Below are positions 1 to 64,000 of a stretch of 64,000 nucleotides of DNA, one piece after another. Numbering within the stretch: position 1 is the first letter of the stretch; every line of letters starts with the position of its first letter. The translations under genes and the position numbers were made by a program. The notes below the pieces were generated by a model. It was not told where the DNA came from and ran no database searches. It worked only from the letters and a program-made list of their open reading frames with translations. Where the stretch lies: the IMG/VR virus record IMGVR_UViG_3300017917_002434, positions 62,001-126,000 of that record; one strand, written 5' to 3'.

Positions 1-1
1 A

Positions 2-1036
2 GCCGGCAACACTCAAGGCTGGGCTAGAAAGTCCAACATTTATTATATGGAATTTAATTATCCCGGATGGAGTCAACCGCAGGGATGGGCACTATATCTA
101 TTTGATTTTGTTAGAGCGTGGCACAACAGTAAACCGATCAATCCGCTTACTGGTCGTAGAAACCCCACGGTCACAAACAATAGTTGGGGATATAGTTACG
201 GCGGCATATCGCTTCCAAGCATTAACGAAGTTACATATCGAGGTAACACAACTAATTTAGTTGGACAAACCAACGCAGCTAAAAGAGTTGTGTTAGAAAA
301 CAACGGTGTTCCGGTGCCAAATGGAACTTCTCTTTTTAGGACACCGGCAAGGGTTCCGGCGTTAGATGCTGATATCGCCGATGCTATTGATGACGGGATT
401 ATTGTTGTAGCTTCAGCAGGAAATAGTTATTGGTATGTTACCGACGATCCCGGACACCCGGATTACAATAATAGTGTTACACTTTCTAGCGGTCTTTTAT
501 ATCATTCTAATGGTTCTAGTCCGGGATCAGCTCCCGGAGCAATATGTGTGGGGGCATTAAGTACATCCACTCAAGAATATAAAACAAATTTTAGTAATTA
601 CGGTGACAGAATAGATATTTGGGCACCTGGACAAAACATAATATCAGCTGTTTTTAATTCTACAGCATCTAGTGAATTTGGTATTTCATTGGCGGACGAT
701 CCAAGAAACCCCACTTTTAAGCTAGGATCGATATCAGGAACTAGTATGTCGGGTCCTCAAGTAGCAGGAGTAATCGCCTGTATCATGAGTAGATATCCTA
801 ATTTTACTCCGCAGGATTTGTATGATTATCTAATCGCTAAATCTAAAACCGGTCAAATAGGAACTACTAGCGGAAATTACGGAGATTTTACTAATCTTAG
901 AGATAGTAAAAACAAATATCTGTATTTTCCAGTAGAAAGATCACAGCAAGGCTCGGCGTTTCCAGACACTAGTTACAATTTACGCCCGGCTACAGGAAAC
1001 GTATATCCTCGACTACGTATTAGAAGACGCGGATAA
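2..1036 (+). CDS. Subtilisin-like S8 serine protease, 5'-truncated by window
   Basis: Frame is open upstream of Met47 (AGNTQGWARKSNIYYM). Motifs NNSWG, ASAGN (oxyanion Asn), FSNYG, DIWAPG and catalytic-Ser GTSMSGPQVAG. Confidence 0.9.
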   Translation, partial: AGNTQGWARKSNIYYMEFNYPGWSQPQGWALYLFDFVRAWHNSKPINPLTGRRNPTVTNNSWGYSYGGISLPSINEVTYRGNTTNLVGQTNAAKRVVLENNGVPVPNGTSLFRTPARVPALDADIADAIDDGIIVVASAGNSYWYVTDDPGHPDYNNSVTLSSGLLYHSNGSSPGSAPGAICVGALSTSTQEYKTNFSNYGDRIDIWAPGQNIISAVFNSTASSEFGISLADDPRNPTFKLGSISGTSMSGPQVAGVIACIMSRYPNFTPQDLYDYLIAKSKTGQIGTTSGNYGDFTNLRDSKNKYLYFPVERSQQGSAFPDTSYNLRPATGNVYPRLRIRRRG

Positions 1037-1039
1037 ATA
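1032..1039 (+). promoter_or_regulatory. T4-like late promoter (GATAAATA)
   Basis: TAAATA core ~20 nt upstream of a structural gene; the motif recurs before other late-type genes. Confidence 0.55.
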
Positions 1040-1058
1040 TTAGATAGAAACAAAAATT

Positions 1059-1778
1059 ATGGCTATAGAAACAGTAAACATTGGAAATTTAGTAAACGAC
1101 GGCCTCGGGGACGATCTACGCACGGCGTTTCAAAAGGTTAATAACAGCCTACAATCGTTAAACAACGAACTTGTATTAACGGGCCGAAACTTGGGCGACG
1201 GTGCTAATTTGTTTAAAAGAAAAGCAAATGCGTTAGGTACCGAAACTATAGTTCCAGAATCCGATGCTGATCGATTAGAATTTAGATCTATAAAAGGATC
1301 AGCAAATATTATAGTAACTGAGAACGCTAATGATATTACGATCGCTACTCCTTTACAAAATGTTTTTACTAAGATTTCTGTTCCCGAAGCTAGTGTAATT
1401 ATTGGAGCCGATACTGCTGATACAACATTAACTTTAGTAGGCGGAGTTAACACCAACTTAAACGTTAACGGAAAAACAATAACAATTAATACCGATCCTG
1501 TAGGAAATATTTTGTTACAGAATCTAGATTTAAACACAAACAATATTATCGGTACTGGTAATATAACAATTAACGGAAACATTACTGCTAACAATTTTAA
1601 TGGAGATCTTTGGGGCTACGATGGTTTTGAATCGGTGAGTGCTTTGTATTCTTTTGATTTTGGAACTTATACAAATATATTCAACAATGCTCTACAATTT
1701 CTTGTTTCCAACAGTGATTTTGATATGGGAACGATAGTAGTCCCAACTGATCTAGAAATAGATCTCGGAACGTTTTAA
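1059..1778 (+). CDS. Baseplate protein with T4 gp9/gp10-like N-terminus
   Basis: N-terminal INIG..NDG.GD.LR.AF.KVN motif. Confidence 0.7.
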   Translation: MAIETVNIGNLVNDGLGDDLRTAFQKVNNSLQSLNNELVLTGRNLGDGANLFKRKANALGTETIVPESDADRLEFRSIKGSANIIVTENANDITIATPLQNVFTKISVPEASVIIGADTADTTLTLVGGVNTNLNVNGKTITINTDPVGNILLQNLDLNTNNIIGTGNITINGNITANNFNGDLWGYDGFESVSALYSFDFGTYTNIFNNALQFLVSNSDFDMGTIVVPTDLEIDLGTF

Positions 1779-1791
1779 CGGAGAATTATAA

Positions 1792-3162
1792 ATGGCTCTA
1801 AGATTAAAAAGAGGAACCACAGCTGAAAGATTAACCTATACTCCACTCAATGGAGAATTGGTCTATGACACGGATCAGAAAGCGATCTATATAGGAGACG
1901 GAGCCGTAGTCGGCGGAAAACTATTAGCCAGCGGTGGAACGATTATTGACGATATCATCCTTAACGGGAATGATATTACAGGCACAGGTAATATAGATAT
2001 AACTGGTGACATCGACGTAACTGGAAACATTCATGCTACAGGAAACATCACATCCGACGGAGCTATTACACTAGGCAATAATGATGCTGACTCTGTTGAT
2101 TTCAAAGCTGAGATTATTTCTAATTTAGTACCCGACACTAATAATACATACGATTTAGGAACTACTTCAAAGAAATGGAATACGGTTCATGCTAATGTAG
2201 TCAATGCTACAACTGTAAATGCCAATACCTCAGGTTATCACACTGGCGATGTCACAGGTTCAGTGTTCGCCGGTGATTCTACATTATTAGTAGATGCTAC
2301 TTCTGGTAGAATCGTAGGACCAGTGTTTGCTAATGTTACAGGAAACACTACAGGTACACATACTGGCAACGTGATAGGTAACGTGCTAGGAGATATCAAC
2401 GGAAATCTCAATGGAGTTGTTACAGGATCATTCATCGGAGCTGTACAGACTCCCAGCGGAGATGTTCTGTTCGACACTAGATTAAGCGGAGATATTACTA
2501 TTCCTGCTAATATTGTAGGAGATCTATACGGATCAGTATTTGCCAGCGACTCTACCGTGTTGATTAACAGCAATGATGCTATAATTAATACTGACGGAAC
2601 TGTAATTGAAGTTATTCCATCAGCAAACGGACTATATAGATTAGGTACTAGAGAAGCTAGATTCACTAGAGGTTATTTCACAGAAGGGTTAAATCTAGAA
2701 GATAAACATCTTAGATTAGAAAATAATAGAATCTCATCATGGGGTGGAGTTAGACATAACGTAGAAGTCGTCACAACATTAAGTGCTGATATCCCAGATG
2801 GTGTTCCTACTACCAACTTTACCATTACGGCTGCTTCCGGAATTAAAAACGGAGCTAAGTTTTATCTAAACGGAACTTCCGAGCTTGAAGTTCAAAATAT
2901 TGTTGGCAATACCGTAACTACTACAGGCCAATTTACTCCTTCGGGAAACCTTAATGGTCAGACTGTGAGATTTTACAACTCGTCAACTGACACACCCGGA
3001 GTAACATTTAGAGATGTTGTTCCTGCTACTTCCAAAGGACTGAACGGAGATAGACCCGGAATGGTATTTGCCAATTCTAACTATATCTATTTCTGCGTAG
3101 CACCATGGGATGGCACTAGCGATATCTGGGTAAGACTTCCTGTTATTTTAGCTACATTCTAA
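1792..3162 (+). CDS. Tail fibre/spike protein with Mtd_N-like N-terminal domain
   Basis: LRLKRGT...TPLNGELVYDTD..IYIGDG N-terminus; G-N/D-V-x-G fibre repeats. Confidence 0.7.
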   Translation: MALRLKRGTTAERLTYTPLNGELVYDTDQKAIYIGDGAVVGGKLLASGGTIIDDIILNGNDITGTGNIDITGDIDVTGNIHATGNITSDGAITLGNNDADSVDFKAEIISNLVPDTNNTYDLGTTSKKWNTVHANVVNATTVNANTSGYHTGDVTGSVFAGDSTLLVDATSGRIVGPVFANVTGNTTGTHTGNVIGNVLGDINGNLNGVVTGSFIGAVQTPSGDVLFDTRLSGDITIPANIVGDLYGSVFASDSTVLINSNDAIINTDGTVIEVIPSANGLYRLGTREARFTRGYFTEGLNLEDKHLRLENNRISSWGGVRHNVEVVTTLSADIPDGVPTTNFTITAASGIKNGAKFYLNGTSELEVQNIVGNTVTTTGQFTPSGNLNGQTVRFYNSSTDTPGVTFRDVVPATSKGLNGDRPGMVFANSNYIYFCVAPWDGTSDIWVRLPVILATF

Positions 3163-3172
3163 GGAATCATGG

Positions 3173-5923
3173 ATGGCACTGTCTTGGATAACACCCCCTG
3201 GATCTCTAGGGAGCATAAATGAAAGAGACAGGCAAGAAATAACTTTACTTGCTACGTCTACTCAAGGTCCAGTGACCTTTTCTTTACAGGCAGGATCATT
3301 GCCACGGGGCCTAAGATTAGAAGAAAACAAAATCTTAGGCACGCCTTTCGAAGTTTCAAAACCTACTACAACTAGATTTGTTATAAGAGCATTTGACGGC
3401 TCTGAAAAGAAAGATAGAACTTTCAGTATTTCTGTAGGCGGATATGACGAACCTAAATGGGTAACAACCGAAGGTCTTTTACCTGTAGGTCCTAATTCAA
3501 CATTCTTTGTCTTAGACAACGATAAGGTCGATTTTCAGTTAATGGCGATGGATCCGGATATGCCGGCTGGGGATACGATAGAGTATTATATTCCTTACAA
3601 CGGTGGTGAACTTCCGCCAGGGCTTACTCTTTCTAGATCAGGTCGAATCACAGGTTTCACTGATCCTATCTTTGCCTTAGAATATAAAATATACAGCGGT
3701 AATTATGATCTCAACTTGTTTGATTCAGAGCCTTACGATTTAGGTACTAGACCGATTAACGGTTTTGACAGTTTCTCGTTTGACGAAAGAACTTTTGATT
3801 ATTTTGACGAAACAGGATTCCCAAGACGGTTGACTAGGTATTATCAGTTTACTGTTGTTGCTACGGACGGGTTATTTGAGGATCGCCGAACATTCCAAAT
3901 TTATGTAGTCAGCGAAGATTTTTTAAGATCTGATAACACAATAATGCAGGTTGGCACAGGTATATTCCGTGCGGATAACACCTATGTTAGACAGCCGATA
4001 TGGATCACTGAACCAGATCTAGGACAACGACGTGCTAACAACTATGTTACAATATACCTCGATGTTTTCGATCCCCCATCGATGCCTGGATATATTTCAT
4101 ATAGGTTTGAAATAATCAATCCAGAATTTAGCGGTAAAACCGTAAGAATTTTTAAAGACGAATCTGATTATATCGAAGTCGATATGATACCTGATATAAA
4201 AGGTGTTACAGGCCTCCCAAGAAAAAATCAAAAATTCAGTGTTGCCAATGTTTACAATTTCTTAGACAGTACACTGGGCACTTACACGATTCTCAATGTA
4301 GAGAAAATTGATGGGTATACTGATCGTTACGGAATAACATTTAATCCTAGCCTAGGCGAACGTGTTATACAAAATGCTGAAATTATATTCGGCAACGACA
4401 GTGCATTACCGCCCGGACTTGATCTAGACACGATCACTGGAGAGCTAGTAGGTAGTCTTCCATACCAGCCGAGAATTACTAAAGATTACAAATTTACTGT
4501 TAGTGCTGTTAATACCTACGACAACGGTGTATCAGCATCAACTCCTCGTACATTCAGTTTACGAGTATTAGGAGAAATAGAAAGCGGCATCGTTTGGATC
4601 TCTGACAGAGATTTAGGTTCTATTAGTCCTAACAAAGATAGTATGATATTTGTTGAAGCGTTGTCTAAACTAAATGGCGGAAACGTATTTTATCAATTGA
4701 GATCCGGTCAATTACCACCAGGACTGAGATTATTACCATCAGGAGAAATATACGGTAAAGTAAATCAGATAGGAACTTCTTCGTTATCGGGCATTACTAG
4801 ATTTTACAACAACTTTATTTTAGTTACTGGAATAACAGGTACCTTTACAATTGGTAGTGTTATTACTGGTTCAAATAGTCAGAATACCGCAAAAGTTATT
4901 GCGGTAGATTCTGACAAGATTTTTTATAAAGATTTATCAGGCAACTTTATAGTAGGTGATGTTATAACAGCCACAGGTGCTAGTGCTACATTTGTTAGTC
5001 ACAATAAGGATTTTACATCTACCACATACGATAGTAACCTAACATCCTTTGATAGAGTTTATACCTTTGTTATAGAAGCTAGAGATATATTAAACTATAC
5101 TGAAAGTGCTAAAACTTTTCAAATCACTGTACAGACACAGGCCGACATAGTTTACAGTAATCTCTATTTCAAAGCATATCAGAAAAAATCAAAGAGAGAA
5201 TTGTGGAATAATTTTATTTCTGACTTTTCAATCTTTACTCCTGAAAAAATATATAGATATGGTGATCCGGCTTTTGGTGTACAAGACGAAATAAAAATGT
5301 TGATGTTTGCGGGAATAGAAAGTAATAATGCCGAAACATTCATCCAAGCACTGAGTCGAAATCATTATTTTAAAAGGTTAAATTTTGGTTCTATCAAAAA
5401 AGCTGTAGCCAAAGATACAGCTACGCAATCAGTAATGTACGAAATCATATATGTGGAGATCGTCGATCCTTTAATTAAAAAGGGCAAAAGTATCTCGAAC
5501 GTAGTTACATTATCCGATAATATAAACAGTAGATTTCTAGTAAACAATACTAAAATCAATGTCAGTAGTGATATACCGTTAGCCAGCGATAGAGATCATC
5601 AACGTGTATTTCCAAACTCAATTAAAAACATGCGTAAACGAATTAAACAAACTGGAATACGAGATCGATCATATCTACCTCTATGGATGAGAAGCATCCA
5701 AGAGGATCAATTCGCAGAGCCGGGATTTGTCAGTGCGATGCCGCTGTGTTTTGCCAAACCTGGGCAAGCTGACGATATAATATTGAATATCCAGAAAAGC
5801 GGGTTTGATTTTAAAGTATTAGATTTTGAAGTAGATAGATATATCATAGATGCTTTAGATAGAGAAATCGAGGATAAATATCTCGCATTTCCAACATTTG
5901 AAGCGGACAAATTTAGACAATAA
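3173..5923 (+). CDS. Large baseplate/virion protein with putative Ig-like repeats
   Basis: Repeated G.LP.GL.L...G.I.G motifs; 916 aa; structural neighbourhood. Confidence 0.65.
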   Translation: MALSWITPPGSLGSINERDRQEITLLATSTQGPVTFSLQAGSLPRGLRLEENKILGTPFEVSKPTTTRFVIRAFDGSEKKDRTFSISVGGYDEPKWVTTEGLLPVGPNSTFFVLDNDKVDFQLMAMDPDMPAGDTIEYYIPYNGGELPPGLTLSRSGRITGFTDPIFALEYKIYSGNYDLNLFDSEPYDLGTRPINGFDSFSFDERTFDYFDETGFPRRLTRYYQFTVVATDGLFEDRRTFQIYVVSEDFLRSDNTIMQVGTGIFRADNTYVRQPIWITEPDLGQRRANNYVTIYLDVFDPPSMPGYISYRFEIINPEFSGKTVRIFKDESDYIEVDMIPDIKGVTGLPRKNQKFSVANVYNFLDSTLGTYTILNVEKIDGYTDRYGITFNPSLGERVIQNAEIIFGNDSALPPGLDLDTITGELVGSLPYQPRITKDYKFTVSAVNTYDNGVSASTPRTFSLRVLGEIESGIVWISDRDLGSISPNKDSMIFVEALSKLNGGNVFYQLRSGQLPPGLRLLPSGEIYGKVNQIGTSSLSGITRFYNNFILVTGITGTFTIGSVITGSNSQNTAKVIAVDSDKIFYKDLSGNFIVGDVITATGASATFVSHNKDFTSTTYDSNLTSFDRVYTFVIEARDILNYTESAKTFQITVQTQADIVYSNLYFKAYQKKSKRELWNNFISDFSIFTPEKIYRYGDPAFGVQDEIKMLMFAGIESNNAETFIQALSRNHYFKRLNFGSIKKAVAKDTATQSVMYEIIYVEIVDPLIKKGKSISNVVTLSDNINSRFLVNNTKINVSSDIPLASDRDHQRVFPNSIKNMRKRIKQTGIRDRSYLPLWMRSIQEDQFAEPGFVSAMPLCFAKPGQADDIILNIQKSGFDFKVLDFEVDRYIIDALDREIEDKYLAFPTFEADKFRQ

Positions 5924-5947
5924 ATACCTATAAGGTGGAGATAAAAG

Positions 5948-6538
5948 ATGCCAACAAACAGTAATATTAACGCAACAGCTATTGATGAAGCATATCCTGT
6001 TGCCGGTGTAGACAACGATACACAGGGTTTCAGAGACAATTTCTCTTATATTAAAACTGCGTTAAACGTTGCTAAAACAGAAATCACAGAACTTCTAAAT
6101 TTTACAGCCCGTCTGGATCGTGATAACAGCTACAATAACAAATTCTTATCAAATGCTGTTTTCAAACAGAACCAGCATAGCCTAAACAACTACGGTACTG
6201 GATCAGGTGTTGGTAATAGGATAGATATTAATTTTGGTAATGCTGATTATCAGGTTTATAGATTAGATGACGATGTAACATTTGAGTTCGAGGGCTTTTC
6301 GAATGATAACGTTAATAAAGTCACTATAGAATTACTATCCGATGGTGGAACCTATAATGTTTCATTTTTTACAGACGGTGCCTATCCTATTAAGAAAAGC
6401 AGTAATTTTCCAACATCGTTAACTGTATCCAGCACATCAAACCCAATCCTGATAGAAGTTATTACTAGGGCCAAGAGTCAAGATCCTGGATCATTAGGTA
6501 GAACTGTATTCCTTAACTATCTAGGACAATTTGTATAA
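5948..6538 (+). CDS. Putative virion structural protein
   Basis: Preceded by AATAAATA (5919-5926) and GGAG; YPVAGVDNDTQGFRDNF N-terminus; structural context. Confidence 0.5.
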   Translation: MPTNSNINATAIDEAYPVAGVDNDTQGFRDNFSYIKTALNVAKTEITELLNFTARLDRDNSYNNKFLSNAVFKQNQHSLNNYGTGSGVGNRIDINFGNADYQVYRLDDDVTFEFEGFSNDNVNKVTIELLSDGGTYNVSFFTDGAYPIKKSSNFPTSLTVSSTSNPILIEVITRAKSQDPGSLGRTVFLNYLGQFV

Positions 6539-6780
6539 TGTTTCATCCGCTTGAAGGTGATCTTAGTAAACTAAAAGATTCCGAAGTGGAATCTAAACTT
6601 CAAGAACTGACTAGAAAATACTATCAAGCATCTCGTTTAGGCAATCGAGAGCTATTGACACAACTGTCAACATTTGTTACAATATATAGAGAAGAAATGC
6701 GTAGCCGACAAGCCAAAGCATTATCTATAAACAATAATGTAACGAACGAAGACTTGGGTCAATTTATTAATGTCGATTAA
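6538..6780 (+). CDS. Hypothetical protein
   Basis: TAATG-coupled to the upstream gene. Confidence 0.6.
   Translation: MFHPLEGDLSKLKDSEVESKLQELTRKYYQASRLGNRELLTQLSTFVTIYREEMRSRQAKALSINNNVTNEDLGQFINVD
6655..6683 (+). promoter_or_regulatory. Sigma70-type promoter TTGACA-N17-TACAAT with palindromic -35
   Basis: TTGACA-caac-TGTCAA inverted repeat; lies at the structural/accessory boundary. Confidence 0.6.
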
Positions 6781-7243
6781 TACAAACGAAAATCTATTAC
6801 AAGGAATATTGAAACATGGTCCAAATATATTGGAGCATTGCCTTGTAGAAGAAAACAATCCAAATATCGAAAACTATATCCAAAGGATAAAGGAAGAAAA
6901 GCTCCTTTATCCTTTCCCGCTTACACAAGAACCTCAGGGTCGAAAATGGTTCATTCCTAAAGAGTACCGAGATTTTGATATCGAAGAATTTCTCTTAACC
7001 CAATGTCCTGAAGAAAATCTTGATAGGTTAGCGGAAGAATTAAAACTGTATAAAAAATACGACATGCTAGATCTTCTCAAAATGATGAAATATCTAGTAG
7101 ATAGCCTAAGAAAAAACAATATAGTATGGGGTGTAGGGCGAGGAAGTTCCGTTTCTAGCTACTGTTTATATCTAATAGGCATACATAAGATAGACAGCGT
7201 TAAATACAGATTACCAATATCTGACTTCTTTAAAGGAGAGTAA
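6770..7243 (+). CDS. Stand-alone fragment of DNA polymerase III alpha (DnaE palm region)
   Basis: RL.EEL...GVGRGSSVSSYCLYLIGIHKID..KY.L matches DnaE GPGRGS.AGSLVAY.LGIT..DP. Confidence 0.8.
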   Translation: MSINTNENLLQGILKHGPNILEHCLVEENNPNIENYIQRIKEEKLLYPFPLTQEPQGRKWFIPKEYRDFDIEEFLLTQCPEENLDRLAEELKLYKKYDMLDLLKMMKYLVDSLRKNNIVWGVGRGSSVSSYCLYLIGIHKIDSVKYRLPISDFFKGE

Positions 7244-7244
7244 A

Positions 7245-7466
7245 ATGGGAAAAACTTATAGAACTATGCAGGGCAAAGAAATCGACATGGAAAAACTTGC
7301 TCTATTAAACGAACTAACTCCAGCAGTAGGAAATGCTAGAGTAAACGCCAGAGGCGACGAACTAGGTCCCGGTGGCCAAATCATCAGAAAGCGTGAAGAC
7401 ATCGTTTCGGATTATTACGAAAAAAATCCTAAGAGTGTAAAATCGGAAAAGAAAGCTCAGGAATAA
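7245..7466 (+). CDS. Hypothetical protein
   Basis: Strong AGGAG ribosome-binding site; 73 aa. Confidence 0.65.
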   Translation: MGKTYRTMQGKEIDMEKLALLNELTPAVGNARVNARGDELGPGGQIIRKREDIVSDYYEKNPKSVKSEKKAQE

Positions 7467-7467
7467 C

Positions 7468-7827
7468 ATGGCTGCGTACGAACCTAAAAAAATACAAATC
7501 AAAGCTATCCGAGATAATGTTCTTGTCACTGACATGGATTTCGGAGAACAAAAAACTAGCTCTGGTATTATTTTAAAATCCGACGACGGTAAAGTACACG
7601 GCATCAAACCTCGTTGGGGCAAGGTTTACAAAATTGGGCCTGAGCAGACAGATGTAAAAGAAGGGCAGTGGGTCTTAATCGAGCACGGAAGATGGACCAG
7701 AGGCATGGAAATAGATGATGGCAACGGTAAAAAAACTATCCGTAAAGTCGATGTTAATGCCATGTTAGCAATCTCCAACGAGCCCCCAACATCTGAAGAT
7801 CTTTATATACCACCAGTAAATTCGTAA
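7468..7827 (+). CDS. groES: GroES/Cpn10-like co-chaperonin
   Basis: IRDNVLV, mobile loop EQKTSSGIIL, G.V..IGP, VKEGQ.V. Confidence 0.8.
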   Translation: MAAYEPKKIQIKAIRDNVLVTDMDFGEQKTSSGIILKSDDGKVHGIKPRWGKVYKIGPEQTDVKEGQWVLIEHGRWTRGMEIDDGNGKKTIRKVDVNAMLAISNEPPTSEDLYIPPVNS

Positions 7828-8072
7828 TGGGCTTTAGGAAAAGTTGGGATGCTGCTGATATCGCTAATCAGCTACATTCTCTCTCTAGAGAATGTTCTAG
7901 TGCCTATAACGATGGCTTCACAGCGTTTGAATGTAAAAAAGATCTTTATTTGATAAAACATTTAGTAGATGCTGCTCTAGCAGACGCACCTAATTTCGGT
8001 GTTATAGAAGAACGATGGCTCGAAGAACAAGAGAAGAAAAAAGTAATTAAATTTCTTAAGGAAAAACCATGA
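7827..8072 (+). CDS. Hypothetical protein
   Basis: Translationally coupled on both sides. Confidence 0.6.
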   Translation: MGFRKSWDAADIANQLHSLSRECSSAYNDGFTAFECKKDLYLIKHLVDAALADAPNFGVIEERWLEEQEKKKVIKFLKEKP

Positions 8073-8464
8073 CCAACCCATTTAGAGATCAAGAAAAATT
8101 TATGCGGGCTTGCGATCAAAGTACTGACATAGAAAACTATGATCAATACAAAATGTACCTGAGTCTGATAAAAGAAGAATATAACGAGCTTCTAGTTGCT
8201 CAGGGCATTGATCTAACAACTATGGAACAGGTCAATCCTGCGGATCCTGTAGAAGTTCTAGATGCTTTGATAGATATTCTTGTTGTAACTATTGGTGCTA
8301 TCCATAGCATGGGTGCTGATGGAGAAGGTGCTTGGAAAGAAGTCATGCGTACCAACTTTGCTAAAATCGACAAAGATACCGGCAAGGTTCGTAAGCGTGA
8401 AGATGGCAAAGTACTCAAACCCGTAGGTTGGAATCCACCGGATCTTAAACCCTTTGTTAAATGA
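8069..8464 (+). CDS. MazG-like/PRA-PH-type all-alpha NTP pyrophosphatase
   Basis: LIKEEYNEL...LDALIDIL, EV..TN.AK, REDGKVLKP.GW.PPDL. Confidence 0.8.
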   Translation: MTNPFRDQEKFMRACDQSTDIENYDQYKMYLSLIKEEYNELLVAQGIDLTTMEQVNPADPVEVLDALIDILVVTIGAIHSMGADGEGAWKEVMRTNFAKIDKDTGKVRKREDGKVLKPVGWNPPDLKPFVK

Positions 8465-9219
8465 AACGATCATTACTGATAGTAATATCAGTACTGGTGA
8501 TATCAAAGGCTCATGCTAGAAATGAGCCTTCTCATTTAGTCCTCGATATTAGCAAAAAGGAAACAATATCTTCTGCTTACGAAGATAAACTCCGTCCTAT
8601 TGCTTCTATTACCAAATTAATGACTGCCCTAATTGTTGTAGAATCAAAGTTAGAAATGTCAGAAGAAGTCGCTTATAAAGGCGGAATATGGCGACACAAA
8701 AAAGTAAAGAGATCAGACCTATTAGAATCCTTGTTGATTAAAAGTGATAATCAAGCCGCTGAAGCTTTGGCGAATTCTTATCCGGGAGGCAGAGAAGCTT
8801 TTATAACAACTATGAATTCCAGAGCTAGATCGTTAGGCATGCTCAATACTAGTTTCGAAGATCCTAGCGGTCTCGGTAGATACAATATCAGTACAGCTAG
8901 AGATTTAACTTTGCTAGTTTCTAAAACTTATCAACATCCAGAAATCAGTAGTACATCATCATCCAAATTTTTTAAAGTAGAAATTAAAAATAAGAAAAAA
9001 ATTACATACATGACTGTTGGAAATACCAATAGCCATCTATTGAGCCTTTTTGATAATATTACTTTGAGTAAAACCGGCTATACGGATCCAGCAGGTCGCT
9101 GTTTGGCATTAATAGTTGAGAAAAATAATAACAAGTATGCTATAATAATACTAGGAGAAAGAACGTCTGGTGATAGATTTTATCGTGCCAGAAACTTGAT
9201 TAATATGGTGTCAGAATGA
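8461..9219 (+). CDS. D-Ala-D-Ala peptidase, family S11 (PBP7/PbpG-like), with signal peptide
   Basis: SxxK (ASITKLMT), SxN (SDN) and KTG motifs; hydrophobic N-terminus. Confidence 0.88.
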   Translation: MKRSLLIVISVLVISKAHARNEPSHLVLDISKKETISSAYEDKLRPIASITKLMTALIVVESKLEMSEEVAYKGGIWRHKKVKRSDLLESLLIKSDNQAAEALANSYPGGREAFITTMNSRARSLGMLNTSFEDPSGLGRYNISTARDLTLLVSKTYQHPEISSTSSSKFFKVEIKNKKKITYMTVGNTNSHLLSLFDNITLSKTGYTDPAGRCLALIVEKNNNKYAIIILGERTSGDRFYRARNLINMVSE

Positions 9220-9650
9220 AAATTGGTTTTACTTGCTCAACCTTCGACTTGTTTCACGCAGGGCATATTATAATGCTCAAGGAAGCTAAATCACAATGTG
9301 ATTACCTTATAGTAGGGTTACAGACAGATCCTACTATCGACCGACCCGTGGAGAAAAATAAACCAGTTCAAAGTATATTTGAACGATTTGTCCAATTACA
9401 GGCCTGTAAGTATGTAGATGAAATCGTAGTCTATGCTACAGAAAAAGAGTTAGTTGACATCTTGCTTTCTTATCCTATTGATGTTAGAATATTAGGTAAT
9501 GAGTACGAGAATAAATCGTTTACTGGTAGAGCAGAATGTGTAGACAAAGGTATCAAATTCTATTTCAATAATAGAGCACACAGTTTTTCTACTACTGAGT
9601 TAAGACAACGTGTTATCGAGGCAGAAGCAGAAAAGGTATTGAGATTATGA
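9216..9650 (+). CDS. Cytidylyltransferase (TagD/glycerol-3-phosphate CT-like)
   Basis: FDLFHAGH (HxGH) and the C-terminal R..SFSTT motif. Confidence 0.85.
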   Translation: MKIGFTCSTFDLFHAGHIIMLKEAKSQCDYLIVGLQTDPTIDRPVEKNKPVQSIFERFVQLQACKYVDEIVVYATEKELVDILLSYPIDVRILGNEYENKSFTGRAECVDKGIKFYFNNRAHSFSTTELRQRVIEAEAEKVLRL

Positions 9651-9862
9651 GCATGGATCAGGCGGCTATTTTTTTAGCCAGTAGTGTATTAGTGATGCTA
9701 GGATTTACTGTGATAGTTATCGGGTGTGTAACTATCAATAATATTATTCACAAATACTGGAAAAATCTTGGATGGAGAATTTTTCCGTCGCATTGGGACG
9801 AACATTCACCCAGATTCGCAGAGCCTCATGAATTAAATCAAATTAACAAGGATAAAAAATGA
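9647..9862 (+). CDS. Small membrane protein
   Basis: One long hydrophobic segment; coupled to neighbours. Confidence 0.55.
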   Translation: MSMDQAAIFLASSVLVMLGFTVIVIGCVTINNIIHKYWKNLGWRIFPSHWDEHSPRFAEPHELNQINKDKK

Positions 9863-10779
9863 GAGAGCTATGGGTAGAAAAATATCGACCTAAAAGTGTA
9901 GATGGTTATGTATTTAGGGATGATCATCAAAGAAAACAAGTAGAAACTTGGATCAAAGACAAGAGCATCCCGCACTTACTATTAAGCGGCAATGCCGGCA
10001 TTGGTAAAACAACATTAGCTAAGATTCTAATAAACGAACTTGGCATAGAAGAATATGATGTTTTAGAACTAAACGCATCACGTACTAACTCTGTCGAAGA
10101 TGTGCGTGATAAAATTACTAACTTCGTCCAGATGATTCCATTTGGACCTTTTAAGGTGGTGCTATTAGATGAAGCTGATTATCTTAGTCCGAACGCTCAG
10201 GCGGCGTTACGTGGGGTCATGGAGGAGTATCATTCAACTGCTCGTTTCATCCTCACCTGTAACTACCCTAATCGCATTATCCCTGCTTTACACTCACGAT
10301 GTCAAGGATTTCACGTTGAGCGAACGGATCTTACTGAGTTTACCGCTCGTGTTGCTACTGTTCTTGTTGAGGAGGCTGTGGATTTCGATCTTGAGACGCT
10401 AGACAACTATGTTAAAGTAACTTATCCCGATTTAAGAAAGTGTATTAACCTTGTTCAACAAAATGTTCAGGAAGGAAAACTCATGTCTCCAAATAAAGGT
10501 GATGAAGGTACAGCAGATTGGAAATTCGATATGGTCGAACTCTTCAACGCAGGTAAACTCAACGAAGCACGTAAATTACTCTGTGGCAAATTAAGAGCCG
10601 AGGAGATGGAAGAAGTCTATCGATGGCTCTACGATAATATCAACATTTTTGGCGACGAAGCAAAACAAGACAATGCTATCCTTATTATCAAACAAGGTTT
10701 AGTCGATCATACATTGATTTCCGATCCCGAAATTAATCTTTCAGCAACATTAGTTAAGTTGGCAAAACTAAAGGCATGA
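9859..10779 (+). CDS. Clamp loader AAA+ subunit (RFC small/T4 gp44-like)
   Basis: LWVEKYRP, Walker A GNAGIGKTT, ELNAS, LDEAD, SRC motif. Confidence 0.92.
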   Translation: MRELWVEKYRPKSVDGYVFRDDHQRKQVETWIKDKSIPHLLLSGNAGIGKTTLAKILINELGIEEYDVLELNASRTNSVEDVRDKITNFVQMIPFGPFKVVLLDEADYLSPNAQAALRGVMEEYHSTARFILTCNYPNRIIPALHSRCQGFHVERTDLTEFTARVATVLVEEAVDFDLETLDNYVKVTYPDLRKCINLVQQNVQEGKLMSPNKGDEGTADWKFDMVELFNAGKLNEARKLLCGKLRAEEMEEVYRWLYDNINIFGDEAKQDNAILIIKQGLVDHTLISDPEINLSATLVKLAKLKA

Positions 10780-11288
10780 AACAAAAATTTATTAATCTCT
10801 ATATGGACTGGGCCAAGAGATGTTCTAAGCTCAGTCATGCTATGAGATTACAGGTAGGGGCAGTTATCGTAAAAGATGATTCGGTTATAAGTTACGGTTA
10901 CAACGGTATGCCTGCGGGATGGAATAACGACTGCGAAGATAAGGTATTCGATCCCGGTGCTGGAGGTTGGCTCAGCCCTAAAGAATTTAAAGATCAATAT
11001 CCTTATAGTGAATGGCACCCTGAAGTACAACGCGAAGTCCACTATGGGTTAAAAACCAAACCCGAAGTCTTACATGCTGAATCTAACGCTATAGCTAAAT
11101 TGGCAAGATCGTCTAACAGTGGGTTGGACGCAGATATCTTTATCACTCATGCCCCATGTATCGAATGTGCTAAATTAATCTATCAGTCTGGAATCAGACG
11201 TGTGTTTTATGGACACGATTATCGAGACGATGCTGGTATTAAATTTTTAAAAAAATCTAATATAAAAGTTGAAAAGGTAGAAACTTGA
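10776..11288 (+). CDS. dCMP deaminase
   Basis: VGAVIV, GYNG, HAESNA, PCIEC zinc motifs. Confidence 0.9.
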   Translation: MKQKFINLYMDWAKRCSKLSHAMRLQVGAVIVKDDSVISYGYNGMPAGWNNDCEDKVFDPGAGGWLSPKEFKDQYPYSEWHPEVQREVHYGLKTKPEVLHAESNAIAKLARSSNSGLDADIFITHAPCIECAKLIYQSGIRRVFYGHDYRDDAGIKFLKKSNIKVEKVET

Positions 11289-11524
11289 AGTACAGATATA
11301 TGCTTGTCTCCTATCACCCCAGACGTGATGGAAAATATGATGAACTAACTGAATTTAAAAACAGTCTAAAATTTAAGCACAGACATCATGCTAAGGTCAT
11401 CTTAGACCTTAAGAAAAAAACTGTTCTCAAAAACGAGTTGAACCCCAACGCCTCTTTTAATGATTTGTTGGAGTTCTATAAGAAAGTTATTGGTTCTACT
11501 CTGCTCGATTACCTCCCGTCATAA
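11285..11524 (+). CDS. Hypothetical protein
   Basis: TTGA-coupled; 3' end overlaps the convergent phoH. Confidence 0.5.
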   Translation: MKYRYMLVSYHPRRDGKYDELTEFKNSLKFKHRHHAKVILDLKKKTVLKNELNPNASFNDLLEFYKKVIGSTLLDYLPS

Positions 11525-12249
11525 TCTCCGTAGATTGCTAATATCTCTTTGACCGCTTGGTGTCTTTCTACATCTTCGACACTAAACTGGCAGATATCAA
11601 CATGTTTGTGGTTTTTAAAATTATCGTATAATTTTAAGAACTCAAGAAGCCCGTTTGATGCTGGTCTGTCTGCCTGTTGTAAATCTCCCGTCACTATCAT
11701 CCTAGAGCCTTCGCCCAATCTAGTCAGTAGCATCTTCATTTGACTAGGGGTCGCATTCTGCATCTCGTCAGCGATAATAAAACTCTTTTTGAATGTTCGT
11801 CCTCTCATATATGCTAAAGGACTGATCTCAATCACCCCCTCTTTTATAAAATTTTCTATTTCTTTAGCATAATAGTATTCTTCGAATACATCAAAAATCG
11901 GGCGAGTCCAAGGTTCCATCTTTTGCTGTAAGGTTCCTGGCAGGAATCCATGCTGCTCATCCACACTTACAGCGGGACGAGTAACCACGATCTTATCGAT
12001 CTCTCCTTCTTGGAACAGTTTGACTGCCCACTGACAGGCCAGCATAGTTTTGCCCGTACCCGCAGGTCCTATAGCAAATACTATGTTTTTCTGTTCTTCT
12101 TGGAGTTTTAAGAGATAATTCTCTTGATTGAGGTTTTTAGGATATATCAGTACCCTGTTTTTCTTTTTTGGAAGGAATTTATTTAGTTGAACTACGTTAT
12201 CATGCTCTTGTACAGCCAGATTTTTAACTGATTTTCTTTGTTTTCTCAA
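11509..12249 (-). CDS. phoH: PhoH-like ATPase
   Basis: GPAGTGKT, RPAV, GFLPG, YMRGRTF, DEMQN, TRLG, GDLQQ; TTG start with AGGAGG RBS. Confidence 0.93.
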   Translation of the reverse strand: MRKQRKSVKNLAVQEHDNVVQLNKFLPKKKNRVLIYPKNLNQENYLLKLQEEQKNIVFAIGPAGTGKTMLACQWAVKLFQEGEIDKIVVTRPAVSVDEQHGFLPGTLQQKMEPWTRPIFDVFEEYYYAKEIENFIKEGVIEISPLAYMRGRTFKKSFIIADEMQNATPSQMKMLLTRLGEGSRMIVTGDLQQADRPASNGLLEFLKLYDNFKNHKHVDICQFSVEDVERHQAVKEILAIYGDYDGR

Positions 12250-12268
12250 AGGATAGCCTCCTAATTAA

Positions 12269-12313
12269 GTGATCGGCACGGACCTTTAAACCGTTGTGTC
12301 CGTGGTCGAACAC
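12269..12313 (-). promoter_or_regulatory. Imperfect hairpin in the phoH 5' leader
   Basis: CACGGAC (12277-83) pairs with GTCCGTG (12298-304), extended by TCG/CGA and GTG/CAC. Confidence 0.5.
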
Positions 12314-12363
12314 AAAAGTATTTAAGACTTGAGACAAAAAATAATAACTTAAGATAATATTTT

Positions 12364-12375
12364 TGCGATAAATAC
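12364..12375 (+). promoter_or_regulatory. Late promoter TGCGATAAATAC
   Basis: The same 11-mer occurs at 19915 (+) and ~56955 (-), each just upstream of a gene start. Confidence 0.65.
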
Positions 12376-12393
12376 TATTGGAGATTAAAAGCT

Positions 12394-12912
12394 ATGCGTG
12401 ACGCCCGCGAAATACTACAAAATATAGAGAATATATATGGGTCAAATAACAGCCTTAATATTCTTAAGGACTTTGAACGTGTCCTAGACGAGCTAGATAT
12501 ATATGTTTACGAGAATTGGATCGATGGGGAACTTATTGAGGGTCCTGAAGAGTCTAGGTACTTCATCACCTGTAAGTTTATGTGGCCCGAAAAGAAGATG
12601 CCTAACCCTAAGGGTGGCATGCGATTACTAGACTACGGTTGTAGAGTATTCTTTGAAAAAGATGATATCGCTGATGTACGAAAGATTAGAACACCGGACG
12701 ATATTCGTCCTGGAACCAAACAGGGAAAAATAGATCATAAGCCTGTATGGATCGTAGAAATACGTATGCCTAAGAAACTAATGTTTGATATCGACAAGGG
12801 CTACAGAAAACTTACTAAGAATAAAACAGAAAGTCCAATGGCTGGTGTGACTACTGCTGTACCGCCCTCTCAACAGAGCCAAGCTGAACCAGTCGAAGGA
12901 GCAGCACAATAA
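12394..12912 (+). CDS. Hypothetical late protein
   Basis: Late motif and GGAG RBS upstream; 172 aa. Confidence 0.65.
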   Translation: MRDAREILQNIENIYGSNNSLNILKDFERVLDELDIYVYENWIDGELIEGPEESRYFITCKFMWPEKKMPNPKGGMRLLDYGCRVFFEKDDIADVRKIRTPDDIRPGTKQGKIDHKPVWIVEIRMPKKLMFDIDKGYRKLTKNKTESPMAGVTTAVPPSQQSQAEPVEGAAQ

Positions 12913-13652
12913 TGACACAACTACAAGAAGGTCTCAGACCAGAAGATTTAGTTGATATGATTTTTGACAGCATCGAGATCGATTCATTTAAAAGTAAGAT
13001 GGGTGAAGATCGAGATGTCTGTGTTGTTTCTTTCAAAGCTAGAGAAAGAGGTCCAGCTAAGGATATGATGGAGTTTATCGAAAAAGGTTACAACTTTGTT
13101 CTAGATGCTGACGTTAGTTCAGGCGAAGATCGAAATGGTCTATATCATGTGTTCATCGAATTAAAGAGAACTCCAGCATTGTACGATCAGATTAACGAAT
13201 TAATAGACGGTATCAAAAGATTAACAGCTATAAATGAATGGAAATTTAAATACCACAAAAGTAATAGGTATCAACCCTTAGATGAACAGACATTAAAATC
13301 AGCTATTCCCGGAACGCCCGATGCTTACGATATGATGGTTGAAAATATTAGAGTAGAAAGTATCAAACGTTTCTTTTCTAAAACATTCAAAAACGAATTA
13401 GTAATCGAAGGAAATAAAATAACGATTACTAAACCATTCGGATCTAAATTTACATTCAATCTAGTAGATTTCGGCCAGGCCGACGATTTACAGGTTAAGA
13501 TTACTGAAACAGTAAAAATTGATACAAAAAGTATGGCCGAAGTGATGTGGCTAACCAAAGTCTTAGGAGACTTTAACATTACGAAATATGGTGATCAATT
13601 CGTCTTAGAGGACGGAAAGAAATCCATGATTATTAAAATGGAGGAGCAATAA
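12912..13652 (+). CDS. Hypothetical late protein
   Basis: TAATG-coupled; 246 aa. Confidence 0.65.
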   Translation: MTQLQEGLRPEDLVDMIFDSIEIDSFKSKMGEDRDVCVVSFKARERGPAKDMMEFIEKGYNFVLDADVSSGEDRNGLYHVFIELKRTPALYDQINELIDGIKRLTAINEWKFKYHKSNRYQPLDEQTLKSAIPGTPDAYDMMVENIRVESIKRFFSKTFKNELVIEGNKITITKPFGSKFTFNLVDFGQADDLQVKITETVKIDTKSMAEVMWLTKVLGDFNITKYGDQFVLEDGKKSMIIKMEEQ

Positions 13653-14281
13653 TGAGTTTTAATTTTGAATTTACTAAAGCACATCTAAAAGAGATGATCG
13701 GTAACAATCCGTATTTGGATAACTGGCACAGTGCGTTAAGTGAAATCCTTCCAGAATATGAAATTAATACCAAAGAGCGTGTGGCGGCGTTTATCGCTCA
13801 ATGTGCTCATGAATCAGGTAATTTTAGATTCTTAAAAGAAAATTTAAATTATAAAGCACCGAGTTTACGCAAAGTTTTTCCTAAATACTTCCCCGACGAT
13901 GCTATCGCTGCCCAGTATGCTAATAAACAAGAAAAAATCGCTAACAGAGTCTATGCTAATCGTATGGGTAATGGTGACGAAGCTTCAGGCGATGGCTGGA
14001 GATACTGCGGTCGTGGATTGATTCAGCTAACAGGAAAAAACAATTATACCTTCTTCGCTGCCAGCTTAGATATGAAAGTAGAAGATGTTCCAGAATATCT
14101 AGGAACATTTGAAGGTGCTGTTCAGTCAGCATGTTTCTTCTGGGAACAGAATAATCTTAACCAGTGGGCAGACAAAGGCGATATCTTAACATTGACTAAG
14201 CGTATCAATGGCGGTACCATTGGCTTAGACGATCGTATTAAGCACTTTGAACATGCCAAGCATGTGTTAGGAGTTCATTAA
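13652..14281 (+). CDS. Endolysin, glycoside hydrolase family 19
   Basis: AAFIAQCAHESG, ENLNY, YCGRGLIQLTGKNNY, TKRINGG. Confidence 0.9.
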   Translation: MSFNFEFTKAHLKEMIGNNPYLDNWHSALSEILPEYEINTKERVAAFIAQCAHESGNFRFLKENLNYKAPSLRKVFPKYFPDDAIAAQYANKQEKIANRVYANRMGNGDEASGDGWRYCGRGLIQLTGKNNYTFFAASLDMKVEDVPEYLGTFEGAVQSACFFWEQNNLNQWADKGDILTLTKRINGGTIGLDDRIKHFEHAKHVLGVH

Positions 14282-14282
14282 T

Positions 14283-14750
14283 ATGTGGCTGACAGGGTGG
14301 ATGCTGAGCTTTATACCAGACAGCTTCTTTCTCTGGGTGTCCTATACCCTAATAGGAATAGGTGTAGGACTTTATGTTCTTAGCAAAATAGTTAAATGGC
14401 TTCCTATTATAAGTCAATACAAATTTCCAGCAGAAATTCTTGGAATTATAATTTTGACTGTAGGAGCCTATGTGTTTGGTAGTTACGGTACCGAAATGGT
14501 ATGGCGTGAACGTGTTCGCGAACTAGAAGAAAAAGTAGCTATCGCTGAGCAAAAATCTAAAGAAACTAACACGATCATCAAAGAAAAAATTGTAACTAAG
14601 ATTAAAGAAATAAAAGTGTTCCAAGATCGTATCAAAGAAGTCATAGTAGAAAAGGAAAAGATCATAGACGCACAATGTACAGTTCCACAAGAAGCTCTAG
14701 ACATTTTAAATGATAGTGCTAAAGGAGTACCGGAGGGAGAAAAGAAATGA
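14283..14750 (+). CDS. Putative inner-membrane spanin (Rz-like)
   Basis: N-terminal TM segments plus coiled coil and C-terminal Cys; sits between endolysin and lipoprotein. Confidence 0.65.
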   Translation: MWLTGWMLSFIPDSFFLWVSYTLIGIGVGLYVLSKIVKWLPIISQYKFPAEILGIIILTVGAYVFGSYGTEMVWRERVRELEEKVAIAEQKSKETNTIIKEKIVTKIKEIKVFQDRIKEVIVEKEKIIDAQCTVPQEALDILNDSAKGVPEGEKK

Positions 14751-15019
14751 GATTTTTACTTTTATTAATCCCTGCTTTTTTACTAACTGGTTGTTTTTCA
14801 ACTACTGCTCCTGTGAAACGAAATTTTCCAGAAGTTCCAGCAGAACTAATGGCAACTTGTCCGGATCTTAAAAAGATAGAAAAGGGAACACAGCAGTTGA
14901 GTAAAGTCATCACAGTTGTCACTGAAAATTATTCTCAGTATCATGAGTGTAAAGTTAAAGTTGATAATTGGATTTTATGGTATGAGTCACAGAAAAAAAT
15001 CTTCGACGAAGTCAAATAA
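14747..15019 (+). CDS. Putative outer-membrane spanin lipoprotein (Rz1-like)
   Basis: Lipobox LLTG-C followed by a Pro-rich segment; 4-nt overlap with the Rz-like gene. Confidence 0.75.
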   Translation: MRFLLLLIPAFLLTGCFSTTAPVKRNFPEVPAELMATCPDLKKIEKGTQQLSKVITVVTENYSQYHECKVKVDNWILWYESQKKIFDEVK

Positions 15020-15037
15020 AAGAGTTAGGAGCGGTAA

Positions 15038-15328
15038 ATGGTAACTTTAATGGACAACGACAAAGACGGTAAAATTAGTAAAGAAGATATCGAGACTAGT
15101 GACGCTAGACTAGAATTAGAATTACGTGAAGAGAAAGCAGATGCACATAGAAAAATGGCTTGGGTAGCTATGATTTCTATGATAATCTTCAGCGGTTTTC
15201 TATTTTCACCGATGGTGGAAGTTGAAAGGGTCAAAGCATTGGCCGATCTATTAGGCATGTTCTACATTGCTCAAGCTGGTGTAGTAGGTGCGTACATGGG
15301 TGTAACAGCTTGGATGAGTAGGAAATAA
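15038..15328 (+). CDS. Putative holin (2 TM) with EF-hand-like N-terminus
   Basis: Two hydrophobic helices, basic C-terminus, lysis-cassette position; DNDKDGKISKED loop. Confidence 0.55.
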   Translation: MVTLMDNDKDGKISKEDIETSDARLELELREEKADAHRKMAWVAMISMIIFSGFLFSPMVEVERVKALADLLGMFYIAQAGVVGAYMGVTAWMSRK

Positions 15329-15342
15329 TCAAGGAGATTTAT

Positions 15343-15567
15343 ATGAAATTATTTTTAACAGCACTATTTTTAAGCGTGATGGCTAGCACTTCAGTGTATG
15401 CCGATAATCACGATAAGAAACCAGAAACTAAAAAGGTCTGCGTTGATGTACAGGGCAAAGACGGGAAGCCTGTTATTGATCCAAAGACTAAAAAACCAAA
15501 ACAAGAATGTAAAGAAGTTAAGAAACATCAAAAGCATGAAGGTACAAAAGTTCCAGAAAAGAAATAA
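15343..15567 (+). CDS. Small secreted basic protein
   Basis: Signal peptide ending VYA; Lys-rich with two Cys; AGGAG RBS. Confidence 0.6.
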   Translation: MKLFLTALFLSVMASTSVYADNHDKKPETKKVCVDVQGKDGKPVIDPKTKKPKQECKEVKKHQKHEGTKVPEKK

Positions 15568-15575
15568 TTCTGTTT

Positions 15576-15604
15576 TTGACTTTTCTCAAAGGGTATAGTA
15601 TAAT
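15576..15604 (+). promoter_or_regulatory. Sigma70 promoter TTGACT-N17-TATAAT
   Basis: Near-consensus, directly upstream of dnaJ-def-clpA. Confidence 0.75.
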
Positions 15605-15623
15605 TACTACTATACCCTTTTTT
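15588..15623 (+). terminator. Intrinsic terminator after the lysis cassette
   Basis: 13-bp inverted repeat AAAGGGTATAGTA/TACTATACCCTTT followed by a T-run. Confidence 0.7.
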
Positions 15624-15628
15624 ACCCT

Positions 15629-16438
15629 ATGATAGATTACTATAAAACTTTAGGTGTAGATAGATCTGCTACATCGGACGATATTAAAAAAGCCTACAGA
15701 AAGTTGGCTATGAAGTATCATCCTGACCGCGGCGGTGATTCAAAAAAATTCCAAGAAATACAGGAAGCCTATGCTACACTAGGTGACGACGAAAAAAGAT
15801 TTCAATACGATAATCCCAATCAACGCCACTTCCATACCGGTAATATGGGAGATGATATATTTTCAACGTTCTTTGGGGGCGGTAGTCCGTTCGGTTTTGG
15901 ATTTCAACAACAGCAAAGAAATTCCAATATAGGTGCGACAGTTACCGTAACCTTAGAAGATATTCTAACTGGTAAGACTATAGACGCAGAAATCAGTTTT
16001 AGAAACGGACAAAAGAAACTAGTATCAATTAACATTCCGGCAGGTGTCGATGACAACATACAGATCAGATATCCAGGAATGGGCGATCAAAGTATTCCTA
16101 AATTTCCGGCCGGTGATTTAATCGTAACCGTTAGAGTATTACCTCACGCAGTATGGCGTAGAGAGCACAATAATCTAGTAGCGGAAAAAGAAATCAGCGT
16201 ATGGCAAGCATTGCTAGGATGCGATATTACGTTTGAAACTATTGAAAATAAAACTCTCAGCATAACGATTCCTCCGGGAACACAGCCCGGAACTGTGTTT
16301 AGTTGTAAAGGTGAAGGACTTCCCCATCCTAGGTCTGGCGTCAGAGGTGCTATACTGATTAAAGTTAAAGTCAATATACCAAGGAATCTTTCTGAAGAAT
16401 CTAAAAAAATGATAGAGGCATTAAGCAATGGAATTTAA
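15629..16438 (+). CDS. DnaJ-class (CbpA-like, no zinc finger) co-chaperone
   Basis: J-domain with HPD motif, G/F-rich region, C-terminal substrate-binding domain. Confidence 0.92.
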
Positions 16439-16919
16439 ATTAGGCCCCCATGAAAGCCTAGCACAGGTCAGCGACGACTGGAATTTCGCTGCTGATGGTA
16501 ACGCAGAAGAATTAGAAAAATCTATGATAGATTTTATGCTGAATAACAACGGCATAGGATTAGCAGCTAATCAAATAGGATTAACAAAAAATGTATTTGT
16601 GATTGGTAGTAAAAATATTCCCGGATATGAACCGATGGCAGTGTTTAATCCTAAAATCTTAGAGGTGAGTAAAGATACAGAGCTATTCAAAGAAGGATGT
16701 CTTAGCTATCCTGATCTTTGGTTAACTATTAAAAGACCAAAAGCTATTATAGCAGAATTTCAGAACAGCAAAGGAGATGTAGTCACTGCCGAGATGGATG
16801 GTCTTATTGCTAGATGCTTTCAACACGAATTCGACCATCTAAAGGGCATCTGTTTCGTTGACAGAGTGTCTCAGATGAAGTTACAATTAGCTATGAAAAA
16901 AATTAATAAGAGAAGATAA
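16428..16919 (+). CDS. def: Peptide deformylase
   Basis: [22 protein letters not shown] motifs. Confidence 0.93.
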
Positions 16920-16922
16920 TCA

Positions 16923-19262
16923 ATGCTAGAACCAAGTAGAAAACTCCAAGCAGTCTTTGAAAAAGCGATCGATATCGCACAGAGACTTGAACACGAATAC
17001 GTTACTATCGAACATTTAACTTTTTCTATCATCTTAGATGAAGAAACTTTCAATGGTCTTAGCCAAGCTGGTTTTGCTAGTGAATTCTTAAAAGTTAATT
17101 TAGAACACTTCCTCAAGACTAAATTAGATGATATCAGAACAGGTACGTCTAATCATAAACCTAAAAGAACAACATCTGTCGAACGTGTATTGAACAGAGC
17201 GTTTACTCAGGCATTGTTCAGTGGGAGACAAGTTATAGAAGTAGAAGATGTTCTTATCGCTATTATAGGTGAAAGAAAAAGCTTCAGTTTCTTTTACATG
17301 ACAAAAGCAGGAATTACCAAAGAAAAATTAATCGAGTATTTCCAAACTAAATTTGAAAACAGCGTCGAAGCAGACGAAAGCCCAAGACTTAATCATAATC
17401 AATTGGATAAAATTCTAAATCAGTTTTGTACTAACTTGAGCCTACTGGCCAAACAAAGAAAGATCGATCCTGTTATTGGCAGGGACGATGAATTGGAAAA
17501 AATACAACTTATTCTCGCTCGCAGATCTAAGAGTAATGTTCTGTTAGTTGGAGAACCCGGTGTAGGTAAGACTGCTATCGCGGAAGGCCTAGCACGTAAG
17601 ATATTTGAAAAGAAAGTTCCTAAATTCATATTAGATCACAGTGTTTACACACTAGATATTTCTGCTCTACTAGCAGGTAGCAAATATCGTGGTGATTTTG
17701 AAGAACGTATCAAAGCAGTCCTGACTGCCTTAGAAAAGAAAGGCAAAATCATCCTGTTCATCGATGAGGCTCATATGATGAACGGTGCTGGTGCTGCTAA
17801 CGGTTCAGCAAATGACCTAGCTAATATTCTAAAGCCTATGCTGACCAAAGGTACTATGAAAGTTATCGCTTCTACCACCTGGGAAGAATATCGCAAGCAC
17901 TTCGAAAAAGATCGTGCCCTAATGCGTCGATTCCAACGTGTTACAGTTGACGAACCTACGCCAGAGCTTACTGTTAAAATTGTTAAAGGTATAAGAAAGT
18001 ATTACGAACAGTTCCATACAGTAAAAATTACCGATGCGGCTATTGAACAGGCAGTTAAGATGAGCATCAAATATATGCCGGATAAGAAATTACCGGACAA
18101 GGCTATTGATATCATCGACTGTGCTGCGGCTCGTTATAAAATAAAAGATAATGACGCAGAAACCGCGGTTAGTATCGTTGACATTGAACAGATCATGTTC
18201 GAAGTTAGTAAAATGACTAACATGCCGTTCGAAACTGTCAGCGAAAAAGAATCTAAAAATCTTTCTGACCTAGAAAGCAATCTTAAAAATTCTGTGTTCG
18301 GACAAGAATCAGCGATTTCTAATCTGTTAGATAAGATTTTTGTAGCACAAGCAGGTATGAAAGTACCTAACAAGCCTATCGGATGCTTCTTATTCGTAGG
18401 ACCGACTGGCTGCGGTAAGACAGAAACAGCTAAACAGCTCAGCGATAAAATGGCTATGCCATTAGTTCGATTTGATATGAGTGAATATCAAGAGAAACAT
18501 AGCGTGGCACGGTTGATTGGTGCTCCTCCCGGCTACGTCGGCTTTGAAGATAATGCTGGTCAGCTGATTACTAAATTACAAGAAACTCCAAATTGCGTAC
18601 TGTTGTTGGACGAGATCGAAAAAGCACATCCAGACGTTAGTAACATCTTGCTACAGTTTATGGATAATGGATTCGTAACCGGTTCAAATGGTAAACAGGC
18701 AGACGGTCGTAACACTATTCTTATTATGACATCAAACTTAGGTGCCGCTGACAACGAAAGAAATAGTATTGGATTCGGAGATCTAGAAAAAGATGGGGAA
18801 GATGACAAGGCAGTTAAAAAATTCTTTGCTCCGGAATTTCGAAATCGTCTAGATGCTGTCGTAAAATTTGGCAGTTTATCTATGGATACTGTTAAAGTTA
18901 TCGTTGACAAGTTTATGCGTGACCTTAATCAACAAATCAAAGAGAAGAGAGTCGAAATAATCTTAACTGACGACTCGAGAGATTGGCTGGCAAAGCATGG
19001 CTATAATTCAAAATTAGGTGCTAGGCCGTTAAGTAGACTTATCGATAACGAAATTAAGTCTCCGATTAGTAGAAAAATACTGTTTGGAGAACTTAAGAAT
19101 GGAGGAAAAGTCTTCGTCAATGTGGTTGACAATAAGCTAGACTTTGTTGTAAAATTACAGGAAGAAGAGCTGGATAAATTTGAAAAACGTGCTTTCAAAC
19201 ACCACAGAAGGATTCAAGAGGGTGCTCCATTAATAAAAGATGATACAGTACAAGCCAACTAA
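16923..19262 (+). CDS. clpA: ClpA-like AAA+ unfoldase
   Basis: Clp N-domain, two AAA modules ([16 protein letters not shown]), no M-domain, IGF ClpP-docking loop. Confidence 0.9.
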
Positions 19263-19890
19263 AAAACTATTCTACGGTAAATGGCTATACAAAGTTAGCT
19301 ACAACATCGATGGCTGCTCATATATACGGCATAAGTCTTTTGATGGCTTAGAACGCTCTATAGACCAATTGATGCCTAATAGTACTTACAATCGTAAAAT
19401 TTTGGGCAGCAAGGAAGAATTAATTAGACTTACATCTAATCTCAAGGCGATTCCTAGAGAGTCTTACGATATCCGAGTAGAAACAAATATCATCGATGTT
19501 TATACCAACGATGAGGCTTTTTTTAACTCGTTAATCCTATTACTGCCAGGAAGAATAAGATACGCTCAAAAACCATCAACAATATCCGAACAACAGTTAA
19601 CGGATAAAAGAACTATCCTTGTAAAAAAATATCCTCAAGATAGATTTACTATGCGTGTATATCTTAAACCGCATAAGATGGAGTTATCTGATAAAGGGCC
19701 ATATATCGCATGGCTTAAAGAAATCAACGGCGTTTCTATTTCTGATGCTGTACAACAATGGTTTATAACCACTCATTGGAACTGGGACCGCAGATATATC
19801 CTCGTAGATAACGAAAAAACACTGTTATTTCTTAAATTAAAGAATTCAAGCGTTATTGGTACGGTCTATAACCTGGTTTTACAGGATTAA
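19240..19890 (+). CDS. Hypothetical protein
   Basis: 216-aa ORF overlapping the clpA end. Confidence 0.6.
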   Translation: MIQYKPTKKLFYGKWLYKVSYNIDGCSYIRHKSFDGLERSIDQLMPNSTYNRKILGSKEELIRLTSNLKAIPRESYDIRVETNIIDVYTNDEAFFNSLILLLPGRIRYAQKPSTISEQQLTDKRTILVKKYPQDRFTMRVYLKPHKMELSDKGPYIAWLKEINGVSISDAVQQWFITTHWNWDRRYILVDNEKTLLFLKLKNSSVIGTVYNLVLQD

Positions 19891-19914
19891 TACAATTTCC
19901 GCTCAAATATAGTC

Positions 19915-19925
19915 TGCGATAAATA
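19915..19925 (+). promoter_or_regulatory. Late promoter TGCGATAAATA
   Basis: Repeated motif; heads the 19952-26895 array. Confidence 0.65.
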
Positions 19926-19951
19926 TAGTATCATCTTATAAGAGAGATACT

Positions 19952-20680
19952 ATGCGAGACATTCTTAATAAACTAACAGCGATCAGCGAAACTGCCCTTA
20001 GAGACAAGGAAGATCTAGACGCTAAACGCCAAGCATTGCAGGACTTAGAATCTGATCCTGTAGCTTCCGAAGACCCTGAAATTTCTAGTGCTATAGCACA
20101 ACGCAGAGCAGATCTAGAAAAAGAAGCTAAATCTAAAGGATTCACAGAGTCTTTAGAAATAGGAGACGGGTTTGGCATTAGCTTTTCTGAAGATTTTGAA
20201 ATTGCTACTGAGATTGTAGATATTTTAGAAGACGGAATCGTTATTGATTTAGATGATACAGCATTAGACATGCTAACCAAAGAAGGTTTAGTATTCTTAG
20301 AAGGCGAAATAGTAGAGGGCGAACAGCACGGTAACAGTAAAATTTACGATAAGTGCTGGAAAGGCCATAGAAAAGTCCCAGGTAAAGCAAGAGGCGAAAA
20401 AGGTTCTTGTAAAAAGATCGGTGAGGATAAGGAAGTCGACGAAGCCGAGTATCAAGGTAAAGAAGTTCCGCTAGGTAAGAAGTTACCGGGCGATGTAAAG
20501 AAATCAAAAGTATATGTACGCAAACCAAACGGTAAAGTTGTCAAAGTAAACTTTGGCGATAAGAAGATGCGTATTAAAAAATCAAATCCAGCACGTAGAA
20601 AATCTTTCCGTGCTAGACACAACTGTAAAAATCCAGGACCACGCTGGAAGGCACGTTACTGGTCATGTAGGAGCTGGTAA
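19952..20680 (+). CDS. Putative head-associated protein, acidic N-terminus and basic C-terminal domain
   Basis: C-terminal KVNFGD..RRKSFRARHNC..ARYWSC domain seen in large phages. Confidence 0.55.
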   Translation: MRDILNKLTAISETALRDKEDLDAKRQALQDLESDPVASEDPEISSAIAQRRADLEKEAKSKGFTESLEIGDGFGISFSEDFEIATEIVDILEDGIVIDLDDTALDMLTKEGLVFLEGEIVEGEQHGNSKIYDKCWKGHRKVPGKARGEKGSCKKIGEDKEVDEAEYQGKEVPLGKKLPGDVKKSKVYVRKPNGKVVKVNFGDKKMRIKKSNPARRKSFRARHNCKNPGPRWKARYWSCRSW

Positions 20681-21027
20681 TGAGATTATTTGAATTATTT
20701 GGTCCTGAGCCTGAAAATAAAGACGAAAGAGTAAATTCAGACATAGATTATGTATCTGATTTAAAATTTTTTATCGATAACGATAATGAATTAGTTAGTC
20801 ACAGTTTATTTCCTGCTATCAAGAAGCACAAAAAATTAGGCGGAGAGCCAGGACAATATCATGTCTACCTAGACGCTGTTAGATCCGCTATACCAAAATA
20901 CTGTGCCGAATACGATATGACCGATATCCAAGAAGATGTGTTTACCAATGAAGTCATTGAAGCAGTCTGTAAAAAATTTGCTGAAGAACAGTGTAAGTAT
21001 CTAGAACGCGGCGATTATGAGAATTAA
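20680..21027 (+). CDS. Hypothetical protein (MRLFELF N-terminus)
   Basis: Coupled ORF in the late array. Confidence 0.6.
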   Translation: MRLFELFGPEPENKDERVNSDIDYVSDLKFFIDNDNELVSHSLFPAIKKHKKLGGEPGQYHVYLDAVRSAIPKYCAEYDMTDIQEDVFTNEVIEAVCKKFAEEQCKYLERGDYEN

Positions 21028-21703
21028 TGAATTATTTGAAGACGCTGGTAAAACAGTAGCAGTCGCCTTTGGCAGACTGAATCCACCTACGATTGGTCAT
21101 GAGAAATTAGTCGAGGCCGTATTAAAACAAAAAGCCGACGATCATTTTTTATTTGTTTCTCAGACAACTAAGACTACAGGTAAAAATGATACGAGATTTA
21201 AAAATCCTATACCATTTAATATCAAGATACATTTTGTAGAAAAAGCATTTACTAATATCCCAATAGGAGATACATCTGTTAAAACAGTTATACAGATGAT
21301 GCAATATTTAGAAGACAAAGGATATGAAAATGTAATCTTCGTCTGCGGTAGTGATCGTGTTCCAGAGTTTACACAATTACTTAATGCTCAAAATGGCGTA
21401 GATTATAATATTAAAAATTTAAAGATCGAGTCTAGCGGTGCTAGAGATCCAGACGGCGAAGGAGCAGAAGGAATGAGTGGGACTAAGCTCAGGCAGGCAG
21501 CGATCGATAATGATCTAGAAAAATTTAGATCAGGTTTAGCATCAGGTCTACAGGCAGATGCTGAGGCAGTATTTGCAGCAGTTCGAGAAGGTTTACAACC
21601 GTGGATTACAGAAAGTGTTGTTGAAGGCTACGGTCGTTATTGGTGTTCTACAGATAAAAAATGGAAAACACGCAAAGGTCCTAAACAAAAGAGATCATCA
21701 TGA
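21017..21703 (+). CDS. HxGH-type nucleotidyltransferase (phage cytidyltransferase-like)
   Basis: FGRLNPPTIGH, NP, GSDR, MSGTKLR motifs. Confidence 0.8.
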   Translation: MRINELFEDAGKTVAVAFGRLNPPTIGHEKLVEAVLKQKADDHFLFVSQTTKTTGKNDTRFKNPIPFNIKIHFVEKAFTNIPIGDTSVKTVIQMMQYLEDKGYENVIFVCGSDRVPEFTQLLNAQNGVDYNIKNLKIESSGARDPDGEGAEGMSGTKLRQAAIDNDLEKFRSGLASGLQADAEAVFAAVREGLQPWITESVVEGYGRYWCSTDKKWKTRKGPKQKRSS

Positions 21704-23178
21704 GAGCAAAAGAATTTATCGTAAAGAAAAGAGATCCTAATTGGCAAACACTACAGGCCAAACGCACTAGCGGTGCTGCTGGGGCTCATAAAAATAAAAA
21801 GAAAGCTGCGAAGCAAGGTGATGTCAAACACAAAGCCAAATCTATGGCAGAGGGTTACAACCTAGGTGGTCTTGAGAAAGGCAAGTATTATCTCCACAGC
21901 ATTTACTCTGACAGTGAAATATTTACAGATCCCCGATCTGGCGATCCTATGTCATTTGACAGTTACGACGAAGCGGAAGATTTTCGCAGCGGTATGAGTG
22001 GTCGTGAACATGACGAATACCAAGTATCAGTATTCAATCAAGGGCAGTTGCTGCCTGTAGATGAAAGTGTATCAGAAGGTTCAGATTCTACCATTGCCAC
22101 CTTAGATGATGTTTTTAATGAACATGATTTTTATCGTTTAGAACACATCTGGCCCGCTTTAGAAGCAGGAGATAAAAAAGAAGCCCTAAGACAGATCAAT
22201 CATTATCTTCGCAAAGGTAAGAACCGTGCGTGGTGGGGAGACCTACAAGCCGTTGATATTAAAATAGATTCTAGCGATGTCGAGAACTCAATGGTGATGT
22301 GGAGTAAACCTATCAAGCAAGGCGTAGAGGAAGGTTTACTAACTGAAGATCCAGTAACTGCATTTGCAAGTAAAGCACATGACGAGTGGCGTCAAGGATG
22401 GATCAAACAAAACGGTGGCAAAAATCTTCCTAGAGTTAAGAAAAACAGCGACGGATCCGAGGGCGATATCAACGTTCCATTTAATAAACTTCACCCAGAC
22501 TGGCAACGAGAAAATTTGGCGGCGGGGAAGGCTGCTGAAGCCGCTGTGAAGTCGTATCCGAACGCACTTTCGGATCCCGACGAAATGGAAAAAGCTGCCG
22601 AATTTATTCATGTTGAATGGATGAAACGTAATCCCAAGGCTGATTATAATGCGGCTCAACACGTATCTTATGATCAACTGCCTGAGCCAGAAAAAGAAAA
22701 GGATCGTGTTCACGTTCGAACTATGGCTAAACTTATGGGTAAAACCGGAGGCTCTGTACAAGAATACGGAGATACTGCTAAAGGTCAGAAGATGTTGACT
22801 AAAGTTCATAAGCGAGCAGTTGATCGTATGATTAAAGCAGACGATAAGAGAGATGCTAAAGACGCTAAAAAGAATCAGCAAAGTGCTAATCGTGCTTGGG
22901 ATAGATTTGGCGAGAAAGAAAAGTATGGCGAAGATATAGAAATGGAAAGGGTAAGAGATCCCGAAGACTGGGACGAAGGCAACACCGAACCGCCAAACAA
23001 TATGGCAATCTATATTAACGGCAAGAAATGGAAAGTATTTCCAGGTCGTGGTCGATATGCCGACGACGAAAGAGAGATGAAACAGTTCTACGACTTAAAG
23101 GCATGGTGCCAAAGAAAATCAGAAGCAACAGGCAAGAAATGGGAAGTTTCTAGAACAGGCGAGCCTGCTACAGCATAA
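21700..23178 (+). CDS. Modular protein containing two RyR-like repeats
   Basis: AHDEWR...VPFNKL...REN and IHVEWM...VSYDQLPEPEKEKDR. Confidence 0.6.
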   Translation: MRAKEFIVKKRDPNWQTLQAKRTSGAAGAHKNKKKAAKQGDVKHKAKSMAEGYNLGGLEKGKYYLHSIYSDSEIFTDPRSGDPMSFDSYDEAEDFRSGMSGREHDEYQVSVFNQGQLLPVDESVSEGSDSTIATLDDVFNEHDFYRLEHIWPALEAGDKKEALRQINHYLRKGKNRAWWGDLQAVDIKIDSSDVENSMVMWSKPIKQGVEEGLLTEDPVTAFASKAHDEWRQGWIKQNGGKNLPRVKKNSDGSEGDINVPFNKLHPDWQRENLAAGKAAEAAVKSYPNALSDPDEMEKAAEFIHVEWMKRNPKADYNAAQHVSYDQLPEPEKEKDRVHVRTMAKLMGKTGGSVQEYGDTAKGQKMLTKVHKRAVDRMIKADDKRDAKDAKKNQQSANRAWDRFGEKEKYGEDIEMERVRDPEDWDEGNTEPPNNMAIYINGKKWKVFPGRGRYADDEREMKQFYDLKAWCQRKSEATGKKWEVSRTGEPATA

Positions 23179-23396
23179 TGGAACTATCAGACTTAAAACG
23201 CCTTGCTGGCATTAAGGAATTTAAAGGTTACCAACCCTATGGTGGTAGCAATATCAGCATCACTGGTACTGAAAAAAGACAATTAGAAAAGAAACACAAC
23301 ATTAGGCCCGGGACACCAGAATGGTTTAAGTTATGGTTTAGTTTGCCGTACCTAACAGGAGAAAAACCAGTAGGAGACGATCAATGGTCGAGATAA
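23178..23396 (+). CDS. Hypothetical protein
   Basis: Coupled ORF; LKRLAGI motif; [13 protein letters not shown]. Confidence 0.6.
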
Positions 23397-23710
23397 GCGA
23401 ATCAGCAAAAGCTAAAGTAATTGATTTATTAAATGAGGAAAATAATCCCGATTTAAAATTAAGAACATTTGTACAAGGTGGCGGCTGCTCTGGATTCCAA
23501 TACGGCTTTACTTTTGACGAAGAACAGAATGATGATGATTGGGAAATAAATCTAGACGGTAAGTGGAAGCTATTAGTAGATTCGATGAGCATGACCTATC
23601 TTAACGGAGCCCAGATCGACTACACCGATGATATTAATGGTAGTCAATTTACAATTAAGAATCCCAATGCTCAAACAACATGCGGATGCGGAAGTAGTTT
23701 TACAATATGA
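23384..23710 (+). CDS. erpA: A-type Fe-S carrier (ErpA/IscA family)
   Basis: [30 protein letters not shown]. Confidence 0.9.
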
Positions 23711-23781
23711 ACCAATATCCAGTATATCCAGAACAACAAGGCGAACAAGATCGCCCTTTAAATCCCTACGGACAACACTAA
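23707..23781 (+). CDS. Micro-ORF, 24 aa (not in ORF track)
   Basis: [24 protein letters not shown]; ATGA overlap upstream and TAATG overlap downstream. Confidence 0.5.
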
Positions 23782-25142
23782 TGAGAGCAAAAGAAATTCA
23801 GCCTAAGACATTAGTGGTCTTTGACATAGATGATACTCTGGTTCATACTCAGACCAAAGTTCATGTAGTCAAGGACGGTGAGGTAGTAAAGAGCTTAAAC
23901 AGTCACGACTTTACACATTACAAACTACAACCAGGTGAAAGTTTTGACTTTGAAGATTTTCGCAATGCTAGAGAGTTCTTTGAAAAATCTCGTCCTATCA
24001 TTCCTATGATGAATCAACTCAAGCGTGATATCGCTAGAGGAAACAAAGTTGTTATGGTCACTGCTCGTGCTGATTTCGATGACAAAGAATTGTTCTTAGA
24101 TACTTTCCGTAAGTACGGAGTAGACATTGATAAAGTACATGTCTATCGTGCGGGAAACAGTAAACAGGGAACCACAGAGGAACGTAAAAAAGCTATCATA
24201 AAAACTCTGTTAGATAAAGACAATTATAGCAAAGCTATCATGTATGATGATGCTAAACCTAATCTACATACATTTATAGAATTAAAAAATGACCATCCTA
24301 AGACACGCTTTTATGCTTGGCATGTAAGCCTAGAAGGAGAAGCCTCAGAATATATGAGAGAAGGAATGGTCAGCGAAAAGAGACGCCGACGCAAATTCAG
24401 AGGAGCAGCCTACGGTCCGGGACCATTCGGCGGGTATGGATATGCTACAGGATACAGCGGAGATGGTGGCGGTGCTGTGGGAGAAGCTAGTTACGCAGGT
24501 AACATCGGTGCTATGGAAGTGTTCAAGTTCATGCAGAAAGCAGGACCTGAAGAAAAAGAAATCCTAAAACAATTAATTGCTAGAAAGGATTATAGTCGTG
24601 CGTGGGCATTGATACAGGGGCTAACTGGTGTTAAACTTCAAGGTAAAGAATTTGAGGATCAACATCCTAACGAACAGCCCAGAGGTCCTGAAACTAAACC
24701 AACTATGCCCAAAGGTACAGTCAAAGTAGATGTATCCGATGTCTACGATTGGTACAAATTAGGTCAGCATATTAGTAATATGCGAGGACTGGGCAAACAC
24801 GATTTTGGACAAGGTCCGCCTAGCACTATTTTTTCATTCGGGGACGAAGAATTAGAACACAAATATATTCAGGCATTGCTAAAGACAGGATTAACAACGA
24901 CCGACATCGACCCTGCTGGTCACAAAAAACGCAAAGGACAAAAAGTAGATCCTACTTATAATGTTGAAAATTTTGCTGATGGTAAAGTAAAAGGCAAAAG
25001 CCGACCTGGTCGTGTAAAACGTGCCGGTGCTAGCTGTGACGGATCTGTAACTGACCTAAGAAAACGTGCTAAAAATTCATCAGGCGAAAAAGCCAAGATG
25101 TATCACTGGTGTGCTAATATGAAATCAGGACGCGGTAAATAA
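23781..25142 (+). CDS. Modular protein: HAD phosphatase domain plus short C-terminal modules
   Basis: VFDIDDTL, VTAR, YDD HAD motifs; start moved to MRAKEI (TAATG coupling). Confidence 0.75.
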   Translation: MRAKEIQPKTLVVFDIDDTLVHTQTKVHVVKDGEVVKSLNSHDFTHYKLQPGESFDFEDFRNAREFFEKSRPIIPMMNQLKRDIARGNKVVMVTARADFDDKELFLDTFRKYGVDIDKVHVYRAGNSKQGTTEERKKAIIKTLLDKDNYSKAIMYDDAKPNLHTFIELKNDHPKTRFYAWHVSLEGEASEYMREGMVSEKRRRRKFRGAAYGPGPFGGYGYATGYSGDGGGAVGEASYAGNIGAMEVFKFMQKAGPEEKEILKQLIARKDYSRAWALIQGLTGVKLQGKEFEDQHPNEQPRGPETKPTMPKGTVKVDVSDVYDWYKLGQHISNMRGLGKHDFGQGPPSTIFSFGDEELEHKYIQALLKTGLTTTDIDPAGHKKRKGQKVDPTYNVENFADGKVKGKSRPGRVKRAGASCDGSVTDLRKRAKNSSGEKAKMYHWCANMKSGRGK

Positions 25143-25145
25143 ATT

Positions 25146-25331
25146 ATGAAGATTGAAGAAATCACTGGACAGTTCAAATTCTTTGCTGCTAAAGTTAAAA
25201 TTAAGCAGAGCGGTTATAGCCAGATCATCGATACTACTATAACTGCTAAAAATCAAGAAATGGCTAGAAGGTTGATTAAGGCACAATATGGAAAAACTGC
25301 CCTAGTAAGTAACGTTAGAGAAATCAAATGA
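25146..25331 (+). CDS. Hypothetical protein (MKIEEI)
   Basis: TAAATA immediately upstream. Confidence 0.6.
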   Translation: MKIEEITGQFKFFAAKVKIKQSGYSQIIDTTITAKNQEMARRLIKAQYGKTALVSNVREIK

Positions 25332-25594
25332 AAATCGCAGAAATTATATTAGAGTCAGGTACTGAGGGCGGAACTACAACAGACATGATCGCTAAAGTAG
25401 TAAACCCGCAAGTTGCTATCGGTAACGATCGAGGAAACCGCAGCTACACTGGTAGTCCAGGAAAATCGGGTACTAAAGCACCCCGTGTGCCCAAGGCTGT
25501 ACAAGCTAAAAACCCAGACGGTACTGCTAAAAATGCCCTAGATATCGATACAAACATATTTGGTTCTGGGTCTGCTATCAAAAGATATAAATAA
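25328..25594 (+). CDS. Hypothetical protein (MKIAEIILE)
   Basis: ATGA-coupled. Confidence 0.6.
   Translation: MKIAEIILESGTEGGTTTDMIAKVVNPQVAIGNDRGNRSYTGSPGKSGTKAPRVPKAVQAKNPDGTAKNALDIDTNIFGSGSAIKRYK
25586..25593 (+). promoter_or_regulatory. T4-consensus late promoter TATAAATA
   Basis: Exact T4 late consensus, 5 nt before ATG 25599. Confidence 0.6.
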
Positions 25595-25598
25595 TACT

Positions 25599-25937
25599 AT
25601 GAAGAATAATGTGTTAAATGAAGACAACGATCTAGGTCCGCAGGACCATGAAGCTTCTATGGCTAGAGCAGAGCTTTACAAATCTGCTGAATATGCCATC
25701 AAAATATTTCATATGATCCAACCAGGAGACAATCTCGAAGGATGGGTAGCTGCTAAAATTACTAAAGCTGCTGATTATCTAGATTCTGTAGCACATTATA
25801 TGGAATATCAGAAAAAATTTGAAGAGCCTAAAATGGACGACAAAATGTCCTTAGACTCGGAACCAGAAGAATCACTGACTGCTGAAGTTGCCGAAAACCT
25901 CGCAGATCAATGGAAAAAATTTAAGACACAAGGATAA
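25599..25937 (+). CDS. Hypothetical head-associated protein
   Basis: Start moved to MKNNVLNE; LEGWV..KIT.A.DYL motif. Confidence 0.6.
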   Translation: MKNNVLNEDNDLGPQDHEASMARAELYKSAEYAIKIFHMIQPGDNLEGWVAAKITKAADYLDSVAHYMEYQKKFEEPKMDDKMSLDSEPEESLTAEVAENLADQWKKFKTQG

Positions 25938-25941
25938 GAAC

Positions 25942-26895
25942 ATGGATTTCAAATCTATACTAAGCAAACTAGACAATTTGTCTGCTCCTCCAAAGGGAGT
26001 CCAAGCACCAAAGCAAGCCGAACCTATTAGATTAGACGAAGGCACAGAATTACGTGTTCTAGCCGGTGTTACAGCATTAACTGAATCCGTTATTGCTGAA
26101 AAGAAATTAACAGCTGGTGAAAAGAAAAAGAAAGAAGAAGTTGTTAAGTCTATGAAAAAAGACAAAGAGGGCTTCAGCAAGCGTTATGGTAAACGTGGCG
26201 AAGAAGTTATGCACGCTACTGCTACTAAGATCGCTAAAAAGAAAGCTGAGAGTGTCAAGTCAAGCGACGAAACTATCGAAGAAGAAATGAAAGTCGGCGA
26301 TACAAAAAAGACACAACACGGCACTTTAACTAAAACAGCTACAGGTGTTAAGCATACAAGAGATCACAAACCAGAAGACGACGACGATTATGTACCTCCA
26401 AAGAAAGAAAAGAAAACTGCTATGACTGGAGCAGAGCGTCGAGAGCAGAAAGCTAAAGACAAAGAACAAGCTAAAGCTTCTAAAGAATACGAAAAGAAGA
26501 ATCCAGGTTCTGTAAAAAAATATGTTGATGGTAAGCTAGTCAAAGAAGCTAACAAACTAGATCCAGTCGGCAAAGAAGACGATGATGTCAACAATGATGG
26601 CAAGAAAGACAGTTCAGATGAGTATCTGAAGAAACGTAGAGCTGCTGTTTCTAAAGCAGTCGGTGGCAAGAAAGCAAATACTAAAGAGTCGCTATCATTC
26701 ATCACGGCATTGAAAGTAGTAAAAGAAAGTCGCGGCGAATTCCAGATCGATCCTATGGACAAGGAATTATGGGCATGGGCAGAACGTGTTGGTAAGACCA
26801 AGTTTACTGAATCAGTTCAAGCACAGGCATTTGCTGCTGCTACTTACGAAAGAATGGGCGGCGAGTGGAACTTACATAAAATTATCAAAGAATAA
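25942..26895 (+). CDS. Highly charged putative internal/scaffold-like head protein
   Basis: Start moved to MDFKSIL; K/E-rich with many hydrophobic-x-E sites. Confidence 0.55.
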   Translation: MDFKSILSKLDNLSAPPKGVQAPKQAEPIRLDEGTELRVLAGVTALTESVIAEKKLTAGEKKKKEEVVKSMKKDKEGFSKRYGKRGEEVMHATATKIAKKKAESVKSSDETIEEEMKVGDTKKTQHGTLTKTATGVKHTRDHKPEDDDDYVPPKKEKKTAMTGAERREQKAKDKEQAKASKEYEKKNPGSVKKYVDGKLVKEANKLDPVGKEDDDVNNDGKKDSSDEYLKKRRAAVSKAVGGKKANTKESLSFITALKVVKESRGEFQIDPMDKELWAWAERVGKTKFTESVQAQAFAAATYERMGGEWNLHKIIKE

Positions 26896-26912
26896 AAGTT
26901 CATTTGGTAAAC

Positions 26913-26943
26913 AAAAGCCGGTTAATCATTGACCGGCTTTTTT
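26913..26943 (+). terminator. Intrinsic terminator
   Basis: AAAAGCCGGT/ACCGGCTTTT stem followed by Ts. Confidence 0.8.
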
Positions 26944-26957
26944 ATTGACTATATAAT
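26929..26957 (+). promoter_or_regulatory. Sigma70 promoter TTGACC-N17-TATAAT
   Basis: Overlaps the 3' arm of the terminator; heads the replication block. Confidence 0.7.
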
Positions 26958-26982
26958 GTACATTATTAACCGGAGTTAACAA

Positions 26983-27243
26983 ATGGCAAAAATGTACGGC
27001 CCAGAAGAAAAGGCAAAGCTCGAAAGATTGATTACCGAAGGCGGCAATGTCCTTCGAGAGATTGAAGATCTACAAGAAGGTCTCAAAGAAACTGTAAAAG
27101 CTGTAGCCGAAGAATTACAAGTTAAACCTAGCATTATTAACAAAGCAATTAAAATCGCACATAAAGATAATTGGAAAGACCACGAACAAGAATGGGACGA
27201 AATCGAAATGATCTTAGGTGTAACCAAAAGATTACCTGAATGA
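26983..27243 (+). CDS. T4 DsbA-like dsDNA-binding protein
   Basis: Size and the pattern L..LI.E.......IE.....LKE.....AEEL......INKAIKIAHK. Confidence 0.6.
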   Translation: MAKMYGPEEKAKLERLITEGGNVLREIEDLQEGLKETVKAVAEELQVKPSIINKAIKIAHKDNWKDHEQEWDEIEMILGVTKRLPE

Positions 27244-27530
27244 TAGATATATTAAATGGAACAGTCAATTGGATCAAACAAGATTACTCGAGCAATAGAA
27301 TACGTTTTTGCCTTGAGGTCCTTGCTTGGGCTATCAGCATTGGCTGTTCTATCACTATGGCACTCACCGTTCCAACACCACCTCTCATCATACTTTACCC
27401 AATCTGGATTATTGGTTGTGCTATATACGCTGGGTGTGCTCTTAGTCGTGGTTCCTTTGGTATGTTGGCTAATTATCTCTTACTGGTCACAATCGACACA
27501 GTAGGATTGGCCAGGATGATACTTCAATGA
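27240..27530 (+). CDS. Membrane protein (~3 TM)
   Basis: Three hydrophobic segments. Confidence 0.6.
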   Translation: MIDILNGTVNWIKQDYSSNRIRFCLEVLAWAISIGCSITMALTVPTPPLIILYPIWIIGCAIYAGCALSRGSFGMLANYLLLVTIDTVGLARMILQ

Positions 27531-27658
27531 CTGCTATAGCACTAGAAATTATTTTCAACTGGGTGTTAATGGGAATAATCCTATCAGCTGTAATGGTAAT
27601 CGGTTTATATTTTGCTATTCTATGCGAAAAATTTATTGACTACTTACGCAGTCAATAA
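27527..27658 (+). CDS. Small single-TM protein, 43 aa (not in ORF track)
   Basis: ATGA-coupled; MTAIALEIIFNWVLMGIILSAVMVIGLYFAILCEKFIDYLRSQ. Confidence 0.55.
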   Translation: MTAIALEIIFNWVLMGIILSAVMVIGLYFAILCEKFIDYLRSQ

Positions 27659-27672
27659 ATATATTAGAGTAA

Positions 27673-27728
27673 GGTTTGATCAGCCATAAATGATCCGTTT
27701 GGTTTGCCAGCCGCAAGTGGCATAGGAG
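27673..27728 (+). promoter_or_regulatory. Tandem hairpins in the DNA polymerase leader (putative translational operator)
   Basis: GATCA-gccataaa-TGATC and TGCCA-gccgcaag-TGGCA; the second abuts the TAGGAG RBS. Confidence 0.6.
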
Positions 27729-27734
27729 AAAAAT

Positions 27735-30401
27735 TTGAGTTACGTTGACGCATTCTATAATCGCGATCAGGATACTATCCATATTGTCGAACGAGACGAT
27801 AAAGGAATTAGGCATTTTAAAGAATATCCTGCTCGACACATCTTTTACTTTCAAGACCCTAAAGGAAAATACACTAGTACTCACGGAGAACCGCTGAGCC
27901 GTGTAACCTGTAAAAATCTCAAAGATTTACATAAAGAACTTAAAATACATAGTGGCATGAAGCTCTACGAATCGGACATAAATCCGATTTATCGCTGTCT
28001 CGAAGACAATTATCTAAATCAAGATTCTCCTAAATTACAAGTAGCGTTTTTTGATATTGAAGTTGACTTTGATCCGGAACGTGGTTACGCATCGCCTGAA
28101 GATGCTTTTATGCCGATTACTGCTATAGCTATTCATTTACAATGGCTGAATACTCTAGTTTGTTTAGCCCTACCTCCAAAAACGCTAACTTTAGAAGAAG
28201 CCAAAAAACAAGTATCTGAATTTCCTAATACATATATCTTCGAAACAGAGGCTGAACTATTAGATAACTTCTTAAATCTCATCCAAGATGCTGATGTGTT
28301 AAGTGGTTGGAACTCAGAAGGCTTTGATATTCCTTACACAGTTAATCGTGTTACCAAAGTTCTCAGCAAAGATGACACAAGACGTTTCTGTTTGTGGGAT
28401 CAATATCCTAAGAAGCGTGAATACGAGAAATATGGTAGAACTTCTGTGACCTATGATCTCGTAGGTAGAGTACATCTAGATTTATTAGAAATCTATAGAA
28501 AATATACCTACGAAGAAAGACATTCGTATCGACTAGATGCTATCGCCGAATATGAATTAGGAGAAACTAAAACAGTCTATGAAGGTACATTAGATCAACT
28601 TTACAATAATGATTTCAAAAAGTTCATCGAATACAATAGACAAGACTGTGCTCTACTAGATAAACTAGACAATAAACTTAAATTCTTGGATCTCGCTAAT
28701 AAGATCGCACACGAAAATACAGTATTACTACAGACTACAATGGGTGCTGTAGCTGTTACAGAGCAGGCTATCATTAACGAGGCACATCGTAGAGGGATGA
28801 TAGTACCCAATCGGGTAAGAAGAGAACCTGGCTCTGAGCCAGCTGCTGGTGCTTATGTCGCTTATCCTAAGAAAGGCATCCACGAATGGATTGGTTCAGT
28901 TGATATTAACTCACTGTATCCTTCAGCAATTCGTGCCTTAAACATGGGACCAGAGACTATCGTAGGACAGTTGCGTCAAGACTACACTAAAAACTATATC
29001 GATCAAGAAATGGGCAAAGGAAAATCTTTCGCCGCTGCTTGGGAAGGTATATTTGGTAGTCTAGAATACGAATATGTGATGGAAAGAAACGTTGCCAAAG
29101 AAATTACTATCGACTGGGAAGGTGGGGGTAGTGATACACTCAGCGGTGCTCAGATCTATGATCTTATATTCGAAAACAATCAACCTTGGATGCTATCAGC
29201 AAACGGTACTATCTTTACCTACGAAAAAGAAGGTATTATTCCCGGACTGTTAAAGCGTTGGTATGCTGAACGTAAAGAGATGCAGGCCAAACTTAAAGAA
29301 TGTATCGCTGCTGGTAATAAAGTAGAAGAAGAATACTGGGACAAGCGACAGCTAGTTAAGAAGATTAATTTGAACAGTTTGTACGGTGCTATTCTTAATC
29401 CGGGTTGTAGGTTCTTTGATAATAGGATCGGTCAGAGTACTACACTCAGTGGTAGACAGATCGTCAAACATATGGCTAGTAAGATCAATGAAATAGCCAC
29501 AGGAGAATATGATTACAAAGGTAAAGCTGTAATCTACGGTGATACAGACTCATGTTATTTCTCAGCCTATCCTGTATTAAAGAAAGAAATTGAATCTGGA
29601 CAGTTGCCGTGGACCAAAGAAACTGTGGTTCAACTCTATGATCAGATCGCCGACGAAGTAAATGCCAGCTTTCCAAAAATGATGCAGGATAAGTTTCATT
29701 GTCCTAAGACTCGCGGAGAAGTTATTAAAGCAGGTAGAGAACTTGTTGCTTCAAAGGGGCTGTTTATTACCAAGAAGCGTTATGCTGTACTTTATTATGA
29801 TAAAGAAGGCAAACGTACAGATGTTAATGATAAACCTGGTAAAATCAAAGCCATGGGTCTTGATCTGAAACGTTCAGATACTCCTGTTGTAATTCAAGAC
29901 TTCCTTAGCAAAGTACTCGAGATGGTACTTAATGGTGTTCCTAGAGAAGAAGTTCTAGAATACATCACTGATTTCCGTACAGAGTTTAAGACTAGACCTG
30001 GTTGGGAGAAAGGTTCACCTAAACGTGCCAACAACATTACCGAGTATCAGGCTAAAGAAAAGAAACAAGGCAAAGCCAACATGCCCGGCCATGTTCGAGC
30101 TAGCTTAAACTGGAATACTCTGAAACGTATGCATGACGACAAGTACTCTATGGGGATCACTGACGGTGCTAAGGTTATTGTTTGTAAAGTCAAAGATAAT
30201 CCAATGGGCTATACTTCAGTGGCATACCCTGTTGACGAACTTAGATTGCCGCAATGGTTCAAAGATCTTCCGTTCGATGATTCCGAGATGGAGACTACAG
30301 TCATCGACGAAAAGCTAGAAAACCTTATTGGTGTTTTGGAATGGGACATCAGTTCAACAAGGTCAGATAACACATTCAGCAAATTGTTTGATTTTGAGTA
30401 A
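27735..30401 (+). CDS. Family B DNA polymerase (gp43-like) with 3'-5' exonuclease
   Basis: FDIEVD, GWNSEGFD, YNRQD, DINSLYPS, KINLNSLYG, YGDTDS, KKRY; TTG start. Confidence 0.96.
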   Translation: MSYVDAFYNRDQDTIHIVERDDKGIRHFKEYPARHIFYFQDPKGKYTSTHGEPLSRVTCKNLKDLHKELKIHSGMKLYESDINPIYRCLEDNYLNQDSPKLQVAFFDIEVDFDPERGYASPEDAFMPITAIAIHLQWLNTLVCLALPPKTLTLEEAKKQVSEFPNTYIFETEAELLDNFLNLIQDADVLSGWNSEGFDIPYTVNRVTKVLSKDDTRRFCLWDQYPKKREYEKYGRTSVTYDLVGRVHLDLLEIYRKYTYEERHSYRLDAIAEYELGETKTVYEGTLDQLYNNDFKKFIEYNRQDCALLDKLDNKLKFLDLANKIAHENTVLLQTTMGAVAVTEQAIINEAHRRGMIVPNRVRREPGSEPAAGAYVAYPKKGIHEWIGSVDINSLYPSAIRALNMGPETIVGQLRQDYTKNYIDQEMGKGKSFAAAWEGIFGSLEYEYVMERNVAKEITIDWEGGGSDTLSGAQIYDLIFENNQPWMLSANGTIFTYEKEGIIPGLLKRWYAERKEMQAKLKECIAAGNKVEEEYWDKRQLVKKINLNSLYGAILNPGCRFFDNRIGQSTTLSGRQIVKHMASKINEIATGEYDYKGKAVIYGDTDSCYFSAYPVLKKEIESGQLPWTKETVVQLYDQIADEVNASFPKMMQDKFHCPKTRGEVIKAGRELVASKGLFITKKRYAVLYYDKEGKRTDVNDKPGKIKAMGLDLKRSDTPVVIQDFLSKVLEMVLNGVPREEVLEYITDFRTEFKTRPGWEKGSPKRANNITEYQAKEKKQGKANMPGHVRASLNWNTLKRMHDDKYSMGITDGAKVIVCKVKDNPMGYTSVAYPVDELRLPQWFKDLPFDDSEMETTVIDEKLENLIGVLEWDISSTRSDNTFSKLFDFE

Positions 30402-30409
30402 TTTCTAGG

Positions 30410-30438
30410 TTGATTTTTTCTCAAGATCTAAATATAAT
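30410..30438 (+). promoter_or_regulatory. Sigma70-type promoter TTGATT-N17-TATAAT, with overlapping TAAATA
   Basis: Intergenic; correct spacing. Confidence 0.6.
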
Positions 30439-30463
30439 CTTAATATACATGGAGACTCTCTAA

Positions 30464-31201
30464 ATGAAAGATATTTTACAAGACATCGTAGGTCACACAC
30501 AGAATCTAGGCTTCTTAACAACTGTTAAAGTCACAGGCTCAGAAGAAGGTACAGCAATTTTTTCAATGGCGGATGATCGTTCTGTGATCATGGAAGCTAC
30601 TACACACAATCCATATCCAGATATGATTGGTACATTTGGTATGCCGCAACTACAGAAACTCAAGTATCTGTTAGATGGGCCGGAGTATAAAGAAGATGCT
30701 AAGATCAATATTACCACAGCAGAACGCAATGGCGAAACTATTCCTGTAGGCATCCACTTTGAAAACAAAGACGGCGACTTCAAGAACGATTATCGTTTCA
30801 TGAATCAAGAAATCATCAACGAAAAGATGAAGACAGTCAAGTTTCGTGGTGTTAAGTGGGACGTAGAATTAGAGCCAAGCGTGGCCGCAGTACAGCGTTT
30901 CAACTTTCAAGCAGGTGCTCACAGCGAACATCCGACATTTCTCGCTAAAACAGACAGCGGTAATCTAAAGTTTATCTTTGGTGATGCTTCTACACACGGT
31001 GGTGAGTTTGTATTCGCACAGAATGTAGCAGGTAAACTTGATCGCGGTTGGACTTGGCCAGTCAATCCAATCCTAAGTATCTTGAAAATCGCAGATGTTA
31101 ACAATACAAAAATGGCTCTAAGTAATGAAGGTGCCATCCAGATTACTCTAGACAGCGGTTTAGCTACTTACAAATACATTATTCCAGCACAACAGCAATG
31201 A
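30464..31201 (+). CDS. Probable sliding clamp (gp45/PCNA-like)
   Basis: 245 aa, directly after the polymerase; PCNA-like C-terminal strand YKYIIPA; clamp loader present in the window. Confidence 0.55.
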   Translation: MKDILQDIVGHTQNLGFLTTVKVTGSEEGTAIFSMADDRSVIMEATTHNPYPDMIGTFGMPQLQKLKYLLDGPEYKEDAKINITTAERNGETIPVGIHFENKDGDFKNDYRFMNQEIINEKMKTVKFRGVKWDVELEPSVAAVQRFNFQAGAHSEHPTFLAKTDSGNLKFIFGDASTHGGEFVFAQNVAGKLDRGWTWPVNPILSILKIADVNNTKMALSNEGAIQITLDSGLATYKYIIPAQQQ

Positions 31202-31205
31202 TATT

Positions 31206-31448
31206 ATGAAAGAGTGGCGTGACGCAGATCATAAGGTTTCTTATTATTTTGAAAAAGATAATGGTAGGATCATCGGTCAAGTATACAATCTAGCACATAC
31301 AAATATCTATGGTGCTAAAGTTTACAGCGAACGCAACGAAGAATTATATCTAGGTCAATATATCAGCTATGAATTCGCTAAAAAGGCCACTGAACATTTT
31401 TGGAACGTACAAGAGAGAACACTAACACATGAAGAAGCCACCAGTTAA
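31206..31448 (+). CDS. Hypothetical protein
   Basis: 80-aa ORF in operon context. Confidence 0.55.
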   Translation: MKEWRDADHKVSYYFEKDNGRIIGQVYNLAHTNIYGAKVYSERNEELYLGQYISYEFAKKATEHFWNVQERTLTHEEATS

Positions 31449-32955
31449 TTTAACCCCACTACAGAAAGACTACGCAGTATATCTACCTGCGATCAGTTGT
31501 TTCTTTTCAACATACATTAGCAAACAGAGATTTGACGAATTCGTTCCGCAAGATCGTATTCCTAAAGGATTTGATCGAGGCATCGAAGGTATGAACTTCT
31601 TAAATCCAGAACAGGGTTACTTTACCTACAAATATGGCTTATATTCAGCTGGTCACGCACAATTAGATCTAAATAAGACTATAACACAAGATGCTATGAT
31701 ACAAGATCGTGATCGTGCTAATACTTTGATCGTAGGCGATTCCGGCGGATATCAGATTGGTAAAGGTGTTCTTAAATTTGATTGGCAGAATTTCGAAGGA
31801 GCAGCAGCGAACAAGGTTCGCGACAACATCCTTAATTGGTTAGAATTAACTGCCGATTGGTCAATGTTGCTAGACGTCCCTACCTGGGCTTGTGATCATA
31901 TTCATGGTCCAAAAACAGGATTAAAAAGTTTCAATGATTGTTTAGAAAAAACACTTCACAATAACGACTATTTCATTAGAAATAGACTAGGTCAAACTAA
32001 ATTTTTAAATGTTCTTCAAGGTAGTGACTGGGAAACAGCACAGGCTTGGTATGAAGCAGTTAAACACTTGCCCACAGAAGGTTGGGCGATGGGTGGAAAG
32101 AATATGTGCGATATGGAAATCGCACTAAAAAGACTTATCATTCTAAGAGACGAAAAACTTTTAGATGATAGGAATTGGATGCACTTCTTGGGCACCGCTC
32201 AATTAGATTGGTCCTGCTATCTAACTTCTATTCAACGCCAAGTGAGGGAAAACATCAATGAAAACTTTACCATATCTTTTGACTGTGCCAGCCCATTTAT
32301 CGCAACAGCACACGGACTCGTCTATACTAACGCCCAGCACACAAACAAACGCTGGTCAGTCATCATGGACAAAGCACCAGACAACAAAGCCCTTAGCCAG
32401 GCTTTTCATGTCCCGTTCCCCTTTGAATCAGAAATCGGAAGAAGACTCACTCAAGGTGACATCTGCTGGTACAAGCCGGGAATGTTAAACAAAGTAGGCA
32501 AAGAAGGCAAAACATCTTGGGATAGTTTTGGTTACGCCCTAATGATGGCACATAATACCTACTGTCATATTGTTGCTGTACAACGTGCTAATAATTTGAT
32601 GGATATCGAAACTGCTCGATTCGCTCCCGATTGGAGAGAGTGGAAGAAGATCAAAGACTCGGACATGAGTGACGAGTATTCAGATTGGGTACCTAGAAAT
32701 ATACTTTACTTTGATCGTTTTGTAAAAGAATTATTCAAGAGCGAAACACCTATGCAGATGATCGAAGATGCTAAACCTATGCTATCAAATATGATGGGTA
32801 TGAGACTTAAAGGTGGGGTGGCTAAGAACCAATTTAACAGTTTGTTCGACGAAGAACAAAAAACCGGCGATGTAGAAGATTTCATGGATCCCGAAGATCC
32901 TAAGTTGAAAGAATTGGAAGAACTTTATTACGAACAGGAGGCTCAGAATGTATGA
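31429..32955 (+). CDS. TGT-fold DNA 7-deazaguanine transglycosylase (DpdA-like)
   Basis: GDSGGYQ, MLLDVP, NVLQG, GWAMGG, HFLG, SFDCASP TGT motifs; folE and queE nearby. Confidence 0.75.
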   Translation: MKKPPVNLTPLQKDYAVYLPAISCFFSTYISKQRFDEFVPQDRIPKGFDRGIEGMNFLNPEQGYFTYKYGLYSAGHAQLDLNKTITQDAMIQDRDRANTLIVGDSGGYQIGKGVLKFDWQNFEGAAANKVRDNILNWLELTADWSMLLDVPTWACDHIHGPKTGLKSFNDCLEKTLHNNDYFIRNRLGQTKFLNVLQGSDWETAQAWYEAVKHLPTEGWAMGGKNMCDMEIALKRLIILRDEKLLDDRNWMHFLGTAQLDWSCYLTSIQRQVRENINENFTISFDCASPFIATAHGLVYTNAQHTNKRWSVIMDKAPDNKALSQAFHVPFPFESEIGRRLTQGDICWYKPGMLNKVGKEGKTSWDSFGYALMMAHNTYCHIVAVQRANNLMDIETARFAPDWREWKKIKDSDMSDEYSDWVPRNILYFDRFVKELFKSETPMQMIEDAKPMLSNMMGMRLKGGVAKNQFNSLFDEEQKTGDVEDFMDPEDPKLKELEELYYEQEAQNV

Positions 32956-33160
32956 ACGCAGAATTAAACATTTGGAAGAAGCACACAGAGCACTGGATAA
33001 ACAGATCGAAACTTTGGAAAGAACTGGTAATTTTACAGACCAAAGATTAACTGATTTGAAGAAACATAAGTTGACATTAAAGGATGAAATTGCTATACTA
33101 AAGCGTAAGCAATGGGAACACGACCACGAAACTATCCATTATGACGACGACGAAAGATAA
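32948..33160 (+). CDS. DUF465/YdcH-like coiled-coil protein
   Basis: L.E.H..LD.QI..LE...LKK.KL.LKDEI. Confidence 0.7.
   Translation: MYERRIKHLEEAHRALDKQIETLERTGNFTDQRLTDLKKHKLTLKDEIAILKRKQWEHDHETIHYDDDER
33071..33099 (+). promoter_or_regulatory. Sigma70 promoter TTGACA-N17-TATACT
   Basis: Near-consensus, internal to the upstream gene. Confidence 0.6.
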
Positions 33161-33374
33161 GAAATCTAAACCTCATCAATTTGCTCTTAATCGAAGCCAA
33201 ATTGAAAAACTTGCCAAGATGGCCGCTCACTTTAAAGAAGTCGAGTGGTTCACTCTCGAAGAAAACAATAGCAGCGGAATCGGTCCTACCGTTGTTGTTA
33301 AGTTCAACCTATTCAACGATATCGATAAGGACATCGATACTACCGTTGATATCACTGATGTGAGTACCTGGTGA
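33141..33374 (+). CDS. Hypothetical protein
   Basis: SSGIG motif; operon context. Confidence 0.55.
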   Translation: MTTTKDKKSKPHQFALNRSQIEKLAKMAAHFKEVEWFTLEENNSSGIGPTVVVKFNLFNDIDKDIDTTVDITDVSTW

Positions 33375-33835
33375 ATCAAGATCTTGATAAAAAACTCTGC
33401 GAAAAATATCCAAAAATTTTTAAAGACAGGCACGGTGATCCTAAACAAACTTTAATGTGTTTTGGTTTTGAATGCGGAGACGGATGGTATAGTATTCTCG
33501 ATGCTCTGTGTTCTAATATCCAACATCACATCGATTGGAATAATCAGAATCATGCCAAAGGTTTTAAACAATATAAAGAAGTACCGCAAGTAGTAGCTGT
33601 ACAGATCAAAGAAAAATTTGGAGGTCTTCGTTTTTATTACGACGGTGGCGATGATCACATTAGCGGTATGGTACGGATGGCTGAGTCATGGGCCGATCGT
33701 ACCTGCGAAGAATGCGGAGGACCAGGATATGCAAGACGAGGTGGTTGGATCAAGACTCTTTGCGATCACCACGAAGAAATTAGACAAGAACATTATCGCC
33801 AACGTGAAATGAAACTATCAGGACTTGAAGAATGA
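33371..33835 (+). CDS. Conserved phage protein with C-terminal Zn-ribbon-like motif
   Basis: ECGDGW, QIKEKFGGLRFY, CEECG...TLC. Confidence 0.65.
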   Translation: MNQDLDKKLCEKYPKIFKDRHGDPKQTLMCFGFECGDGWYSILDALCSNIQHHIDWNNQNHAKGFKQYKEVPQVVAVQIKEKFGGLRFYYDGGDDHISGMVRMAESWADRTCEECGGPGYARRGGWIKTLCDHHEEIRQEHYRQREMKLSGLEE

Positions 33836-34290
33836 GAACCTGCGGAGAATGTACAGAATGCTGTACAGGAACATTACAGGGCGAAGTCCGAGGTTATAAA
33901 TTTGATAAAAATTCGCCCTGTTTCTTTTTAAAAGAAAATAAATGTAGCATTTATGAATCCCGTCCAGATCATCCTTGTAAAAATTATAGCTGTATGTGGT
34001 TAAACGATATTAGTATTCCTGATTTCATGAGACCAGATATTTCGAAGGTAGTTTTAACTAAACGGTCTGTTGATAATTTTGATTACATAGAAGCAGAAGA
34101 AGCTGCTCGAAAAATTATGTCTGCTGAAACCCTAGCTAACGTTATCAATTTCGCTGTCCAAACTAAACAGAATTTAGTATACAGAGTTTCGGGCAGACTA
34201 AGATGGTTTGGAGATCCAGAATTTATAAACTTTATGGATAATCAAAAAATAGTTACTAAAATTATTGAGGTAAAACCTTATGAAGCGTGA
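33832..34290 (+). CDS. YkgJ-like Cys-cluster (Zn or Fe-S) protein
   Basis: CGECTECC...CFFL...CSIYESRP..C..YSC. Confidence 0.75.
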   Translation: MRTCGECTECCTGTLQGEVRGYKFDKNSPCFFLKENKCSIYESRPDHPCKNYSCMWLNDISIPDFMRPDISKVVLTKRSVDNFDYIEAEEAARKIMSAETLANVINFAVQTKQNLVYRVSGRLRWFGDPEFINFMDNQKIVTKIIEVKPYEA

Positions 34291-34813
34291 TTACAGACAA
34301 GGTGAAGCAGAAAACATTACGTTTTTTGTAGGAGAAGAAATTGAAAAAACACCAGCATTTGGGCTTCGTACACTTTTTGTTGTCGGTGTTCACGATCCCT
34401 ATATTATTCTTGAGCTTGCTCGCAATAATAATTGTCGTCATATCTATTTCGGTGCTAACCAGAGTTTTAGAACTAACGGCGTCAATGACGCAGAAACTTG
34501 GCGGCCGTGGGAAGATATGATCTATGTCTGTCTCGATGCTGAAGATGGATTCTGGTGTACTTTAGATTTTGATGTACGCGAAACGGAAGGATTGCTAGAG
34601 AGCGGTCTTACCGAAAAGCGTAGATTTATTCCGCAGATTAGTGTAAAATTACCATATATTAATCAACTAGGCTATAACGCTACACTGAAGATTGATGATA
34701 AGAATTTCGCAGCAACTAATCCTGGGGTTTGGTGCCATAACCTACAGGATCTAATGGGTAGAGATAAGTTTACCAATTGGGATCAATATGGCAAGGATGA
34801 GATAATCAAATGA
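34280..34813 (+). CDS. Hypothetical protein in the deazaguanine region
   Basis: 177 aa; TLFVVG, HIYFGANQSF, NPGVWCH. Confidence 0.65.
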   Translation: MKRDYRQGEAENITFFVGEEIEKTPAFGLRTLFVVGVHDPYIILELARNNNCRHIYFGANQSFRTNGVNDAETWRPWEDMIYVCLDAEDGFWCTLDFDVRETEGLLESGLTEKRRFIPQISVKLPYINQLGYNATLKIDDKNFAATNPGVWCHNLQDLMGRDKFTNWDQYGKDEIIK

Positions 34814-35166
34814 GTGGTTACGGACAGGCGATAGGGTATGCTAATACGTCAAAAGGTATAGGTATCAAACCTGCTCGCAAGATAAGGAAACAAAAAGTGA
34901 AACTTACATTTAGACAGCGTATTCGTAATTGGTTGAACAGTGACGACTACGATCAAGATGTTCCTCAAGTAGTGGAAGCAGATCGACTTTCTAGTGAAGG
35001 CATGCGTCTACAAATTTACAAAGCTAATGGCGGTTATGTAGTTGAGACTCGTAGCTATGACAGTCATAAAGATCGTCATCACCATACAATGCATGTAATT
35101 ACTGAAGAAAGCGATCTTGGTGATTCTTTGGGTAAAATCGTAATGATGGAGGCACTGAAAAGATGA
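34810..35166 (+). CDS. Hypothetical protein
   Basis: Coupled ORF; ANGGYVVE motif. Confidence 0.6.
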   Translation: MSGYGQAIGYANTSKGIGIKPARKIRKQKVKLTFRQRIRNWLNSDDYDQDVPQVVEADRLSSEGMRLQIYKANGGYVVETRSYDSHKDRHHHTMHVITEESDLGDSLGKIVMMEALKR

Positions 35167-35366
35167 AAGAGTTTACAGTAAAACAAAGTTCAGCATTTAG
35201 ACTGCGTGTTAAAAGTTGGAAATGCCTTAATCCTTCTGATCTAAATAGTATTGAATTTATTAACGAATCTCTCGACAACAAGGGAGAAGTTAGTCAGAGT
35301 TCTGTATATAATTTCTTCATGACTGACGACGAAGTTAAAACACTCTGCGAAGGAATGTTAAAGTGA
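35163..35366 (+). CDS. Hypothetical protein
   Basis: Coupled ORF. Confidence 0.55.
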   Translation: MKEFTVKQSSAFRLRVKSWKCLNPSDLNSIEFINESLDNKGEVSQSSVYNFFMTDDEVKTLCEGMLK

Positions 35367-35758
35367 TTGTTAAACAAGATATAAGACCCAACAAAATGAT
35401 TTGGGTTACATTCCGTAAAGAAGGAATCCATAAGTATCCAGCAGCCGCAACAGATCCCAATCTAGCAACAGGAGATGAATATGATGTATCGTTTTTGGCT
35501 AATCCCCATCGCCATATTTTTCATTTTAGGGTATGGCTTAGTGTCACCCATAATGACAGAGATGTGGAATTTATACAATTTAAGCGATGGCTCGAAAAAC
35601 TGTATTCTAGCAACGAAGGTGTATTGTCGCTAGACTATAAAAGTTGTGAGATGATGAGCGACGATTTATATGCTCAGATTCACGCAAAGTATCCAGACCG
35701 TGAGGTTTGGATTGAGGTCTCCGAAGACGGAGAAAATGGTTCATTCATCAAATATTAA
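35363..35758 (+). CDS. T-fold QueD-paralog (DpdL-like) protein
   Basis: EGIH..., LANPHRHIF (LxxxHRHxF), RDVEF, SCE, V.EDGENG; lacks the canonical QueD C..HGH motif. Confidence 0.7.
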   Translation: MIVKQDIRPNKMIWVTFRKEGIHKYPAAATDPNLATGDEYDVSFLANPHRHIFHFRVWLSVTHNDRDVEFIQFKRWLEKLYSSNEGVLSLDYKSCEMMSDDLYAQIHAKYPDREVWIEVSEDGENGSFIKY

Positions 35759-35767
35759 AAAGGAAAC

Positions 35768-35971
35768 ATGATGAAACAGCAAGTTGAGAAAATCTTTGAC
35801 GATCTCGACCGTTACTTGGATTTTTGCCGTTTTGAGCTTAGGGACTTTAATCCCGCTCATCTGTACGATAAAGATAATGAAAATTATCGTGCGTTTCTAA
35901 ACAGTCAGCGTCCTCAAAGACGCTGGGATAACAACCGTGGCTATAAGCCATATAATAAACGACATGGGTAA
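35768..35971 (+). CDS. Hypothetical protein
   Basis: AGGA RBS; 67 aa. Confidence 0.55.
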   Translation: MMKQQVEKIFDDLDRYLDFCRFELRDFNPAHLYDKDNENYRAFLNSQRPQRRWDNNRGYKPYNKRHG

Positions 35972-37058
35972 AATATTTCTTGTCGATCTTGAAGCAGTAG
36001 AAACAAGGTACACAGGCGAGTGGAAAACCCACTTGCCTGCCTTGTTAAGAAAGAGAGGTCACGATGTTCAAGTTATTAGTGGTCCTAAAGATATTCCTAG
36101 TGCCACTACTCCTGGTGCCTTTCTTAACTTTGGCGGCACTAATATCTATAAGTCTCGCCAAGTTGAAGAATTTAGTAGGTTATTTACATCCGGAGCAGTT
36201 AAGTCTGGGGATCATTTTATTTTTACTGATGCTTGGCATCCTGGTATCATAAACTTAAAATACATGAGTGAACTACTTAATATCAAAGTAGTTATACATG
36301 CTCTCTGGCATGCCGGATCATATGATCCCCAAGATTTTCTAGGTAGACTGATAGGCAATGCTCCATGGGTTAGACACGCTGAAAAGAGTTTCTTTCATGC
36401 CATAAATCATAACTATTTTGCTACTGACTTCCATATTAGAATGTTCGACAATAATCTTCTAAACGACGGTCTGATGGAAAATCCTTGGCGTTATGAAGAT
36501 ATGAAAGAATATCTAGAGAATAAAAAGATTATTCGATCAGGCTGGCCTATGGAGTATATGCCCGACACTCTATTAATGTATAAGAATATGCCTAAGCGTA
36601 ATCTTATCCTTTTCCCTCATCGTATAGCACCAGAAAAGCAACTTCCGATATTTGAAGATTTAAAAGAAAGATTGCCTCAATACGAATTTAAAGTATGCCA
36701 GGAATATCCGTTAACTAAGAATGAATATCACAATATGTTAGGTGAAGCTAAATTAGTTTTTAGTGCTAACCTACAAGAAACACTAGGCATCAGTTGGTAC
36801 GAAGGTGCTCTAGTAGACGCTATACCTATGGTTCCAAATAGGTTAAGCTATTCAGAAATGGCTTTAGATGATTTTAAATACCCTTCTGAGTGGACAGAAT
36901 CTTTCGAATCATATCACACACATAGAGAAAAGGTAGTACATCAAATTATCCAGTATATGGAAAATTATGAAAAATTCTTACCAAGCCTAAATAAACAGGT
37001 AGATGTATTAACTAAAAACTTCTTTAGTTGCGATAATCTATTAGAGATGTTAAAATAA
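35964..37058 (+). CDS. GT-B fold glycosyltransferase
   Basis: FPHRIAPEKQ and LQETLGISWYEG (E-x7-E) GT4-like motifs; start moved to MGKIF. Confidence 0.75.
   Translation: MGKIFLVDLEAVETRYTGEWKTHLPALLRKRGHDVQVISGPKDIPSATTPGAFLNFGGTNIYKSRQVEEFSRLFTSGAVKSGDHFIFTDAWHPGIINLKYMSELLNIKVVIHALWHAGSYDPQDFLGRLIGNAPWVRHAEKSFFHAINHNYFATDFHIRMFDNNLLNDGLMENPWRYEDMKEYLENKKIIRSGWPMEYMPDTLLMYKNMPKRNLILFPHRIAPEKQLPIFEDLKERLPQYEFKVCQEYPLTKNEYHNMLGEAKLVFSANLQETLGISWYEGALVDAIPMVPNRLSYSEMALDDFKYPSEWTESFESYHTHREKVVHQIIQYMENYEKFLPSLNKQVDVLTKNFFSCDNLLEMLK
37028..37056 (+). promoter_or_regulatory. Possible sigma70 promoter TTGCGA-N17-TAAAAT
   Basis: Upstream of folE; correct spacing. Confidence 0.45.
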
Positions 37059-37093
37059 TATGTCATCCACGACTATAACTCGGAGAAATTTAA

Positions 37094-37918
37094 TTGACAA
37101 CAAAATTTACACCAGATCCTGTCTTAAATGAAAAGATAGATAGAGAATTCAAACCAGACGAATACAAAGACGAATATGTGCCTCTAGACAAACCAGTATA
37201 TGTAAAGGCACAGGATAGAAAACAAGATGGAGCATATCTAGCCGATATCATCCGTGTTAAGATGAAACACGATGGTAAGAGATATTGGGCAGGTGATAAT
37301 ATTTCCGAATACGTCACTGAAGAAATGAAGCACAAGCTCATCGATGAAGCTACAGAAGCCTTTGAACTTGTATTAGATAGACTCTTGATTGATCGTGAGA
37401 ACGATCCTAACAGCCATGGAACAGCCCGCAGACTTGCAAAAATGTACTTCAACGAAATCATGTCAGGTCGATATGAACCGAGTCCCTCAGCCACAGCGTT
37501 CCCTAATGATACAGAGGACCGTTACGAAGGTATGCTGGTTGTTCGCAGTGAGCTTCGCAGTATGTGTAGCCATCATCACCAGCCCGTTAATGGTGTTGCC
37601 TATATTGGTATTATTGCGGCTTCTAAGCTCATTGGCCTCTCTAAGTACACACGCATCGCACAGTGGTGTGCCCGACGTGGTACTCTCCAGGAGGAACTTG
37701 CTAATGATATTGCTCGCGAGATCTCCAAAGCCACGGGAGCCAAAGACGTAGGCGTTTACATTCAAGCTACACATGGTTGCTGTGAAAACAGAGGCATCAT
37801 GGCACATAGTTCATTGACGCAGACTACAGTATTAAAGGGTGCGTTCAAAGACGATCAAAGTACAAAGAAAGAGTTCTTTGATAATATTAAACTACAACAA
37901 GATTTCGCTCCGAGATAA
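37094..37918 (+). CDS. folE: GTP cyclohydrolase I
   Basis: SMCSHH, IGLSKY.R, LQEEL, HGCCENRG. Confidence 0.93.
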   Translation: MTTKFTPDPVLNEKIDREFKPDEYKDEYVPLDKPVYVKAQDRKQDGAYLADIIRVKMKHDGKRYWAGDNISEYVTEEMKHKLIDEATEAFELVLDRLLIDRENDPNSHGTARRLAKMYFNEIMSGRYEPSPSATAFPNDTEDRYEGMLVVRSELRSMCSHHHQPVNGVAYIGIIAASKLIGLSKYTRIAQWCARRGTLQEELANDIAREISKATGAKDVGVYIQATHGCCENRGIMAHSSLTQTTVLKGAFKDDQSTKKEFFDNIKLQQDFAPR

Positions 37919-37919
37919 T

Positions 37920-38150
37920 ATGAATACAGCAGAACAAGCCACAGCATTTATAAACAGAGTAAAGAATCTCAAAACGTTTGAAGTAAAGCGTATGTTAGAT
38001 GAGCCTTTAGAATTTAGAGGTGGCCGTATACCGTTCGATATCAAGGCTAATCAAGAATGTGCGTGGTTTCAGGTTCTCGCTGTGAGCCAGAAAGAAGCAG
38101 AAGAAATGGTCGATGCTTGGATGCGAGGCGATGATGATTACGAGGCTTAA
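37920..38150 (+). CDS. Hypothetical protein
   Basis: Start moved to MNTAEQ, right after the folE stop. Confidence 0.55.
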   Translation: MNTAEQATAFINRVKNLKTFEVKRMLDEPLEFRGGRIPFDIKANQECAWFQVLAVSQKEAEEMVDAWMRGDDDYEA

Positions 38151-38589
38151 AGACGAATTGATGGTCCAGCAGCAACTACCCGACGGCCTAGATACTGTTA
38201 ACGGTGCTTGGCAACATATGGTAGCTGTAATTATGTTGAACCAAACTGGTCGTGGTCCTGTAAAAAATGTTTTTCCTATTTTCATAGATAGATGGAGGAC
38301 TCCAGGGGCATTTTATAGAGCCTTTAAGCATTTTGGTCAAGACGAAGATATACGAGATATTATCTGGCCCCTAGGACTAGTTAGTGTAAGAGCAAAACGT
38401 CTCAAGCGTATGACGGAAGATTTTTTAACCTGGGATCATAACGATGCTACTAAACTCTACGGCATTGGCAAATACGGTTCTGATTCATACGAAATTTTCT
38501 TTAAAAAGAATTATACAGTTCAACCAACAGATAAAGAGCTACAACGTTATCTAAAAGAAGAGGTATTTAATGTTTCTGAGATTACTTGA
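38131..38589 (+). CDS. HhH-GPD DNA glycosylase, MBD4-like
   Basis: WQHMVAVIMLNQT, PLGL...RAKRL, LYGIGKYGSDSYEIF, P.DK.L..Y parallel the MBD4 glycosylase domain. Confidence 0.75.
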   Translation: MMITRLKDELMVQQQLPDGLDTVNGAWQHMVAVIMLNQTGRGPVKNVFPIFIDRWRTPGAFYRAFKHFGQDEDIRDIIWPLGLVSVRAKRLKRMTEDFLTWDHNDATKLYGIGKYGSDSYEIFFKKNYTVQPTDKELQRYLKEEVFNVSEIT

Positions 38590-39034
38590 ACGACTAGGTC
38601 GTAAACGTATTATAATGGATCGTGTTGACAACGAACCGTACCTAGAAAGATATTATCTATTTCTAAAAGATCGTAAAACTTTTCCCTTTAATATCTTTCT
38701 ACATAAATTTTTAAAAGGGGATCCAGATGACGTCCATGATCATCCGTGGTCTTACGCTACTCTAATTTTGAAAGGTGGTTACTATGAATGGACTCCGACG
38801 TTTGATGAGCATAACAACCAAGTTGGAGAAACTAGGCATTGGCGTGGCCCTGGCCATTTTCGTATTTGCAGTCCTAATAGCTATCATCGCATCGAACTTA
38901 AAGATGGGGTAACTGCTTGGACTCTGTTTATGCCGGGGCCTCAGAAACGAGAATGGGGATTTCTCGTAGATAACAAATGGATTCAAAACGAACAATACAT
39001 AGCACAACGCAAGGAGTCAAATGTTAAAACGTAA
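38570..39034 (+). CDS. Cupin-fold metal-binding protein
   Basis: HDHPW....IL.GGY.E ... YHRI ... WTLF. Confidence 0.7.
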   Translation: MFLRLLERLGRKRIIMDRVDNEPYLERYYLFLKDRKTFPFNIFLHKFLKGDPDDVHDHPWSYATLILKGGYYEWTPTFDEHNNQVGETRHWRGPGHFRICSPNSYHRIELKDGVTAWTLFMPGPQKREWGFLVDNKWIQNEQYIAQRKESNVKT

Positions 39035-39614
39035 AGTAAGTTGGCACGAATTTCAGAATTTAGTTTCTAAAATCTGCAGAGACATCAGTCTAAGTAACTG
39101 GCGTCCTGATTATGTAGTAGGCATTACTAGAGGTGGATTATTACCAGCGGTGATGATAAGTCAGTATTTCAAAGTACCTTGTGAGACTCTAAAAGTTAGC
39201 TTACGAGGTAATGCCGGAGAAGTAGATACAGAAAGTAACCTCTGGATGGCGTCTGACGCTTTAGGTTACAATAGAACTAAAGAAGTCGCTGATGAAAATG
39301 ACATTGAAGCAATTTTTGAAGCTGCGACTGAGTTATTAGAAAACGGCGAAACATATAAAAATATATTGATAGTAGACGATATTAACGATACTGGTGCTAC
39401 AATAAACTGGATATTAAAAGACTGGCCGTCTAGTTGCTTTCCATCCGATCCTATGTGGCAAGATGTTTGGAATAATAATGTTAGATTTGCTACAGTATTC
39501 GATAATCTAGCCAGTCAAGCAGAAGTCTCTATGGATTATGTAGGTGAGGAAATAAACAAAGCCGAAAATCCTGTTTGGATAGAATTTCCTTTCGAAGAAT
39601 GGTGGACTAAATGA
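39021..39614 (+). CDS. Type I purine phosphoribosyltransferase (Gpt-like)
   Basis: VVGITRGGL.PA, PRPP loop ILIVDDINDTGAT, WIEFP.E. Confidence 0.85.
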   Translation: MLKRKVSWHEFQNLVSKICRDISLSNWRPDYVVGITRGGLLPAVMISQYFKVPCETLKVSLRGNAGEVDTESNLWMASDALGYNRTKEVADENDIEAIFEAATELLENGETYKNILIVDDINDTGATINWILKDWPSSCFPSDPMWQDVWNNNVRFATVFDNLASQAEVSMDYVGEEINKAENPVWIEFPFEEWWTK

Positions 39615-39838
39615 TAGATGCCAAAGTAAAGATACGCTGCACTGACAACGGTAAAGATGTAGAAGCACATATTTTAAATTATAAGCCTAAAGCATTTTTA
39701 GAAGTTGCTTTCCAGACTGTAAAATTACGTATGGTATACAAAGAGAATACTAAAGTATTTTTTGGTAATCTTATGGGTAGAGAATTTGTTATTAAAGAAG
39801 ATTCGTTACCTCAAGAACGCAAGGAGTTTCAGCGATGA
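39611..39838 (+). CDS. Hypothetical protein
   Basis: Coupled ORF. Confidence 0.55.
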   Translation: MIDAKVKIRCTDNGKDVEAHILNYKPKAFLEVAFQTVKLRMVYKENTKVFFGNLMGREFVIKEDSLPQERKEFQR

Positions 39839-40233
39839 AAGGCGATAATGTTAAAGTCATAAAAGATCAACCTCCATTTATAGAAGATGGAGATGCTCCA
39901 TGGGATAATCTTTTAGAAGAAGATTATCATGTAAAGGTATTTGCTGACAAATATCCAGTTACAGAAGGACACGTTTTATTTGTGCCTAAATATAACACCG
40001 TAGCTGTGCTCATGGATGCGTTTGAAGATGCTATTACTGATGGTATAAGAATGGTCCAAAATGGTAAATGCGATGGCTTTAATGTCGGTTTCAATTACGG
40101 CAGTGCGGCAGGGCAGACAGTTCCGTGGCCGCATGTACATTTAATTCCCCGGAGGTCGGGAGATATGGAGGACCCTACAGGTGGCGTAAGACACGTCATT
40201 CCTGAAAAGGGCAATTATAGGAAAACAAAATGA
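39835..40233 (+). CDS. HIT-family nucleotide hydrolase
   Basis: YPVTEGHVLFVPK, AGQTV..PHVHLIPR. Confidence 0.88.
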   Translation: MKGDNVKVIKDQPPFIEDGDAPWDNLLEEDYHVKVFADKYPVTEGHVLFVPKYNTVAVLMDAFEDAITDGIRMVQNGKCDGFNVGFNYGSAAGQTVPWPHVHLIPRRSGDMEDPTGGVRHVIPEKGNYRKTK

Positions 40234-40433
40234 GAGACAAGATGATCAGTGTTCTAAAACAACACTTTGAAGCACATATTTTGAAGCATAGAATGAATGT
40301 AGATATCATGTTAAGTAACCCTATGGCTATTCATGATCATACAGATTTAATGGAAGCTATTGAAAAGGAAGTTGATAAAATTTCTGAGTACATGGATAAA
40401 CTAGAAGTAATGGAAAAATATTTCCGTGACTGA
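40230..40433 (+). CDS. Hypothetical protein
   Basis: Coupled ORF. Confidence 0.55.
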   Translation: MRDKMISVLKQHFEAHILKHRMNVDIMLSNPMAIHDHTDLMEAIEKEVDKISEYMDKLEVMEKYFRD

Positions 40434-40620
40434 GATTAAAGTTCGCTGGAAAAATCAATCGAACACTTGGTGGAATGAAACCTGTGCTCGAATACTTGAA
40501 CGGTTTGGTCTTCCAGGAGATCGATATACTACTGAAGTCGGTGCCGACGAAATGATATTTTTCTTTAAAGACGATCGAGATGCTTTTTTTTGTAGACTAA
40601 TGATCAGCGAGGAACTATGA
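40426..40620 (+). CDS. Hypothetical protein
   Basis: GTG start; FGLPG.RY and F.D.RDA..F motifs. Confidence 0.55.
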   Translation: MTEIKVRWKNQSNTWWNETCARILERFGLPGDRYTTEVGADEMIFFFKDDRDAFFCRLMISEEL

Positions 40621-40826
40621 GTATGCGTGATAGAATTATCGTAATAATAGCGTTGGCATTTTGTGTCTATATATTATTCAACTCAGATCTTAGTAATAAT
40701 AGAACAAAAATTTACGATTGTACTATTTCCGAGATCAGTCCCGATTTTCCTATAGAAGTAAGAGAGGAATGTCGCAGATTAAGAAAAGAATATCACGAAA
40801 GACATAATAACAAGTATACAACATGA
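40617..40826 (+). CDS. Small membrane-anchored protein
   Basis: N-terminal TM; YDC..SEISPDFP..V..ECR. Confidence 0.55.
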   Translation: MSMRDRIIVIIALAFCVYILFNSDLSNNRTKIYDCTISEISPDFPIEVREECRRLRKEYHERHNNKYTT

Positions 40827-41641
40827 GTAGAGCATTATTTTTAGGTGATAGTCATACTTGCGGATACGTAACTATCCCAGGAAAGACCGGATTTGGTAGT
40901 TATAGCATGTGGAATGACAATAACTACGCCGAATCATATGCTAAAGAGTATTCTAAACCTACAGCGGTGTATGCGTTGCCTGGAGTATGTAATAGAATCT
41001 ACCCAGACTGGTTGAGATCTATGTTAGACAAACATCCTGATATAGATGAAGTATTTGTTCTTTTAGCTAGTTTCAACAGATTTGTACTAGCATTTAACGA
41101 AAAGTTATCACAGGACGTTTTGCCAGCAGACTATTTTACACTACAACATGAGAAAAAAGATCCTCTCATCGACTTGTATTACGATCAAATTTTTAAAGAC
41201 GACCGGTTCCAACTTCTTAATAAGCCGACCTATGAAGATTTTGGAAAAATAGCAGATATAAGTTTTGATTATAAAAATGGACTTATTAAGCCGGATCTGA
41301 GGAAAGACACATTTATGGATGTAAAATTATTCTTTGATCTAAATACTCATCTGGAACAAAGAGATTTTTTCAAAGATATTTTAGTTATGGACAGAATGTG
41401 CGAAGATCACGGATGTAAAATTTATCTTTTTAACATGACTGACCGTGTACAGTTTCCGGATCGTTTTGATTTTTACACAAAATTAAAATCTACAGTAATT
41501 TCACCAATTACTATAGAATCGTTCTTTAGACAAAGATTCATCGATCATAGAAAATACTATCTCGATGATAATGAACATTATAATAAATCGTTTCACGATT
41601 TGATTGCTACCAAATTTATTCCATGGCTAAAAACAATTTAA
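40823..41641 (+). CDS. SGNH/GDSL-like hydrolase/acyltransferase
   Basis: FLGDSHT.G block I; C-terminal DNEH. Confidence 0.6.
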   Translation: MSRALFLGDSHTCGYVTIPGKTGFGSYSMWNDNNYAESYAKEYSKPTAVYALPGVCNRIYPDWLRSMLDKHPDIDEVFVLLASFNRFVLAFNEKLSQDVLPADYFTLQHEKKDPLIDLYYDQIFKDDRFQLLNKPTYEDFGKIADISFDYKNGLIKPDLRKDTFMDVKLFFDLNTHLEQRDFFKDILVMDRMCEDHGCKIYLFNMTDRVQFPDRFDFYTKLKSTVISPITIESFFRQRFIDHRKYYLDDNEHYNKSFHDLIATKFIPWLKTI

Positions 41642-42225
41642 AAATCTTATTAGCAGGAGATAGTTTTTCTGCGAAATGGCCCGACGGTCCCTCAGGATGG
41701 CCAGAATTATTACGGAAAGAGTTTAACATAACGAATGTATCACAGGCAGGTGTAGGCGAATATAAAATCTTAAAGCAGATCGAGAGTCAAGATATAAAAA
41801 AATTCGATCTAGTAATTGTTAACCACACTAGCCCTTTTAGAGTACATACATCTAAACCTATCCATAATAGCAAATTACATGCTAACTGTGATCTTATCTT
41901 TACAGATGTTGAATCGAATTTAGATATTAAAAACGAAAGCACAGTGACCGCATATAATTGGTTCAAGTATCATTACGACGAGCTGTATCAAAAAGACATT
42001 TACGATTTACTTAGAAAAGAAATTCATAGATCTATTACTGTTCCTTACCTAGCTATAGATCACACAGATACAAGTTTCAAACATTCTTTCGAGGAACCGC
42101 ATATTGATTTTACTAATCATTGGAGATTCCATCGAGGTTTAGTAAATCATTATACAGAAGAAGGTAATAAAATCGTCGCTCAAAAAATAAAGGAGAAAAT
42201 CAATGAGATGGGTCTTAACTGTTGA
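41623..42225 (+). CDS. SGNH/GDSL-like protein
   Basis: AGDSFS, N.SQAGVG, NHY..EGN. Confidence 0.6.
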   Translation: MAKNNLKILLAGDSFSAKWPDGPSGWPELLRKEFNITNVSQAGVGEYKILKQIESQDIKKFDLVIVNHTSPFRVHTSKPIHNSKLHANCDLIFTDVESNLDIKNESTVTAYNWFKYHYDELYQKDIYDLLRKEIHRSITVPYLAIDHTDTSFKHSFEEPHIDFTNHWRFHRGLVNHYTEEGNKIVAQKIKEKINEMGLNC

Positions 42226-42370
42226 TGACGATGGTGTTTTAACTTTTCCGCCAGAGCTGTTAGAAGCTAACGGATGGAAAGAAGGCGATGTGCTAGTTTG
42301 GAAAAATAATGAGGACGGTTCTTGGACATTGTCTAAAAAACTTGACAACGACAAAGAAGAGAGTGTATAA
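42203..42370 (+). CDS. AbrB/MazE/SpoVT-like small protein, 55 aa (not in ORF track)
   Basis: AGGAG RBS; MRWVLTVDDDGVLTFPPELLEANGWKEGDVLVW. Confidence 0.7.
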   Translation: MRWVLTVDDDGVLTFPPELLEANGWKEGDVLVWKNNEDGSWTLSKKLDNDKEESV

Positions 42371-42371
42371 T
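42342..42371 (+). promoter_or_regulatory. Sigma70 promoter TTGACA-N18-TATAAT
   Basis: Perfect hexamers; predicted start site near ATG 42378. Confidence 0.65.
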
Positions 42372-42377
42372 ATAACT

Positions 42378-42656
42378 ATGAACACCAAATCTCACGAAAT
42401 CATGAGCATTCTTCAAGAAGAATGTTCCGAAGTAATCCAAGCAGTTTCGAAAATTAATAGATTCGGAATCGATAATTACAAACCAGGAAAACCAAAAACT
42501 AACAGAGAACATCTAGAAGAAGAATTGGGAGACCTATTAGCAATGGTCGATCTTTTAGAAAAAGATGGTATCATCTCTAAAGATAAAATGGAAGTGGCTA
42601 AGAAAGCCAAATTCGAAAAACTAAAAAAATGGTCAAGTATCTATGAGCAAAATTAA
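42378..42656 (+). CDS. MazG-like NTP pyrophosphatase
   Basis: LQEECSEVIQAVSK...LEEELGDL; start moved to MNTKS. Confidence 0.8.
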   Translation: MNTKSHEIMSILQEECSEVIQAVSKINRFGIDNYKPGKPKTNREHLEEELGDLLAMVDLLEKDGIISKDKMEVAKKAKFEKLKKWSSIYEQN

Positions 42657-43494
42657 AATAGCAGAACTGTTTTACAGCATACAAGGTGAAGGACGTTATA
42701 TGGGCGTGCCTTCTGTTTTCTTACGTACATTTGGTTGTAACTTTAAGTGTGCTGGGTTTGGTATGCCTAAAGGGCAACTTAGTAAAGAAATCGAAGATAT
42801 CGCAGCCAGAGTACATTATTTTAAAACATATGAAGAACTCCCATTGGTTTCTACTGGTTGTGATAGTTACGCTAGCTGGGATCCTCGCTTTAAGGATCTT
42901 AGTCCAATGCTTACTAGCGACGCCATCGCACAAAGAATCTGCGAGATTCTACCGTTCAATGAATGGAGAGACGAGCATCTCGTCATCACAGGAGGAGAAC
43001 CGTTGCTTGGGTGGCAACGTGCTTACCCCGAACTGTTAGATCATCCTAAGATGAAGGATCTCAGAGAAATTACGTTTGAAACAAATGGTACTCAAAAACT
43101 TACTCCAGAATTTAAAAAATATCTATTAGACTGGGGCATGGAGAATCGAGGATATCATAGATTGACTTTTAGTGTCAGTGCCAAACTTAGTTGTTCTGGT
43201 GAGCCGAGACACGAAGCTATACGTCCCGATGTTGTTTGTGAATATGAAGAAGTCGGTTATACATATCTTAAATTTGTCATCGCCACAGAAGAAGATGCCG
43301 AGGAAGCCATCGAAACCTATGACATTTATCGTGCTGAAGGATTTAGCGGGCCTTGTTATCTAATGCCTGTAGGTGGAGTAGAAAGTGTTTACAATTTGAA
43401 TAACCGTCGAGTAGCAGAATTAGCTATGAAGAGCGGCTTACGTTATAGTGACAGATTACAAGTACCGTTATTTAAGAATGAGTGGGGAACATAA
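42643..43494 (+). CDS. queE: 7-carboxy-7-deazaguanine synthase (radical SAM)
   Basis: ELFYSIQGEG, VFLRTFGCN..C, CDS, VITGGEP, ETNG, RLQV. Confidence 0.88.
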   Translation: MSKIKIAELFYSIQGEGRYMGVPSVFLRTFGCNFKCAGFGMPKGQLSKEIEDIAARVHYFKTYEELPLVSTGCDSYASWDPRFKDLSPMLTSDAIAQRICEILPFNEWRDEHLVITGGEPLLGWQRAYPELLDHPKMKDLREITFETNGTQKLTPEFKKYLLDWGMENRGYHRLTFSVSAKLSCSGEPRHEAIRPDVVCEYEEVGYTYLKFVIATEEDAEEAIETYDIYRAEGFSGPCYLMPVGGVESVYNLNNRRVAELAMKSGLRYSDRLQVPLFKNEWGT

Positions 43495-43922
43495 TGAAAA
43501 AAATTATAGATAAATTTTTCGGTCTCGAAAAATTAAAAGAAGAGAAAGAGGCATTACAGGCCGCAAGAGATAAAGCAGTTGCTGAAACCGTTCGAGCACA
43601 GGAGGAAGCCGAACTTGCCAAAATGACTCCAAAAGATCGTGCTACCAAAAAAGGCGAGCCTTGGGTCAGTGTATTAGATACCAAAGTAAATCCAGATAAT
43701 ATCCGTAACGGATTTTTCGAACTTGACTGGAACGAACAATTTGTGCTAAAATTAAAGCAAGAGGGTTATGGTTTCGATGGCGACCCTGATGAAGAAATCG
43801 TTGATCGCTGGTTTAGGGATATCGTTAGGCAGATGTTGGCCGAAGAAGGAATGGATGTCAATAGACCCGCAGGTTATATTAATGTAACACCTATCTCTAA
43901 AGGAAAGTCAGAAGTTTCATGA
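43494..43922 (+). CDS. Hypothetical protein
   Basis: TAATG-coupled start; FELDWN..F motif. Confidence 0.6.
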   Translation: MKKIIDKFFGLEKLKEEKEALQAARDKAVAETVRAQEEAELAKMTPKDRATKKGEPWVSVLDTKVNPDNIRNGFFELDWNEQFVLKLKQEGYGFDGDPDEEIVDRWFRDIVRQMLAEEGMDVNRPAGYINVTPISKGKSEVS

Positions 43923-44905
43923 CATATATATTAGTCGATACTGCTAACACGTTTTTTCGTGCTAGACACGTAATTCGCGGCGATGCTGATATTAAAATCG
44001 GCATGGCTTTCCATATCACTCTAAATTCTATACGTAAAGCATGGCAGGATTTTAAAGGTACCCATGTTATTTTCTGCTTAGAAGGCAGATCTTGGCGTAA
44101 AGACTACTACGAGCCTTATAAACGCAATCGTAGTGATGCTAGAGCAGCCCTAACTCCTAAAGAACAGGAAGAAGATAAATTATTTTGGGAAGCATTTGAT
44201 ACTTTTAAAGAGTTTGTTTCAGAAAAAACAAATTGTACAGTCCTACAAAATCCAAGATTAGAAGCAGACGATCTTATCGCAGGTTGGATACAAAATCATC
44301 CAAAATCTCAACATGTAATTATTTCTACCGATTCTGACTTTGAACAATTAATCGCACCTAATGTAAAACAATATAACGGTGTAAGCGAAATCACGATCAC
44401 ACACGAAGGCTATTTTGATGCTAAAGGCAACAAAGTCAAAGATAAAAAGACAGGAGAAGAAAAGGCAGCACCAGATCCAGAGTGGCTCCTATTCGAAAAA
44501 TGTATGCGTGGTGATACCAGTGATAATGTCTTCTCAGCGTATCCAGGTGTGCGTACTAAAGGCACAAGCAAAAAAGTGGGTCTTGCTGAAGCGTTCGAGG
44601 ATCGTAAAAGCAAAGGATTTGCGTGGAACAATCTCATGCTTCAGAGATGGACTGACCACGAAGGCAAAGAACATCGTGTGTTAGAAGATTACGAACGTAA
44701 TCGTCGACTTATCGATCTTTCATTTCAACCAGATGATATCAAATCTATTATAAATGAAACTATCCACACAGCTACAACTGCTGATAAAAATATCAGCCAA
44801 GTAGGTATTAGACTGATGAAATTTTGTAACCTGTTCGATCTTAAAAAGATCGCTGATCAGGCACAGAGTTATTCGGAGCCACTTAATGCGAGGTATACAC
44901 AATGA
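43919..44905 (+). CDS. rnh: 5'-3' exonuclease/RNase H (T4 Rnh/FEN1-like)
   Basis: LVD, SWRK...YK.NR, EADD, STDSD, GDTSDNV. Confidence 0.88.
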   Translation: MTYILVDTANTFFRARHVIRGDADIKIGMAFHITLNSIRKAWQDFKGTHVIFCLEGRSWRKDYYEPYKRNRSDARAALTPKEQEEDKLFWEAFDTFKEFVSEKTNCTVLQNPRLEADDLIAGWIQNHPKSQHVIISTDSDFEQLIAPNVKQYNGVSEITITHEGYFDAKGNKVKDKKTGEEKAAPDPEWLLFEKCMRGDTSDNVFSAYPGVRTKGTSKKVGLAEAFEDRKSKGFAWNNLMLQRWTDHEGKEHRVLEDYERNRRLIDLSFQPDDIKSIINETIHTATTADKNISQVGIRLMKFCNLFDLKKIADQAQSYSEPLNARYTQ

Positions 44906-45378
44906 CAGACATCCATGCTAAACCAATTATCGATAATAAATTCTGGATCGTAGAAGAGAACGGCGAAAAAATTGCCACACTTCGAAAGAACGAAGACGAA
45001 CGATTCGTTATGAGTAACGAGAAAGGTGTTAAAATTTATGACACCAAAAAAAGTCTTACTGACCAGTTCGGTAAGGATTTCTTTGTTGTAAAAATTCTTA
45101 AAGAAGCGAGAGATGCCAATCCGATGGAAGTACATGGTTACGCTACCAGTGCCGATCCACACAATGCCATGTACGACATACAAAGAAAACTACCGTTGTT
45201 TACTAAGAGTGGCGACTCAAAGAGTTTGTATTGTGCTGGTTACTATGTCATTCGTTTTGATAAAGGTTGGGTCAAATCATTCTGTCCCAAATTAATTACC
45301 TTACAACGTTATCAGTATGAAGGTCCTTTTAAGACTGAAGTAGAAATGCGTCAAAGGCTATCACATGTCTCAAGATAA
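44902..45378 (+). CDS. Hypothetical protein
   Basis: Coupled ORF. Confidence 0.6.
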   Translation: MTDIHAKPIIDNKFWIVEENGEKIATLRKNEDERFVMSNEKGVKIYDTKKSLTDQFGKDFFVVKILKEARDANPMEVHGYATSADPHNAMYDIQRKLPLFTKSGDSKSLYCAGYYVIRFDKGWVKSFCPKLITLQRYQYEGPFKTEVEMRQRLSHVSR

Positions 45379-45613
45379 AATTTCACTACAACTGCCCAGT
45401 ATCGAAAGACTGGTACAAAGACTAGTTGCTGCCGAAAAAACCAATCAAAAAGAAATTCGGATAACTGTACAAGAAGCAAGGGAACTAACTACTGACCTTA
45501 GCCTATTAACTACTAAATTAGGTAAACAAATACAAGAAATACATGCTAGATTGGACAAATTGACCGCAGGGCAAGAACAAATAACAGTTCAGATGGATGG
45601 CGGAACTTTTTAG
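45365..45613 (+). CDS. Hypothetical protein
   Basis: Coiled-coil; ends MDGGTF. Confidence 0.55.
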   Translation: MSQDKISLQLPSIERLVQRLVAAEKTNQKEIRITVQEARELTTDLSLLTTKLGKQIQEIHARLDKLTAGQEQITVQMDGGTF

Positions 45614-45651
45614 CGAGATAAATATATGCGTGTATTATTGTAGAGAAATAG

Positions 45652-45945
45652 ATGAGTAGACCTAAGCCAAAAGTACTGCTAGAGTATGCTAATAAAGAAA
45701 ATTTCAAGGTAGAACAGATCCTTGAATCTGATGCCATATGGGCGGTCTTTTATCTAGGAAAACCTTTTAATTTAAAAAGTGGTAGTTTGATATCTAGCTA
45801 TCCTGGACCTAAATACAAAAAGGTAAGTTTTTCTAATCCTGGTCATGCGTATAATCTAGCAAAAAAATTAAACAAGTTATTTAAGACAGAAGATTTCCAA
45901 GTCGTTAAATTGACCCAAGGCGAAATCATCAAGTCTAAGAAATGA
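45652..45945 (+). CDS. Hypothetical protein
   Basis: Preceded by GATAAATA (45617-45624). Confidence 0.6.
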   Translation: MSRPKPKVLLEYANKENFKVEQILESDAIWAVFYLGKPFNLKSGSLISSYPGPKYKKVSFSNPGHAYNLAKKLNKLFKTEDFQVVKLTQGEIIKSKK

Positions 45946-46331
45946 AGACCAAAGACGTTTATACCGAAATATTTCTAAAAGCCGCAGAAGAACAAGTAAA
46001 CGAAAATTTAGTAAAATCTAAAAAGAGTACTTGGTGGTGGAATACTAGAAATAAAGATACCGGAGGCCTTAGGCTAACTGAGGAAGGTATAGACTACATC
46101 ACAGACAATGCCAAACTAAAAACATACAAAATAAAATTTCCAAACGAAATAATTATCACTCCACAAATATTAGTATGGCTTGACAATTTCATCGAAAGTC
46201 CGTATTATATAACAAAGAAAGATATTACTGTTATAACTGAAAAAGCTGCGTTTGAATTATACCTGTTTTCTGGAGATATCAGAAAATTTGGGTACGGCAA
46301 AGCTCTAAATCAAAGACTGAACCAAGAATAG
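45942..46331 (+). CDS. Hypothetical protein
   Basis: Coupled ORF; GLRLT.EG. Confidence 0.6.
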   Translation: MKTKDVYTEIFLKAAEEQVNENLVKSKKSTWWWNTRNKDTGGLRLTEEGIDYITDNAKLKTYKIKFPNEIIITPQILVWLDNFIESPYYITKKDITVITEKAAFELYLFSGDIRKFGYGKALNQRLNQE

Positions 46332-46364
46332 TATATCTATCGTTTTTGTACCGTAAATACTAAC

Positions 46365-46610
46365 ATGAATCTAAACCCTCTAGATGTTTTAAACAAAAGG
46401 TCATTGACTTGGATTCCTCCGCATTTCGCTCGGATCAAAGTTAAGCATCAATTTTTTGAAACTGATCTAGAGGATTGGGTAAAATACAAACTCAAAGGAA
46501 GATACTGTCTGATACAGAATGTAGATGCTAGTACAGCTACTTTAGGGTTTGAAGATGATAAAGAGCTAACTTATTTTATGTTAGCCTGTCCGCATTTTAG
46601 GAGAATATAA
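46365..46610 (+). CDS. Hypothetical protein
   Basis: CGTAAATAC just upstream. Confidence 0.55.
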   Translation: MNLNPLDVLNKRSLTWIPPHFARIKVKHQFFETDLEDWVKYKLKGRYCLIQNVDASTATLGFEDDKELTYFMLACPHFRRI

Positions 46611-46840
46611 TGACAGAAGAAGTTAAACAAGAGCAAGCTCAGCCGCAACAGACAGAAGCTAAGGCACCAGAGCTTACTATTAATGATTTGGGTGCCCTGC
46701 GTACTATTATTGATGTAGCAACGCAACGTGGAGCATTCAAAGCAGCAGAGATGGAGTCTGTTGGTAAGGTCTATAACAGATTAGCATCTTTTCTCGAAAG
46801 TGTAACACCAAAACCAGAAGGACAAAAAGAAAATGGTTAA
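46610..46840 (+). CDS. Hypothetical protein
   Basis: AGGAG RBS; IIDVA..RGAF.A.E. Confidence 0.6.
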   Translation: MTEEVKQEQAQPQQTEAKAPELTINDLGALRTIIDVATQRGAFKAAEMESVGKVYNRLASFLESVTPKPEGQKENG

Positions 46841-47453
46841 TATTAAACACATAGGCCGTATGAAAGCTAATAAGGCGAAAGTCTTAGTAGTTTTTAAAAC
46901 ATTGCCTAACGACCCAGAGCATTGCCTTGTAGTCGGAACAGCAGGATTGAATGATAATTATCACAATTCAATTATCAGCTTAGTTGAAAGCCAACAGGCT
47001 CAAGATACGTTTGAGTTAGGTGAAATTTTATCAATCCGTTATTTTCCAGATGGAAAACCAATGTTAGCAGCACTACATCAGGGAAAGAATCTAGTTCGTG
47101 TTCCCACAAAAGATGTTGAAATGACTCCTGGTCCAAACACCGCAATGCCGTTAAACGAATTAAACAAGTTAATCGCAGAGCAACGTGGAGTAAGATTAGA
47201 AGATCTAGCTGTTACAGACGGTCCAGCTAAATCCGAAGTAAGAGAAGTAGCTAAAGTTAGAGATCTAATGGAGACTGCTCCAACGGCTCAAGCAAAGACT
47301 GACGGTGTGTTGTCCGACCTTGATCTAGCTAAATCTTATAGAAGCCAAGCAGATGCTATGTATAAAGAAGCCGCAAGACTTCGCAAACAAGCAGATGAAC
47401 TAGATCCGCCGAAGAAAAAGACAGTAAAGGTATCAGAAGACGCTAGTGCCTAA
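46833..47453 (+). CDS. Hypothetical protein
   Basis: 206-aa coupled ORF. Confidence 0.6.
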   Translation: MVNIKHIGRMKANKAKVLVVFKTLPNDPEHCLVVGTAGLNDNYHNSIISLVESQQAQDTFELGEILSIRYFPDGKPMLAALHQGKNLVRVPTKDVEMTPGPNTAMPLNELNKLIAEQRGVRLEDLAVTDGPAKSEVREVAKVRDLMETAPTAQAKTDGVLSDLDLAKSYRSQADAMYKEAARLRKQADELDPPKKKTVKVSEDASA

Positions 47454-47760
47454 AAAATACTTCAAGCCGCCCAAAGATGTTATAAAAGAATGGCCTGAAG
47501 TATTCGAAGAGATATACATGAGCTCGATGCCCATTAAGTATATCCATGGAGTAGAACTAACCTTTCACGACGGCAGAGTTTGGGAAATTGATCTTCCAGA
47601 ACAACTAGATCTAGTTGACGAAGATGATATTTTGGAAAAACTTTCTGAAGGTATCAGAGATTTCCAAGATGAAATCGTTACCGTTAACTTTCAAGTTGAC
47701 ATAGACCGACTTAAACAAGATATTTTAAAATTAACAAAAAACATATTAGGTGACAAATGA
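47446..47760 (+). CDS. Hypothetical protein
   Basis: GTG start; coupled ORF. Confidence 0.55.
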   Translation: MPKKYFKPPKDVIKEWPEVFEEIYMSSMPIKYIHGVELTFHDGRVWEIDLPEQLDLVDEDDILEKLSEGIRDFQDEIVTVNFQVDIDRLKQDILKLTKNILGDK

Positions 47761-48422
47761 ATGTTAATCTCGTTTCCTATTCACAACCCACAGGTCAATT
47801 TAGACAGTTGGGTATCGAAGACGCACAGGAACTCATCGCGTATTGTGCCCGTGTCAGCAATCCCGCAAACCAACTTAACACCGAGACATCAGAAAAACTC
47901 ATCAGATACTTGGTCAAACACAAACACTGGTCACCACTCGAAATGGTCTCAGCCTGTATCGAAATCACTACAACCAGAGATATCGCAAGACAGATCCTTA
48001 GACACAGAAGTTTCAGCTTCCAAGAATTCAGTCAGCGATATGCTGATCCTACTAAAGACCTCTCGTTTGTGGTTAGAGAAGCACGACTTCAAGACCCAAA
48101 GAATCGACAGAACAGTGTCGAAACGGATGACGAACGCCTACAACGAGATTGGGAACTTAGACAAAACAATGTCATCACAGAAGCCAGAATGGCCTACCAA
48201 TGGGCTATCGATAATGGCATAGCCAAAGAACAGGCTCGTGCTGTACTGCCAGAAGGTTTAATTGAAAGTAAACTTTATATGAATGGAACGCTACGTAGTT
48301 GGATTCATTTTATTGAATTACGTAGTGCTAACGGCACACAAAAAGAACACCAAGAAGTTGCGATAGCCTGTGCTAAAGTTATCTCAGAAATATTTCCGTT
48401 AACTAACGATTTTATTGGTTAG
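47757..48422 (+). CDS. thyX: Flavin-dependent thymidylate synthase
   Basis: HWSPLE, RQILRHRSFSFQEFSQRY, EQARAVLP, LRS. Confidence 0.95.
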   Translation: MNVNLVSYSQPTGQFRQLGIEDAQELIAYCARVSNPANQLNTETSEKLIRYLVKHKHWSPLEMVSACIEITTTRDIARQILRHRSFSFQEFSQRYADPTKDLSFVVREARLQDPKNRQNSVETDDERLQRDWELRQNNVITEARMAYQWAIDNGIAKEQARAVLPEGLIESKLYMNGTLRSWIHFIELRSANGTQKEHQEVAIACAKVISEIFPLTNDFIG

Positions 48423-49800
48423 TAATTTTCCACTGATCATATATAGATCGCATTTCGGGGAACGTGCTTAAAAAGTTCGTTCCTCGTCTTTTATCGTGTT
48501 CATCAACAAACGCTACAAAATCTTTTCTGATTGTAGGCAATAAATTTTCGTCGTATCTATGGTCTTCTGCCCATTTGGCTACACGTTGAAATTTTGATAA
48601 TTCCGTGCTATCAAAATGTTTATAACTTAAATTATCAACTTTAGTTTTCATGTAATCAATAGCTTTATATAAACGTTGTATCTGATCGTCGTTGGCTATC
48701 TGTAAACTAAGATGTGGTGGTTCTAAAAGATACGGAGTATCCATCTGTATTCTTCGATTGAATCTTGTATTATATTTTTGTCTTAATTCTAAAATTTTAT
48801 CTAATAATTCTTCGAAATTATAAATGCTTAAAAGATTAACTGTTATCATAAATCCTAATTTACCGTTAGGAACTTCGTTAAGATAACGATGTATATTATT
48901 TTCCCATTGGACTAAATCTAATCCATTTCTAATATATTCTGCTTGATTACCCCAAGTATCAACACTAGTGTAAAGCATAATCTCTTTTACTTTTTTGTTT
49001 TCTTTTAAAGATTTAGCACGAACGATAAATTTATCAAGATTACGCTGCGGTACACTCATATTACTATTAATAGCGAATTGTAAATCTGATCTTGGATGGT
49101 CTTCTATGTAATCTAACATCTTCATGAAATTAGTACTTAATAATGGTTCTCCTCCGGTTACTCTTAGAGTCTCTAAATTTTTATAGCACTCCGGAAACCA
49201 TTGCCAAAAAGCATCAATGTAGGGATTATTCTCTTCTTTATATACAGTACGAGCTTTAGGATTAATTGCGTATTGCCTACGATTAGGCATATATTGTAAA
49301 GGATATTCTCCGTGTTTTTTGATCTCTCCTTCCCAAGCACTGCTAATAGTTGGAGCACAATATATACACTTCATCTGGCATTCTGAACCAAAACTTAATT
49401 CCATATATCTAGGATAAACATCAGCATCCCATGGTAAATTTTTTACATACTCGATACTCGGAATGGTATTTTCAAATTCCCAACTTCTTAAATGTCTGTC
49501 ACTGATTTGGCCTAGATCTTCTAGTGCCCAACAATAACTACATTCTTGAGGACGTTCGCCCTCTAACATCATCTTCCTTTGTTGTTTTTTATAATTACTA
49601 TTGTGTAATGCCGCAGGATTATTGTTCACTTCATCAACACTGACTCTGTGCATAGAAGGATGATAACAACTATGGTTATCTCCGGTATGAAGATGTATTG
49701 TGACCATGTGCCACTTAGCTAGACAAAACCCTTTACCTGTTTTATCTAGTTCATTAGCAATCTTGATATATTTTTTATTCGGGTCTCGACGCCAAAACAT
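48412..49800 (-). CDS. Radical SAM protein with N-terminal auxiliary Cys (twitch-like) domain
   Basis: CQMKCIYC, TGGEPL; N-terminal CLAKW..SCYH..CSYCW. Confidence 0.85.
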   Translation of the reverse strand: MFWRRDPNKKYIKIANELDKTGKGFCLAKWHMVTIHLHTGDNHSCYHPSMHRVSVDEVNNNPAALHNSNYKKQQRKMMLEGERPQECSYCWALEDLGQISDRHLRSWEFENTIPSIEYVKNLPWDADVYPRYMELSFGSECQMKCIYCAPTISSAWEGEIKKHGEYPLQYMPNRRQYAINPKARTVYKEENNPYIDAFWQWFPECYKNLETLRVTGGEPLLSTNFMKMLDYIEDHPRSDLQFAINSNMSVPQRNLDKFIVRAKSLKENKKVKEIMLYTSVDTWGNQAEYIRNGLDLVQWENNIHRYLNEVPNGKLGFMITVNLLSIYNFEELLDKILELRQKYNTRFNRRIQMDTPYLLEPPHLSLQIANDDQIQRLYKAIDYMKTKVDNLSYKHFDSTELSKFQRVAKWAEDHRYDENLLPTIRKDFVAFVDEHDKRRGTNFLSTFPEMRSIYDQWKITNQ

Positions 49801-50458
49801 ACTGTTCTTTTAAAAAATTAAAATCGTTGATTTTTCTTAAATCGTCAATGCTGTGTTTATATCTATGACCATATTCTCTTCCTTCACGGGCACCATTTAA
49901 ACATTCTTGAGAAAACTCGTTTCCGTTGGCTTTCTCGCACCAAACGTCTAGTCTATATTCGTCATCATACTTATTTCTATTTTTAATAGCAGAAGACGAA
50001 AGTTTTACGCATTCTCTAAATGCGGTACGCCAAGTATGAAATTCGCTTGAGTTAAATCGATGTATATTTAAAGTTAAATCCACGTGTTCAATTTTACCAA
50101 AAAAACTTGTAGAAAAATCAACAACTTCAGTATCAGTAAAAAAAGATTTTTTAAATATTTTTATAGCACCGTGTCCGTACTCTAGACCATTTATTGGATT
50201 TCTAGCAGAAAAAATATACATCTTGTTTTGGTCAATGATGCTGTCATATACCTTAGACATCTGAAAACTATCTAGCAGATACGCATCAGAATCAATAACT
50301 AAAAACATATCTGTAATAGATCTATCTCCGCAAAGTTTGTGAGATTCAGCTATGTTCGTTTTGGTAGTAAAAAGATTAAGATCATTTATTTTAGATTTTG
50401 CTACTAAGAAATTTTCCGCTAAATTAGGATCGTCGTAGCTTAGGAAGAACTTTTCCAT
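49775..50458 (-). CDS. Glycosyltransferase-like protein (GT-A, DxD)
   Basis: SYDDP, VIDSD, NPINGLEYGHGAIK, WRTAFRECVKL; paralog of the adjacent gene. Confidence 0.6.
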   Translation of the reverse strand: MEKFFLSYDDPNLAENFLVAKSKINDLNLFTTKTNIAESHKLCGDRSITDMFLVIDSDAYLLDSFQMSKVYDSIIDQNKMYIFSARNPINGLEYGHGAIKIFKKSFFTDTEVVDFSTSFFGKIEHVDLTLNIHRFNSSEFHTWRTAFRECVKLSSSAIKNRNKYDDEYRLDVWCEKANGNEFSQECLNGAREGREYGHRYKHSIDDLRKINDFNFLKEQYVLASRPE

Positions 50459-51357
50459 ACTGGATCCTTATTATAATAAGTTTGACCTAATGCCACTGTT
50501 TCAGCATATAAGTCTGTGATATATTTGCTTTGTTTAGGATCAAAGGTTGTGAGGTCTAATCCTATACCTGCTCGTATTTCGAAAGCTAAAGAATCTAATG
50601 TTTCTAATATTTTATTTCTGTCACCTTCCATCTCAGCATATTCACTATCGTATATCTGTCTGATACATTCAAAATCTCTTACGTTTATATGATTCCAGTC
50701 AGTACAGTAAGTCATATAACTTCCGGCCCTTGCTCCTAACATAGCATAGATACCATTTTCTACATGATCTCCCACGCAGCTCCATATTTTTAATCTGTGT
50801 AAATTGTGCCAGTAAATTTGAGTAGCTACTGAAGTGCTGTTAACTTTTAATCCATCTTTCAGTAGCATCTTAACGCCTTCACGAAAACCTGCTCTCCATG
50901 CTTGGTATGGAGTGGCATTTATAACTGTCTTGCTGAAAACTGTAGGGTGATTAAGGTACCCTTCTTCCCAACAAAAATCTACCTGTGCTCTAGATTCTAC
51001 AGCAGCTTCGTGTGTACGCATATTGCTTACGAATTCTTTGTTCCAGATTTTTAATCCGCCGTTGCCGTATCTTAAATTATTAATTACATTCTCTCCAGAC
51101 CATCCGTAGACCTGTATTCCTGATGTTTCTTTTATCTCAATTTGAAAAAATTTATCGTCAACAATGTTATCCCCATCTACGGTTACGAACCATTCTGTCT
51201 CGGATATCTCAGCTGCGGCTTTATGAGCGTTATCGCTACCTTTGATTCCGTGTATTCTTTTTGCGTAGGGAACTTTATTACACAGATCCGCATAATTAAA
51301 ATCTGCGTTTGGTTCATCGTAGGAAATAAAAATAATATCTAATTCTGATGTTTTCAT
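50440..51357 (-). CDS. Glycosyltransferase-like protein (GT-A, DxD)
   Basis: SYDEP, TVDGD, N.INNLRYGNGGLK, WRAGFREGVKM. Confidence 0.6.
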   Translation of the reverse strand: MKTSELDIIFISYDEPNADFNYADLCNKVPYAKRIHGIKGSDNAHKAAAEISETEWFVTVDGDNIVDDKFFQIEIKETSGIQVYGWSGENVINNLRYGNGGLKIWNKEFVSNMRTHEAAVESRAQVDFCWEEGYLNHPTVFSKTVINATPYQAWRAGFREGVKMLLKDGLKVNSTSVATQIYWHNLHRLKIWSCVGDHVENGIYAMLGARAGSYMTYCTDWNHINVRDFECIRQIYDSEYAEMEGDRNKILETLDSLAFEIRAGIGLDLTTFDPKQSKYITDLYAETVALGQTYYNKDPVWKSSS

Positions 51358-51929
51358 GTTATTGTATAAACTATGTTTAATTTTTTTCTATGATAAAAAC
51401 TAATTTGATTAGCGAACAATTTTTTATAATCGCAGCGATCTATATCGTATATCATTTCATCTGAAACAAATTTGTTTAAGTCAAGTTCGAAAGTTTGATA
51501 ATGACAATTAATATCATTTTTTCCAGTCAAATGAATATGAGTTTTATTTTTATAAGAATTTACTTTTAAAGACTCGTCACCTAAAAATTTTATTTTTAAT
51601 ACCGGCTTATTTTCTAAACTAGTCACTTCGAGTTTTATCTCAGCAGTAACATCTTGTGATCTGTGTACATATGGAATTGACAATAATTTATTATATGTGA
51701 GATCAGCAGTCGCTACACGTTGATCGACTAAATCAATCTTACTTCCATTTGTAAAGACTTTAAAATCTGTAAACAATCTAGGTATAGAATCACTGTCATT
51801 AAGTTCATTTAATTTCTTTTGATTTACTTTAAATGACTTTCTAGTATCAACAGAATTTTCTATCTCAGTAGAAGATACTTTTATAATAGTGCCCGAACTT
51901 GTTTCAAATAGAATGTAAAGATTATCCAT
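51354..51929 (-). CDS. Hypothetical protein
   Basis: Coupled within the GT operon. Confidence 0.55.
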   Translation of the reverse strand: MDNLYILFETSSGTIIKVSSTEIENSVDTRKSFKVNQKKLNELNDSDSIPRLFTDFKVFTNGSKIDLVDQRVATADLTYNKLLSIPYVHRSQDVTAEIKLEVTSLENKPVLKIKFLGDESLKVNSYKNKTHIHLTGKNDINCHYQTFELDLNKFVSDEMIYDIDRCDYKKLFANQISFYHRKKLNIVYTIT

Positions 51930-52776
51930 GAGTTATCTTCATACGTTTTAAAAATTCTGTTTGATAAATTTGTATTAAGGATCCAACGTCTAGATCCTTA
52001 TCCGAATAATGTAAAAGTTCGGTCTGATTAAAAATTCCAATTTTAAAAGTGTTTTCGTTAAAATAATAACCGAGGTCGTCTTTGATAGTTCCCCCATTAA
52101 CACCATCTTGTAAAATAGATTTTAGATGAGTGAATCTAGGAAAGGCTAGGGGATAAGATATTTCATGTTCTATGTCTAAAATTTTTGCGGCAAGAGCAAA
52201 TGATTCATCTGTTCCAACGACTTCAGGAGTTTGTTTAGGTAAAAAGAAATTCTTAAATTCTCTAGGATTTTCTATTATTTTTCTATTTAGATCAAAAAAA
52301 TCTTTAGATTTATCTGTTTTTGAAAAAAAGGTATAAGCAGAATAAAGCATAGGCAGATCGTTGACCTTAAATGCCTTTCTACAATAGTCATTAAGTAGTT
52401 CGTCGCCATTGTACTGAAGTACTCTATTAGCAACATAAAGATAGCTTTCCCTTATAAAATAATCAATCCAATGACTTGTATCTCTAAAGAAAATCATATC
52501 AGTATCTAGGCAAACTGTATATTTCCACGGAGATAATTCATCCATATAAGATCTACCGTCCCAATGTGTTTTCTTATCCCAGAAACCAACTGTGTCAAAA
52601 TAAGGCATTCCTCTGAACCAAGATAGTTTGTCTTTATCATCTGTTATCAAAGCAACACGATCGTACCCATACTTCTGTGTTCTCTTTATAGAAAGTGCTA
52701 ACAACACAGCCATCAGATCGTACCTATGAGCTGTGCTTTTAGATATTATAATAAGGTACCCAAAATCGTTATTCAA
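51922..52776 (-). CDS. Glycosyltransferase-like protein (GT8-like)
   Basis: LALSIK, VALITD, SPW..TVCLDTDM, GTDE.FA, LHY. Confidence 0.65.
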   Translation of the reverse strand: MNNDFGYLIIISKSTAHRYDLMAVLLALSIKRTQKYGYDRVALITDDKDKLSWFRGMPYFDTVGFWDKKTHWDGRSYMDELSPWKYTVCLDTDMIFFRDTSHWIDYFIRESYLYVANRVLQYNGDELLNDYCRKAFKVNDLPMLYSAYTFFSKTDKSKDFFDLNRKIIENPREFKNFFLPKQTPEVVGTDESFALAAKILDIEHEISYPLAFPRFTHLKSILQDGVNGGTIKDDLGYYFNENTFKIGIFNQTELLHYSDKDLDVGSLIQIYQTEFLKRMKITHG

Positions 52777-53542
52777 CTACTGCCTCCTGTAGACTAAATT
52801 TATTCATTATATGAACATCTACATCAACAACGATATCATCGATTAAAATATTGTCTTTATCAAATCGTATGTTTTTAAAACTTTCAAGTGCCATCATTGG
52901 ACTTGGTAACAAATTGTCTGTAACAACGAATCCATGTGCTATGTGATTAGCTATGGTAAAAGCAAAGTCATTTCTAAAACTTGTTGGCGGCAAGTTATAT
53001 AGATCAATAAAATAAAACCAATTTTCTTTTACATATTCGACAATTTTAAAAATATGCTCTACAGTGTCAGTTTTTGAAAACATAACAGCCGTGGCCCATC
53101 TCATAGGAATAGTTGTCGGAGATAGTTTTATCGTGTCCTGTGATAATTTGCTACCTATCGGTAACATACTTTCGGTGATAAGAAATTCTTTTTCCGAATA
53201 CCAATAAGAATCTAATCTATCAGTAAGTATAAAAAAATCCGAATCGATTAATAGAGTCCGTTCGTAAGGAGAATAATCAAAGGCCGAGAATCTATTCGTA
53301 TTAATAAAATCAATATGTCGAGCATCTAATAATCTAGTATTTGAACTGTCTGGTCTATCGATAATCAATAGATTATCAATATTTTTTAAATTTGAACTAG
53401 TGTTTGTTACAGATTCTCGATCTGTTATTAACGTCACAGGCACGTTTAAATTTTTCGCAGCGTAGCCAGCTGCGACATTAGACAACTTTACATAATCTAT
53501 GTCTTTAGAATTATGTCCGAATATTACTACACCTTTATCCAT
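52769..53542 (-). CDS. Glycosyltransferase-like protein
   Basis: PVTLITD, SPYERTLLIDSDF, RNDFAF, HIMNK. Confidence 0.65.
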   Translation of the reverse strand: MDKGVVIFGHNSKDIDYVKLSNVAAGYAAKNLNVPVTLITDRESVTNTSSNLKNIDNLLIIDRPDSSNTRLLDARHIDFINTNRFSAFDYSPYERTLLIDSDFFILTDRLDSYWYSEKEFLITESMLPIGSKLSQDTIKLSPTTIPMRWATAVMFSKTDTVEHIFKIVEYVKENWFYFIDLYNLPPTSFRNDFAFTIANHIAHGFVVTDNLLPSPMMALESFKNIRFDKDNILIDDIVVDVDVHIMNKFSLQEAVVE

Positions 53543-53858
53543 TTTTTAGATCTTGATATCCAGCATTATATCTTCCTAAAGCCATGAAATATCGATCTAA
53601 GATATCTTTTTGAAATTGAGATAAATTTTCTATTACGACCGGTGTATGATTAATATCTAATAAAATTACGTTCTGCTGTTTGTTTATAGACAGAAGAAAA
53701 TTTACATAAGTTATTAGTTGCTGATCAATCTTAAAAATTCCGCCGTTATAACCAAAAGTGATATCAGCATCAAAACGCTCTCTAAGAAGTTGGCGTTTGA
53801 TTTTTGCTGACAGCAATCTGTCAGATTTTTTAATTATAGATTCAAGAGATTTTTCCAT
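53535..53858 (-). CDS. Hypothetical protein
   Basis: YNGG.FKI; first gene of the GT block. Confidence 0.6.
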   Translation of the reverse strand: MEKSLESIIKKSDRLLSAKIKRQLLRERFDADITFGYNGGIFKIDQQLITYVNFLLSINKQQNVILLDINHTPVVIENLSQFQKDILDRYFMALGRYNAGYQDLKNG

Positions 53859-53861
53859 AGT

Positions 53862-53892
53862 TTAGCTCGACAAATTATATATGCCGAGCTAA
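53862..53892 (-). promoter_or_regulatory. Hairpin directly before the start of the GT block
   Basis: 11-bp stem (one G-U) TTAGCTCGGCA/TGTCGAGCTAA, loop TATATAATT; ends 3 nt before ATG; no U-tract. Confidence 0.5.
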
Positions 53893-53897
53893 CCAGG

Positions 53898-55127
53898 TTA
53901 TAGGTTATTTGTGAAGCTAACTAGAAGTTGTGTAGCTGGATCCCATCCTAGAGGAATAGGTGTCTTAGTGTATATGGCATTTACGTTAAATTGAATATCA
54001 GCTGTTACACCGCCAGTGAATGCGTTTGAAACCTGATCTTGTAACAATAGATTAAATTGAATAACATTTGGCTGACCGACTACTCTAAAATGTTCCATCT
54101 TTATATAATTTGATGTATAGGGCGAAGTAGTGGCAAATTTTTCGTAGATCGTTGTGAATCCAACTGTACTAGATGCGAACGCACCTTCCGCTGTAAAATT
54201 ATTTGTATCGCTGGTTCTGTCAGGTAAGAATGTCGTAGAATCGTAACCCATGACTGCCTTAGTAAATCCCGTGTAATACATAGGGAAGTTATTATTGATC
54301 AATGTCTGCCAAGAACCTTCTTTAGCTGCCTGTTGACCTGTGGTCTGAACGTTAGATATGACAATATTAAATCTTATCATACCTCCAGTATTCCAATATT
54401 GGAAAAATCTAAGTTCGTCTGGCCACGAAATAGTAAATGTAGCATCGATACCAGAAGCACCGTCACCCCATGTAGCGGTCTGGCTACGTGTGGCTATTAA
54501 CACATTATCAAAGGTTCTTAAAACTAATTTTTTTGTTAGTGCCTGATCGATGGCGGTATAATATTGATTATACACGTTTCCCTGTATCGTTGTATTTCTC
54601 GTGGGCGACGTAGTGCTGGAATTAATGGCAAAAATATGTTGAAACACAGCATCTAAGTCTAACTTAATACGATCAAACTGACTCTTATGTACGATAGGTT
54701 GAGTTACACTACCATTGCCTGTAGCATATGCGGGCAAACTAGATCCTTGTAAAAAGGTATCTTTTAACGCAAAAGAATTAGTAAGAGCATTAACAACTTC
54801 AAAATACTGCCCCTCTAAGGACGACGATGCCCAAGAACCGGGCAGTCCTGATAGATAAACAATGTCACCGTTTTGGAATCCGTGTGCTGTTTGGGTAGTG
54901 ACCACAGCGGGGTTGGTTTTCGAAATAGTAGAAATTGTTTTAGTGAATGGATAAGGAGCAGAATTTAAAAATGCTGAAGTTAATCCGTAACCGTTGCCTC
55001 TGGCTGAATTTAAAGGTTTCCCAGTATTGTCCACAGCAATAGGACCGATAATACCTAACAGTGTATTATATAAATTGTCCCAGTCACTAAATGATATCGG
55101 TGTTACACCCGGCGTAATTGTCGGCAT
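53898..55127 (-). CDS. Putative virion/tail protein
   Basis: ISKTNPAVVT...HGF..GD.V.L beta module; T/S/N-rich; follows the fibre genes. Confidence 0.55.
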   Translation of the reverse strand: MPTITPGVTPISFSDWDNLYNTLLGIIGPIAVDNTGKPLNSARGNGYGLTSAFLNSAPYPFTKTISTISKTNPAVVTTQTAHGFQNGDIVYLSGLPGSWASSSLEGQYFEVVNALTNSFALKDTFLQGSSLPAYATGNGSVTQPIVHKSQFDRIKLDLDAVFQHIFAINSSTTSPTRNTTIQGNVYNQYYTAIDQALTKKLVLRTFDNVLIATRSQTATWGDGASGIDATFTISWPDELRFFQYWNTGGMIRFNIVISNVQTTGQQAAKEGSWQTLINNNFPMYYTGFTKAVMGYDSTTFLPDRTSDTNNFTAEGAFASSTVGFTTIYEKFATTSPYTSNYIKMEHFRVVGQPNVIQFNLLLQDQVSNAFTGGVTADIQFNVNAIYTKTPIPLGWDPATQLLVSFTNNL

Positions 55128-55136
55128 TTTTTTTCC

Positions 55137-56933
55137 TTATAATACTAGAGCTTCTACTATTTTTATTCCTGTGTCATCTGATGATTCTAATGCGATGGCA
55201 AATACTTCAGTGTACTGATGGAAACTAGCATGAACAGCACAGCCATTATTTGATGCTACTAACCTATCTCCCTTCTTAATAGAACCAACTACTTTAACTG
55301 GCACACGGCCCTTTAAAGCTATATATGTTCCGTTTTCTAAATCTTCGTTCATTCTGAACGCTGGTTTCTCTGAAACCACGCCTATGGCTCTATCTCCAAA
55401 TTGTGCTTCTCTAACTTCTGCTGATCCGCCTATGGCTACAACGGTTCCTACTTCATAATCTTTATCTGCTAGATATTTTTCTGCTAAGTCAGCGTAACGT
55501 GAGCTAGTCGATGTACCATTAAAAAATCTAGCATTAATGTCAGCACCAGCTGTTCTTAAAACAACAGTATCTGGATCTTTATCTACTGATGGCAATCTAC
55601 CTTCAACGGCCTGTGTATTTGTTGAAGTACCGTTAAACAATACAGCACTAATAGTTCCAACAGCAGTTCTAATAGGTATTGATGCCGATCCTGGTAAAGC
55701 TAGATCGCTAGGATTATAGATATTCGCACCTACTTGTAATCTCGTAGCTGATATCGCAGACGACGCTTGACCTACTATAGGACCAGCAAATTCACCTTCA
55801 AATCGTCCGTAGAATGTTCTCGTATCAGCATCAAAAGAAATAACATTTGAATTGTCTCTAACACTACCCTTGTGTACTCCTGTGCTGTTACCAAGAACGT
55901 TGCCTTCAACATCACCAAATAAATGATTGGCAAAAATTTTGTTCCACTTCTTTCCAGCATATCCTAGATTATATTTGGATGTAGAACCTGGGAGTATACA
56001 AAATTCAGAATCGGGATCAGCAACATCAAAAATCTGTCTAGAGAAAATCATCATATCATCTTTATCGACGTTAGATCCTCCAGTACTGATTCTAACAAGA
56101 ATTTGACCATTAATCTGATTTTCTATAATAGGCTGTTGACCTACAGATGAATTAACATAAATTTTTAAATCTTTTCTTGTACTAGTTCCAACAGTTAGAC
56201 CTGCTTGAAAGCCGATAGTGTTATTAAATCCGCCCTCGATATCTGAGCGAATATAATTTGACGGAGACACTCCACCTAGTTTAAGAGCATCACTAGCTGT
56301 TCCCCAGAATACCTGTCCGGTACTCACGCCAGTAGAGTTTACGGAATTTAATGTAATACCTTTCTTGACCTGCCTGCCTGTTTCTGAAAAACCAGCGATA
56401 GTATTTGAAGTTGAAAGTGTAAAATCGTCATCATTGCTGAAAATAGCAGTAGTAACACCACCTACCACAGCACGTAATATAACATGGCTGGTATTGTTAG
56501 AGTCTTTTACTACCTGTGTAACGATCTGTGATGTACCGAATCCTGGGGCACTTTGAGGACCAATCAAAACAAAGTTAGATCCGTTCCAGGCCGATAATTG
56601 ATTAGTGTTAGTGTCAAACCAAAGATCGCCTGCGGTCAATCCAGGTGGCGGAGTTGAAGCAATCTCAGCACCGCTGGCTACCTTGAATTTTGTGCCATCG
56701 TAAAATTTTAATTTTTTGTTAACAGAATCAAACCATATCTGTCCTACAATAGGTTTAGAAGGCGGTATTGTATTTGCGAAATTTTCTAGTAAATGGAGGA
56801 AATTTTCGTTTTGTACTTCGCCGTAGCCCGTATAATTTCTACCTACAAACTTAAGATCTGTAGTATTGTCAATGGTGCCATCGGCAACATTCGTTAAAAA
56901 AGTTCCATTATATCTGTCTACGCGGTATGTCAT
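55137..56933 (-). CDS. Tail fibre protein with C-terminal YADLAE-type chaperone-like domain
   Basis: Shared fibre N-terminus; YADLAEKY...GVVSEKPA..MN...ALKGRVPVKV. Confidence 0.7.
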   Translation of the reverse strand: MTYRVDRYNGTFLTNVADGTIDNTTDLKFVGRNYTGYGEVQNENFLHLLENFANTIPPSKPIVGQIWFDSVNKKLKFYDGTKFKVASGAEIASTPPPGLTAGDLWFDTNTNQLSAWNGSNFVLIGPQSAPGFGTSQIVTQVVKDSNNTSHVILRAVVGGVTTAIFSNDDDFTLSTSNTIAGFSETGRQVKKGITLNSVNSTGVSTGQVFWGTASDALKLGGVSPSNYIRSDIEGGFNNTIGFQAGLTVGTSTRKDLKIYVNSSVGQQPIIENQINGQILVRISTGGSNVDKDDMMIFSRQIFDVADPDSEFCILPGSTSKYNLGYAGKKWNKIFANHLFGDVEGNVLGNSTGVHKGSVRDNSNVISFDADTRTFYGRFEGEFAGPIVGQASSAISATRLQVGANIYNPSDLALPGSASIPIRTAVGTISAVLFNGTSTNTQAVEGRLPSVDKDPDTVVLRTAGADINARFFNGTSTSSRYADLAEKYLADKDYEVGTVVAIGGSAEVREAQFGDRAIGVVSEKPAFRMNEDLENGTYIALKGRVPVKVVGSIKKGDRLVASNNGCAVHASFHQYTEVFAIALESSDDTGIKIVEALVL

Positions 56934-56953
56934 AGTTATTCGTCCAATTCACT

Positions 56954-56965
56954 GTATTTATCGCA
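56954..56965 (-). promoter_or_regulatory. Late promoter TGCGATAAATAC
   Basis: Reverse complement of GTATTTATCGCA, ~20 nt upstream of the fibre gene. Confidence 0.65.
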
Positions 56966-56971
56966 GTTTCT

Positions 56972-57460
56972 TTATTCGAAATTCTGCTTTTTTGCTATGA
57001 TTTCTTTCTCTTCGGCCTCTGAAACAAAGGTAAAAGCACCCGCATTAGACGAATAAGACTGTATCTGATCTTTATGATTTTGCTTGGCAGCATCTAGAAA
57101 CTCTTTCATAGCTGCGAATTCTGGCGTTTTTGCCATATCGCTCTTTTCTAACATATCAATTATTATGTTGATCTGCTTATGTATAGGATACTCAGTAAGT
57201 ATAGTAACGTTAGTATTATACTTTACATAAGATTCTGTGATCACTGGTTTATCTGCCCTAGATCTTACCTCACCTGTGGTGTAGTCTCCGTACCAATAAT
57301 CACCAGCATCTTCGTCAAGCTCTACCGTCTTAGTAACGAAGCTATCAAAATTTAACGCTGAGCGATCTGTATCGGGAGTTATTTCACCTATAAGAACACC
57401 AGTGCTTTTTATAAAAAGTAATTCTCTTGCTATTTTGGCCATTATCCTATCCTTCCCCAA
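56972..57460 (-). CDS. Hypothetical protein (possible fibre accessory)
   Basis: Lies between fibre genes; likely start MAKIAREL. Confidence 0.55.
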   Translation of the reverse strand: MGKDRIMAKIARELLFIKSTGVLIGEITPDTDRSALNFDSFVTKTVELDEDAGDYWYGDYTTGEVRSRADKPVITESYVKYNTNVTILTEYPIHKQINIIIDMLEKSDMAKTPEFAAMKEFLDAAKQNHKDQIQSYSSNAGAFTFVSEAEEKEIIAKKQNFE

Positions 57461-57939
57461 GCTAATACTAAACTGTATTTAGATTTTTCATTGGGTCCTA
57501 TTTCTGTAACTTCATGTTCTAAATGTAAAGGCATGTCTATCAGAGAACCCGGCTCCTCTTCTACTAGATGATCAACACCATGGTCATCATAATACTTAAA
57601 ATGTGGTTTATCACTGCGAAGAAAAATTAATTTAAACTTCCAATAACCGCCTATGCTGTCTTTATGTCTAAGCAGATAATCGCCCGGATCATATCTGTTG
57701 ATAGTCATACTAGTAATAAATCTCGAATCATCTGGAATCGTTCTAGTAATAGCAGACTTAAGATTATCATCCATGTTAAAATGAAATAAACTTTTTAATT
57801 TGCTGCTACCATAGGAAGTCTTAAAATTGTGTGTATCAGTTGAGGTGCGGTTAGAGAACTTATCGCTATGCTTTTCTGCTAGTTCGATAATTTCATCTAC
57901 GTTACTAACATAGTTTTTCACTAGTTTAACCTGAGACAT
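57442..57939 (-). CDS. 2OG-Fe(II) oxygenase
   Basis: INRY.PGD.L.RHKD (HxD), distal HEVTEI, KYSLV. Confidence 0.8.
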   Translation of the reverse strand: MSQVKLVKNYVSNVDEIIELAEKHSDKFSNRTSTDTHNFKTSYGSSKLKSLFHFNMDDNLKSAITRTIPDDSRFITSMTINRYDPGDYLLRHKDSIGGYWKFKLIFLRSDKPHFKYYDDHGVDHLVEEEPGSLIDMPLHLEHEVTEIGPNEKSKYSLVLAWGRIG

Positions 57940-59707
57940 ATTCCCAACTCGATTGTATTGTGTTAACTCGATAAATCAATAGATTGTTTCTCGACGGATT
58001 TGATACAGTTGTGGTAACCGAAACGTTACTAACAAATGAAACGCTGATCCAACTTCCTCTAGACACAGATGTCGATGTTGAAACGTTTTGTATAGTACTA
58101 GCAATATGTGCCAACGTTCCTACACGGAAGTTTAAGGGTGGTGCTAGTTGATTTAATAGACCTGCTACAGATCCCGGACCGGAACCAGTTGTTGACAAAC
58201 CATTAGTGTCTAAACTGAAGTACAGTGTTCTATTAGCTATCTGATCGTCAACATATTTTTTCGTGGCGGCATGTTTCTCATTGATCGGATCATCTACTAG
58301 TGTCAGATAACCGGTCATTATTCCACCAGCTTTAGCTACTCTAGTATCATCAACTACTTCTATATTAGCCGAACCGTCAAATGCTACACCGTTAATAAAT
58401 TTAGGCGATTGTAGTTTTGATGCTGTTTCTGCATTACCAACTAAAGAACCTGTAAATATTTTTGTTCCGGCATTGAACGCAAGTGTGTTATCACTAGCGA
58501 TAATATCACCTTTAACATCACCAACAACTTTATCTATTAGGATTAATAAATCTGTAGTTAAGTTTGTAAATGATCCAGATGCTCCTGTAAATGCTTTAGC
58601 TGAAGAATCAAAACATAGCGAACCATCTGCTGCTCTAACATCACCTTTTTGTGTACCTATATGTGTGCCATAAAATTCTTTTAGGCTACCGTCGAACATA
58701 ACTTGATCGTCTTCGGCTAATAAATCACCTTGAAGAGATCCTACTACGTTTCCAAATACATCTTTGGCGTGTATTTCCTTCCACTTTTTAACATTTGATC
58801 CTAGATTATAAATTTCAGTAGTATTAGGATCCATTCCTGCTTCTGAAAATATCGCGACATCGTTGTTAATAACTCCGTTCTTAATACGAATTTTCAGCGG
58901 ACCATTGAGCTGACTGGATATTACAACCTTGTTAAAATCTTCAACAAATATTTTTAAATCATTATCGTCGCCTACTGTAAACCCTGTATCGCCGAATGTA
59001 GATCCATTCATGCCTCTCATTACAAAATCAGCAGTAGTAAATCCAGAAAATTTATCCGAATTACTAGCTGTACCCCAATATCTATACTGGGTAGACGTTA
59101 CTCCACTGGCAGGTGTATCAACTAAAGTAAATCCTTTTCTGATCGTGGTAAAACCATCAATAGTATTGATAACGCCTATATCAAACTGATCATTACTGAT
59201 AACTGCGATAACTTTATCGTTATCAAAAACTTTAATTATAGGATATTCTACGTTGCTGTTATCCCTGATAGTTCCAGAACTTAGTTTTGTTTCGCCAAAA
59301 CCTACAGCTATTTCCGGTCCGATAATTTTATAATCCACACCATCCCAGATGTTTAATTGATCTAGTGCATCATTATACCACAGATTTCCTTTATCTTTAA
59401 CTGATAAACCCGTAGGAGCAGTCGCAGATACATCTGCCACTGCTACTGTTTTCCATGCCTGTGTATCATCATAGAACTTTAATTTATTGTTTAGTTCATC
59501 GTACCATATCTGGCCGATGATAGGTCTTCTAGGTGCTGCGAAACCTCTAAAGTTTTCTAACAAATGTAATACATTTTCATTTGTGACTTCGCCATACCCG
59601 GCATAGTTTTTGCCGATTAATTTCAAGTCACAGCTAGAACTATCAACCGTCTGATCGGGTACTTCTACAAAAAACGACCCGTTATATCTATCAATCTGGT
59701 ATGGCAT
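57926..59707 (-). CDS. Tail fibre protein
   Basis: Shared N-terminus; A.TA.KL...INGV.FDGS and HAATKKYVD fibre motifs. Confidence 0.75.
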   Translation of the reverse strand: MPYQIDRYNGSFFVEVPDQTVDSSSCDLKLIGKNYAGYGEVTNENVLHLLENFRGFAAPRRPIIGQIWYDELNNKLKFYDDTQAWKTVAVADVSATAPTGLSVKDKGNLWYNDALDQLNIWDGVDYKIIGPEIAVGFGETKLSSGTIRDNSNVEYPIIKVFDNDKVIAVISNDQFDIGVINTIDGFTTIRKGFTLVDTPASGVTSTQYRYWGTASNSDKFSGFTTADFVMRGMNGSTFGDTGFTVGDDNDLKIFVEDFNKVVISSQLNGPLKIRIKNGVINNDVAIFSEAGMDPNTTEIYNLGSNVKKWKEIHAKDVFGNVVGSLQGDLLAEDDQVMFDGSLKEFYGTHIGTQKGDVRAADGSLCFDSSAKAFTGASGSFTNLTTDLLILIDKVVGDVKGDIIASDNTLAFNAGTKIFTGSLVGNAETASKLQSPKFINGVAFDGSANIEVVDDTRVAKAGGIMTGYLTLVDDPINEKHAATKKYVDDQIANRTLYFSLDTNGLSTTGSGPGSVAGLLNQLAPPLNFRVGTLAHIASTIQNVSTSTSVSRGSWISVSFVSNVSVTTTVSNPSRNNLLIYRVNTIQSSWEYVSG

Positions 59708-59719
59708 TACTTGCTCCTA

Positions 59720-60091
59720 TTATTCTGTTATACTATCTGCGGCAGTCTGTCTTTGCTGCTCTAATTCTAAATATTCTTGCTCACTCAATGATGTTGATAT
59801 TCCTAACGCCTTCTCTCTCATATGTCGCAATACTTTCCAATCAGTGCGATTTAAAAATTCTCTATGTACACTGTTAGTGCTGTATGTAGATTTTGCCAAT
59901 GTCTGTTCGGCAGTTAACGCTTTTACTGTATTAGTAACGGTATCAAAATAATGTGTGTCAGAAACAATCTGATCATATTGCTCGTCAGTTATACCAACGA
60001 CCTGTACACTATTCGGTGTGTTTGGTTGATAATTTAATATCGCCGTTATTTGATTATTTTCTAAGCAGACGTAGTGCATTCTTAACTCCAA
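59720..60091 (-). CDS. Putative tail fibre assembly chaperone
   Basis: R.FL..TDWKVLRH...RQ.A motif; lies between fibre genes; start may be MHYVC. Confidence 0.6.
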   Translation of the reverse strand: MELRMHYVCLENNQITAILNYQPNTPNSVQVVGITDEQYDQIVSDTHYFDTVTNTVKALTAEQTLAKSTYSTNSVHREFLNRTDWKVLRHMREKALGISTSLSEQEYLELEQQRQTAADSITE

Positions 60092-61704
60092 ATAGCCAGC
60101 CAGTTAGCAGCTGGGGTTGATCTCTGTTCTGTATTCTGTACCCATACACGTATACGATCTCCGAGATTAGACCAAATACATCTCAAACTATCGTTACCAT
60201 CTACACCGCCAGCATAATGTATAACAGCGATTGATGGAATAAATGCTTTAAGATTAGACATTGTTTTACCAGCTGGTGGATAAACATCGAAAAAATTCGC
60301 ACCGTTGTTAAATGATCCAACTTGATTAGTAAATCCTGTAGTACTATATTGTGTATTTCCGTAGGTTATTGTATAATTTGTGGGAAATAAAGCAACAACT
60401 TCATTCTTAATAATCTGATCTCTATCATCGACATATTGCTTAGTAGCAGCACCCAATCCTGTGGTAGGATCGTTAGCGAGTACCAACGGACCTAGTAATG
60501 TTCCTCCTGTAGTAGGAAATTTAGTATTATCAAATATTGTAATACTAGATTGTCCGTTAAAAGAAACATTGTTTATCAAAACATCATTTAATAATCTTGT
60601 AGCCGTCGAAGCATTACCTGTAAAAGTTCCTGTAAATATTTTTGTGTTGCCATCGTAGGCTACAGAATTATCAGCAGCTAACAGGCTTCCTTTAAGATTA
60701 CCTATTACACTGCCTGTTAAAGAACCAGTTACGTCGCCGGTTACATCACCTATAACATTACCTAAAACATTTCCTGTAACATTACCGATAACATTTCCAG
60801 TGACTCCGCCCACTACTGGACCGGTGTGTGTTCCTACAGAATTTCCTGTTAGGTTAGCTACTACTGTATTGGCTGCGAAATTTCCCGATCCGTCTCTTAC
60901 AACAACAGTTCCTTGGACATTATTAGAAGATGCGTTCAATGTCCAAGAAATAGGTGCTGAACCGTCAAAGTCAGAGCCTGTTATATATGTTCCTGCTGTT
61001 AATTTGTTAGTGGTTGATGCTTTAACAGTAATATCGGTAGATCCATTGAATGCTACACCGTTAATATTTCTAGCAGTCGCTAATGCGTTTGCTGAAGTAG
61101 CATTACCAATAACATTACCGTTTAATGCTGATGTGCTAGAAAAGTTAATACCTTTTACAAATGAGGTAAATCCTACAATAGGTGATAAAGGACTAAACGC
61201 CCTATCAGCTACTATAGCTATAATAGCATCGTTTATCAGTGCTTTAATTACAGGAATATCGTTACCTAATGAATCAACAATTTTATCTGAGACAAATCTG
61301 GTATTTCCAAATCCTGCTACTGTTTCTGGACCAACAAATTGAAAATCTGTACCGTCGTACACATAAAATTTTCCAGAATCGCTGTCATACCAGCCATCGC
61401 CTTCCGATGGATCTACTGGTTCCGATGCTGATATTTTTGTACCGCCGACAAAATTCCAAGTAGAACCGGAATAAACTTTTATTTTTTTACTAACTGTGTC
61501 GTACCATATCTGTCCTGTCAACGGTTTGCCCGGAGCGATGCCGCTGGCGAAGTTTTCTAACAACCACACAAAATTTTCATTTTGTGTTTCGCCGTAACCG
61601 GCAAAGTTTTTTCCTACCAAATTTAAGTTGGTAGTAGAATCAAGAGTACCGTCTTCTAGTATTACTAGTCGTTCTCCGTTAAATTTGTTAATTTGATATG
61701 GCAT
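60082..61704 (-). CDS. Tail fibre protein
   Basis: Shared N-terminus; GNVxG repeats; AATKQYVD. Confidence 0.75.
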   Translation of the reverse strand: MPYQINKFNGERLVILEDGTLDSTTNLNLVGKNFAGYGETQNENFVWLLENFASGIAPGKPLTGQIWYDTVSKKIKVYSGSTWNFVGGTKISASEPVDPSEGDGWYDSDSGKFYVYDGTDFQFVGPETVAGFGNTRFVSDKIVDSLGNDIPVIKALINDAIIAIVADRAFSPLSPIVGFTSFVKGINFSSTSALNGNVIGNATSANALATARNINGVAFNGSTDITVKASTTNKLTAGTYITGSDFDGSAPISWTLNASSNNVQGTVVVRDGSGNFAANTVVANLTGNSVGTHTGPVVGGVTGNVIGNVTGNVLGNVIGDVTGDVTGSLTGSVIGNLKGSLLAADNSVAYDGNTKIFTGTFTGNASTATRLLNDVLINNVSFNGQSSITIFDNTKFPTTGGTLLGPLVLANDPTTGLGAATKQYVDDRDQIIKNEVVALFPTNYTITYGNTQYSTTGFTNQVGSFNNGANFFDVYPPAGKTMSNLKAFIPSIAVIHYAGGVDGNDSLRCIWSNLGDRIRVWVQNTEQRSTPAANWLAIWS

Positions 61705-61716
61705 GTCGCTCTTCCA

Positions 61717-63783
61717 TTATAGTAATCTTGTACCGTATGTTGAATACGGAATAGTGTATGGTGACGGATCTTCGACTAACGGTATTTCAACTGTCCATGT
61801 TAGTGTTGAAGAAATGTTTTCTAATTTTAAAACAATCAGTCCTCTTCTAACAAATAATAGAGGAGGTGCTTTAGCAGGAATCACTACGGGATTTTGTATA
61901 TCTAATACAACACCGTGTGGTGTTTCAGCACCGCCCGGTGTTTCAGATCCGTCGACTTCATACAAAGTAGAATAATTAATCGTAAAACTTTGCTGTGCGA
62001 TATCTTCCTGATAGTATCTAGTTGTTGCTATACGACACAGTGTATTCTCTTCGTACTCGTCTGGCGGACAAATTTGTGTCACAATAGCTATTATCTCTGG
62101 ATCAGTAAGTGGTTGTTCTGCTTGTGTACCTTGACCGCTATTAGTATTTTTTGTAATATCAAGTGTCAACGGTATGCTTCGGGTTCTTACTAAATTTGTA
62201 ACATATTTTTTAGATGTAGCTTCTTTTAATTGATCGGGGTCATTAACAGAAAGATAGGTATAACCTTCTTGCGTCTGATCAGGAGCACCTTCTCCCGAAG
62301 TGGCAATTCCCTGTAACTTAGGACTGCCGACGAACTCAACATCACCTAATGGTTCAAAAACTAAATTATTCGGATTAGCGGGGTCTCCATCTACATATGG
62401 TGTATTACGACCATTGTTAGAAATCCTATTGTCGTCGATAGTTATGTTGTCTGCTGTTAACGCTGTCTGCGATCCAAAACTTATCAGGCCCGGAGCGGCT
62501 GTAACTGCTGAAGATAATTCAATTGTCGTACCATTGTTTCTTAAAACTTCAACGCCGCCAATCTTGTAAGCACGGCTAGCAGGAATATCAATGTTCTCGC
62601 TGAAGTCCCAATCTTGCTCATCGGCTACTGCTGTCTCTGCTGCGTTCCATATGATAAAATGATCTGTGGTTCCTTTTAATACGATACCACCGCCATAGGC
62701 CTGAGCGTCTGTAAGGTTTGTATTGTCGGATTTTTTTCCTAGTTCTATATTTTTATCTTCTACTCTTAGTGTAGAAACATCGACACTGACCATGTTACCT
62801 AAGACTGTCAAATCTCCTGTGATTTCAACACTGCCGCCAATAGTGGTTAGGCTTAATGGATTCGACGGTGCTATCTCTATCGTATCATTACCGCTGCTGT
62901 TAGGTGTTATAACAAAATAATTTAATAGGTTACCAGATCTAGTCGCTCTAAAAGTAATTTTTCCGTCTTCGGAAGTATTTCTTAAAGTTACATCTCTAAA
63001 GTTTTCAACTGCTAATTGACCTTGAGGACCTGTTCCGAAAAATAAACCTTCATTATTCTGGATGGTTAAAGCTGCTGTTAGAACGTTAGCTAGATCCTTT
63101 CTTACGTATGAAGCTGAATCAACATCTCCTAATCTATCAGCATTATAAGTTGTTCCCTGCCATTTAAATGACGGATCTGCTGGATTAAATCCTATCTTAA
63201 TTAATGTATTAGGAATTGCTTCGCCGTTTTGATTAACAGTGTTATAATCAGATATAGGATTTCTTAAAGTAAATTCTTGAGCACTAAAATATCCCATCAA
63301 TCTTCCGGCATTATAAACACCAGAAATAATTTTATTTCGTCTATCTGAATCTTCTACGGTTTCAATTCTGAATCCGCTGATATTCTGAGATGAACTGTAG
63401 ATAGGAGCAACTAATACATCTTGATTGCCGTCAAAGAAAAATAACTGTGCTGTGGATGTATTGAACCAAAAATCTCCTGTGCTTATATCTAAAGGTCTGG
63501 CTATCGATAACGCAGCAGTACCTACAGATTTCCACTCATTGCCAGAATAAACTTTTATTCTATTTTCAGTAGTATCAAACCATAACTGGCCTAATAACGG
63601 TTGGCTAGGTTCTGCCTGGCCTGCGAAATTTTCTAATAAATGTACAAAATTTTCGTTAAGGTAATCTCCGAAGCCGCTAAAATTTTTACCTATTAAGGTT
63701 AAGTCAGTCGACCCTTGATCTATCTGACCGTCAGCTACGGTAGCAACTATCGATCCGTCTGTTTTGTTTACTGTATAGGCCAT
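61717..63783 (-). CDS. Tail fibre/baseplate-attached protein
   Basis: MAYTVNKTDG...LIGKN..G.G...NENFVHLLENFA...GQLWFD. Confidence 0.7.
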   Translation of the reverse strand: MAYTVNKTDGSIVATVADGQIDQGSTDLTLIGKNFSGFGDYLNENFVHLLENFAGQAEPSQPLLGQLWFDTTENRIKVYSGNEWKSVGTAALSIARPLDISTGDFWFNTSTAQLFFFDGNQDVLVAPIYSSSQNISGFRIETVEDSDRRNKIISGVYNAGRLMGYFSAQEFTLRNPISDYNTVNQNGEAIPNTLIKIGFNPADPSFKWQGTTYNADRLGDVDSASYVRKDLANVLTAALTIQNNEGLFFGTGPQGQLAVENFRDVTLRNTSEDGKITFRATRSGNLLNYFVITPNSSGNDTIEIAPSNPLSLTTIGGSVEITGDLTVLGNMVSVDVSTLRVEDKNIELGKKSDNTNLTDAQAYGGGIVLKGTTDHFIIWNAAETAVADEQDWDFSENIDIPASRAYKIGGVEVLRNNGTTIELSSAVTAAPGLISFGSQTALTADNITIDDNRISNNGRNTPYVDGDPANPNNLVFEPLGDVEFVGSPKLQGIATSGEGAPDQTQEGYTYLSVNDPDQLKEATSKKYVTNLVRTRSIPLTLDITKNTNSGQGTQAEQPLTDPEIIAIVTQICPPDEYEENTLCRIATTRYYQEDIAQQSFTINYSTLYEVDGSETPGGAETPHGVVLDIQNPVVIPAKAPPLLFVRRGLIVLKLENISSTLTWTVEIPLVEDPSPYTIPYSTYGTRLL

Positions 63784-63795
63784 TAAATCGCTCCA

Positions 63796-63999
63796 TTAAT
63801 CATTTGTAGGTCTACCGCTTCTAATAATATAATTCAATGTAATAAAAGGATTCATTACAGTGAAAGGTTTTCCTGTTTGTGAATCGGCAAAACCTGGTCT
63901 TCTCTTGTTCTCATCACTTACTTTTACTAGACCCGATGATGCCATTGCCTGTGCTCCGTTGGCAACAGTACCGCCCTCTATTCTTATATTAGAGATAGC
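63796..63999 (-). CDS. C-terminus of a tail-collar-type protein, truncated by window
   Basis: Reads ...PFTVMNPFITLNYIIRSGRPTND*, typical of the P...LNYII collar ending. Confidence 0.6.
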   Translation of the reverse strand, partial: AISNIRIEGGTVANGAQAMASSGLVKVSDENKRRPGFADSQTGKPFTVMNPFITLNYIIRSGRPTND

Positions 64000-64000
64000 A

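What the first reader, a model, noticed from the sequence alone, without database searches (positions are those of the whole stretch)
6770..7243. Mini-DnaE that stops just before the catalytic aspartates
Seen: a 157-aa ORF matching the DnaE segment from RL..EL through GRGS to DP..Y.L.F..F, ending cleanly where DnaE continues into PDxDxD. The next gene follows with a good RBS and no frameshifted continuation is apparent. The phage has its own PolB. Inference: one piece of a split C-family polymerase encoded in dispersed genes, or a repurposed decoy or nucleotide-binding module.
Basis: partly seen in the sequence, partly recalled or inferred. Interest (0 to 1): 0.6.

Follow-up and report, generated by a model that had tools for sequence, protein, structure and literature searches.

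The report
Half of a split mini DnaE polymerase
This small jumbo-phage gene encodes the front half of a stripped-down bacterial-type DNA polymerase core whose back half, with the catalytic aspartates, lies 186 kb away in the same genome, an arrangement already described by computation in 2021 and never tested at the bench.

Summary
Window 6770-7243 (+) encodes a 157-aa protein that matches the DnaE / Pol III alpha palm through the GRGS motif (Pfam PF07733, E 7e-12, profile positions 12-94 of 260). It stops a few residues before PDxDxD. The same genome (269.7 kb IMG/VR jumbo-phage record) encodes a 192-aa protein outside the window, at C1:255237-255815, that begins MPDIDIDF and continues with the third-Asp, ALxRPxK and KSHAxAY motifs. 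By structure the pieces map to E. coli alpha 277-395 and 400-784, so they abut at catalytic D401/D403. There is no PHP domain, the thumb is missing, and everything beyond the proximal fingers is absent. Both pieces belong to very large, length-constant families (more than 5,300 and more than 7,900 clusters). Both are under purifying selection, and they co-occurred in 10 of 10 cultured or complete genomes tested. A complex prediction passes (ipSAE 0.92, best control 0.01). No fused form and no intein was found. Iyer et al. 2021 (Viruses 13:63) already described this split minimal Pol III alpha in "group 2.2" jumbo phages, so this is a new member of a known, biochemically untested kind. One open point: a 202-kb record has the N-piece but no C-piece.

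The parts
6770..7243 (+). N-piece of the split minimal Pol III alpha (157 aa). Residues 1-56 are a family-specific helical extension. Residues 57-157 are the N-terminal half of the palm, with the invariant WGVGRGSSVxSY nucleotide-binding loop, and the protein ends ...LPISDFFKGE.
   Evidence: PF07733 E 7e-12. PHROG 11127 E 4e-44. VIA-align places residues 57-157 on E. coli alpha 277-395 (Z 8.6, rmsd 2.7, 94 aligned), and all ten rows listed with Z >= 2 are C-family polymerases. Invariant columns are. dN/dS against the closest relative is 0.083 and the family median is 0.32.
6538..6780 (+). Conserved 80-aa upstream neighbour of unknown function (phrog_15348). Its stop overlaps the N-piece start by 11 nt, which suggests translational coupling.
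   Evidence: Found upstream of the N-piece in 77 of 80 related loci. PHROG hit. The overlap is seen.
7245..7466 (+). Conserved 73-aa downstream neighbour of unknown function (phrog_14844). Its ribosome-binding site lies in the last codons of the N-piece.
   Evidence: Found downstream in 78 of 80 related loci. PHROG E 1.5e-13. AAAGGAGAG lies before the ATG.
7468..7827 (+). Cpn10/GroES-like (T4 gp31-like) co-chaperonin. It is part of the conserved neighbourhood and is not claimed as a polymerase part.
   Evidence: PF00166 E 6e-7 and phrog_931 E 8e-18. Present in 76 of 80 loci. The same order is seen in Atu_ph07 and CBB.
9859..10779 (+). RFC/gp44-like clamp-loader ATPase, context showing a T4-type replisome.
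   Evidence: PF00004 E 1e-16 and PF13177 E 3e-12. The syntenic gene is annotated as clamp loader in Atu_ph07 and CBB.
27735..30401 (+). Family B DNA polymerase (888 aa), the phage's main replicase. It coexists with the split mini Pol III alpha.
   Evidence: PF00136 E 6.7e-37 at C1:90752-91975. ORF coordinates.

Best explanation
The ORF is the N-terminal subunit of a two-subunit, minimal C-family (Pol III alpha / DnaE-like) nucleotidyltransferase core. The polypeptide is broken inside the Pol-beta-like active site. The N-piece carries the helix-GRGS nucleotide-binding loop. The separately encoded 192-aa C-piece (G000:C1:255237-255815, outside the window) carries the metal-binding PDIDID aspartates, the third aspartate (KIDFL), and the proximal finger motifs (ALIRPAK, YFKKSHAIAYA) that in DnaE contact dNTP and template. 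The two proteins are inferred to assemble non-covalently. In the model the GRGS loop packs on the DxD strand, and the family-specific first 56 residues of the N-piece supply much of the interface. Assembly would reconstitute one active site. What is shown: homology, exact contiguity of the pieces, co-occurrence, purifying selection, and conservation of all catalytic motifs. What is predicted: heterodimer formation. What is inferred: that the assembled enzyme is a template-dependent DNA polymerase of low intrinsic processivity working beside the T4-type PolB replisome, in repair, gap filling or a specialised step. The low-processivity inference rests on the absence of a PHP domain, thumb, clamp-binding domain, OB fold and tau-binding domain.
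For: The N-piece is the DnaE palm N-half. The C-piece starts MPDIDIDF and matches PHROG 11778 at E 8.5e-68 and full-length DnaE PHROG 405 at E 7e-12. It aligns collinearly to M. tuberculosis DnaE1 at 413-426 (MPDIDIDFDDRRRG), 564-663 and 773-787. By structure, residues 1-190 map to E. coli alpha 400-784 (Z 8.2), Taq 461-838 (Z 8.8) and PolC 971-1299 (Z 9.0). The top 14 hits are all C-family polymerases and the next row has Z 3.2. The N-piece ends at E. coli 395 and the C-piece begins at 400. Invariant residues are W120-Y131 (GRGS loop) in 51 N sequences, and D3, D5, D7, K66, D68, P136, K138, K165 and H168 in 44 C sequences. The complex prediction gave ipSAE 0.92, 0.92 and 0.91 against a best control of 0.01, with partner pLDDT 91 and at least 95% contact agreement. 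That mark was reached by 58 of 80 solved complexes and 2 of 110 mismatched pairs. N W120-G121 touch C I6-F8. Co-occurrence held in 5 of 5 and 5 of 5 genomes tested in the two directions, and one related 270-kb contig has the same spacing of about 184 kb. Median dN/dS is 0.32 for N and 0.15 for C. The same interpretation is published by Iyer et al. 2021, PMC7824862.
Against: There is no biochemical evidence anywhere for activity or assembly, and literature searches found none. The complex score may partly reflect the model's memory of intrachain contacts in solved DnaE and PolC structures, so it shows likeness rather than binding (caveat stated). Foldseek E-values for the single pieces are weak (best 3.9e-3 for C, 0.68 for N). 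The thumb and all duplex-DNA and clamp-binding domains are absent, so processive templated synthesis is not assured. One record called complete (G003) has an intact N-piece and no C-piece. The two genes sit in different, partly structural-gene neighbourhoods rather than with replication genes.
Confidence: 0.75

Rival explanations
1. The assembled two-piece enzyme is a Pol-beta-fold nucleotidyltransferase that is not a templated DNA polymerase. It could be, for example, a terminal transferase, a primer or tail-adding enzyme, or a nucleotide-signal synthase that reuses the DnaE active site.
For: The thumb, the clamp-binding domain with its duplex-DNA-binding elements (domain content from published DnaE structures), the OB fold and the distal fingers are all missing. 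About 375 DnaE residues are compressed into about 175. The phage already has a full PolB replisome. The genes lie among structural and unknown genes.
Against: The finger motifs that in DnaE contact dNTP and template (ALxRPxK, YFKKSHAxAY) are invariant or nearly so. The closest relatives by sequence and fold are only replicative C-family polymerases.
Confidence: 0.12
2. The N-piece acts on its own as a nucleotide-binding module, regulator or decoy, independently of the C-piece.
For: G003 (202 kb, flagged as having terminal repeats and 100% complete) keeps an intact N-piece (E 7e-69 to the family profile). It has no C-piece by profile search, unfiltered hmmsearch, Pfam model, DNA pattern or motif scan. 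The pieces are encoded 4 to 186 kb apart in different neighbourhoods.
Against: The most conserved N-piece surface, the GRGS loop and C-terminal strand, is the predicted interface with the C-piece. Alone it lacks every metal ligand. All 10 cultured or complete genomes tested have both pieces. The completeness of G003 could not be verified, because the ends of the stored record are not repeated.
Confidence: 0.07
3. It is a decaying remnant of a once full-length phage dnaE, or an assembly artefact that cut a gene.
For: Only that it covers part of a Pfam domain.
Against: More than 5,300 homologous clusters exist, and the 120 listed are 153-165 aa long. C-termini in 80 loci end within a few residues of FFK. 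dN/dS is 0.08-0.6. The neighbourhood is conserved in 76-78 of 80 loci. The same split is seen in about 90 finished cultured phage genomes.
Confidence: 0.01
4. The two halves are joined covalently after translation by a split intein, as in cyanobacterial DnaE, or at the RNA level.
For: Split inteins are classically found in dnaE (established knowledge).
Against: There is no room for intein halves. The N-piece ends at the DnaE-homologous FFKGE. The C-piece starts with its initiator Met directly on PDIDIDF in 77 of 79 loci with ATG, and at most 41 open codons lie upstream. The two proteins have 157 and 192 aa in all, and the DnaE-like match runs to the junction end of each (N-piece residues 57-157, C-piece 1-190).
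Confidence: 0.01

Closest known systems
Split minimal DNA polymerase III alpha of 'group 2.2' jumbo phages (Iyer, Anantharaman, Krishnan, Burroughs, Aravind 2021, Viruses 13:63, PMC7824862; PHROGs 11127 and 11778)
   Same: It has the same two small proteins, an N-terminal NTP-binding half and a C-terminal Mg- and template-binding half. They are encoded by distant genes, beside a T4-like PolB, RFC-like clamp loader and the rest of that replisome. It shares the homologues (Atu_ph07, RaK2, GAP32, CBB, 121Q, PA5oct) and the gene order.
   Different: Nothing in kind. This copy comes from an uncultivated 270-kb IMG/VR phage and is 35-44% (N) and 40-56% (C) identical to the cultured-phage copies. New here are the residue-level junction mapping, dN/dS, the controlled complex prediction, the size of the metagenomic families, and the G003 exception.
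Bacterial replicative Pol III alpha (DnaE; E. coli 2HNH/5FKV, Taq 2HPI/3E0D, Mtb 5LEW/7PU7) and PolC (3F2B)
   Same: It has the Pol-beta-like palm with the GRGS loop, the PDxDxD and KxDFL aspartates, and the proximal finger motifs. The sequence is collinear with DnaE and the fold matches at Z 8-10.
   Different: It is made of two polypeptides rather than one, 349 aa in all against about 1,160. There is no PHP domain. The thumb is reduced to a hairpin: C-piece residues 15-50 stand for Mtb 427-563. Nothing lies beyond E. coli residue ~784, so the distal fingers, clamp-binding domain, OB fold and tau-binding tail (domain layout from published DnaE structures) are absent. A family-specific 56-residue N-terminal extension is added.
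Split-intein DnaE of cyanobacteria (dnaE-n / dnaE-c)
   Same: A dnaE encoded as two distant genes whose products must come together.
   Different: In cyanobacteria the halves carry intein fragments, are spliced into one full-length chain, and the break lies elsewhere in the protein (established knowledge). Here there are no intein residues and the break lies inside the active site.

Membership tests
Split minimal Pol III alpha of group 2.2 jumbo phages (Iyer et al. 2021) | [quoted passage not shown] | tested here: met
   PF07733 E 7e-12 on profile positions 12-94. PHROG 11127 E 4e-44. VIA Z 8.6 to E. coli alpha 277-395.
Split minimal Pol III alpha of group 2.2 jumbo phages (Iyer et al. 2021) | A second stand-alone protein in the same genome carrying the Mg-binding DxD and template-binding part, encoded at a distance | tested here: met
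   G000:C1:255237-255815, 192 aa, starts MPDIDIDF, and lies 186 kb from the N-piece. PHROG 11778 E 8.5e-68. VIA Z 8.2-9.0 to Pol III alpha and PolC.
Split minimal Pol III alpha of group 2.2 jumbo phages (Iyer et al. 2021) | No other Pol III alpha domains (PHP and the rest) in the genome | tested here: met
   PF02811 gave no match at E <= 10 in the 269.7-kb record. PF07733 and PF17657 hit only the two pieces. Caveat: the record is estimated to be 76% complete.
Split minimal Pol III alpha of group 2.2 jumbo phages (Iyer et al. 2021) | Coexistence with a T4-like family B polymerase and an RFC-like clamp loader in a jumbo myovirus genome | tested here: met
   PolB at window 27735-30401. Clamp loader at 9859-10779. 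Genome of at least 270 kb. Synteny with Atu_ph07 and CBB.
Split minimal Pol III alpha of group 2.2 jumbo phages (Iyer et al. 2021) | The two proteins reconstitute one active enzyme | tested here: inconclusive
   The prediction passes: ipSAE 0.92 against a best control of 0.01, a mark reached by 58 of 80 solved complexes and 2 of 110 mismatched pairs. It is a model and may draw on memory of single-chain DnaE. No experiment exists.
C-family DNA polymerase (DnaE/PolC) catalytic core | Three catalytic aspartates (PDxDxD plus KxDFL) and the GS nucleotide-binding motif | tested here: met
   GRGS is invariant in the N family. D3, D5, D7 and D68 are invariant in the C family. They align to MPDIDIDF and KMDFL of Mtb DnaE1.
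C-family DNA polymerase (DnaE/PolC) catalytic core | Single polypeptide with PHP, palm, thumb, fingers and clamp-binding domains | tested here: not met
   There are two polypeptides. There is no PHP. The thumb region is missing. Nothing lies beyond E. coli residue ~784. It is therefore a homologue of the core, not a canonical DnaE or PolC.
C-family DNA polymerase (DnaE/PolC) catalytic core | Template-directed DNA synthesis | not testable with these tools
   This needs a primer-extension assay with the purified pair.
Split-intein DnaE | Intein N- and C-fragments at the break | tested here: not met
   The N-piece ends at FFKGE. The C-piece starts at M-PDIDIDF, with at most 41 open codons upstream.

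The most novel reading that the evidence does not exclude
The break inside the active site is functional rather than incidental. The halves are encoded in different, separately conserved gene modules, so the enzyme would exist only when both modules are expressed, which would act as a built-in AND-gate on a second polymerase. Alternatively, the N-piece has a life of its own, as the 202-kb record with an N-piece but no C-piece hints. Either way the pair would be the smallest known C-family polymerase core (349 aa) and a model for the ancestral form of the bacterial replicase, as Iyer et al. suggested.
Probability: 0.15. Interest if true: 0.7.

Novelty: new member of a known kind. Interest (0 to 1): 0.4.

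Why it matters
C-family polymerases are the replicases of all bacteria, and they are large multi-domain single chains. A 349-residue, two-chain version that keeps every catalytic motif would define the minimal functional core of this family. It would give a tractable system for studying how the Pol-beta-like active site is assembled. It also bears on whether the bacterial replicase grew from a small nucleotidyltransferase. It raises the question of why jumbo phages with a complete T4-type PolB replisome keep a second polymerase under strong purifying selection in thousands of environmental genomes. The remaining value lies in the untested biochemistry.

Tried and rejected
1. Megablast of window 5000-12000 against cultured phages gave no match, so the genome has no close cultured relative.

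2. phmmer of the single pieces and the A1 profile against PDB sequences gave no significant DnaE hit. For N the E-value to Taq was 1.2. The A1 profile hit only an unrelated 'ORF67' at E 0.003, probably a helical or charged-region artefact. Pfam, PHROGs and structure alignment were needed.

3. Foldseek alone gave weak E-values. The VIA-align second look gave the usable mapping.

4. I looked for fused single-chain forms. None was found among 160 IMG/VR loci with 1.5-kb flanks or in the cultured phage records, where every record showed one place per piece. I did not run the exhaustive 1.84-billion-protein search for fused or cellular intermediates, because the operators asked to spare it and the main claim does not rest on absence.

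5. Remnant, artefact and split-intein readings were rejected (see the rival explanations).

7. Literature searches for biochemical follow-up returned only annotation labels.

8. The PaBG paper's 'polymerase III' mentions concern beta and gamma subunits, not this enzyme.

Full report
**1. The observation.**
Window 6770..7243 (+) is an ATG-to-TAA ORF of 157 aa. Its start overlaps the stop of an 80-aa upstream ORF by 11 nt. The ribosome-binding site of the next gene (AAAGGAGAG before the ATG at 7245) lies in its own last codons.

Pfam's DNA_pol3_alpha model (PF07733) matches residues 72-154 at E 7.1e-12. The match covers only profile positions 12-94 of 260. PHROG 11127, a 171-position family of small phage proteins labelled 'DNA polymerase', matches end to end at E 3.8e-44. 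DRLAEEL and GRGS are present.

The ORF therefore does stop just short of the PDxDxD aspartates. A six-frame search of the genome with PF07733 shows no frameshifted continuation next to it. The phage's own family B polymerase is in the window at 27735..30401.

**2. The missing half exists.**
The window is C1:62001-126000 of a 269,730-bp IMG/VR virus record that CheckV estimates to be 76% complete. The same PF07733 search gave a second, weak hit at C1:255192-255281. It covers profile positions 86-115, which is where the first hit ends. PF17657 (the Pol III finger domain) hit 300 nt further on.

The ORF there (L004:1546-2124, which is C1:255237-255815, 192 aa) begins MPDIDIDF. It continues with HNTGVY, FKIDFLN, ALIRPAK and YFKKSHAIAYA. 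It matches PHROG 11778 (197 positions) at E 8.5e-68, and the full-length DnaE family PHROG 405 at E 7e-12.

A profile of its family aligns collinearly with M. tuberculosis DnaE1:
- residues 1-14 on DnaE1 413-426 (MPDIDIDFDDRRRG)
- residues 51-137 on DnaE1 564-663 (KMDFLGL ... ALYRPG)
- residues 160-174 on DnaE1 773-787 (YAFNKSHAAGYGM)

No PHP domain is detectable in the genome.

**3. Structure-based mapping.**
AlphaFold2 models built on family alignments have mean pLDDT 88.4 for N and 83.4 for C. Foldseek E-values are weak (best 3.9e-3 for C and 0.68 for N), but the top 16 hits for C are all C-family polymerases.

The VIA-align second look gives these ranges:

| Piece | Residues | E. coli alpha | Mtb DnaE1 | Taq | PolC |
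|---|---|---|---|---|---|
| N | 57-157 | 277-395 (Z 8.6, rmsd 2.7, 94 aligned) | 306-415 | 294-457 | 821-966 |
| C | 1-190 | 400-784 (Z 8.2, rmsd 4.8, 187 aligned) | 419-811 | 461-838 (Z 8.8) | 971-1299 (Z 9.0) |

For N, all ten rows listed with Z >= 2 are C-family polymerases. For C, the top 14 rows are C-family polymerases and the next row has Z 3.2.

The two proteins are therefore exactly contiguous in DnaE terms. They meet at the catalytic D401/D403 of E. coli alpha; those residue numbers are from the published literature.

C-piece residues 15-50 stand in for Mtb 427-563, so about 100 residues corresponding to the thumb are gone. Nothing corresponds to DnaE beyond about residue 784. The distal fingers, clamp-binding domain, OB fold and tau-binding tail are absent. 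N-piece residues 1-56 have no DnaE counterpart in these alignments.

**4. This is a family, not a remnant.**
The word-index search found 5,311 clusters for N and at least 7,983 for C at E <= 1e-3. The 120 listed for each have lengths of 153-165 aa and 191-205 aa.

- In 51 N sequences, W120-G-V-G-R-G-S-S-V-x-S-Y131 is invariant. So are W60, F61, P63 and Y66 in the extension.
- In 44 C sequences, D3, D5, D7, F8, H34, T36, G37, K66, D68, F69, L70, N71, P136, K138, F164, K165, H168 and A169 are invariant.
- In 80 + 80 IMG/VR loci, N-pieces end within a few residues of FFK.
- C-pieces start on M-PDIDIDF, with ATG in 77 of 79 loci and at most 41 open codons upstream.
- No locus has the other piece within 1.5 kb.

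Nei-Gojobori dN/dS over pairs with dS between 0.05 and 1.5 has a median of 0.32 for N (0.083 against the closest relative) and 0.15 for C. dS is high for most pairs, so these figures are rough. The direction, purifying selection, is clear.

**5. Partnership.**
In the cultured-phage collection the N-piece hits 82 records and the C-piece 96, in the same groups: RaK2, GAP32, CBB, 121Q and PBECO4, Atu_ph07, XaC1, RsoM2USA and PA5oct. The difference in counts reflects sensitivity.
- With the N profile, 5 of 5 C-bearing genomes that were absent from the listed part of the N hit list have an N-piece. These are Phosso, Vibrio phage 2.275.O, SCTP-2 and two IMG/VR genomes.
- With the C profile, 5 of 5 cultured N-bearing genomes have a C-piece.

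Spacing ranges from about 4 kb (RsoM2USA) to 184-186 kb (this genome and IMGVR_UViG_3300024503_000015).

Each piece sits in its own conserved neighbourhood:
- N lies between an 80-aa and a 73-aa protein of unknown function, followed by a Cpn10/gp31-like gene.
- C lies after phrog_11758, a C2H2-like zinc-finger protein (phrog_11058) and a 70-aa acidic protein. It is followed by a reverse-strand phrog_11637 gene.

The complex prediction with both alignments gave ipSAE 0.92, 0.92 and 0.91 against a best control of 0.01. Partner pLDDT was 91 and contact agreement at least 95%. The mark was reached by 58 of 80 solved complexes and 2 of 110 mismatched pairs, though those counts hold only roughly because my own alignments were used. 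In the model the GRGS loop (N 112-130) lies on the DxD strand (C 2-9). N 146-155 lies on the KSHAxAYA helix (C 165-178). The N-terminal extension (N 1-25 and 51-61) clasps C 13-21 and 40-48. This supports binding but does not show it. Because single-chain DnaE structures are solved, part of the score may be memory of intrachain packing.

**6. Mechanism.**
The break falls between the two halves of the Pol-beta-like signature, the GS loop and the DxD. Neither protein can therefore be catalytically complete alone.

The most economical reading is a non-covalent heterodimer that rebuilds one active site. The retained finger motifs argue for templated dNTP incorporation. The missing thumb, clamp-binding and OB domains argue against autonomous processive replication.

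With a full T4-type replisome present (PolB, RFC-like loader), I rate a specialised or repair polymerase role as most likely. This step is inference. It coincides with the suggestion of Iyer et al.

A split intein is excluded by the lack of any extra residues at the junction. A stand-alone role for the N-piece is unlikely but not excluded (see section 8).

**7. Comparison with what is known.**
Iyer, Anantharaman, Krishnan, Burroughs and Aravind (Viruses 2021, 13:63; PMC7824862) describe the group 2.2 jumbo phages. [quoted passage not shown] They propose it as a model of the ancestral enzyme.

The present locus meets every defining feature that could be tested (see the membership table). Later papers in the searchable library only carry annotation labels such as 'DNA polymerase III DnaE'. 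I found no biochemical or structural study.

The finding is therefore a new, ordinary member of a known but experimentally untouched kind.

**8. The open point.**
IMGVR_UViG_3300046318_000439 (G003) is 202,272 bp and is flagged as having direct terminal repeats and being 100% complete. It has an intact N-piece (E 7e-69 to the family profile) with the usual upstream neighbour. It has no C-piece by any of these tests:
- profile search
- unfiltered hmmsearch on all stop-to-stop frames, best E 2.9
- Pfam model
- DNA pattern
- motif scan

None of the C-piece's conserved neighbours is present either. The ends of the stored record are not repeated, so completeness could not be verified. Either the record is not complete, or the N-piece can persist alone.

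**9. Not done.**
The exhaustive representative search for fused or cellular intermediates was not run, to spare the costly resource, since the main claim does not rest on absence.

**10. Verdict.**
- Observation: confirmed.
- Novelty: new member of a known kind.
- Interest: 0.4. The biology is striking and untested at the bench, but it was already published as a computational prediction.

Noticed in passing
G003 = IMGVR_UViG_3300046318_000439, N-piece at 97656-98132 (-); loci L038, L170-L181: A 202-kb record flagged as complete has an intact, well-conserved N-piece. It has no C-piece and none of the C-piece's conserved neighbours. Either the 'complete' call is wrong or the N-piece can persist alone.
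   Followed up: partly
G003 97223-97684 (-); own genome C1:245080-245865 and C1:246520-247449 (L187:81-863, L187:1521-2447): In G003 the usual 73-aa gene downstream of the N-piece is replaced by a 154-aa frame that is 70% identical to part of an ORF in this genome. Other shared genes are 25-40% identical. A weaker paralogue lies 1.4 kb away. There is no Pfam match. This looks like a mobile or recently exchanged gene.
   Followed up: partly
L004:2107-2121 (C-piece residues 188-192) and alignment A2: The extreme C-terminus of the C-piece, (I/V)SY(G/E)(Y/F)(S/T), is conserved (S188 invariant, Y189 at least 90%) but modelled with low confidence (pLDDT 48). This is the pattern of a short linear docking motif, possibly for the phage sliding clamp or another partner. 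It was not tested.
   Followed up: no
window 8461-9219 (+): A phage-encoded D-alanyl-D-alanine carboxypeptidase (Peptidase_S11, E 6e-41) with a hydrophobic, signal-peptide-like N-terminus (judged by eye from the translation). It sits between a MazG-like pyrophosphatase (8069-8464) and a cytidylyltransferase-like gene (9216-9650). This is an unusual cell-wall enzyme for a phage replication and morphogenesis cluster.
   Followed up: partly
window 3173-5923 (+): A 916-aa protein with three He_PIG Ig-like repeats (E 1e-17), probably a virion or baseplate-associated structural protein. The N-piece therefore lies directly downstream of structural genes rather than among replication genes.
   Followed up: partly
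L004:651-1334 and L004:1334-1546 (C1:254342-255025 and 255025-255237): Upstream of the C-piece lies a conserved 227-aa protein with an N-terminal C2H2-like zinc finger (phrog_11058, in 73 of 80 loci). After it comes a 70-aa very acidic protein whose stop overlaps the C-piece start (TAATG). Both are possible accessory factors of the mini polymerase.
   Followed up: partly
Ralstonia phage RsoM2USA MG752970.1, 133300-133872 and 138064-138585 (both -): In this phage the two pieces lie only about 4 kb apart on the same strand, against 30-186 kb in others. The spacing of the halves is therefore highly variable across the group.
   Followed up: no
PDB 9tic_d 'ORF67' against alignment A1 positions 37-104: The N-piece family profile gives a marginal hit (E 0.003) to a 124-aa 'ORF67' chain over the helical, charged region preceding the palm. 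It is probably compositional and was not pursued.
   Followed up: no

Follow-up and report, generated by a model that had tools for sequence, protein, structure and literature searches.

The sequence of the T4 capsid-targeting sequence (CTS), MKTYQEFIAE, and its role have been described (PMC8442874, PMC9026906). In cyanophages, the cytidylyltransferase T4-GC190 is a virion protein (PMC3037559), and the products of ORF154, 155, 156 and 160 were found in the S-CREM2 virion proteome, with the authors' warning that proteins of high abundance may be carried along when virions are purified (PMC10665884). The corresponding clusters of cyanophages and HTVC008M are labelled 'virion-associated' or 'structural', with no link to a CTS or to protease processing in the literature searched, and our literature search for a CTS in cyanophages or marine T4-like phages found no description.

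Here we describe a gene array of a freshwater T4-like phage, in an uncultivated IMG/VR record (269.7 kb, 76% complete; known from sequence alone), located in a 64,000-nucleotide stretch that was analysed as a whole (the window). The array is probably a late operon of a T4-superfamily phage, coding for about ten internal (ejection) proteins that are targeted to the capsid. It would be a capsid-targeting system with internal proteins, of the T4 kind and in a new lineage; its cargo set, for which packaging and cleavage are predicted, is large, shuffled and partly enzymatic.

Organization of the locus

Gene calling gives 11 co-directional, translationally coupled genes in window positions 19952-26895, flanked by putative expression signals:

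19917..19931, + strand: late-promoter-like element cgATAAATAtagtat, 33 nt 5' of the first start codon; function putative
19952..20680, + strand: gene 1, 242 aa; leader class B MRDILNKLTAISE (I-S-E13), acidic middle, basic Cys/Trp tail (..RRKSFRARHNC..RYWSCRSW)
20680..21027, + strand: gene 2, 115 aa, acidic; leader MRLFELF
21017..21703, + strand: gene 3, 228 aa; leader MRINELFE, HxGH-class nucleotidyltransferase (PPAT/NMNAT fold), basic tail (..GRYWCSTDKKWKTRKGPKQ..)
21700..23178, + strand: gene 4, 492 aa; leader MRAKEFI, RyR-domain-like at ~aa 214-349, C-terminal module ..TGKKWEVSRTGEP
23178..23396, + strand: gene 5, 72 aa, basic; leader ends I-K-E14
23384..23710, + strand: gene 6, 108 aa; IscA/HesB-type Fe-S cluster protein without leader (PF01521, 6e-18; phrog_17776, 2e-42)
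23781..25142, + strand: gene 7, 453 aa, basic; leader MRAKEI, HAD phosphatase domain (DIDDT motif), Gly-rich linker, basic tail (..NFADGKVKGKSRPGR..HWCANMKSG..)
25146..25331, + strand: gene 8, 61 aa, pI 10.1; leader MKIEEI
25328..25594, + strand: gene 9, 88 aa, pI 9.8; leader MKIAEIILE, then S
25599..25937, + strand: gene 10, 112 aa, acidic; N-terminus MKNNVLNE (L-N-E8)
25942..26895, + strand: gene 11, 317 aa, basic, Lys/Glu-rich; leader class C MDFKSILSKLD
26914..26943, + strand: intrinsic terminator, GC-rich hairpin followed by U6; dG -17.3 kcal/mol, z -4.28

An earlier sequence-only reading had placed a late promoter in front of the array and a terminator behind it. Both elements were located, the former as ATAAATA at 19919-19925 with the first ATG 33 nt further on, and the latter as the hairpin at 26914-26943, which none of 200 shuffled sequences matched in folding (0/200). 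The ten N-termini quoted in that reading are likewise all present (starts at 19952, 20680, 21017, 21700, 23178, 23781, 25146, 25328, 25599 and 25942). The genes starting at 23781, 25599 and 25942 use internal starts within longer ORFs, which are backed by the gene caller and by orthologues in relatives. At least 23 relatives keep the promoter-like element at an equal distance, in spacers that are otherwise divergent, and gcgATAAATA also occurs 23-41 nt 5' of large structural genes throughout the genome; this conserved motif is the one indication that the predicted cargo operon would be expressed late. Metatranscriptome reads consist of scattered fragments in 2 libraries, too sparse for conclusions on operon structure or timing, and the gene 10 fragments among them (100% identity, both libraries) may be DNA carry-over. 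Directly 5' of the locus lies a module encoding DnaJ, peptide deformylase and a ClpA/B-like protein, in an arrangement kept in relatives.

The N-terminal leader

The leader is best described, from the aligned N-termini, as a short amphipathic segment of 8-14 residues, with the dominant form M-[RK]-x-x-[ED]-[FLI]-[FIL]-x-E, close to T4 MKTYQEFIAE. The N-terminus of gene 3 (MRINELFE) also resembles those of T4 gp24 (MAKINELLRE) and Alt (MELITELFDE). The sequence-only reading had proposed the rough consensus M-[RK]-x-x-E-[ILF] for all of the listed proteins. In its strict form this motif captures the dominant class, 6/11 genes of the locus compared with 5/277 other called genes of the 269.7-kb genome (Fisher p = 2.6e-7), the genome-wide enrichment by which that reading could be judged. 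Enrichment is also evident in 22 related metagenomic phages with a syntenic locus, where the tag is carried by 89/227 genes versus 0/350 flanking genes. As a single consensus for the whole array it does not hold: the remaining listed N-termini fall into three further classes, each kept in relatives (MRD[IL][IL]xKL..[IV]xE, M[ED]LxxLKRLAGIxE and MDFKS[IL][IL]xK[IL]), and the IscA-like gene is leaderless. When 288 genes were ranked with a PSSM trained on relatives only, 7 locus genes came among the best 11, and a clear gap separates these scores from those below.

Past the first ~10 residues, the array proteins have no significant mutual similarity, in agreement with the earlier description of consecutive unrelated ORFs. 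The leader persists through gene fusion, fission and module shuffling across relatives; single-linkage clustering of the leader proteins could not separate families, because common tail modules chain them together. Among 179 distinct leader DNA sequences, the peptide pattern alone is kept, down to ~40% protein identity. Selection on the leader acts at the amino-acid level, since Glu5 codon use equals the genome average (codon use at positions 5-9 is normal) and genes without a leader show the AGA/AAA bias at codon 2 to an equal degree. A secretion signal peptide was also considered and rejected, the leaders being charged and acidic, without hydrophobic character.

Proteins of the array

Gene 3 matches phrog_3041 ('cytidyltransferase', 4e-50), and tblastn with the nucleotidyltransferase finds matches in 555 phage records. 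Its AF2 model (pLDDT 80) has residues 1-11 unstructured and a Rossmann fold from residue 12, with PPAT/NMNAT as best Foldseek matches and a TIGH motif, so in this model the leader is an extension outside the folded domain. In the Rak2-like CBB homologue there is no leader, and the protein begins with the fold itself. All 21 gene 3 orthologues keep [LM]-F-E at positions 6-8. The main text of the CBB paper mentions neither CBB_73 nor a cytidyltransferase.

The HAD phosphatase domain of gene 7 matches PF03767 (2e-4) and the polynucleotide kinase/phosphatase profile phrog_415 (5e-11). In relative L014, the tail of gene 7 is encoded on its own, by a 64-aa gene that has a leader too (MRAHEFILE↓NFADGK, the arrow following the Glu), and an Atlas search with this basic tail returned anonymous small viral proteins only. 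Searches of PDB sequences with genes 3 and 7 gave nothing usable. For gene 4, structural matches in the Atlas are viral RyR-domain proteins (TM by row 0.84 and 0.60), and tblastn against isolate phages gave no match.

The tail of gene 1 matches phrog_7595 (1e-8) and the C-terminus of HTVC008M gp131, and its leader is kept in relatives; a read-depth spike was seen over this tail in other metagenomes. Gene 2 has no family match in Pfam and PHROG profile searches, and its leader in relatives reads MLLKEMF or MKLFELF. The gene 5 family is kept in ~30 relatives, with an N-terminus similar to the far C-terminal end of this phage's scaffold protein. Gene 11 matches phrog_4359, phrog_38880 and phrog_764 (all ~1e-7) through modules common to proteins of the cyanophage and pelagiphage cluster; its module ..DNDG..DSSDEYLKKRR.. 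is also present in HTVC008M gp133, and DNA-level matches occur in S-CAM9, P-RSM4 and S-TIM4. Gene 6, which the sequence-only reading had not listed, is kept at the same position in relatives; it belongs to the operon, though probably not to the cargo. Overall, 7/11 array proteins are basic, and genes 2 and 10 are acidic.

Head machinery and predicted processing

The genome encodes a prohead protease (Peptidase_S77, PF03420, 7.5e-24; genome positions 168587-169216) with 32% identity to T4 gp21 by alignment, a Gp23-family major capsid protein (MCP; PF07068, 5e-81) and a T4-type scaffold, in the order portal, small core gene, protease, scaffold, MCP. The core gene that follows the portal, at the gp67/68 position, bears the leader as well, and the scaffold N-terminus MLDIVKQLFE is leader-like. 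In the phage's own MCP, LSE↓S aligns with the cleavage sites of T4 gp23 (LTE↓A) and gp24 (LRE↓S).

Similar sites usually end the leaders. The pattern [ILFVM]-x-E ending at residue 7-10 is found in 62% of leader genes in relatives versus 8% of other genes, and the residue after the leader's Glu is usually A, S, N or T. Hydrophobic-x-Glu is present in 8/11 locus genes; in genes 4, 7 and 11 it is missing from the expected position, with A-K-E5 the only site on offer in genes 4 and 7 (MRAKEF/MRAKEI) and no early Glu at all in gene 11. Cleavage after Glu is predicted to give mature proteins starting SGTEGGTTTDMIAK for gene 9, DNDLGPQDHEASMAR for gene 10, and DAGK then TVAVAFGR for gene 3. In relatives, the gene 9 family continues after the leader with E↓SATAGATSAGN, a near-copy of the predicted mature N-terminus of the MCP, and the gene 9 homologue of relative L020 shares ESATAGATSAGN(I/V)AT with the own MCP (14/17 identical, E = 2e-6). 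Complex prediction of the prohead protease with gene 9 gave a score of 0.07, which is uninformative in either direction.

Homologues in cyanophage virions

S-CREM2 ORF154 is homologous to gene 3 (32% identity), and ORF156 to a leader-bearing Pol-beta nucleotidyltransferase (NTase) encoded elsewhere in this genome. The cyanophage homologues of both proteins bear leaders of the T4 form. When all six S-CREM2 frames were searched with a T4-form pattern, only ORF6 (MKDFDSFLEE), ORF13 (MKDLHSFLTE), ORF14 ((M)KRFDAFLTE) and ORF154 (MKNFSSFLTE) matched, 4/4 of them published virion proteins; the pattern was drawn up after viewing those N-termini, and T4's own CTS also fits it.

The earlier proposal of a T4-CTS-like leader that marks proteins for the prohead and is cut after Glu gains strong, independent comparative support from the T4-type protease, scaffold and MCP, the hydrophobic-x-Glu sites, the copy of the MCP site, a leader lying outside the gene 3 fold and absent from the Rak2-like homologue, and the virion homologues. 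What it does not retain is one consensus for the ten N-termini, which form a dominant class and three others; the IscA-like member is leaderless.

Proposed pathway and alternative explanations

The short N-terminal tag resembles the T4 CTS and, by this analogy, the tagged proteins are probably packed inside the phage head and reach the host together with the DNA. As the prohead assembles, the leader would bind the protein to the scaffolding core. The gp21-type protease would then cut after Glu with a hydrophobic P3 residue, and the leader would leave the head, while the mature proteins, mostly basic and several with basic Cys/Trp tails, would remain in the head with the DNA. Less certainly, the cargo may enter the host at infection, where its enzymes (the PPAT/NMNAT-type nucleotidyltransferase, the HAD phosphatase, and the Pol-beta NTase encoded elsewhere) could perhaps act before phage gene expression.

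It is unlikely that the leader proteins are instead prohead core or scaffold accessories, degraded and expelled like T4 gp22, gp67 and gp68, which shape the head and are not cargo. The leader on the gp67/68-position gene adjoining the portal, the leader-like MLDIVKQLFE of the scaffold, the mimicry of the scaffold C-terminus by gene 5 and of the MCP N-arm by the gene 9 family, and the acidic character of several members (genes 2 and 10) all suit such a role, but the catalytic motifs of genes 3 and 7 (TIGH; DIDDT) are intact, for which a scaffold would have no use, homologues have been identified in mature virions of cyanophages, and 7/11 proteins are basic, as are the T4 internal proteins. Quite unlikely, too, is a leader that acts in expression or translation initiation, in protein stability (as a tag or degron), or as a tag for the phage DnaJ/ClpA-like chaperone module. 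The codon tests rule out an mRNA or translation signal (the strong AGA/AAA preference at codon 2 is equal in leaderless genes, and Glu5 and positions 5-9 have normal codon use), and highly expressed late structural genes lack the leader. The conserved DnaJ, peptide deformylase and ClpA/B-like module just 5', and a residue 6 (F/L/M/I) that would be of N-degron type if cleavage followed Glu5, fit a degron or chaperone tag, which would nevertheless leave the copy of the MCP cleavage site and the cyanophage virion data unexplained.

That the leader similarity is left over from shared ancestry or from recombination (a duplicated 5' cassette) and has no present function is very improbable. In its favour, modules are shuffled at the locus, which is a hotspot of recombination, but the DNA upstream of the array genes is not conserved between them, on which ground a repeated DNA cassette was rejected; only the peptide pattern is kept across the 179 leader DNA sequences, and it is found in none of the 350 flanking genes. 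An extension of the capsid-targeting explanation, bolder and on present evidence rather unlikely, is a modular cargo kit, in which interchangeable N-terminal addresses (CTS-type leader, scaffold C-terminus mimic, capsid N-arm mimic) are recombined with enzymes and basic Cys/Trp DNA-binding tails, setting head position and exit time. Cleavage at the invariant Glu5 could then uncover an F/L N-degron, by which the breakdown of the cargo in the host would be timed, and the 'virion-associated' enzymes of cyanophages (SAM hydrolase, kinase, cytidylyltransferase) would be explained as injected first-strike effectors.

If capsid targeting of the array is correct, the T4 mechanism would not be confined to T-even coliphages but would also operate in a T4-like lineage of fresh water, abundant and uncultivated, and, by homology, in marine cyanophages and pelagiphages. 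A leader followed by hydrophobic-x-Glu would be a simple sequence rule predicting accessory proteins that are packed in the head and co-delivered with DNA; in S-CREM2, it selects exactly the enzymes unexpectedly found in virions by proteomics. The nucleotidyltransferase, phosphatase and Pol-beta NTase, together with the cyanophage SAM hydrolase and kinase, would become candidate factors for first-minute takeover or anti-defence, and the leaders would be natural means of loading foreign proteins into non-coli T4-like capsids.

Comparison with described systems

In encapsulins, as proposed here, a short terminal peptide suffices to load unrelated enzymes into an HK97-fold shell. The encapsulin peptide is usually C-terminal and uncleaved, with no DNA and no injection, and the locus is not a member of that group. 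The ejection proteins of PhiKZ and SPN3US are similar in that many head-internal proteins are cut after Glu by a homologous protease and some propeptides are of CTS length; however, their propeptides are mostly >100 residues with an A/S-x-E motif, there is no T4-type scaffold, and no short shared leader array is known there. The locus falls outside the PhiKZ type, with leaders of 8-14 aa and an encoded T4-type scaffold.

The T4-GC190 cluster of cyanophages and HTVC008M is closer. Gene 3 is homologous to its members (32-37% identity, HxGH motif), tail and linker modules are common with HTVC008M gp131 and gp133 and S-CAM9 gp095, the N-termini are leader-like (MKNFSSFLTE, MKTLKELL, MKTFKQF.., MLSFKSF..), and members have been detected in virions by MS. 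The cluster differs in its 10-residue T4-form leader and in other gene content.

The T4 system, compared here from genes alone, differs from the locus in several respects: the dominant leader of the array is one residue shorter and is accompanied by three extra classes, ~10 genes form one operon whereas the ip genes of T4 are scattered, the predicted cargo includes a nucleotidyltransferase, a HAD phosphatase and a RyR-domain protein, and there are recurrent, shuffled basic Cys/Trp C-terminal modules and one family that copies the MCP N-arm. Both systems have a short N-terminal leader common to unrelated, mostly basic proteins (in T4, the CTS of IPI, IPII, IPIII and Alt and the gp24 propeptide), which in the array usually ends in the hydrophobic-x-Glu of a gp21-type site (MRAxEFIxE or MRxxELFE are its typical forms here). 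The machinery of gp21, gp22 and gp23 is homologous, the late promoter of T4 has its counterpart in the late-promoter-like motif, and one putative enzyme cargo parallels Alt. As in the IP loci of T-even phages, gene content is hypervariable and the leader is conserved.

Architecture of the locus and occurrence of the leader

The array at 19952-26895 consists of eleven co-directional genes, with overlapping stop and start codons at most junctions. The N-termini quoted in the sequence-only reading are all found in the sequence, three of them as internal starts of longer ORFs backed by a codon-model gene caller and by orthologs in relatives, and its description of the proteins as unrelated holds, the eleven having no significant mutual similarity past the first ten residues. 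The late promoter and terminator of that reading correspond to a late-promoter-like ATAAATA element ahead of the array and a hairpin followed by U6 behind it. In at least 23 relatives the gcgATAAATA element lies equally far from the first ATG, in spacers that otherwise diverge.

Features in and beside the array
15629-19262, directly upstream of the operon: proteostasis module of DnaJ (J domain and C-terminal domain), peptide deformylase and a 779-aa ClpA/ClpB-like double-AAA+ ATPase, an arrangement kept in relatives
33 nt 5' of the first ATG: late-promoter-like element cgATAAATAtagtat, with gcgATAAATA also ahead of the phage's own large structural genes
23384-23710: gene 6, IscA/HesB-type Fe-S cluster protein (Pfam, 6e-18), inside the operon without a leader-like N-terminus, its position kept in relatives
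26914-26943: terminator hairpin (-17.3 kcal/mol, then U6), closing the array
26929-27243: near-consensus sigma70-type promoter TTGACC-17-TATAAT, overlapping the 3' half of the terminator, ahead of an 86-aa DsbA-like gene (T4 late-transcription-related)

The proposed leader consensus, M-[RK]-x-x-E-[ILF], is strictly fitted by six of the eleven locus genes but not by the others; among the 277 genes called in the rest of the source genome, 5 fit it (Fisher p = 2.6e-7). With gene 3 as anchor, 70 IMG/VR loci were fetched, 22 of which have flanking anchors on both sides (upstream, a ClpA-like ATPase and a 'FYNKWLYK' gene; downstream, a DsbA-like gene and DNA polymerase). Within these 22 relative loci, an M-[RK]-x-x-[EDQ]-[ILFV] start is present in 89 of 227 genes, versus none of 350 flanking genes. 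The leader is retained while gene content varies and modules fuse, split and swap; for example, the relative locus L014 has a stand-alone 64-aa gene for what forms the basic C-terminal module in gene 7, and that gene bears its own leader, MRAHEFILE^NFADGK (carets mark predicted or presumed cleavage positions). In extended form the consensus reads M-[RK]-[ALI]-x-[ED]-[FLMI]-[FIL]-x-E, and a PSSM built from relatives only places seven locus genes in the top eleven of the 288 called genes, with a clear score gap beneath. Another gene of the source phage starts MKTLKDYLAE, an exact fit to the T4 ten-residue form, and matches a PHROG annotated as virion structural protein.

Among the genes outside the locus in the PSSM top group
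82-aa gene that follows the portal directly and takes the gp67/68 position
380-aa late gene close to the head module
113-aa basic protein adjoining the tail sheath
Gene pair at genome 262210-263253, one a Pol-beta-type nucleotidyltransferase

The source phage and its head module

The source is a single linear IMG/VR virus record (269,730 bp, estimated 76% complete; the window covers bases 62001-126000). Its DNA polymerase (27735-30401) has at most 51% identity to isolate-phage polymerases (e.g. those of Sinorhizobium phage Phosso, Atu_ph07 and Rak2-like phages). Metagenomes from ponds, fresh water, rivers and aquaculture contain DNA of this phage, and close relatives of its prohead protease number in the thousands, the contigs that carry them reaching 367 kb. 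It belongs to an abundant, uncultivated freshwater lineage of the T4 superfamily, with a T4-type head module encoding portal, a small core gene, Peptidase_S77 prohead protease, scaffold and Gp23-family capsid protein. Two paralog pairs with matching N-termini are encoded elsewhere in the genome, one upstream of the portal (159905-165006; 869 and 830 aa) and one tail-fibre-like (175172-187342; 1899 and 2111 aa; M..LGRISGP.LKANL).

Likeness to the T4 capsid-targeting sequence

The T4 capsid-targeting sequence (CTS), MKTYQEFIAE, is sufficient for targeting and is removed by gp21, according to the literature. The T4 N-termini of gp24 (MAKINELLRE), Alt (MELITELFDE) and gp22 (MLKEQLIAE) show family likeness to that of gene 3 (MRINELFE), in which [LM]-F-E at positions 6-8 is kept in 21 of 21 orthologs. 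In the AF2 model of gene 3 (pLDDT 80), residues 1-11 are unstructured and a Rossmann fold begins at residue 12; the homolog in the Rak2-like phage CBB starts right at the fold, while that of HTVC008M starts MKTLKELL. By sequence and model, the leader is thus an apparent add-on to the fold.

The predicted processing site

Leader genes have a hydrophobic-x-Glu with its end at residue 7-10 in 62% of cases and other genes in 8%, a comparison that is not fully independent because the leader-defining PSSM spans positions 8 and 9. The residue that follows is mostly A, S, N or T. In a MAFFT alignment the phage's own capsid protein (..YLSE^SATAGATS) pairs with T4 gp23 (..FLTE^AEIGG) and gp24 (..LLRE^STT), at the T4 cut positions as placed with the help of this alignment. 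Both T4 proteins are gp21 substrates (literature; record annotation). Members of the gene-9 family in relatives carry the leader followed by E^(S/T)ATAGATS(A/S)GNIAT, identical to the capsid protein at 14 of 17 residues across the predicted site (E = 2e-6), and where another module precedes the family in a fusion (L014) the junction still reads ..SIKE^TATAGATS. No other internal evidence speaks as strongly for processing at the leader Glu as this copied cleavage context.

In the relative loci L011-L061 this family of small basic proteins bears, immediately behind the leader, a near-exact copy of the major capsid protein (genome 170335-171519) around its predicted maturation site (ESATAGATSAGN..), and the family may occupy capsid N-arm binding sites; the copy in the window's own gene 9 (25328-25594) has diverged (ESGTEGGTTTD). 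The N-terminus of gene 5 (23178-23396) resembles the extreme C-terminus of the scaffold (..IRKLAGLKV; genome 169232-170323) and that of a 580-aa protein (..SRIKELSGL; genome 234986-236728), and T4 gp68 ends ..LKRRKALGLS. This may represent a second kind of capsid-binding address.

Predicted cargo proteins

The gene 3 product is a PPAT/NMNAT-type nucleotidyltransferase of the HxGH class whose motifs are intact, and gene 7 codes for a HAD phosphatase domain (DIDDT) akin to polynucleotide kinase/phosphatase profiles. Structural comparison alone places a RyR-domain-like region at aa ~214-349 of gene 4 (21700-23178); Pfam did not return it at E 0.01. Seven of the eleven proteins have a pI of 8.4-10.1, and several end in short basic Cys/Trp modules that turn up again as mobile units and as independent mini-genes with a leader, plausibly with a DNA-binding role.

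Basic Cys/Trp C-terminal modules
20500-20680: ..RRKSFRARHNC..YWSCRSW, also in Pelagibacter phage HTVC008M gp131, with a depth spike in other metagenomes
21620-21703: ..GRYWCSTDKKWKTRKGPKQ
24960-25142: ..HWCANMKSG

Such modules recur on different proteins in many relatives.

Cyanophage virion proteins

The T4-GC190 cytidylyltransferase of cyanophages has been found in virions of S-SM1 (PMC3037559), and the S-CREM2 virion proteome includes the cytidylyltransferase ORF154 and its neighbors ORF155, 156 and 160 (PMC10665884). Gene 3 has 32% identity to ORF154, and a leader-bearing nucleotidyltransferase of the source phage has 36% identity to ORF156 (5e-45); the ORF160 tail module is fused to cytidylyltransferase in the relative locus L024. 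A six-frame scan of S-CREM2 (OR473000) with start-[KR]-x-[FLYI]-x-x-[FLYM]-[LIMFV]-x-E, which the T4 CTS also fits, returns exactly four ORFs.

S-CREM2 ORFs matching the T4-form pattern
ORF6, SAM hydrolase: MKDFDSFLEE
ORF13, small ORF: MKDLHSFLTE
ORF14, APH-like kinase: VKRFDAFLTE
ORF154, cytidylyltransferase: MKNFSSFLTE

Of 221 proteins, 52 were detected in virions, including the products of all four ORFs, whose non-virion neighbors do not show the pattern; the scan is corroboration rather than a blind test, because the pattern was written after some of the N-termini had been seen. The S-CREM2 authors warn of possible co-purification of abundant proteins with virions. ORF12 (Cas9-like, virion-detected) contains ..LRFASFMAE ~20 residues inside its annotated start, hinting at a mis-called start.

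Function of the leader

The constraint acts on the leader peptide, because the GAA/GAG ratio at the invariant Glu5 matches that of the genome as a whole (179 distinct leader DNA sequences), codon 2 favors AGA/AAA just as strongly in leaderless genes, and upstream DNA compared between locus genes is not conserved; that the likeness is a remnant without function is very improbable. Position 6 of class-A leaders, the dominant form, is nearly always F, L, M or I, and it is pure speculation that processing after Glu5, if it occurred, would expose an N-degron-type residue. We consider it unlikely that some leader-bearing members are scaffold accessories that get expelled, and about as unlikely that the leader is a tag with a different purpose, for instance to be recognized by the neighboring DnaJ/deformylase/ClpA-like module.

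The best-supported reading, which we regard as probable, is a T4-style capsid-targeting and internal-protein system. Products of the late operon would be drawn to the scaffolding core through the leader and trimmed by the prohead protease; the trimmed proteins would stay in the head with the DNA and probably be ejected into the host. We infer packaging and cleavage from comparative evidence, while for injection and a possible anti-defence function we extrapolate from T4. In the literature searched, no paper ties the cyanophage virion proteins to a CTS. This kind of system is already known from T4; what is new is the lineage, the array size and enzyme content, the extra leader classes, the capsid-arm mimic, and a likely explanation for the 'virion-associated enzymes' of cyanophages.

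What the first reader, a model, noticed from the sequence alone, without database searches (positions are those of the whole stretch)
21700..25142. Beads-on-a-string polyproteins with Glu linkers, including RyR-like repeats
Seen: the 492-aa ORF is a chain of short, compositionally distinct modules separated by SMAEG, VDESVSEG, GVEEGLLTED, SVQEY and YGED. One module (~22350-22735) has two RyR-like repeats. The 23781 ORF is similar (YMREGMVSE, AVGEA, EFED, NVENF), and the 21017 ORF ends ITESVVEG plus a basic peptide. Inference: polyproteins cut by the prohead protease into several small effectors, with modules shuffled between phages.
Basis: partly seen in the sequence, partly recalled or inferred. 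Interest (0 to 1): 0.6.

Follow-up and report, generated by a model that had tools for sequence, protein, structure and literature searches.

The report
Shuffled phage polyproteins with Glu linkers
Two genes of an uncultured 270-kb T4-related phage encode chains of small, freely shuffled protein modules joined by a conserved hydrophobic-x-Glu linker that looks like the cutting site of the phage's head protease, so they are probably precursors of proteins packed into the capsid and delivered with the DNA, though no cleavage has been shown.

Summary
The 492-aa ORF (21700-23178) and the 453-aa ORF (23781-25142) are mosaics. Homologues match only single modules, in proteins of 250-860 aa. Residues 217-347 fold as a tandem RyR-repeat domain.

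The linker is a conserved motif, [G/S/D]-[V/M/I]-x-E-[G/A], consensus QGVAEG. It precedes 73 of 94 distinct module contexts, against 8% at random positions.

The genome encodes a T4 gp21-type prohead protease, whose family cuts after L/I-x-E. Its capsid protein keeps the T4 gp23 cleavage site in register. The modular proteins carry N-terminal leaders like the T4 capsid-targeting sequence. A homologue of the neighbouring cytidylyltransferase was found by others in virions of a T4-like cyanophage.

In a large sister lineage the linker is also fixed as DNA (CAAGGTGTGGCGGAAGG, rare codons, always in frame). It therefore also looks like a recombination joint.

Packaging and cleavage are inferred, not shown. 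Verdict: a new variant of T4-type capsid-targeted internal proteins. Confidence 0.55; interest 0.66.

The parts
21700..23178 (+). 492-aa modular ORF (P0001). ATG overlaps the stop of the upstream ORF (ATGA). The first 15 nt (ATGAGAGCAAAAGAA) are identical to the start of ORF 23781.
21700..21852 (+). M1, aa 1-51: leader MRAKEFI... plus a basic peptide (pI 10.7). A homologous segment in P0007 gives a sub-threshold DUF7230 hit. It ends SMAE|G.
   Evidence: 34 homologues (32 aligned from residue 1) match from the N-terminus and 13 HSPs end at aa 52. DUF7230 in P0007 at aa 11-50: 22.4 bits against a cutoff of 27. pI.
21853..22077 (+). M2, aa 52-126: acidic module (pI 4.2) ending VDESVSE|G
22078..22332 (+). 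M3, aa 127-211: module with LDxVFNE. In 18/18 distinct contexts it is preceded by hydrophobic-x-E. Fold unknown.
22321..22350 (+). Double linker GVEE|GLLTE|D (aa 208-217), predicted disordered
   Evidence: pLDDT <50 for aa 205-214; HSP starts pile at aa 204-219
22348..22740 (+). M4, aa 217-347: tandem RyR-repeat-like domain
22765..22947 (+). M5, aa 356-416: basic helical module (pI 9.3) starting right after SVQE|Y
   Evidence: Glu at -1 in 10/10 contexts; low-confidence helices
22948..23175 (+). M6, aa 417-492: compact alpha/beta module (RDPEDWDEGNTEPPNN...) starting after DIEME|R. It is often the last module in homologues.
   Evidence: Glu at -1 in 20/20 contexts; pLDDT 88-95; no PDB fold match
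23781..25142 (+). 453-aa modular ORF starting MRAKEIQPK
23781..24362 (+). HAD-type phosphatase module, aa 1-194 (DIDDT at aa 16-20), ending YMRE|G
   Evidence: phrog_415 at 1.1e-10; Pfam Acid_phosphat_B below threshold; HSP ends at aa 193-196
24378..24485 (+). Basic Gly/Tyr-rich segment, aa 200-235 (pI 10.3), ending AVGE|A
24486..24656 (+). Module C, aa 236-292, ending KEFE|D
   Evidence: 16 HSPs end at aa 292
24657..24968 (+). Module D, aa 293-396, ending YNVE|N. In L003, modules D and E form a separate gene with the leader MRAKEFVIENKKRIQKSKKEFE|D.
24969..25139 (+). Module E, aa 397-453: basic C-terminal module NFADGK...MKSGRGK (pI 10.6). In homologues it is joined directly to HAD or to other modules.
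   Evidence: 34 HSP starts at aa 396; pI
21017..21703 (+). Cytidylyltransferase-like ORF with leader MRINELFE|D, linker SVVE|G (nt 21614-21628) and a 25-aa basic tail (nt 21626-21700)
   Evidence: phrog_3041 at 4e-50; 32% identity to virion-detected S-CREM2 gp154; pI 10.5

Best explanation
These ORFs are precursor polyproteins of a T4-related jumbo phage.

Proposed mechanism:
1. A short N-terminal leader (M-[R/K]-x-x-E-[F/L/I]-hydrophobic, often ending x-E) resembles the T4 capsid-targeting sequence. It takes the chain into the assembling prohead core.
2. There the gp21-family prohead protease cuts after Glu at each exposed [V/M/I/L]-x-E|[G/A/S...] linker. This releases domain-sized products: basic DNA-associated peptides, a RyR-repeat domain, a HAD phosphatase, a nucleotidyltransferase and modules of unknown fold.
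3. The products stay with the packaged DNA and enter the next host.
4. Because each product works alone after cutting, module order is free. Recombination at the linkers reshuffles modules between genes and phages. In a sister lineage the linkers are near-identical 15-18-nt DNA.

Shown: the mosaic architecture, the conserved linker, the protease gene, the conserved capsid-protein site, the leaders, and the DNA-level linker.
Inferred: targeting, cleavage, retention in the capsid and delivery.
For: (1) The linker is conserved at the protein level. QGVAEG occurs 57 times in 120 homologues, always between unrelated modules. Of 94 upstream contexts, 73 carry the motif against 8% at random positions. 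Near-variants of the DNA linker change mostly third-codon positions and the P1' codon. The Glu codon and the middle T of the P3 codon change least. The window's own four linkers use different codons but keep [V/M]-x-E-G.

(2) The protease is present. PF03420 is hit at E 7.5e-24 in the same genome, with 33% identity to T4 gp21. T4 gp21 cuts after L/I-X-E, and the phiKZ and SPN3US proteases also cut after Glu (PMC9026906; PMC5694885).

(3) The phage's capsid protein aligns with T4 gp23 so that KYLSE|SATAG falls on the known gp23 site SFLTE65|AEIGG.

(4) Leaders: 18 of 48 distinct N-termini of such ORFs match a CTS-like pattern, against 0.15 expected. Examples are MRAKEFVIE|N, MRATEFIIE|GVAE|G and MKIDQLFE|S. 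Compare the T4 CTS MKTYQEFIAE, gp24 MAKINELLRE|S and gp22 MLKEQLIAE|A.

(5) The linkers are predicted disordered between confident domains.

(6) Fusion and fission: modules D+E are a separate gene with leader plus KEFE|D in L003.

(7) The virion proteome of the T4-like cyanophage S-CREM2 contains a cytidylyltransferase, ORF154, and its neighbours ORF156 and ORF160 (PMC10665884). ORF154 is homologous to window ORF 21017 (E 6e-24) and starts MKNFSSFLTE|A.

(8) Several modules are strongly basic, like the T4 internal proteins.

(9) Relatives G001 and G003 carry both the linker ORFs and the protease. G002 lacks the protease only because its contig ends inside the head module.
Against: - There is no direct evidence of cleavage or of virion association for these proteins or this phage.
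- The genes sit among replication and chaperone genes (ClpA-like, DNA polymerase B), not in the head cluster. No T4-type late-promoter octamer lies directly upstream of them; the only one in the window is at 25586.
- Fusion partners in homologues include enzymes that would be expected to act in the cytoplasm (dCMP deaminase, HD, pterin dehydratase).
- Some junctions do not fit hydrophobic-x-E at P3 (KEFE|D, YNVE|N, IEME|R).
- The leader of ORF 21700 has no x-E at residues 8-10, and the HAD ORF has no obvious leader cleavage site.
- DNA-level identity of the linker in the sister lineage shows that part of its conservation is by copying, not selection on the peptide.
- The S-CREM2 detection is 3 peptides in a distant relative.
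Confidence: 0.55

Rival explanations
1. The proteins are never cut. They are uncleaved multidomain ('polyvalent'-like) cytoplasmic proteins. The linker is only a flexible hinge that persists because it is the DNA joint at which in-frame recombination shuffles modules.
For: In the sister lineage the linker DNA is near-invariant and uses rare codons. Among 46 non-ascertained GVAE[GA] sites, GCG is used 39 times (background 0.11) and GTG 40 times (background 0.22). The exact 17-mer gives at least 120 IMG/VR stretches, and 102/103 sites are in frame. DNA homology between L019 and L020 stops at the linkers. The genes lie in a hyperplastic non-structural island. Partner domains include cytoplasmic-type enzymes.
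Against: - Where the DNA has diverged (the window, L003), the peptide pattern hydrophobic-x-E-small is still kept and P2 is free. A hinge or a DNA joint does not require this.
- Glu sits at -1 of modules in 30/30 M5 and M6 contexts with varied neighbours.
- Tandem double sites (GVAEG-SLEE|Y) and linkers placed directly after a 9-aa leader (MRATEFIIEGVAEG) make no sense as hinges.
- This reading leaves the CTS-like leaders unexplained.
Confidence: 0.25
2. The chains are cut at the Glu linkers by a different protease, host or phage, in the cytoplasm. This would resemble an RNA-virus polyprotein and involve no capsid targeting.
For: The linker conservation and the order-independence of modules fit any Glu-specific processing. 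The island sits beside the ClpA-like gene, and in relatives also beside DnaJ and peptide deformylase genes.
Against: - No protease domain was found in the ORFs or their immediate neighbours.
- The only Glu-specific enzyme identified in the genome is the gp21-type protease.
- The leaders resemble a capsid-targeting signal.
- A homologue is found in virions.
The rest of the genome was not screened for peptidases.
Confidence: 0.1
3. The apparent mosaicism is an artefact of assembly chimeras, or of low-complexity linkers attracting spurious alignments.
For: All relatives are metagenomic contigs.
Against: The same architectures recur in independent assemblies from JGI, ENA, NCBI and Logan. Modules align at 60-90% identity over 50-140 aa. 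Two modules fold with high confidence. The island is syntenic between the ClpA-like gene and DNA polymerase B in L003 and L004.
Confidence: 0.02

Closest known systems
T4 internal proteins IPI/IPII/IPIII (and Alt), with the capsid-targeting sequence, processed by gp21
   Same: - A short N-terminal leader of the form M-K-x-x-(x)-E-F/L-I/L-x-E.
- Cleavage motif hydrophobic-x-E followed by a small residue.
- A gp21-family protease in the genome.
- Basic products.
- Genes outside the head cluster and hypervariable between relatives (PMC9026906, PMC8442874).
   Different: T4 IPs are single small proteins cut once. Here, chains of up to 6 or more unrelated modules each carry their own internal site. 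Modules include enzymes. In a sister lineage the linker is fixed at the DNA level. Nothing has been tested experimentally.
Inner-body and ejection proteins of giant phages phiKZ, 201phi2-1 and SPN3US
   Same: Many head proteins are cut after Glu at a minimal x-x-E motif. Propeptides carry redundant sites. The products travel with the DNA (PMC5694885, PMC9026906).
   Different: Those proteases prefer S/A/G at P3. Those substrates are paralogous families with long propeptides, not combinatorially shuffled modules. No sequence similarity to them was found.
Polyvalent proteins of phages and conjugative elements (Iyer et al. 2017, PMC5512222)
   Same: Several unrelated domains sit in one polypeptide. 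The proteins are predicted to be packaged and delivered, with proposed proteolytic release of domains.
   Different: Polyvalent proteins are large, carry recognised conflict domains and often their own zincin-like peptidase, and sit next to virion genes. Here the modules are small, no built-in peptidase is detected, a uniform linker motif is used, and the neighbours are replication genes.
Virion-associated cytidylyltransferase of T4-like cyanophage S-CREM2 (and the 'cytidyltransferase' core gene of cyanomyoviruses and pelagimyoviruses)
   Same: It is homologous to window ORF 21017 (32% identity, E 6e-24). It has a CTS-like start, MKNFSSFLTE|A. Its neighbours are Lys-rich modular proteins that are also seen in virions.
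   Different: The cyanophage genes show few canonical GVAEG-type linkers. Cleavage was not examined in that study.

Membership tests
T4-type capsid-targeted, gp21-processed internal proteins | The phage encodes a gp21-family (Peptidase_S77) prohead protease | tested here: met
   PF03420 E 7.5e-24 at G000:168650-169084; 33% identity to T4 gp21
T4-type capsid-targeted, gp21-processed internal proteins | An N-terminal leader of about 10 aa with hydrophobic residues, ending in L/I-x-E | tested here: inconclusive
   ORF 21017 (MRINELFE|D) and many homologues fit: 18/48 against 0.15 expected. ORF 21700 (MRAKEFIVKK) and ORF 23781 (MRAKEIQPK) share the first part, but the first good site of ORF 21700 is at aa 51.
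T4-type capsid-targeted, gp21-processed internal proteins | Cleavage sites conform to hydrophobic-x-E | tested here: met
   SMAE|G, SVSE|G, GVEE|G, LLTE|D, SVQE|Y, SVVE|G, AVGE|A. Three junctions (KEFE|D, YNVE|N, IEME|R) have only Glu at P1.
T4-type capsid-targeted, gp21-processed internal proteins | The protein is present in virions in processed form | not testable with these tools
   Only indirect evidence: S-CREM2 ORF154, a homologue of the neighbouring ORF, was detected in virions.
RyR domain (PF02026) | Pfam model matched above the gathering score | tested here: not met
   No Pfam hit for the 492-aa protein at E <= 0.1. Homologues P0017 and P0105 pass.
RyR domain (PF02026) | Fold of a tandem RyR repeat (Repeat12/34-like) | tested here: met
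   AF2 pLDDT 91. All top Foldseek PDB hits are RyR repeats, with TM 0.55-0.65 and probability 1.0 but E 2.9e-3. The profile finds only RyR chains.
Polyvalent proteins (Iyer et al. 2017) | Multiple recognised conflict or enzymatic domains, often with an embedded peptidase, encoded next to virion or transfer genes | tested here: not met
   No such Pfam, PHROG or peptidase domains were found. The neighbours are the ClpA-like gene, IscA and DNA polymerase B.
HAD-superfamily phosphatase (N-terminal module of ORF 23781) | DxDxT motif and a family profile match | tested here: inconclusive
   DIDDT at aa 16-20. phrog_415 'polynucleotide kinase' 1.1e-10. Pfam Acid_phosphat_B scores 19.3 bits against a cutoff of 27.
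Self-processing viral polyprotein | A protease domain within the polyprotein | tested here: not met
   No protease family was detected in either ORF. M6 has no PDB fold match and M3 has no Atlas lead.

The most novel reading that the evidence does not exclude
A single short in-frame element does two jobs at once. It encodes (Q)G-V-A-E-G, and in one lineage it is fixed as CAA GGT GTG GCG GAA GGY.
- As peptide, it is the cutting site of the prohead protease.
- As DNA, it is the microhomology at which modules are swapped between genes and co-infecting phages.
Together this would give freshwater T4-related jumbo phages an exon-shuffling-like, order-free combinatorial system for building capsid-delivered protein cargo.
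Probability: 0.35. Interest if true: 0.85.

Novelty: new variant of a known kind. Interest (0 to 1): 0.66.

Why it matters
If the linkers are cut in the prohead, these phages carry a large and rapidly recombining repertoire of injected proteins. This would extend the T4 internal-protein and capsid-targeting paradigm from single proteins to polyproteins.

It would also give a simple sequence rule (leader plus hydrophobic-x-E linkers) for finding capsid cargo in uncultured phages. Hundreds of unannotated module families could then be delimited at once, each a candidate for early host takeover or counter-defence.

The DNA-fixed in-frame linker would be a clear natural case of domain shuffling guided by a conserved joint. 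It could also be a practical design rule for loading foreign proteins into T4-like capsids.

Tried and rejected
- Global MAFFT alignment of all module segments to the full protein (A1) misaligned the mosaic and was not used. Modules were aligned separately instead (A2, A3).
- Complex prediction of the protease with aa 100-150 gave 'no answer' (score 0.00). This is no evidence either way.
- ESM Atlas search for M3 and Foldseek PDB search for M5-M6 gave no usable fold match.
- tblastn of the 492-aa protein against 50,697 cultured-phage records found nothing, and blastn found only the cytidylyltransferase.
- The literature holds no phage paper with 'GVAEG'.
- The apparent counter-example G002 (343 kb, 'CheckV 99%', linker ORFs but no gp21 or gp23 hit) was resolved. 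Its contig ends fall exactly at the head module.
- The T4 late-promoter octamer TATAAATA gave no timing information for the two ORFs.
- The first breakpoint-versus-motif test by raw BLAST ends gave only about 3-fold enrichment, because HSP ends are fuzzy. It was replaced by the module-context test.
- Considered and dropped: RiPP or cyanobactin-like precursors (modules of 40-190 aa fold as domains), 2A-like ribosome skipping (no NPGP motif), and internal translation starts at the SD-like GGAAGG (no consistent start codon follows the linker).


Full report
**Context.** The window is bases 62001-126000 of a 269,730-bp IMG/VR virus record. It is a T4-related jumbo phage. It has a gp21-family prohead protease (PF03420, E 7.5e-24; 33% identity to T4 gp21). 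Its major capsid protein is 27% identical to T4 gp23. Portal, scaffold and core-like genes lie in the T4 order. Its DNA polymerase B is closest among cultured phages to Sinorhizobium phage Phosso (51%), Agrobacterium phage Atu_ph07 (47%) and Rak2-like phages (43%).

The two ORFs of the finding lie in a tightly packed plus-strand island between a ClpA-like ATPase (16923-19262) and DNA polymerase B (27735-30401). The island also holds a cytidylyltransferase-like gene (21017-21703) and an IscA-type gene (23384-23710). Relatives L003 and L004 have the same island between the ClpA-like gene and the polymerase, with different contents. L019 and L020 have modular ORFs upstream of the polymerase.

**Observation.** The 492-aa protein has no Pfam or PHROG match and no match in 50,697 cultured-phage records. 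It has 654 metagenomic homologues. Almost all match one or two segments at 60-90% identity, inside proteins of 278-857 aa. The best non-self hit covers 75% at 44% identity.

Mapping the BLAST segments onto the query gives six modules: aa 1-51, 52-126, 127-211, 217-347, 356-416 and 417-492. The breaks are at SMAE|G, SVSE|G, GVEE|GLLTE|D, SVQE|Y and DIEME|R.

The 453-aa protein behaves the same way. A HAD-type phosphatase module (aa 1-194) is followed by four modules, with breaks at YMRE|G, AVGE|A, KEFE|D and YNVE|N. In homologues the HAD module is joined instead to GH19, LysM, dCMP deaminase, HD or ParB domains.

Only 'YGED' is off, by 4 residues.

Residues 205-350 were aligned with 45 homologous segments (A2). 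The profile finds only ryanodine-receptor repeat domains among PDB sequences. The AF2 model is confident (pLDDT 91), and its best structural matches are all RyR Repeat12/34 domains. This supports 'two RyR-like repeats', although the Pfam RyR threshold is not met by this copy.

**The linker is a motif, not just a Glu-rich spacer.**
- In the 120 listed homologues QGVAEG occurs 57 times and GVAEG is present in 48 proteins.
- The 237 non-redundant instances of [GSDP][VIM]xE[GAD] sit between modules that differ from protein to protein. Single proteins carry up to six.
- To avoid circularity I located eight module types by their internal signatures and read what lies upstream. Of 94 distinct contexts, 73 have hydrophobic-x-E within six residues, against 8% at random positions. 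For M3 the count is 18/18. For M5 and M6, Glu is the residue immediately before the module in 10/10 and 20/20 contexts. These contexts are not fully independent.
- Tandem sites are common (GVAEG-SLEE|YGDT, GVEE|GLLTE|D).
- Modules occur in any order.
- Modules D+E of the window's 453-aa protein form a separate gene in L003. That gene starts with its own leader and keeps the junction: MRAKEFVIENKKRIQKSKKEFE|DQHPNE.
- AF2 places the linkers in low-confidence segments between confident domains.

**Link to the prohead protease.** T4 gp21 cuts after L/I-X-E. The phiKZ, 201phi2-1 and SPN3US enzymes also cut after Glu, with few other determinants (PMC9026906; PMC5694885). The linker consensus, [V/M/I]-x-E followed by G/A, is of this type.

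The phage's own capsid protein aligns with T4 gp23 so that KYLSE|SATAG coincides with the known gp23 maturation site SFLTE65|AEIGG, and ALLE|G coincides with PLLE|G. Its scaffold (MLDIVKQLFE|N) and the protease C-terminus (YIAE|S) carry similar sites.

The modular proteins also begin with a recurrent leader. In 48 distinct N-termini of linker-bearing ORFs from IMG/VR, 18 match M-x(2-4)-[EDQ]-hydrophobic-hydrophobic-(x)-E, against 0.15 expected from the internal frequency. Examples are MRAQEFITE|G, MRATEFIIE|GVAE|G, MKIDQLFE|S and MNFKELFE|G.

This resembles the T4 capsid-targeting sequence MKTYQEFIAE, which is sufficient to load foreign proteins into T4 heads. In that sequence residues 4 and 7 matter for targeting and residues 8 and 10 for processing. 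It also resembles the processed N-termini of T4 gp24 (MAKINELLRE|S) and gp22 (MLKEQLIAE|A).

In the window's genome the looser pattern is found at 10 ORF starts against 3.5 expected. These include four island genes and the small ORF between the portal and protease genes. Both ORFs of the finding start with the same 15 nucleotides.

**Outside evidence.** The neighbouring cytidylyltransferase-like ORF belongs to a family present in 555 phage records, mostly T4-like cyanophages. In the T4-like cyanophage S-CREM2, mass spectrometry of CsCl-purified virions detected the cytidylyltransferase ORF154 and the nearby ORF156 and ORF160 (PMC10665884).

ORF154 is 32% identical to the window ORF (E 6e-24). 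It starts MKNFSSFLTE|A, and the P-SSM4 homologue starts MKKFSAFLKE|A. Both are 10-residue T4-like leaders. This is weak evidence (3 peptides, a distant relative), but it is experimental support that the family is packaged.

In a sister lineage the linker is conserved as DNA.
- L007, L019 and L020 use GGTGTGGCGGAAGGY at nearly every GVAEG site, although GCG and GTG are rare codons there.
My rough expectation by chance is of the order of ten.
- In the 80 loci fetched, 102 of 103 sites are in frame as QGVAEG, in ORFs of median length 469 aa. No near-copy occurs out of frame.
- Among 46 further GVAE[GA] sites in the same ORFs, GGT is used 45 times, GTG 40 (background 0.22) and GCG 39 (background 0.11).
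- Nucleotide homology between L019 and L020 begins and ends at linkers. L019 carries two extra modules, each flanked by the element.

So the element is being copied, and recombination happens at it. Peptide-level selection is visible as well. Among 139 near-variants, changes concentrate at third-codon positions and the P1' codon. The Glu codon and the central T of the P3 codon change least. The window's own linkers have diverged in DNA (TCTATGGCAGAGGGT, AGTGTATCAGAAGGT, GGCGTAGAGGAAGGT, AGTGTTGTTGAAGGC) while keeping [V/M]-x-E-G. There is no 14-mer match with two or fewer mismatches in this genome.

**Co-occurrence.** Five large records with the element all have a DNA polymerase 65-67% identical to the window's. 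G001 and G003 also have the protease and an 80%-identical capsid protein. G002 lacks both, but comparing gene order shows that its contig ends fall on either side of the head module. The absence is therefore an assembly break, despite a CheckV estimate of 99%. G004 and G005 are incomplete.

**Interpretation.** The best-supported mechanism is a capsid-targeted polyprotein cut by the prohead protease at the linkers, with module shuffling favoured by the linker (confidence 0.55).

The main rival is that the chains are never cut and the linker is a hinge and recombination joint (0.25). That fits the DNA identity. It does not explain the retained hydrophobic-x-E pattern where the DNA has diverged, the tandem sites, or the leaders. 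Cutting by another protease (0.1) cannot be excluded, because the genome was not screened for other peptidases.

Points against the favoured reading are listed in the explanation section: the non-structural location, no late promoter upstream, cytoplasm-type enzyme partners, and a few junctions with only Glu at P1.

**What the modules do is open.**
- M1, the Gly/Tyr segment, module E and the tail of ORF 21017 are very basic (pI 10.3-10.7), like the T4 internal proteins.
- M4 is RyR-repeat-like. Related solved domains bind adenine nucleotides according to their PDB titles, but no function follows from that.
- M3 and M6 have no recognisable fold relatives.

**Novelty.** Capsid-targeting leaders, Glu-specific prohead proteases and hypervariable internal proteins are established for T4 and giant phages. 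Multidomain packaged 'polyvalent' proteins have been described computationally (PMC5512222). I found no description of order-free chains of small modules joined by one uniform protease-type linker. I also found none of that linker being fixed as an in-frame DNA element. I therefore rate it a new variant of a known kind.

A recently described aquatic jumbo-phage lineage with ClpA, DnaJ and a T4-type protease in its core genes (PMC12619734) may include this phage. I did not test that.

Noticed in passing
window 25586-25593; genome-wide in G000: The T4 late-promoter octamer TATAAATA is strongly depleted: 1 in the window against 8.8 expected, and 11 in the genome against about 45. Of the 11 copies, 10 lie 5-67 nt upstream of an ORF start on the same strand, four of them only 5-9 nt upstream. 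This suggests a T4-type late promoter, possibly with leaderless mRNAs.
   Followed up: partly
L003 10345-11709, and many hits (e.g. P0145, P0166, P0188): In relatives the HAD module is followed, after a Glu junction, by a Gly/Ala-rich weakly hydrophobic segment (GWKDxxxGAALGAA...) and a GH19 muramidase/chitinase domain. This looks like a signal-anchor-type lysin embedded in a polyprotein. The same hydrophobic segment follows SVEE|G in other chains.
   Followed up: no
window 19952-20680, and L003 5402-6163: A 242-aa ORF has an acidic N-terminal half, a small CWxG[YH]xK...C module and a very basic Cys-containing C-terminal module (RRKSFRARHNCKNPGPRWKARYWSCRSW; phrog_7595). Related modules occur in P-SSM4 and in the virion-detected S-CREM2 gp160.
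   Followed up: partly
window 16923-19262; L003 758-4426: A ClpA/ClpB-like double-AAA ATPase lies next to the island. In relatives it is preceded by DnaJ and peptide deformylase genes.
   Followed up: no
G002 (IMGVR_UViG_3300032268_000986, 342,865 bp): The record is rated 99% complete by CheckV, but it lacks the whole head module (portal to capsid protein). Its two ends map to either side of that module in G000.
   Followed up: yes
window 55137-63783 (- strand): Four large ORFs (598, 593, 540 and 688 aa) share an N-terminal region (phrog_15511/14394) and have different tail-fibre-like C-termini. They look like a paralogous fibre set.
   Followed up: no
window 23384-23710: An IscA/HesB-type Fe-S assembly protein (PF01521, E 6e-18) sits inside the modular island and is conserved at the same place in L003. 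A radical-SAM gene lies at 48412-49800 (-).
   Followed up: no
G000:166758-167006 (outside the window): An 82-aa ORF between the portal and protease genes, at the position of T4 gp67, starts MKLLEFFYFND. It carries the same leader type as the island genes.
   Followed up: partly
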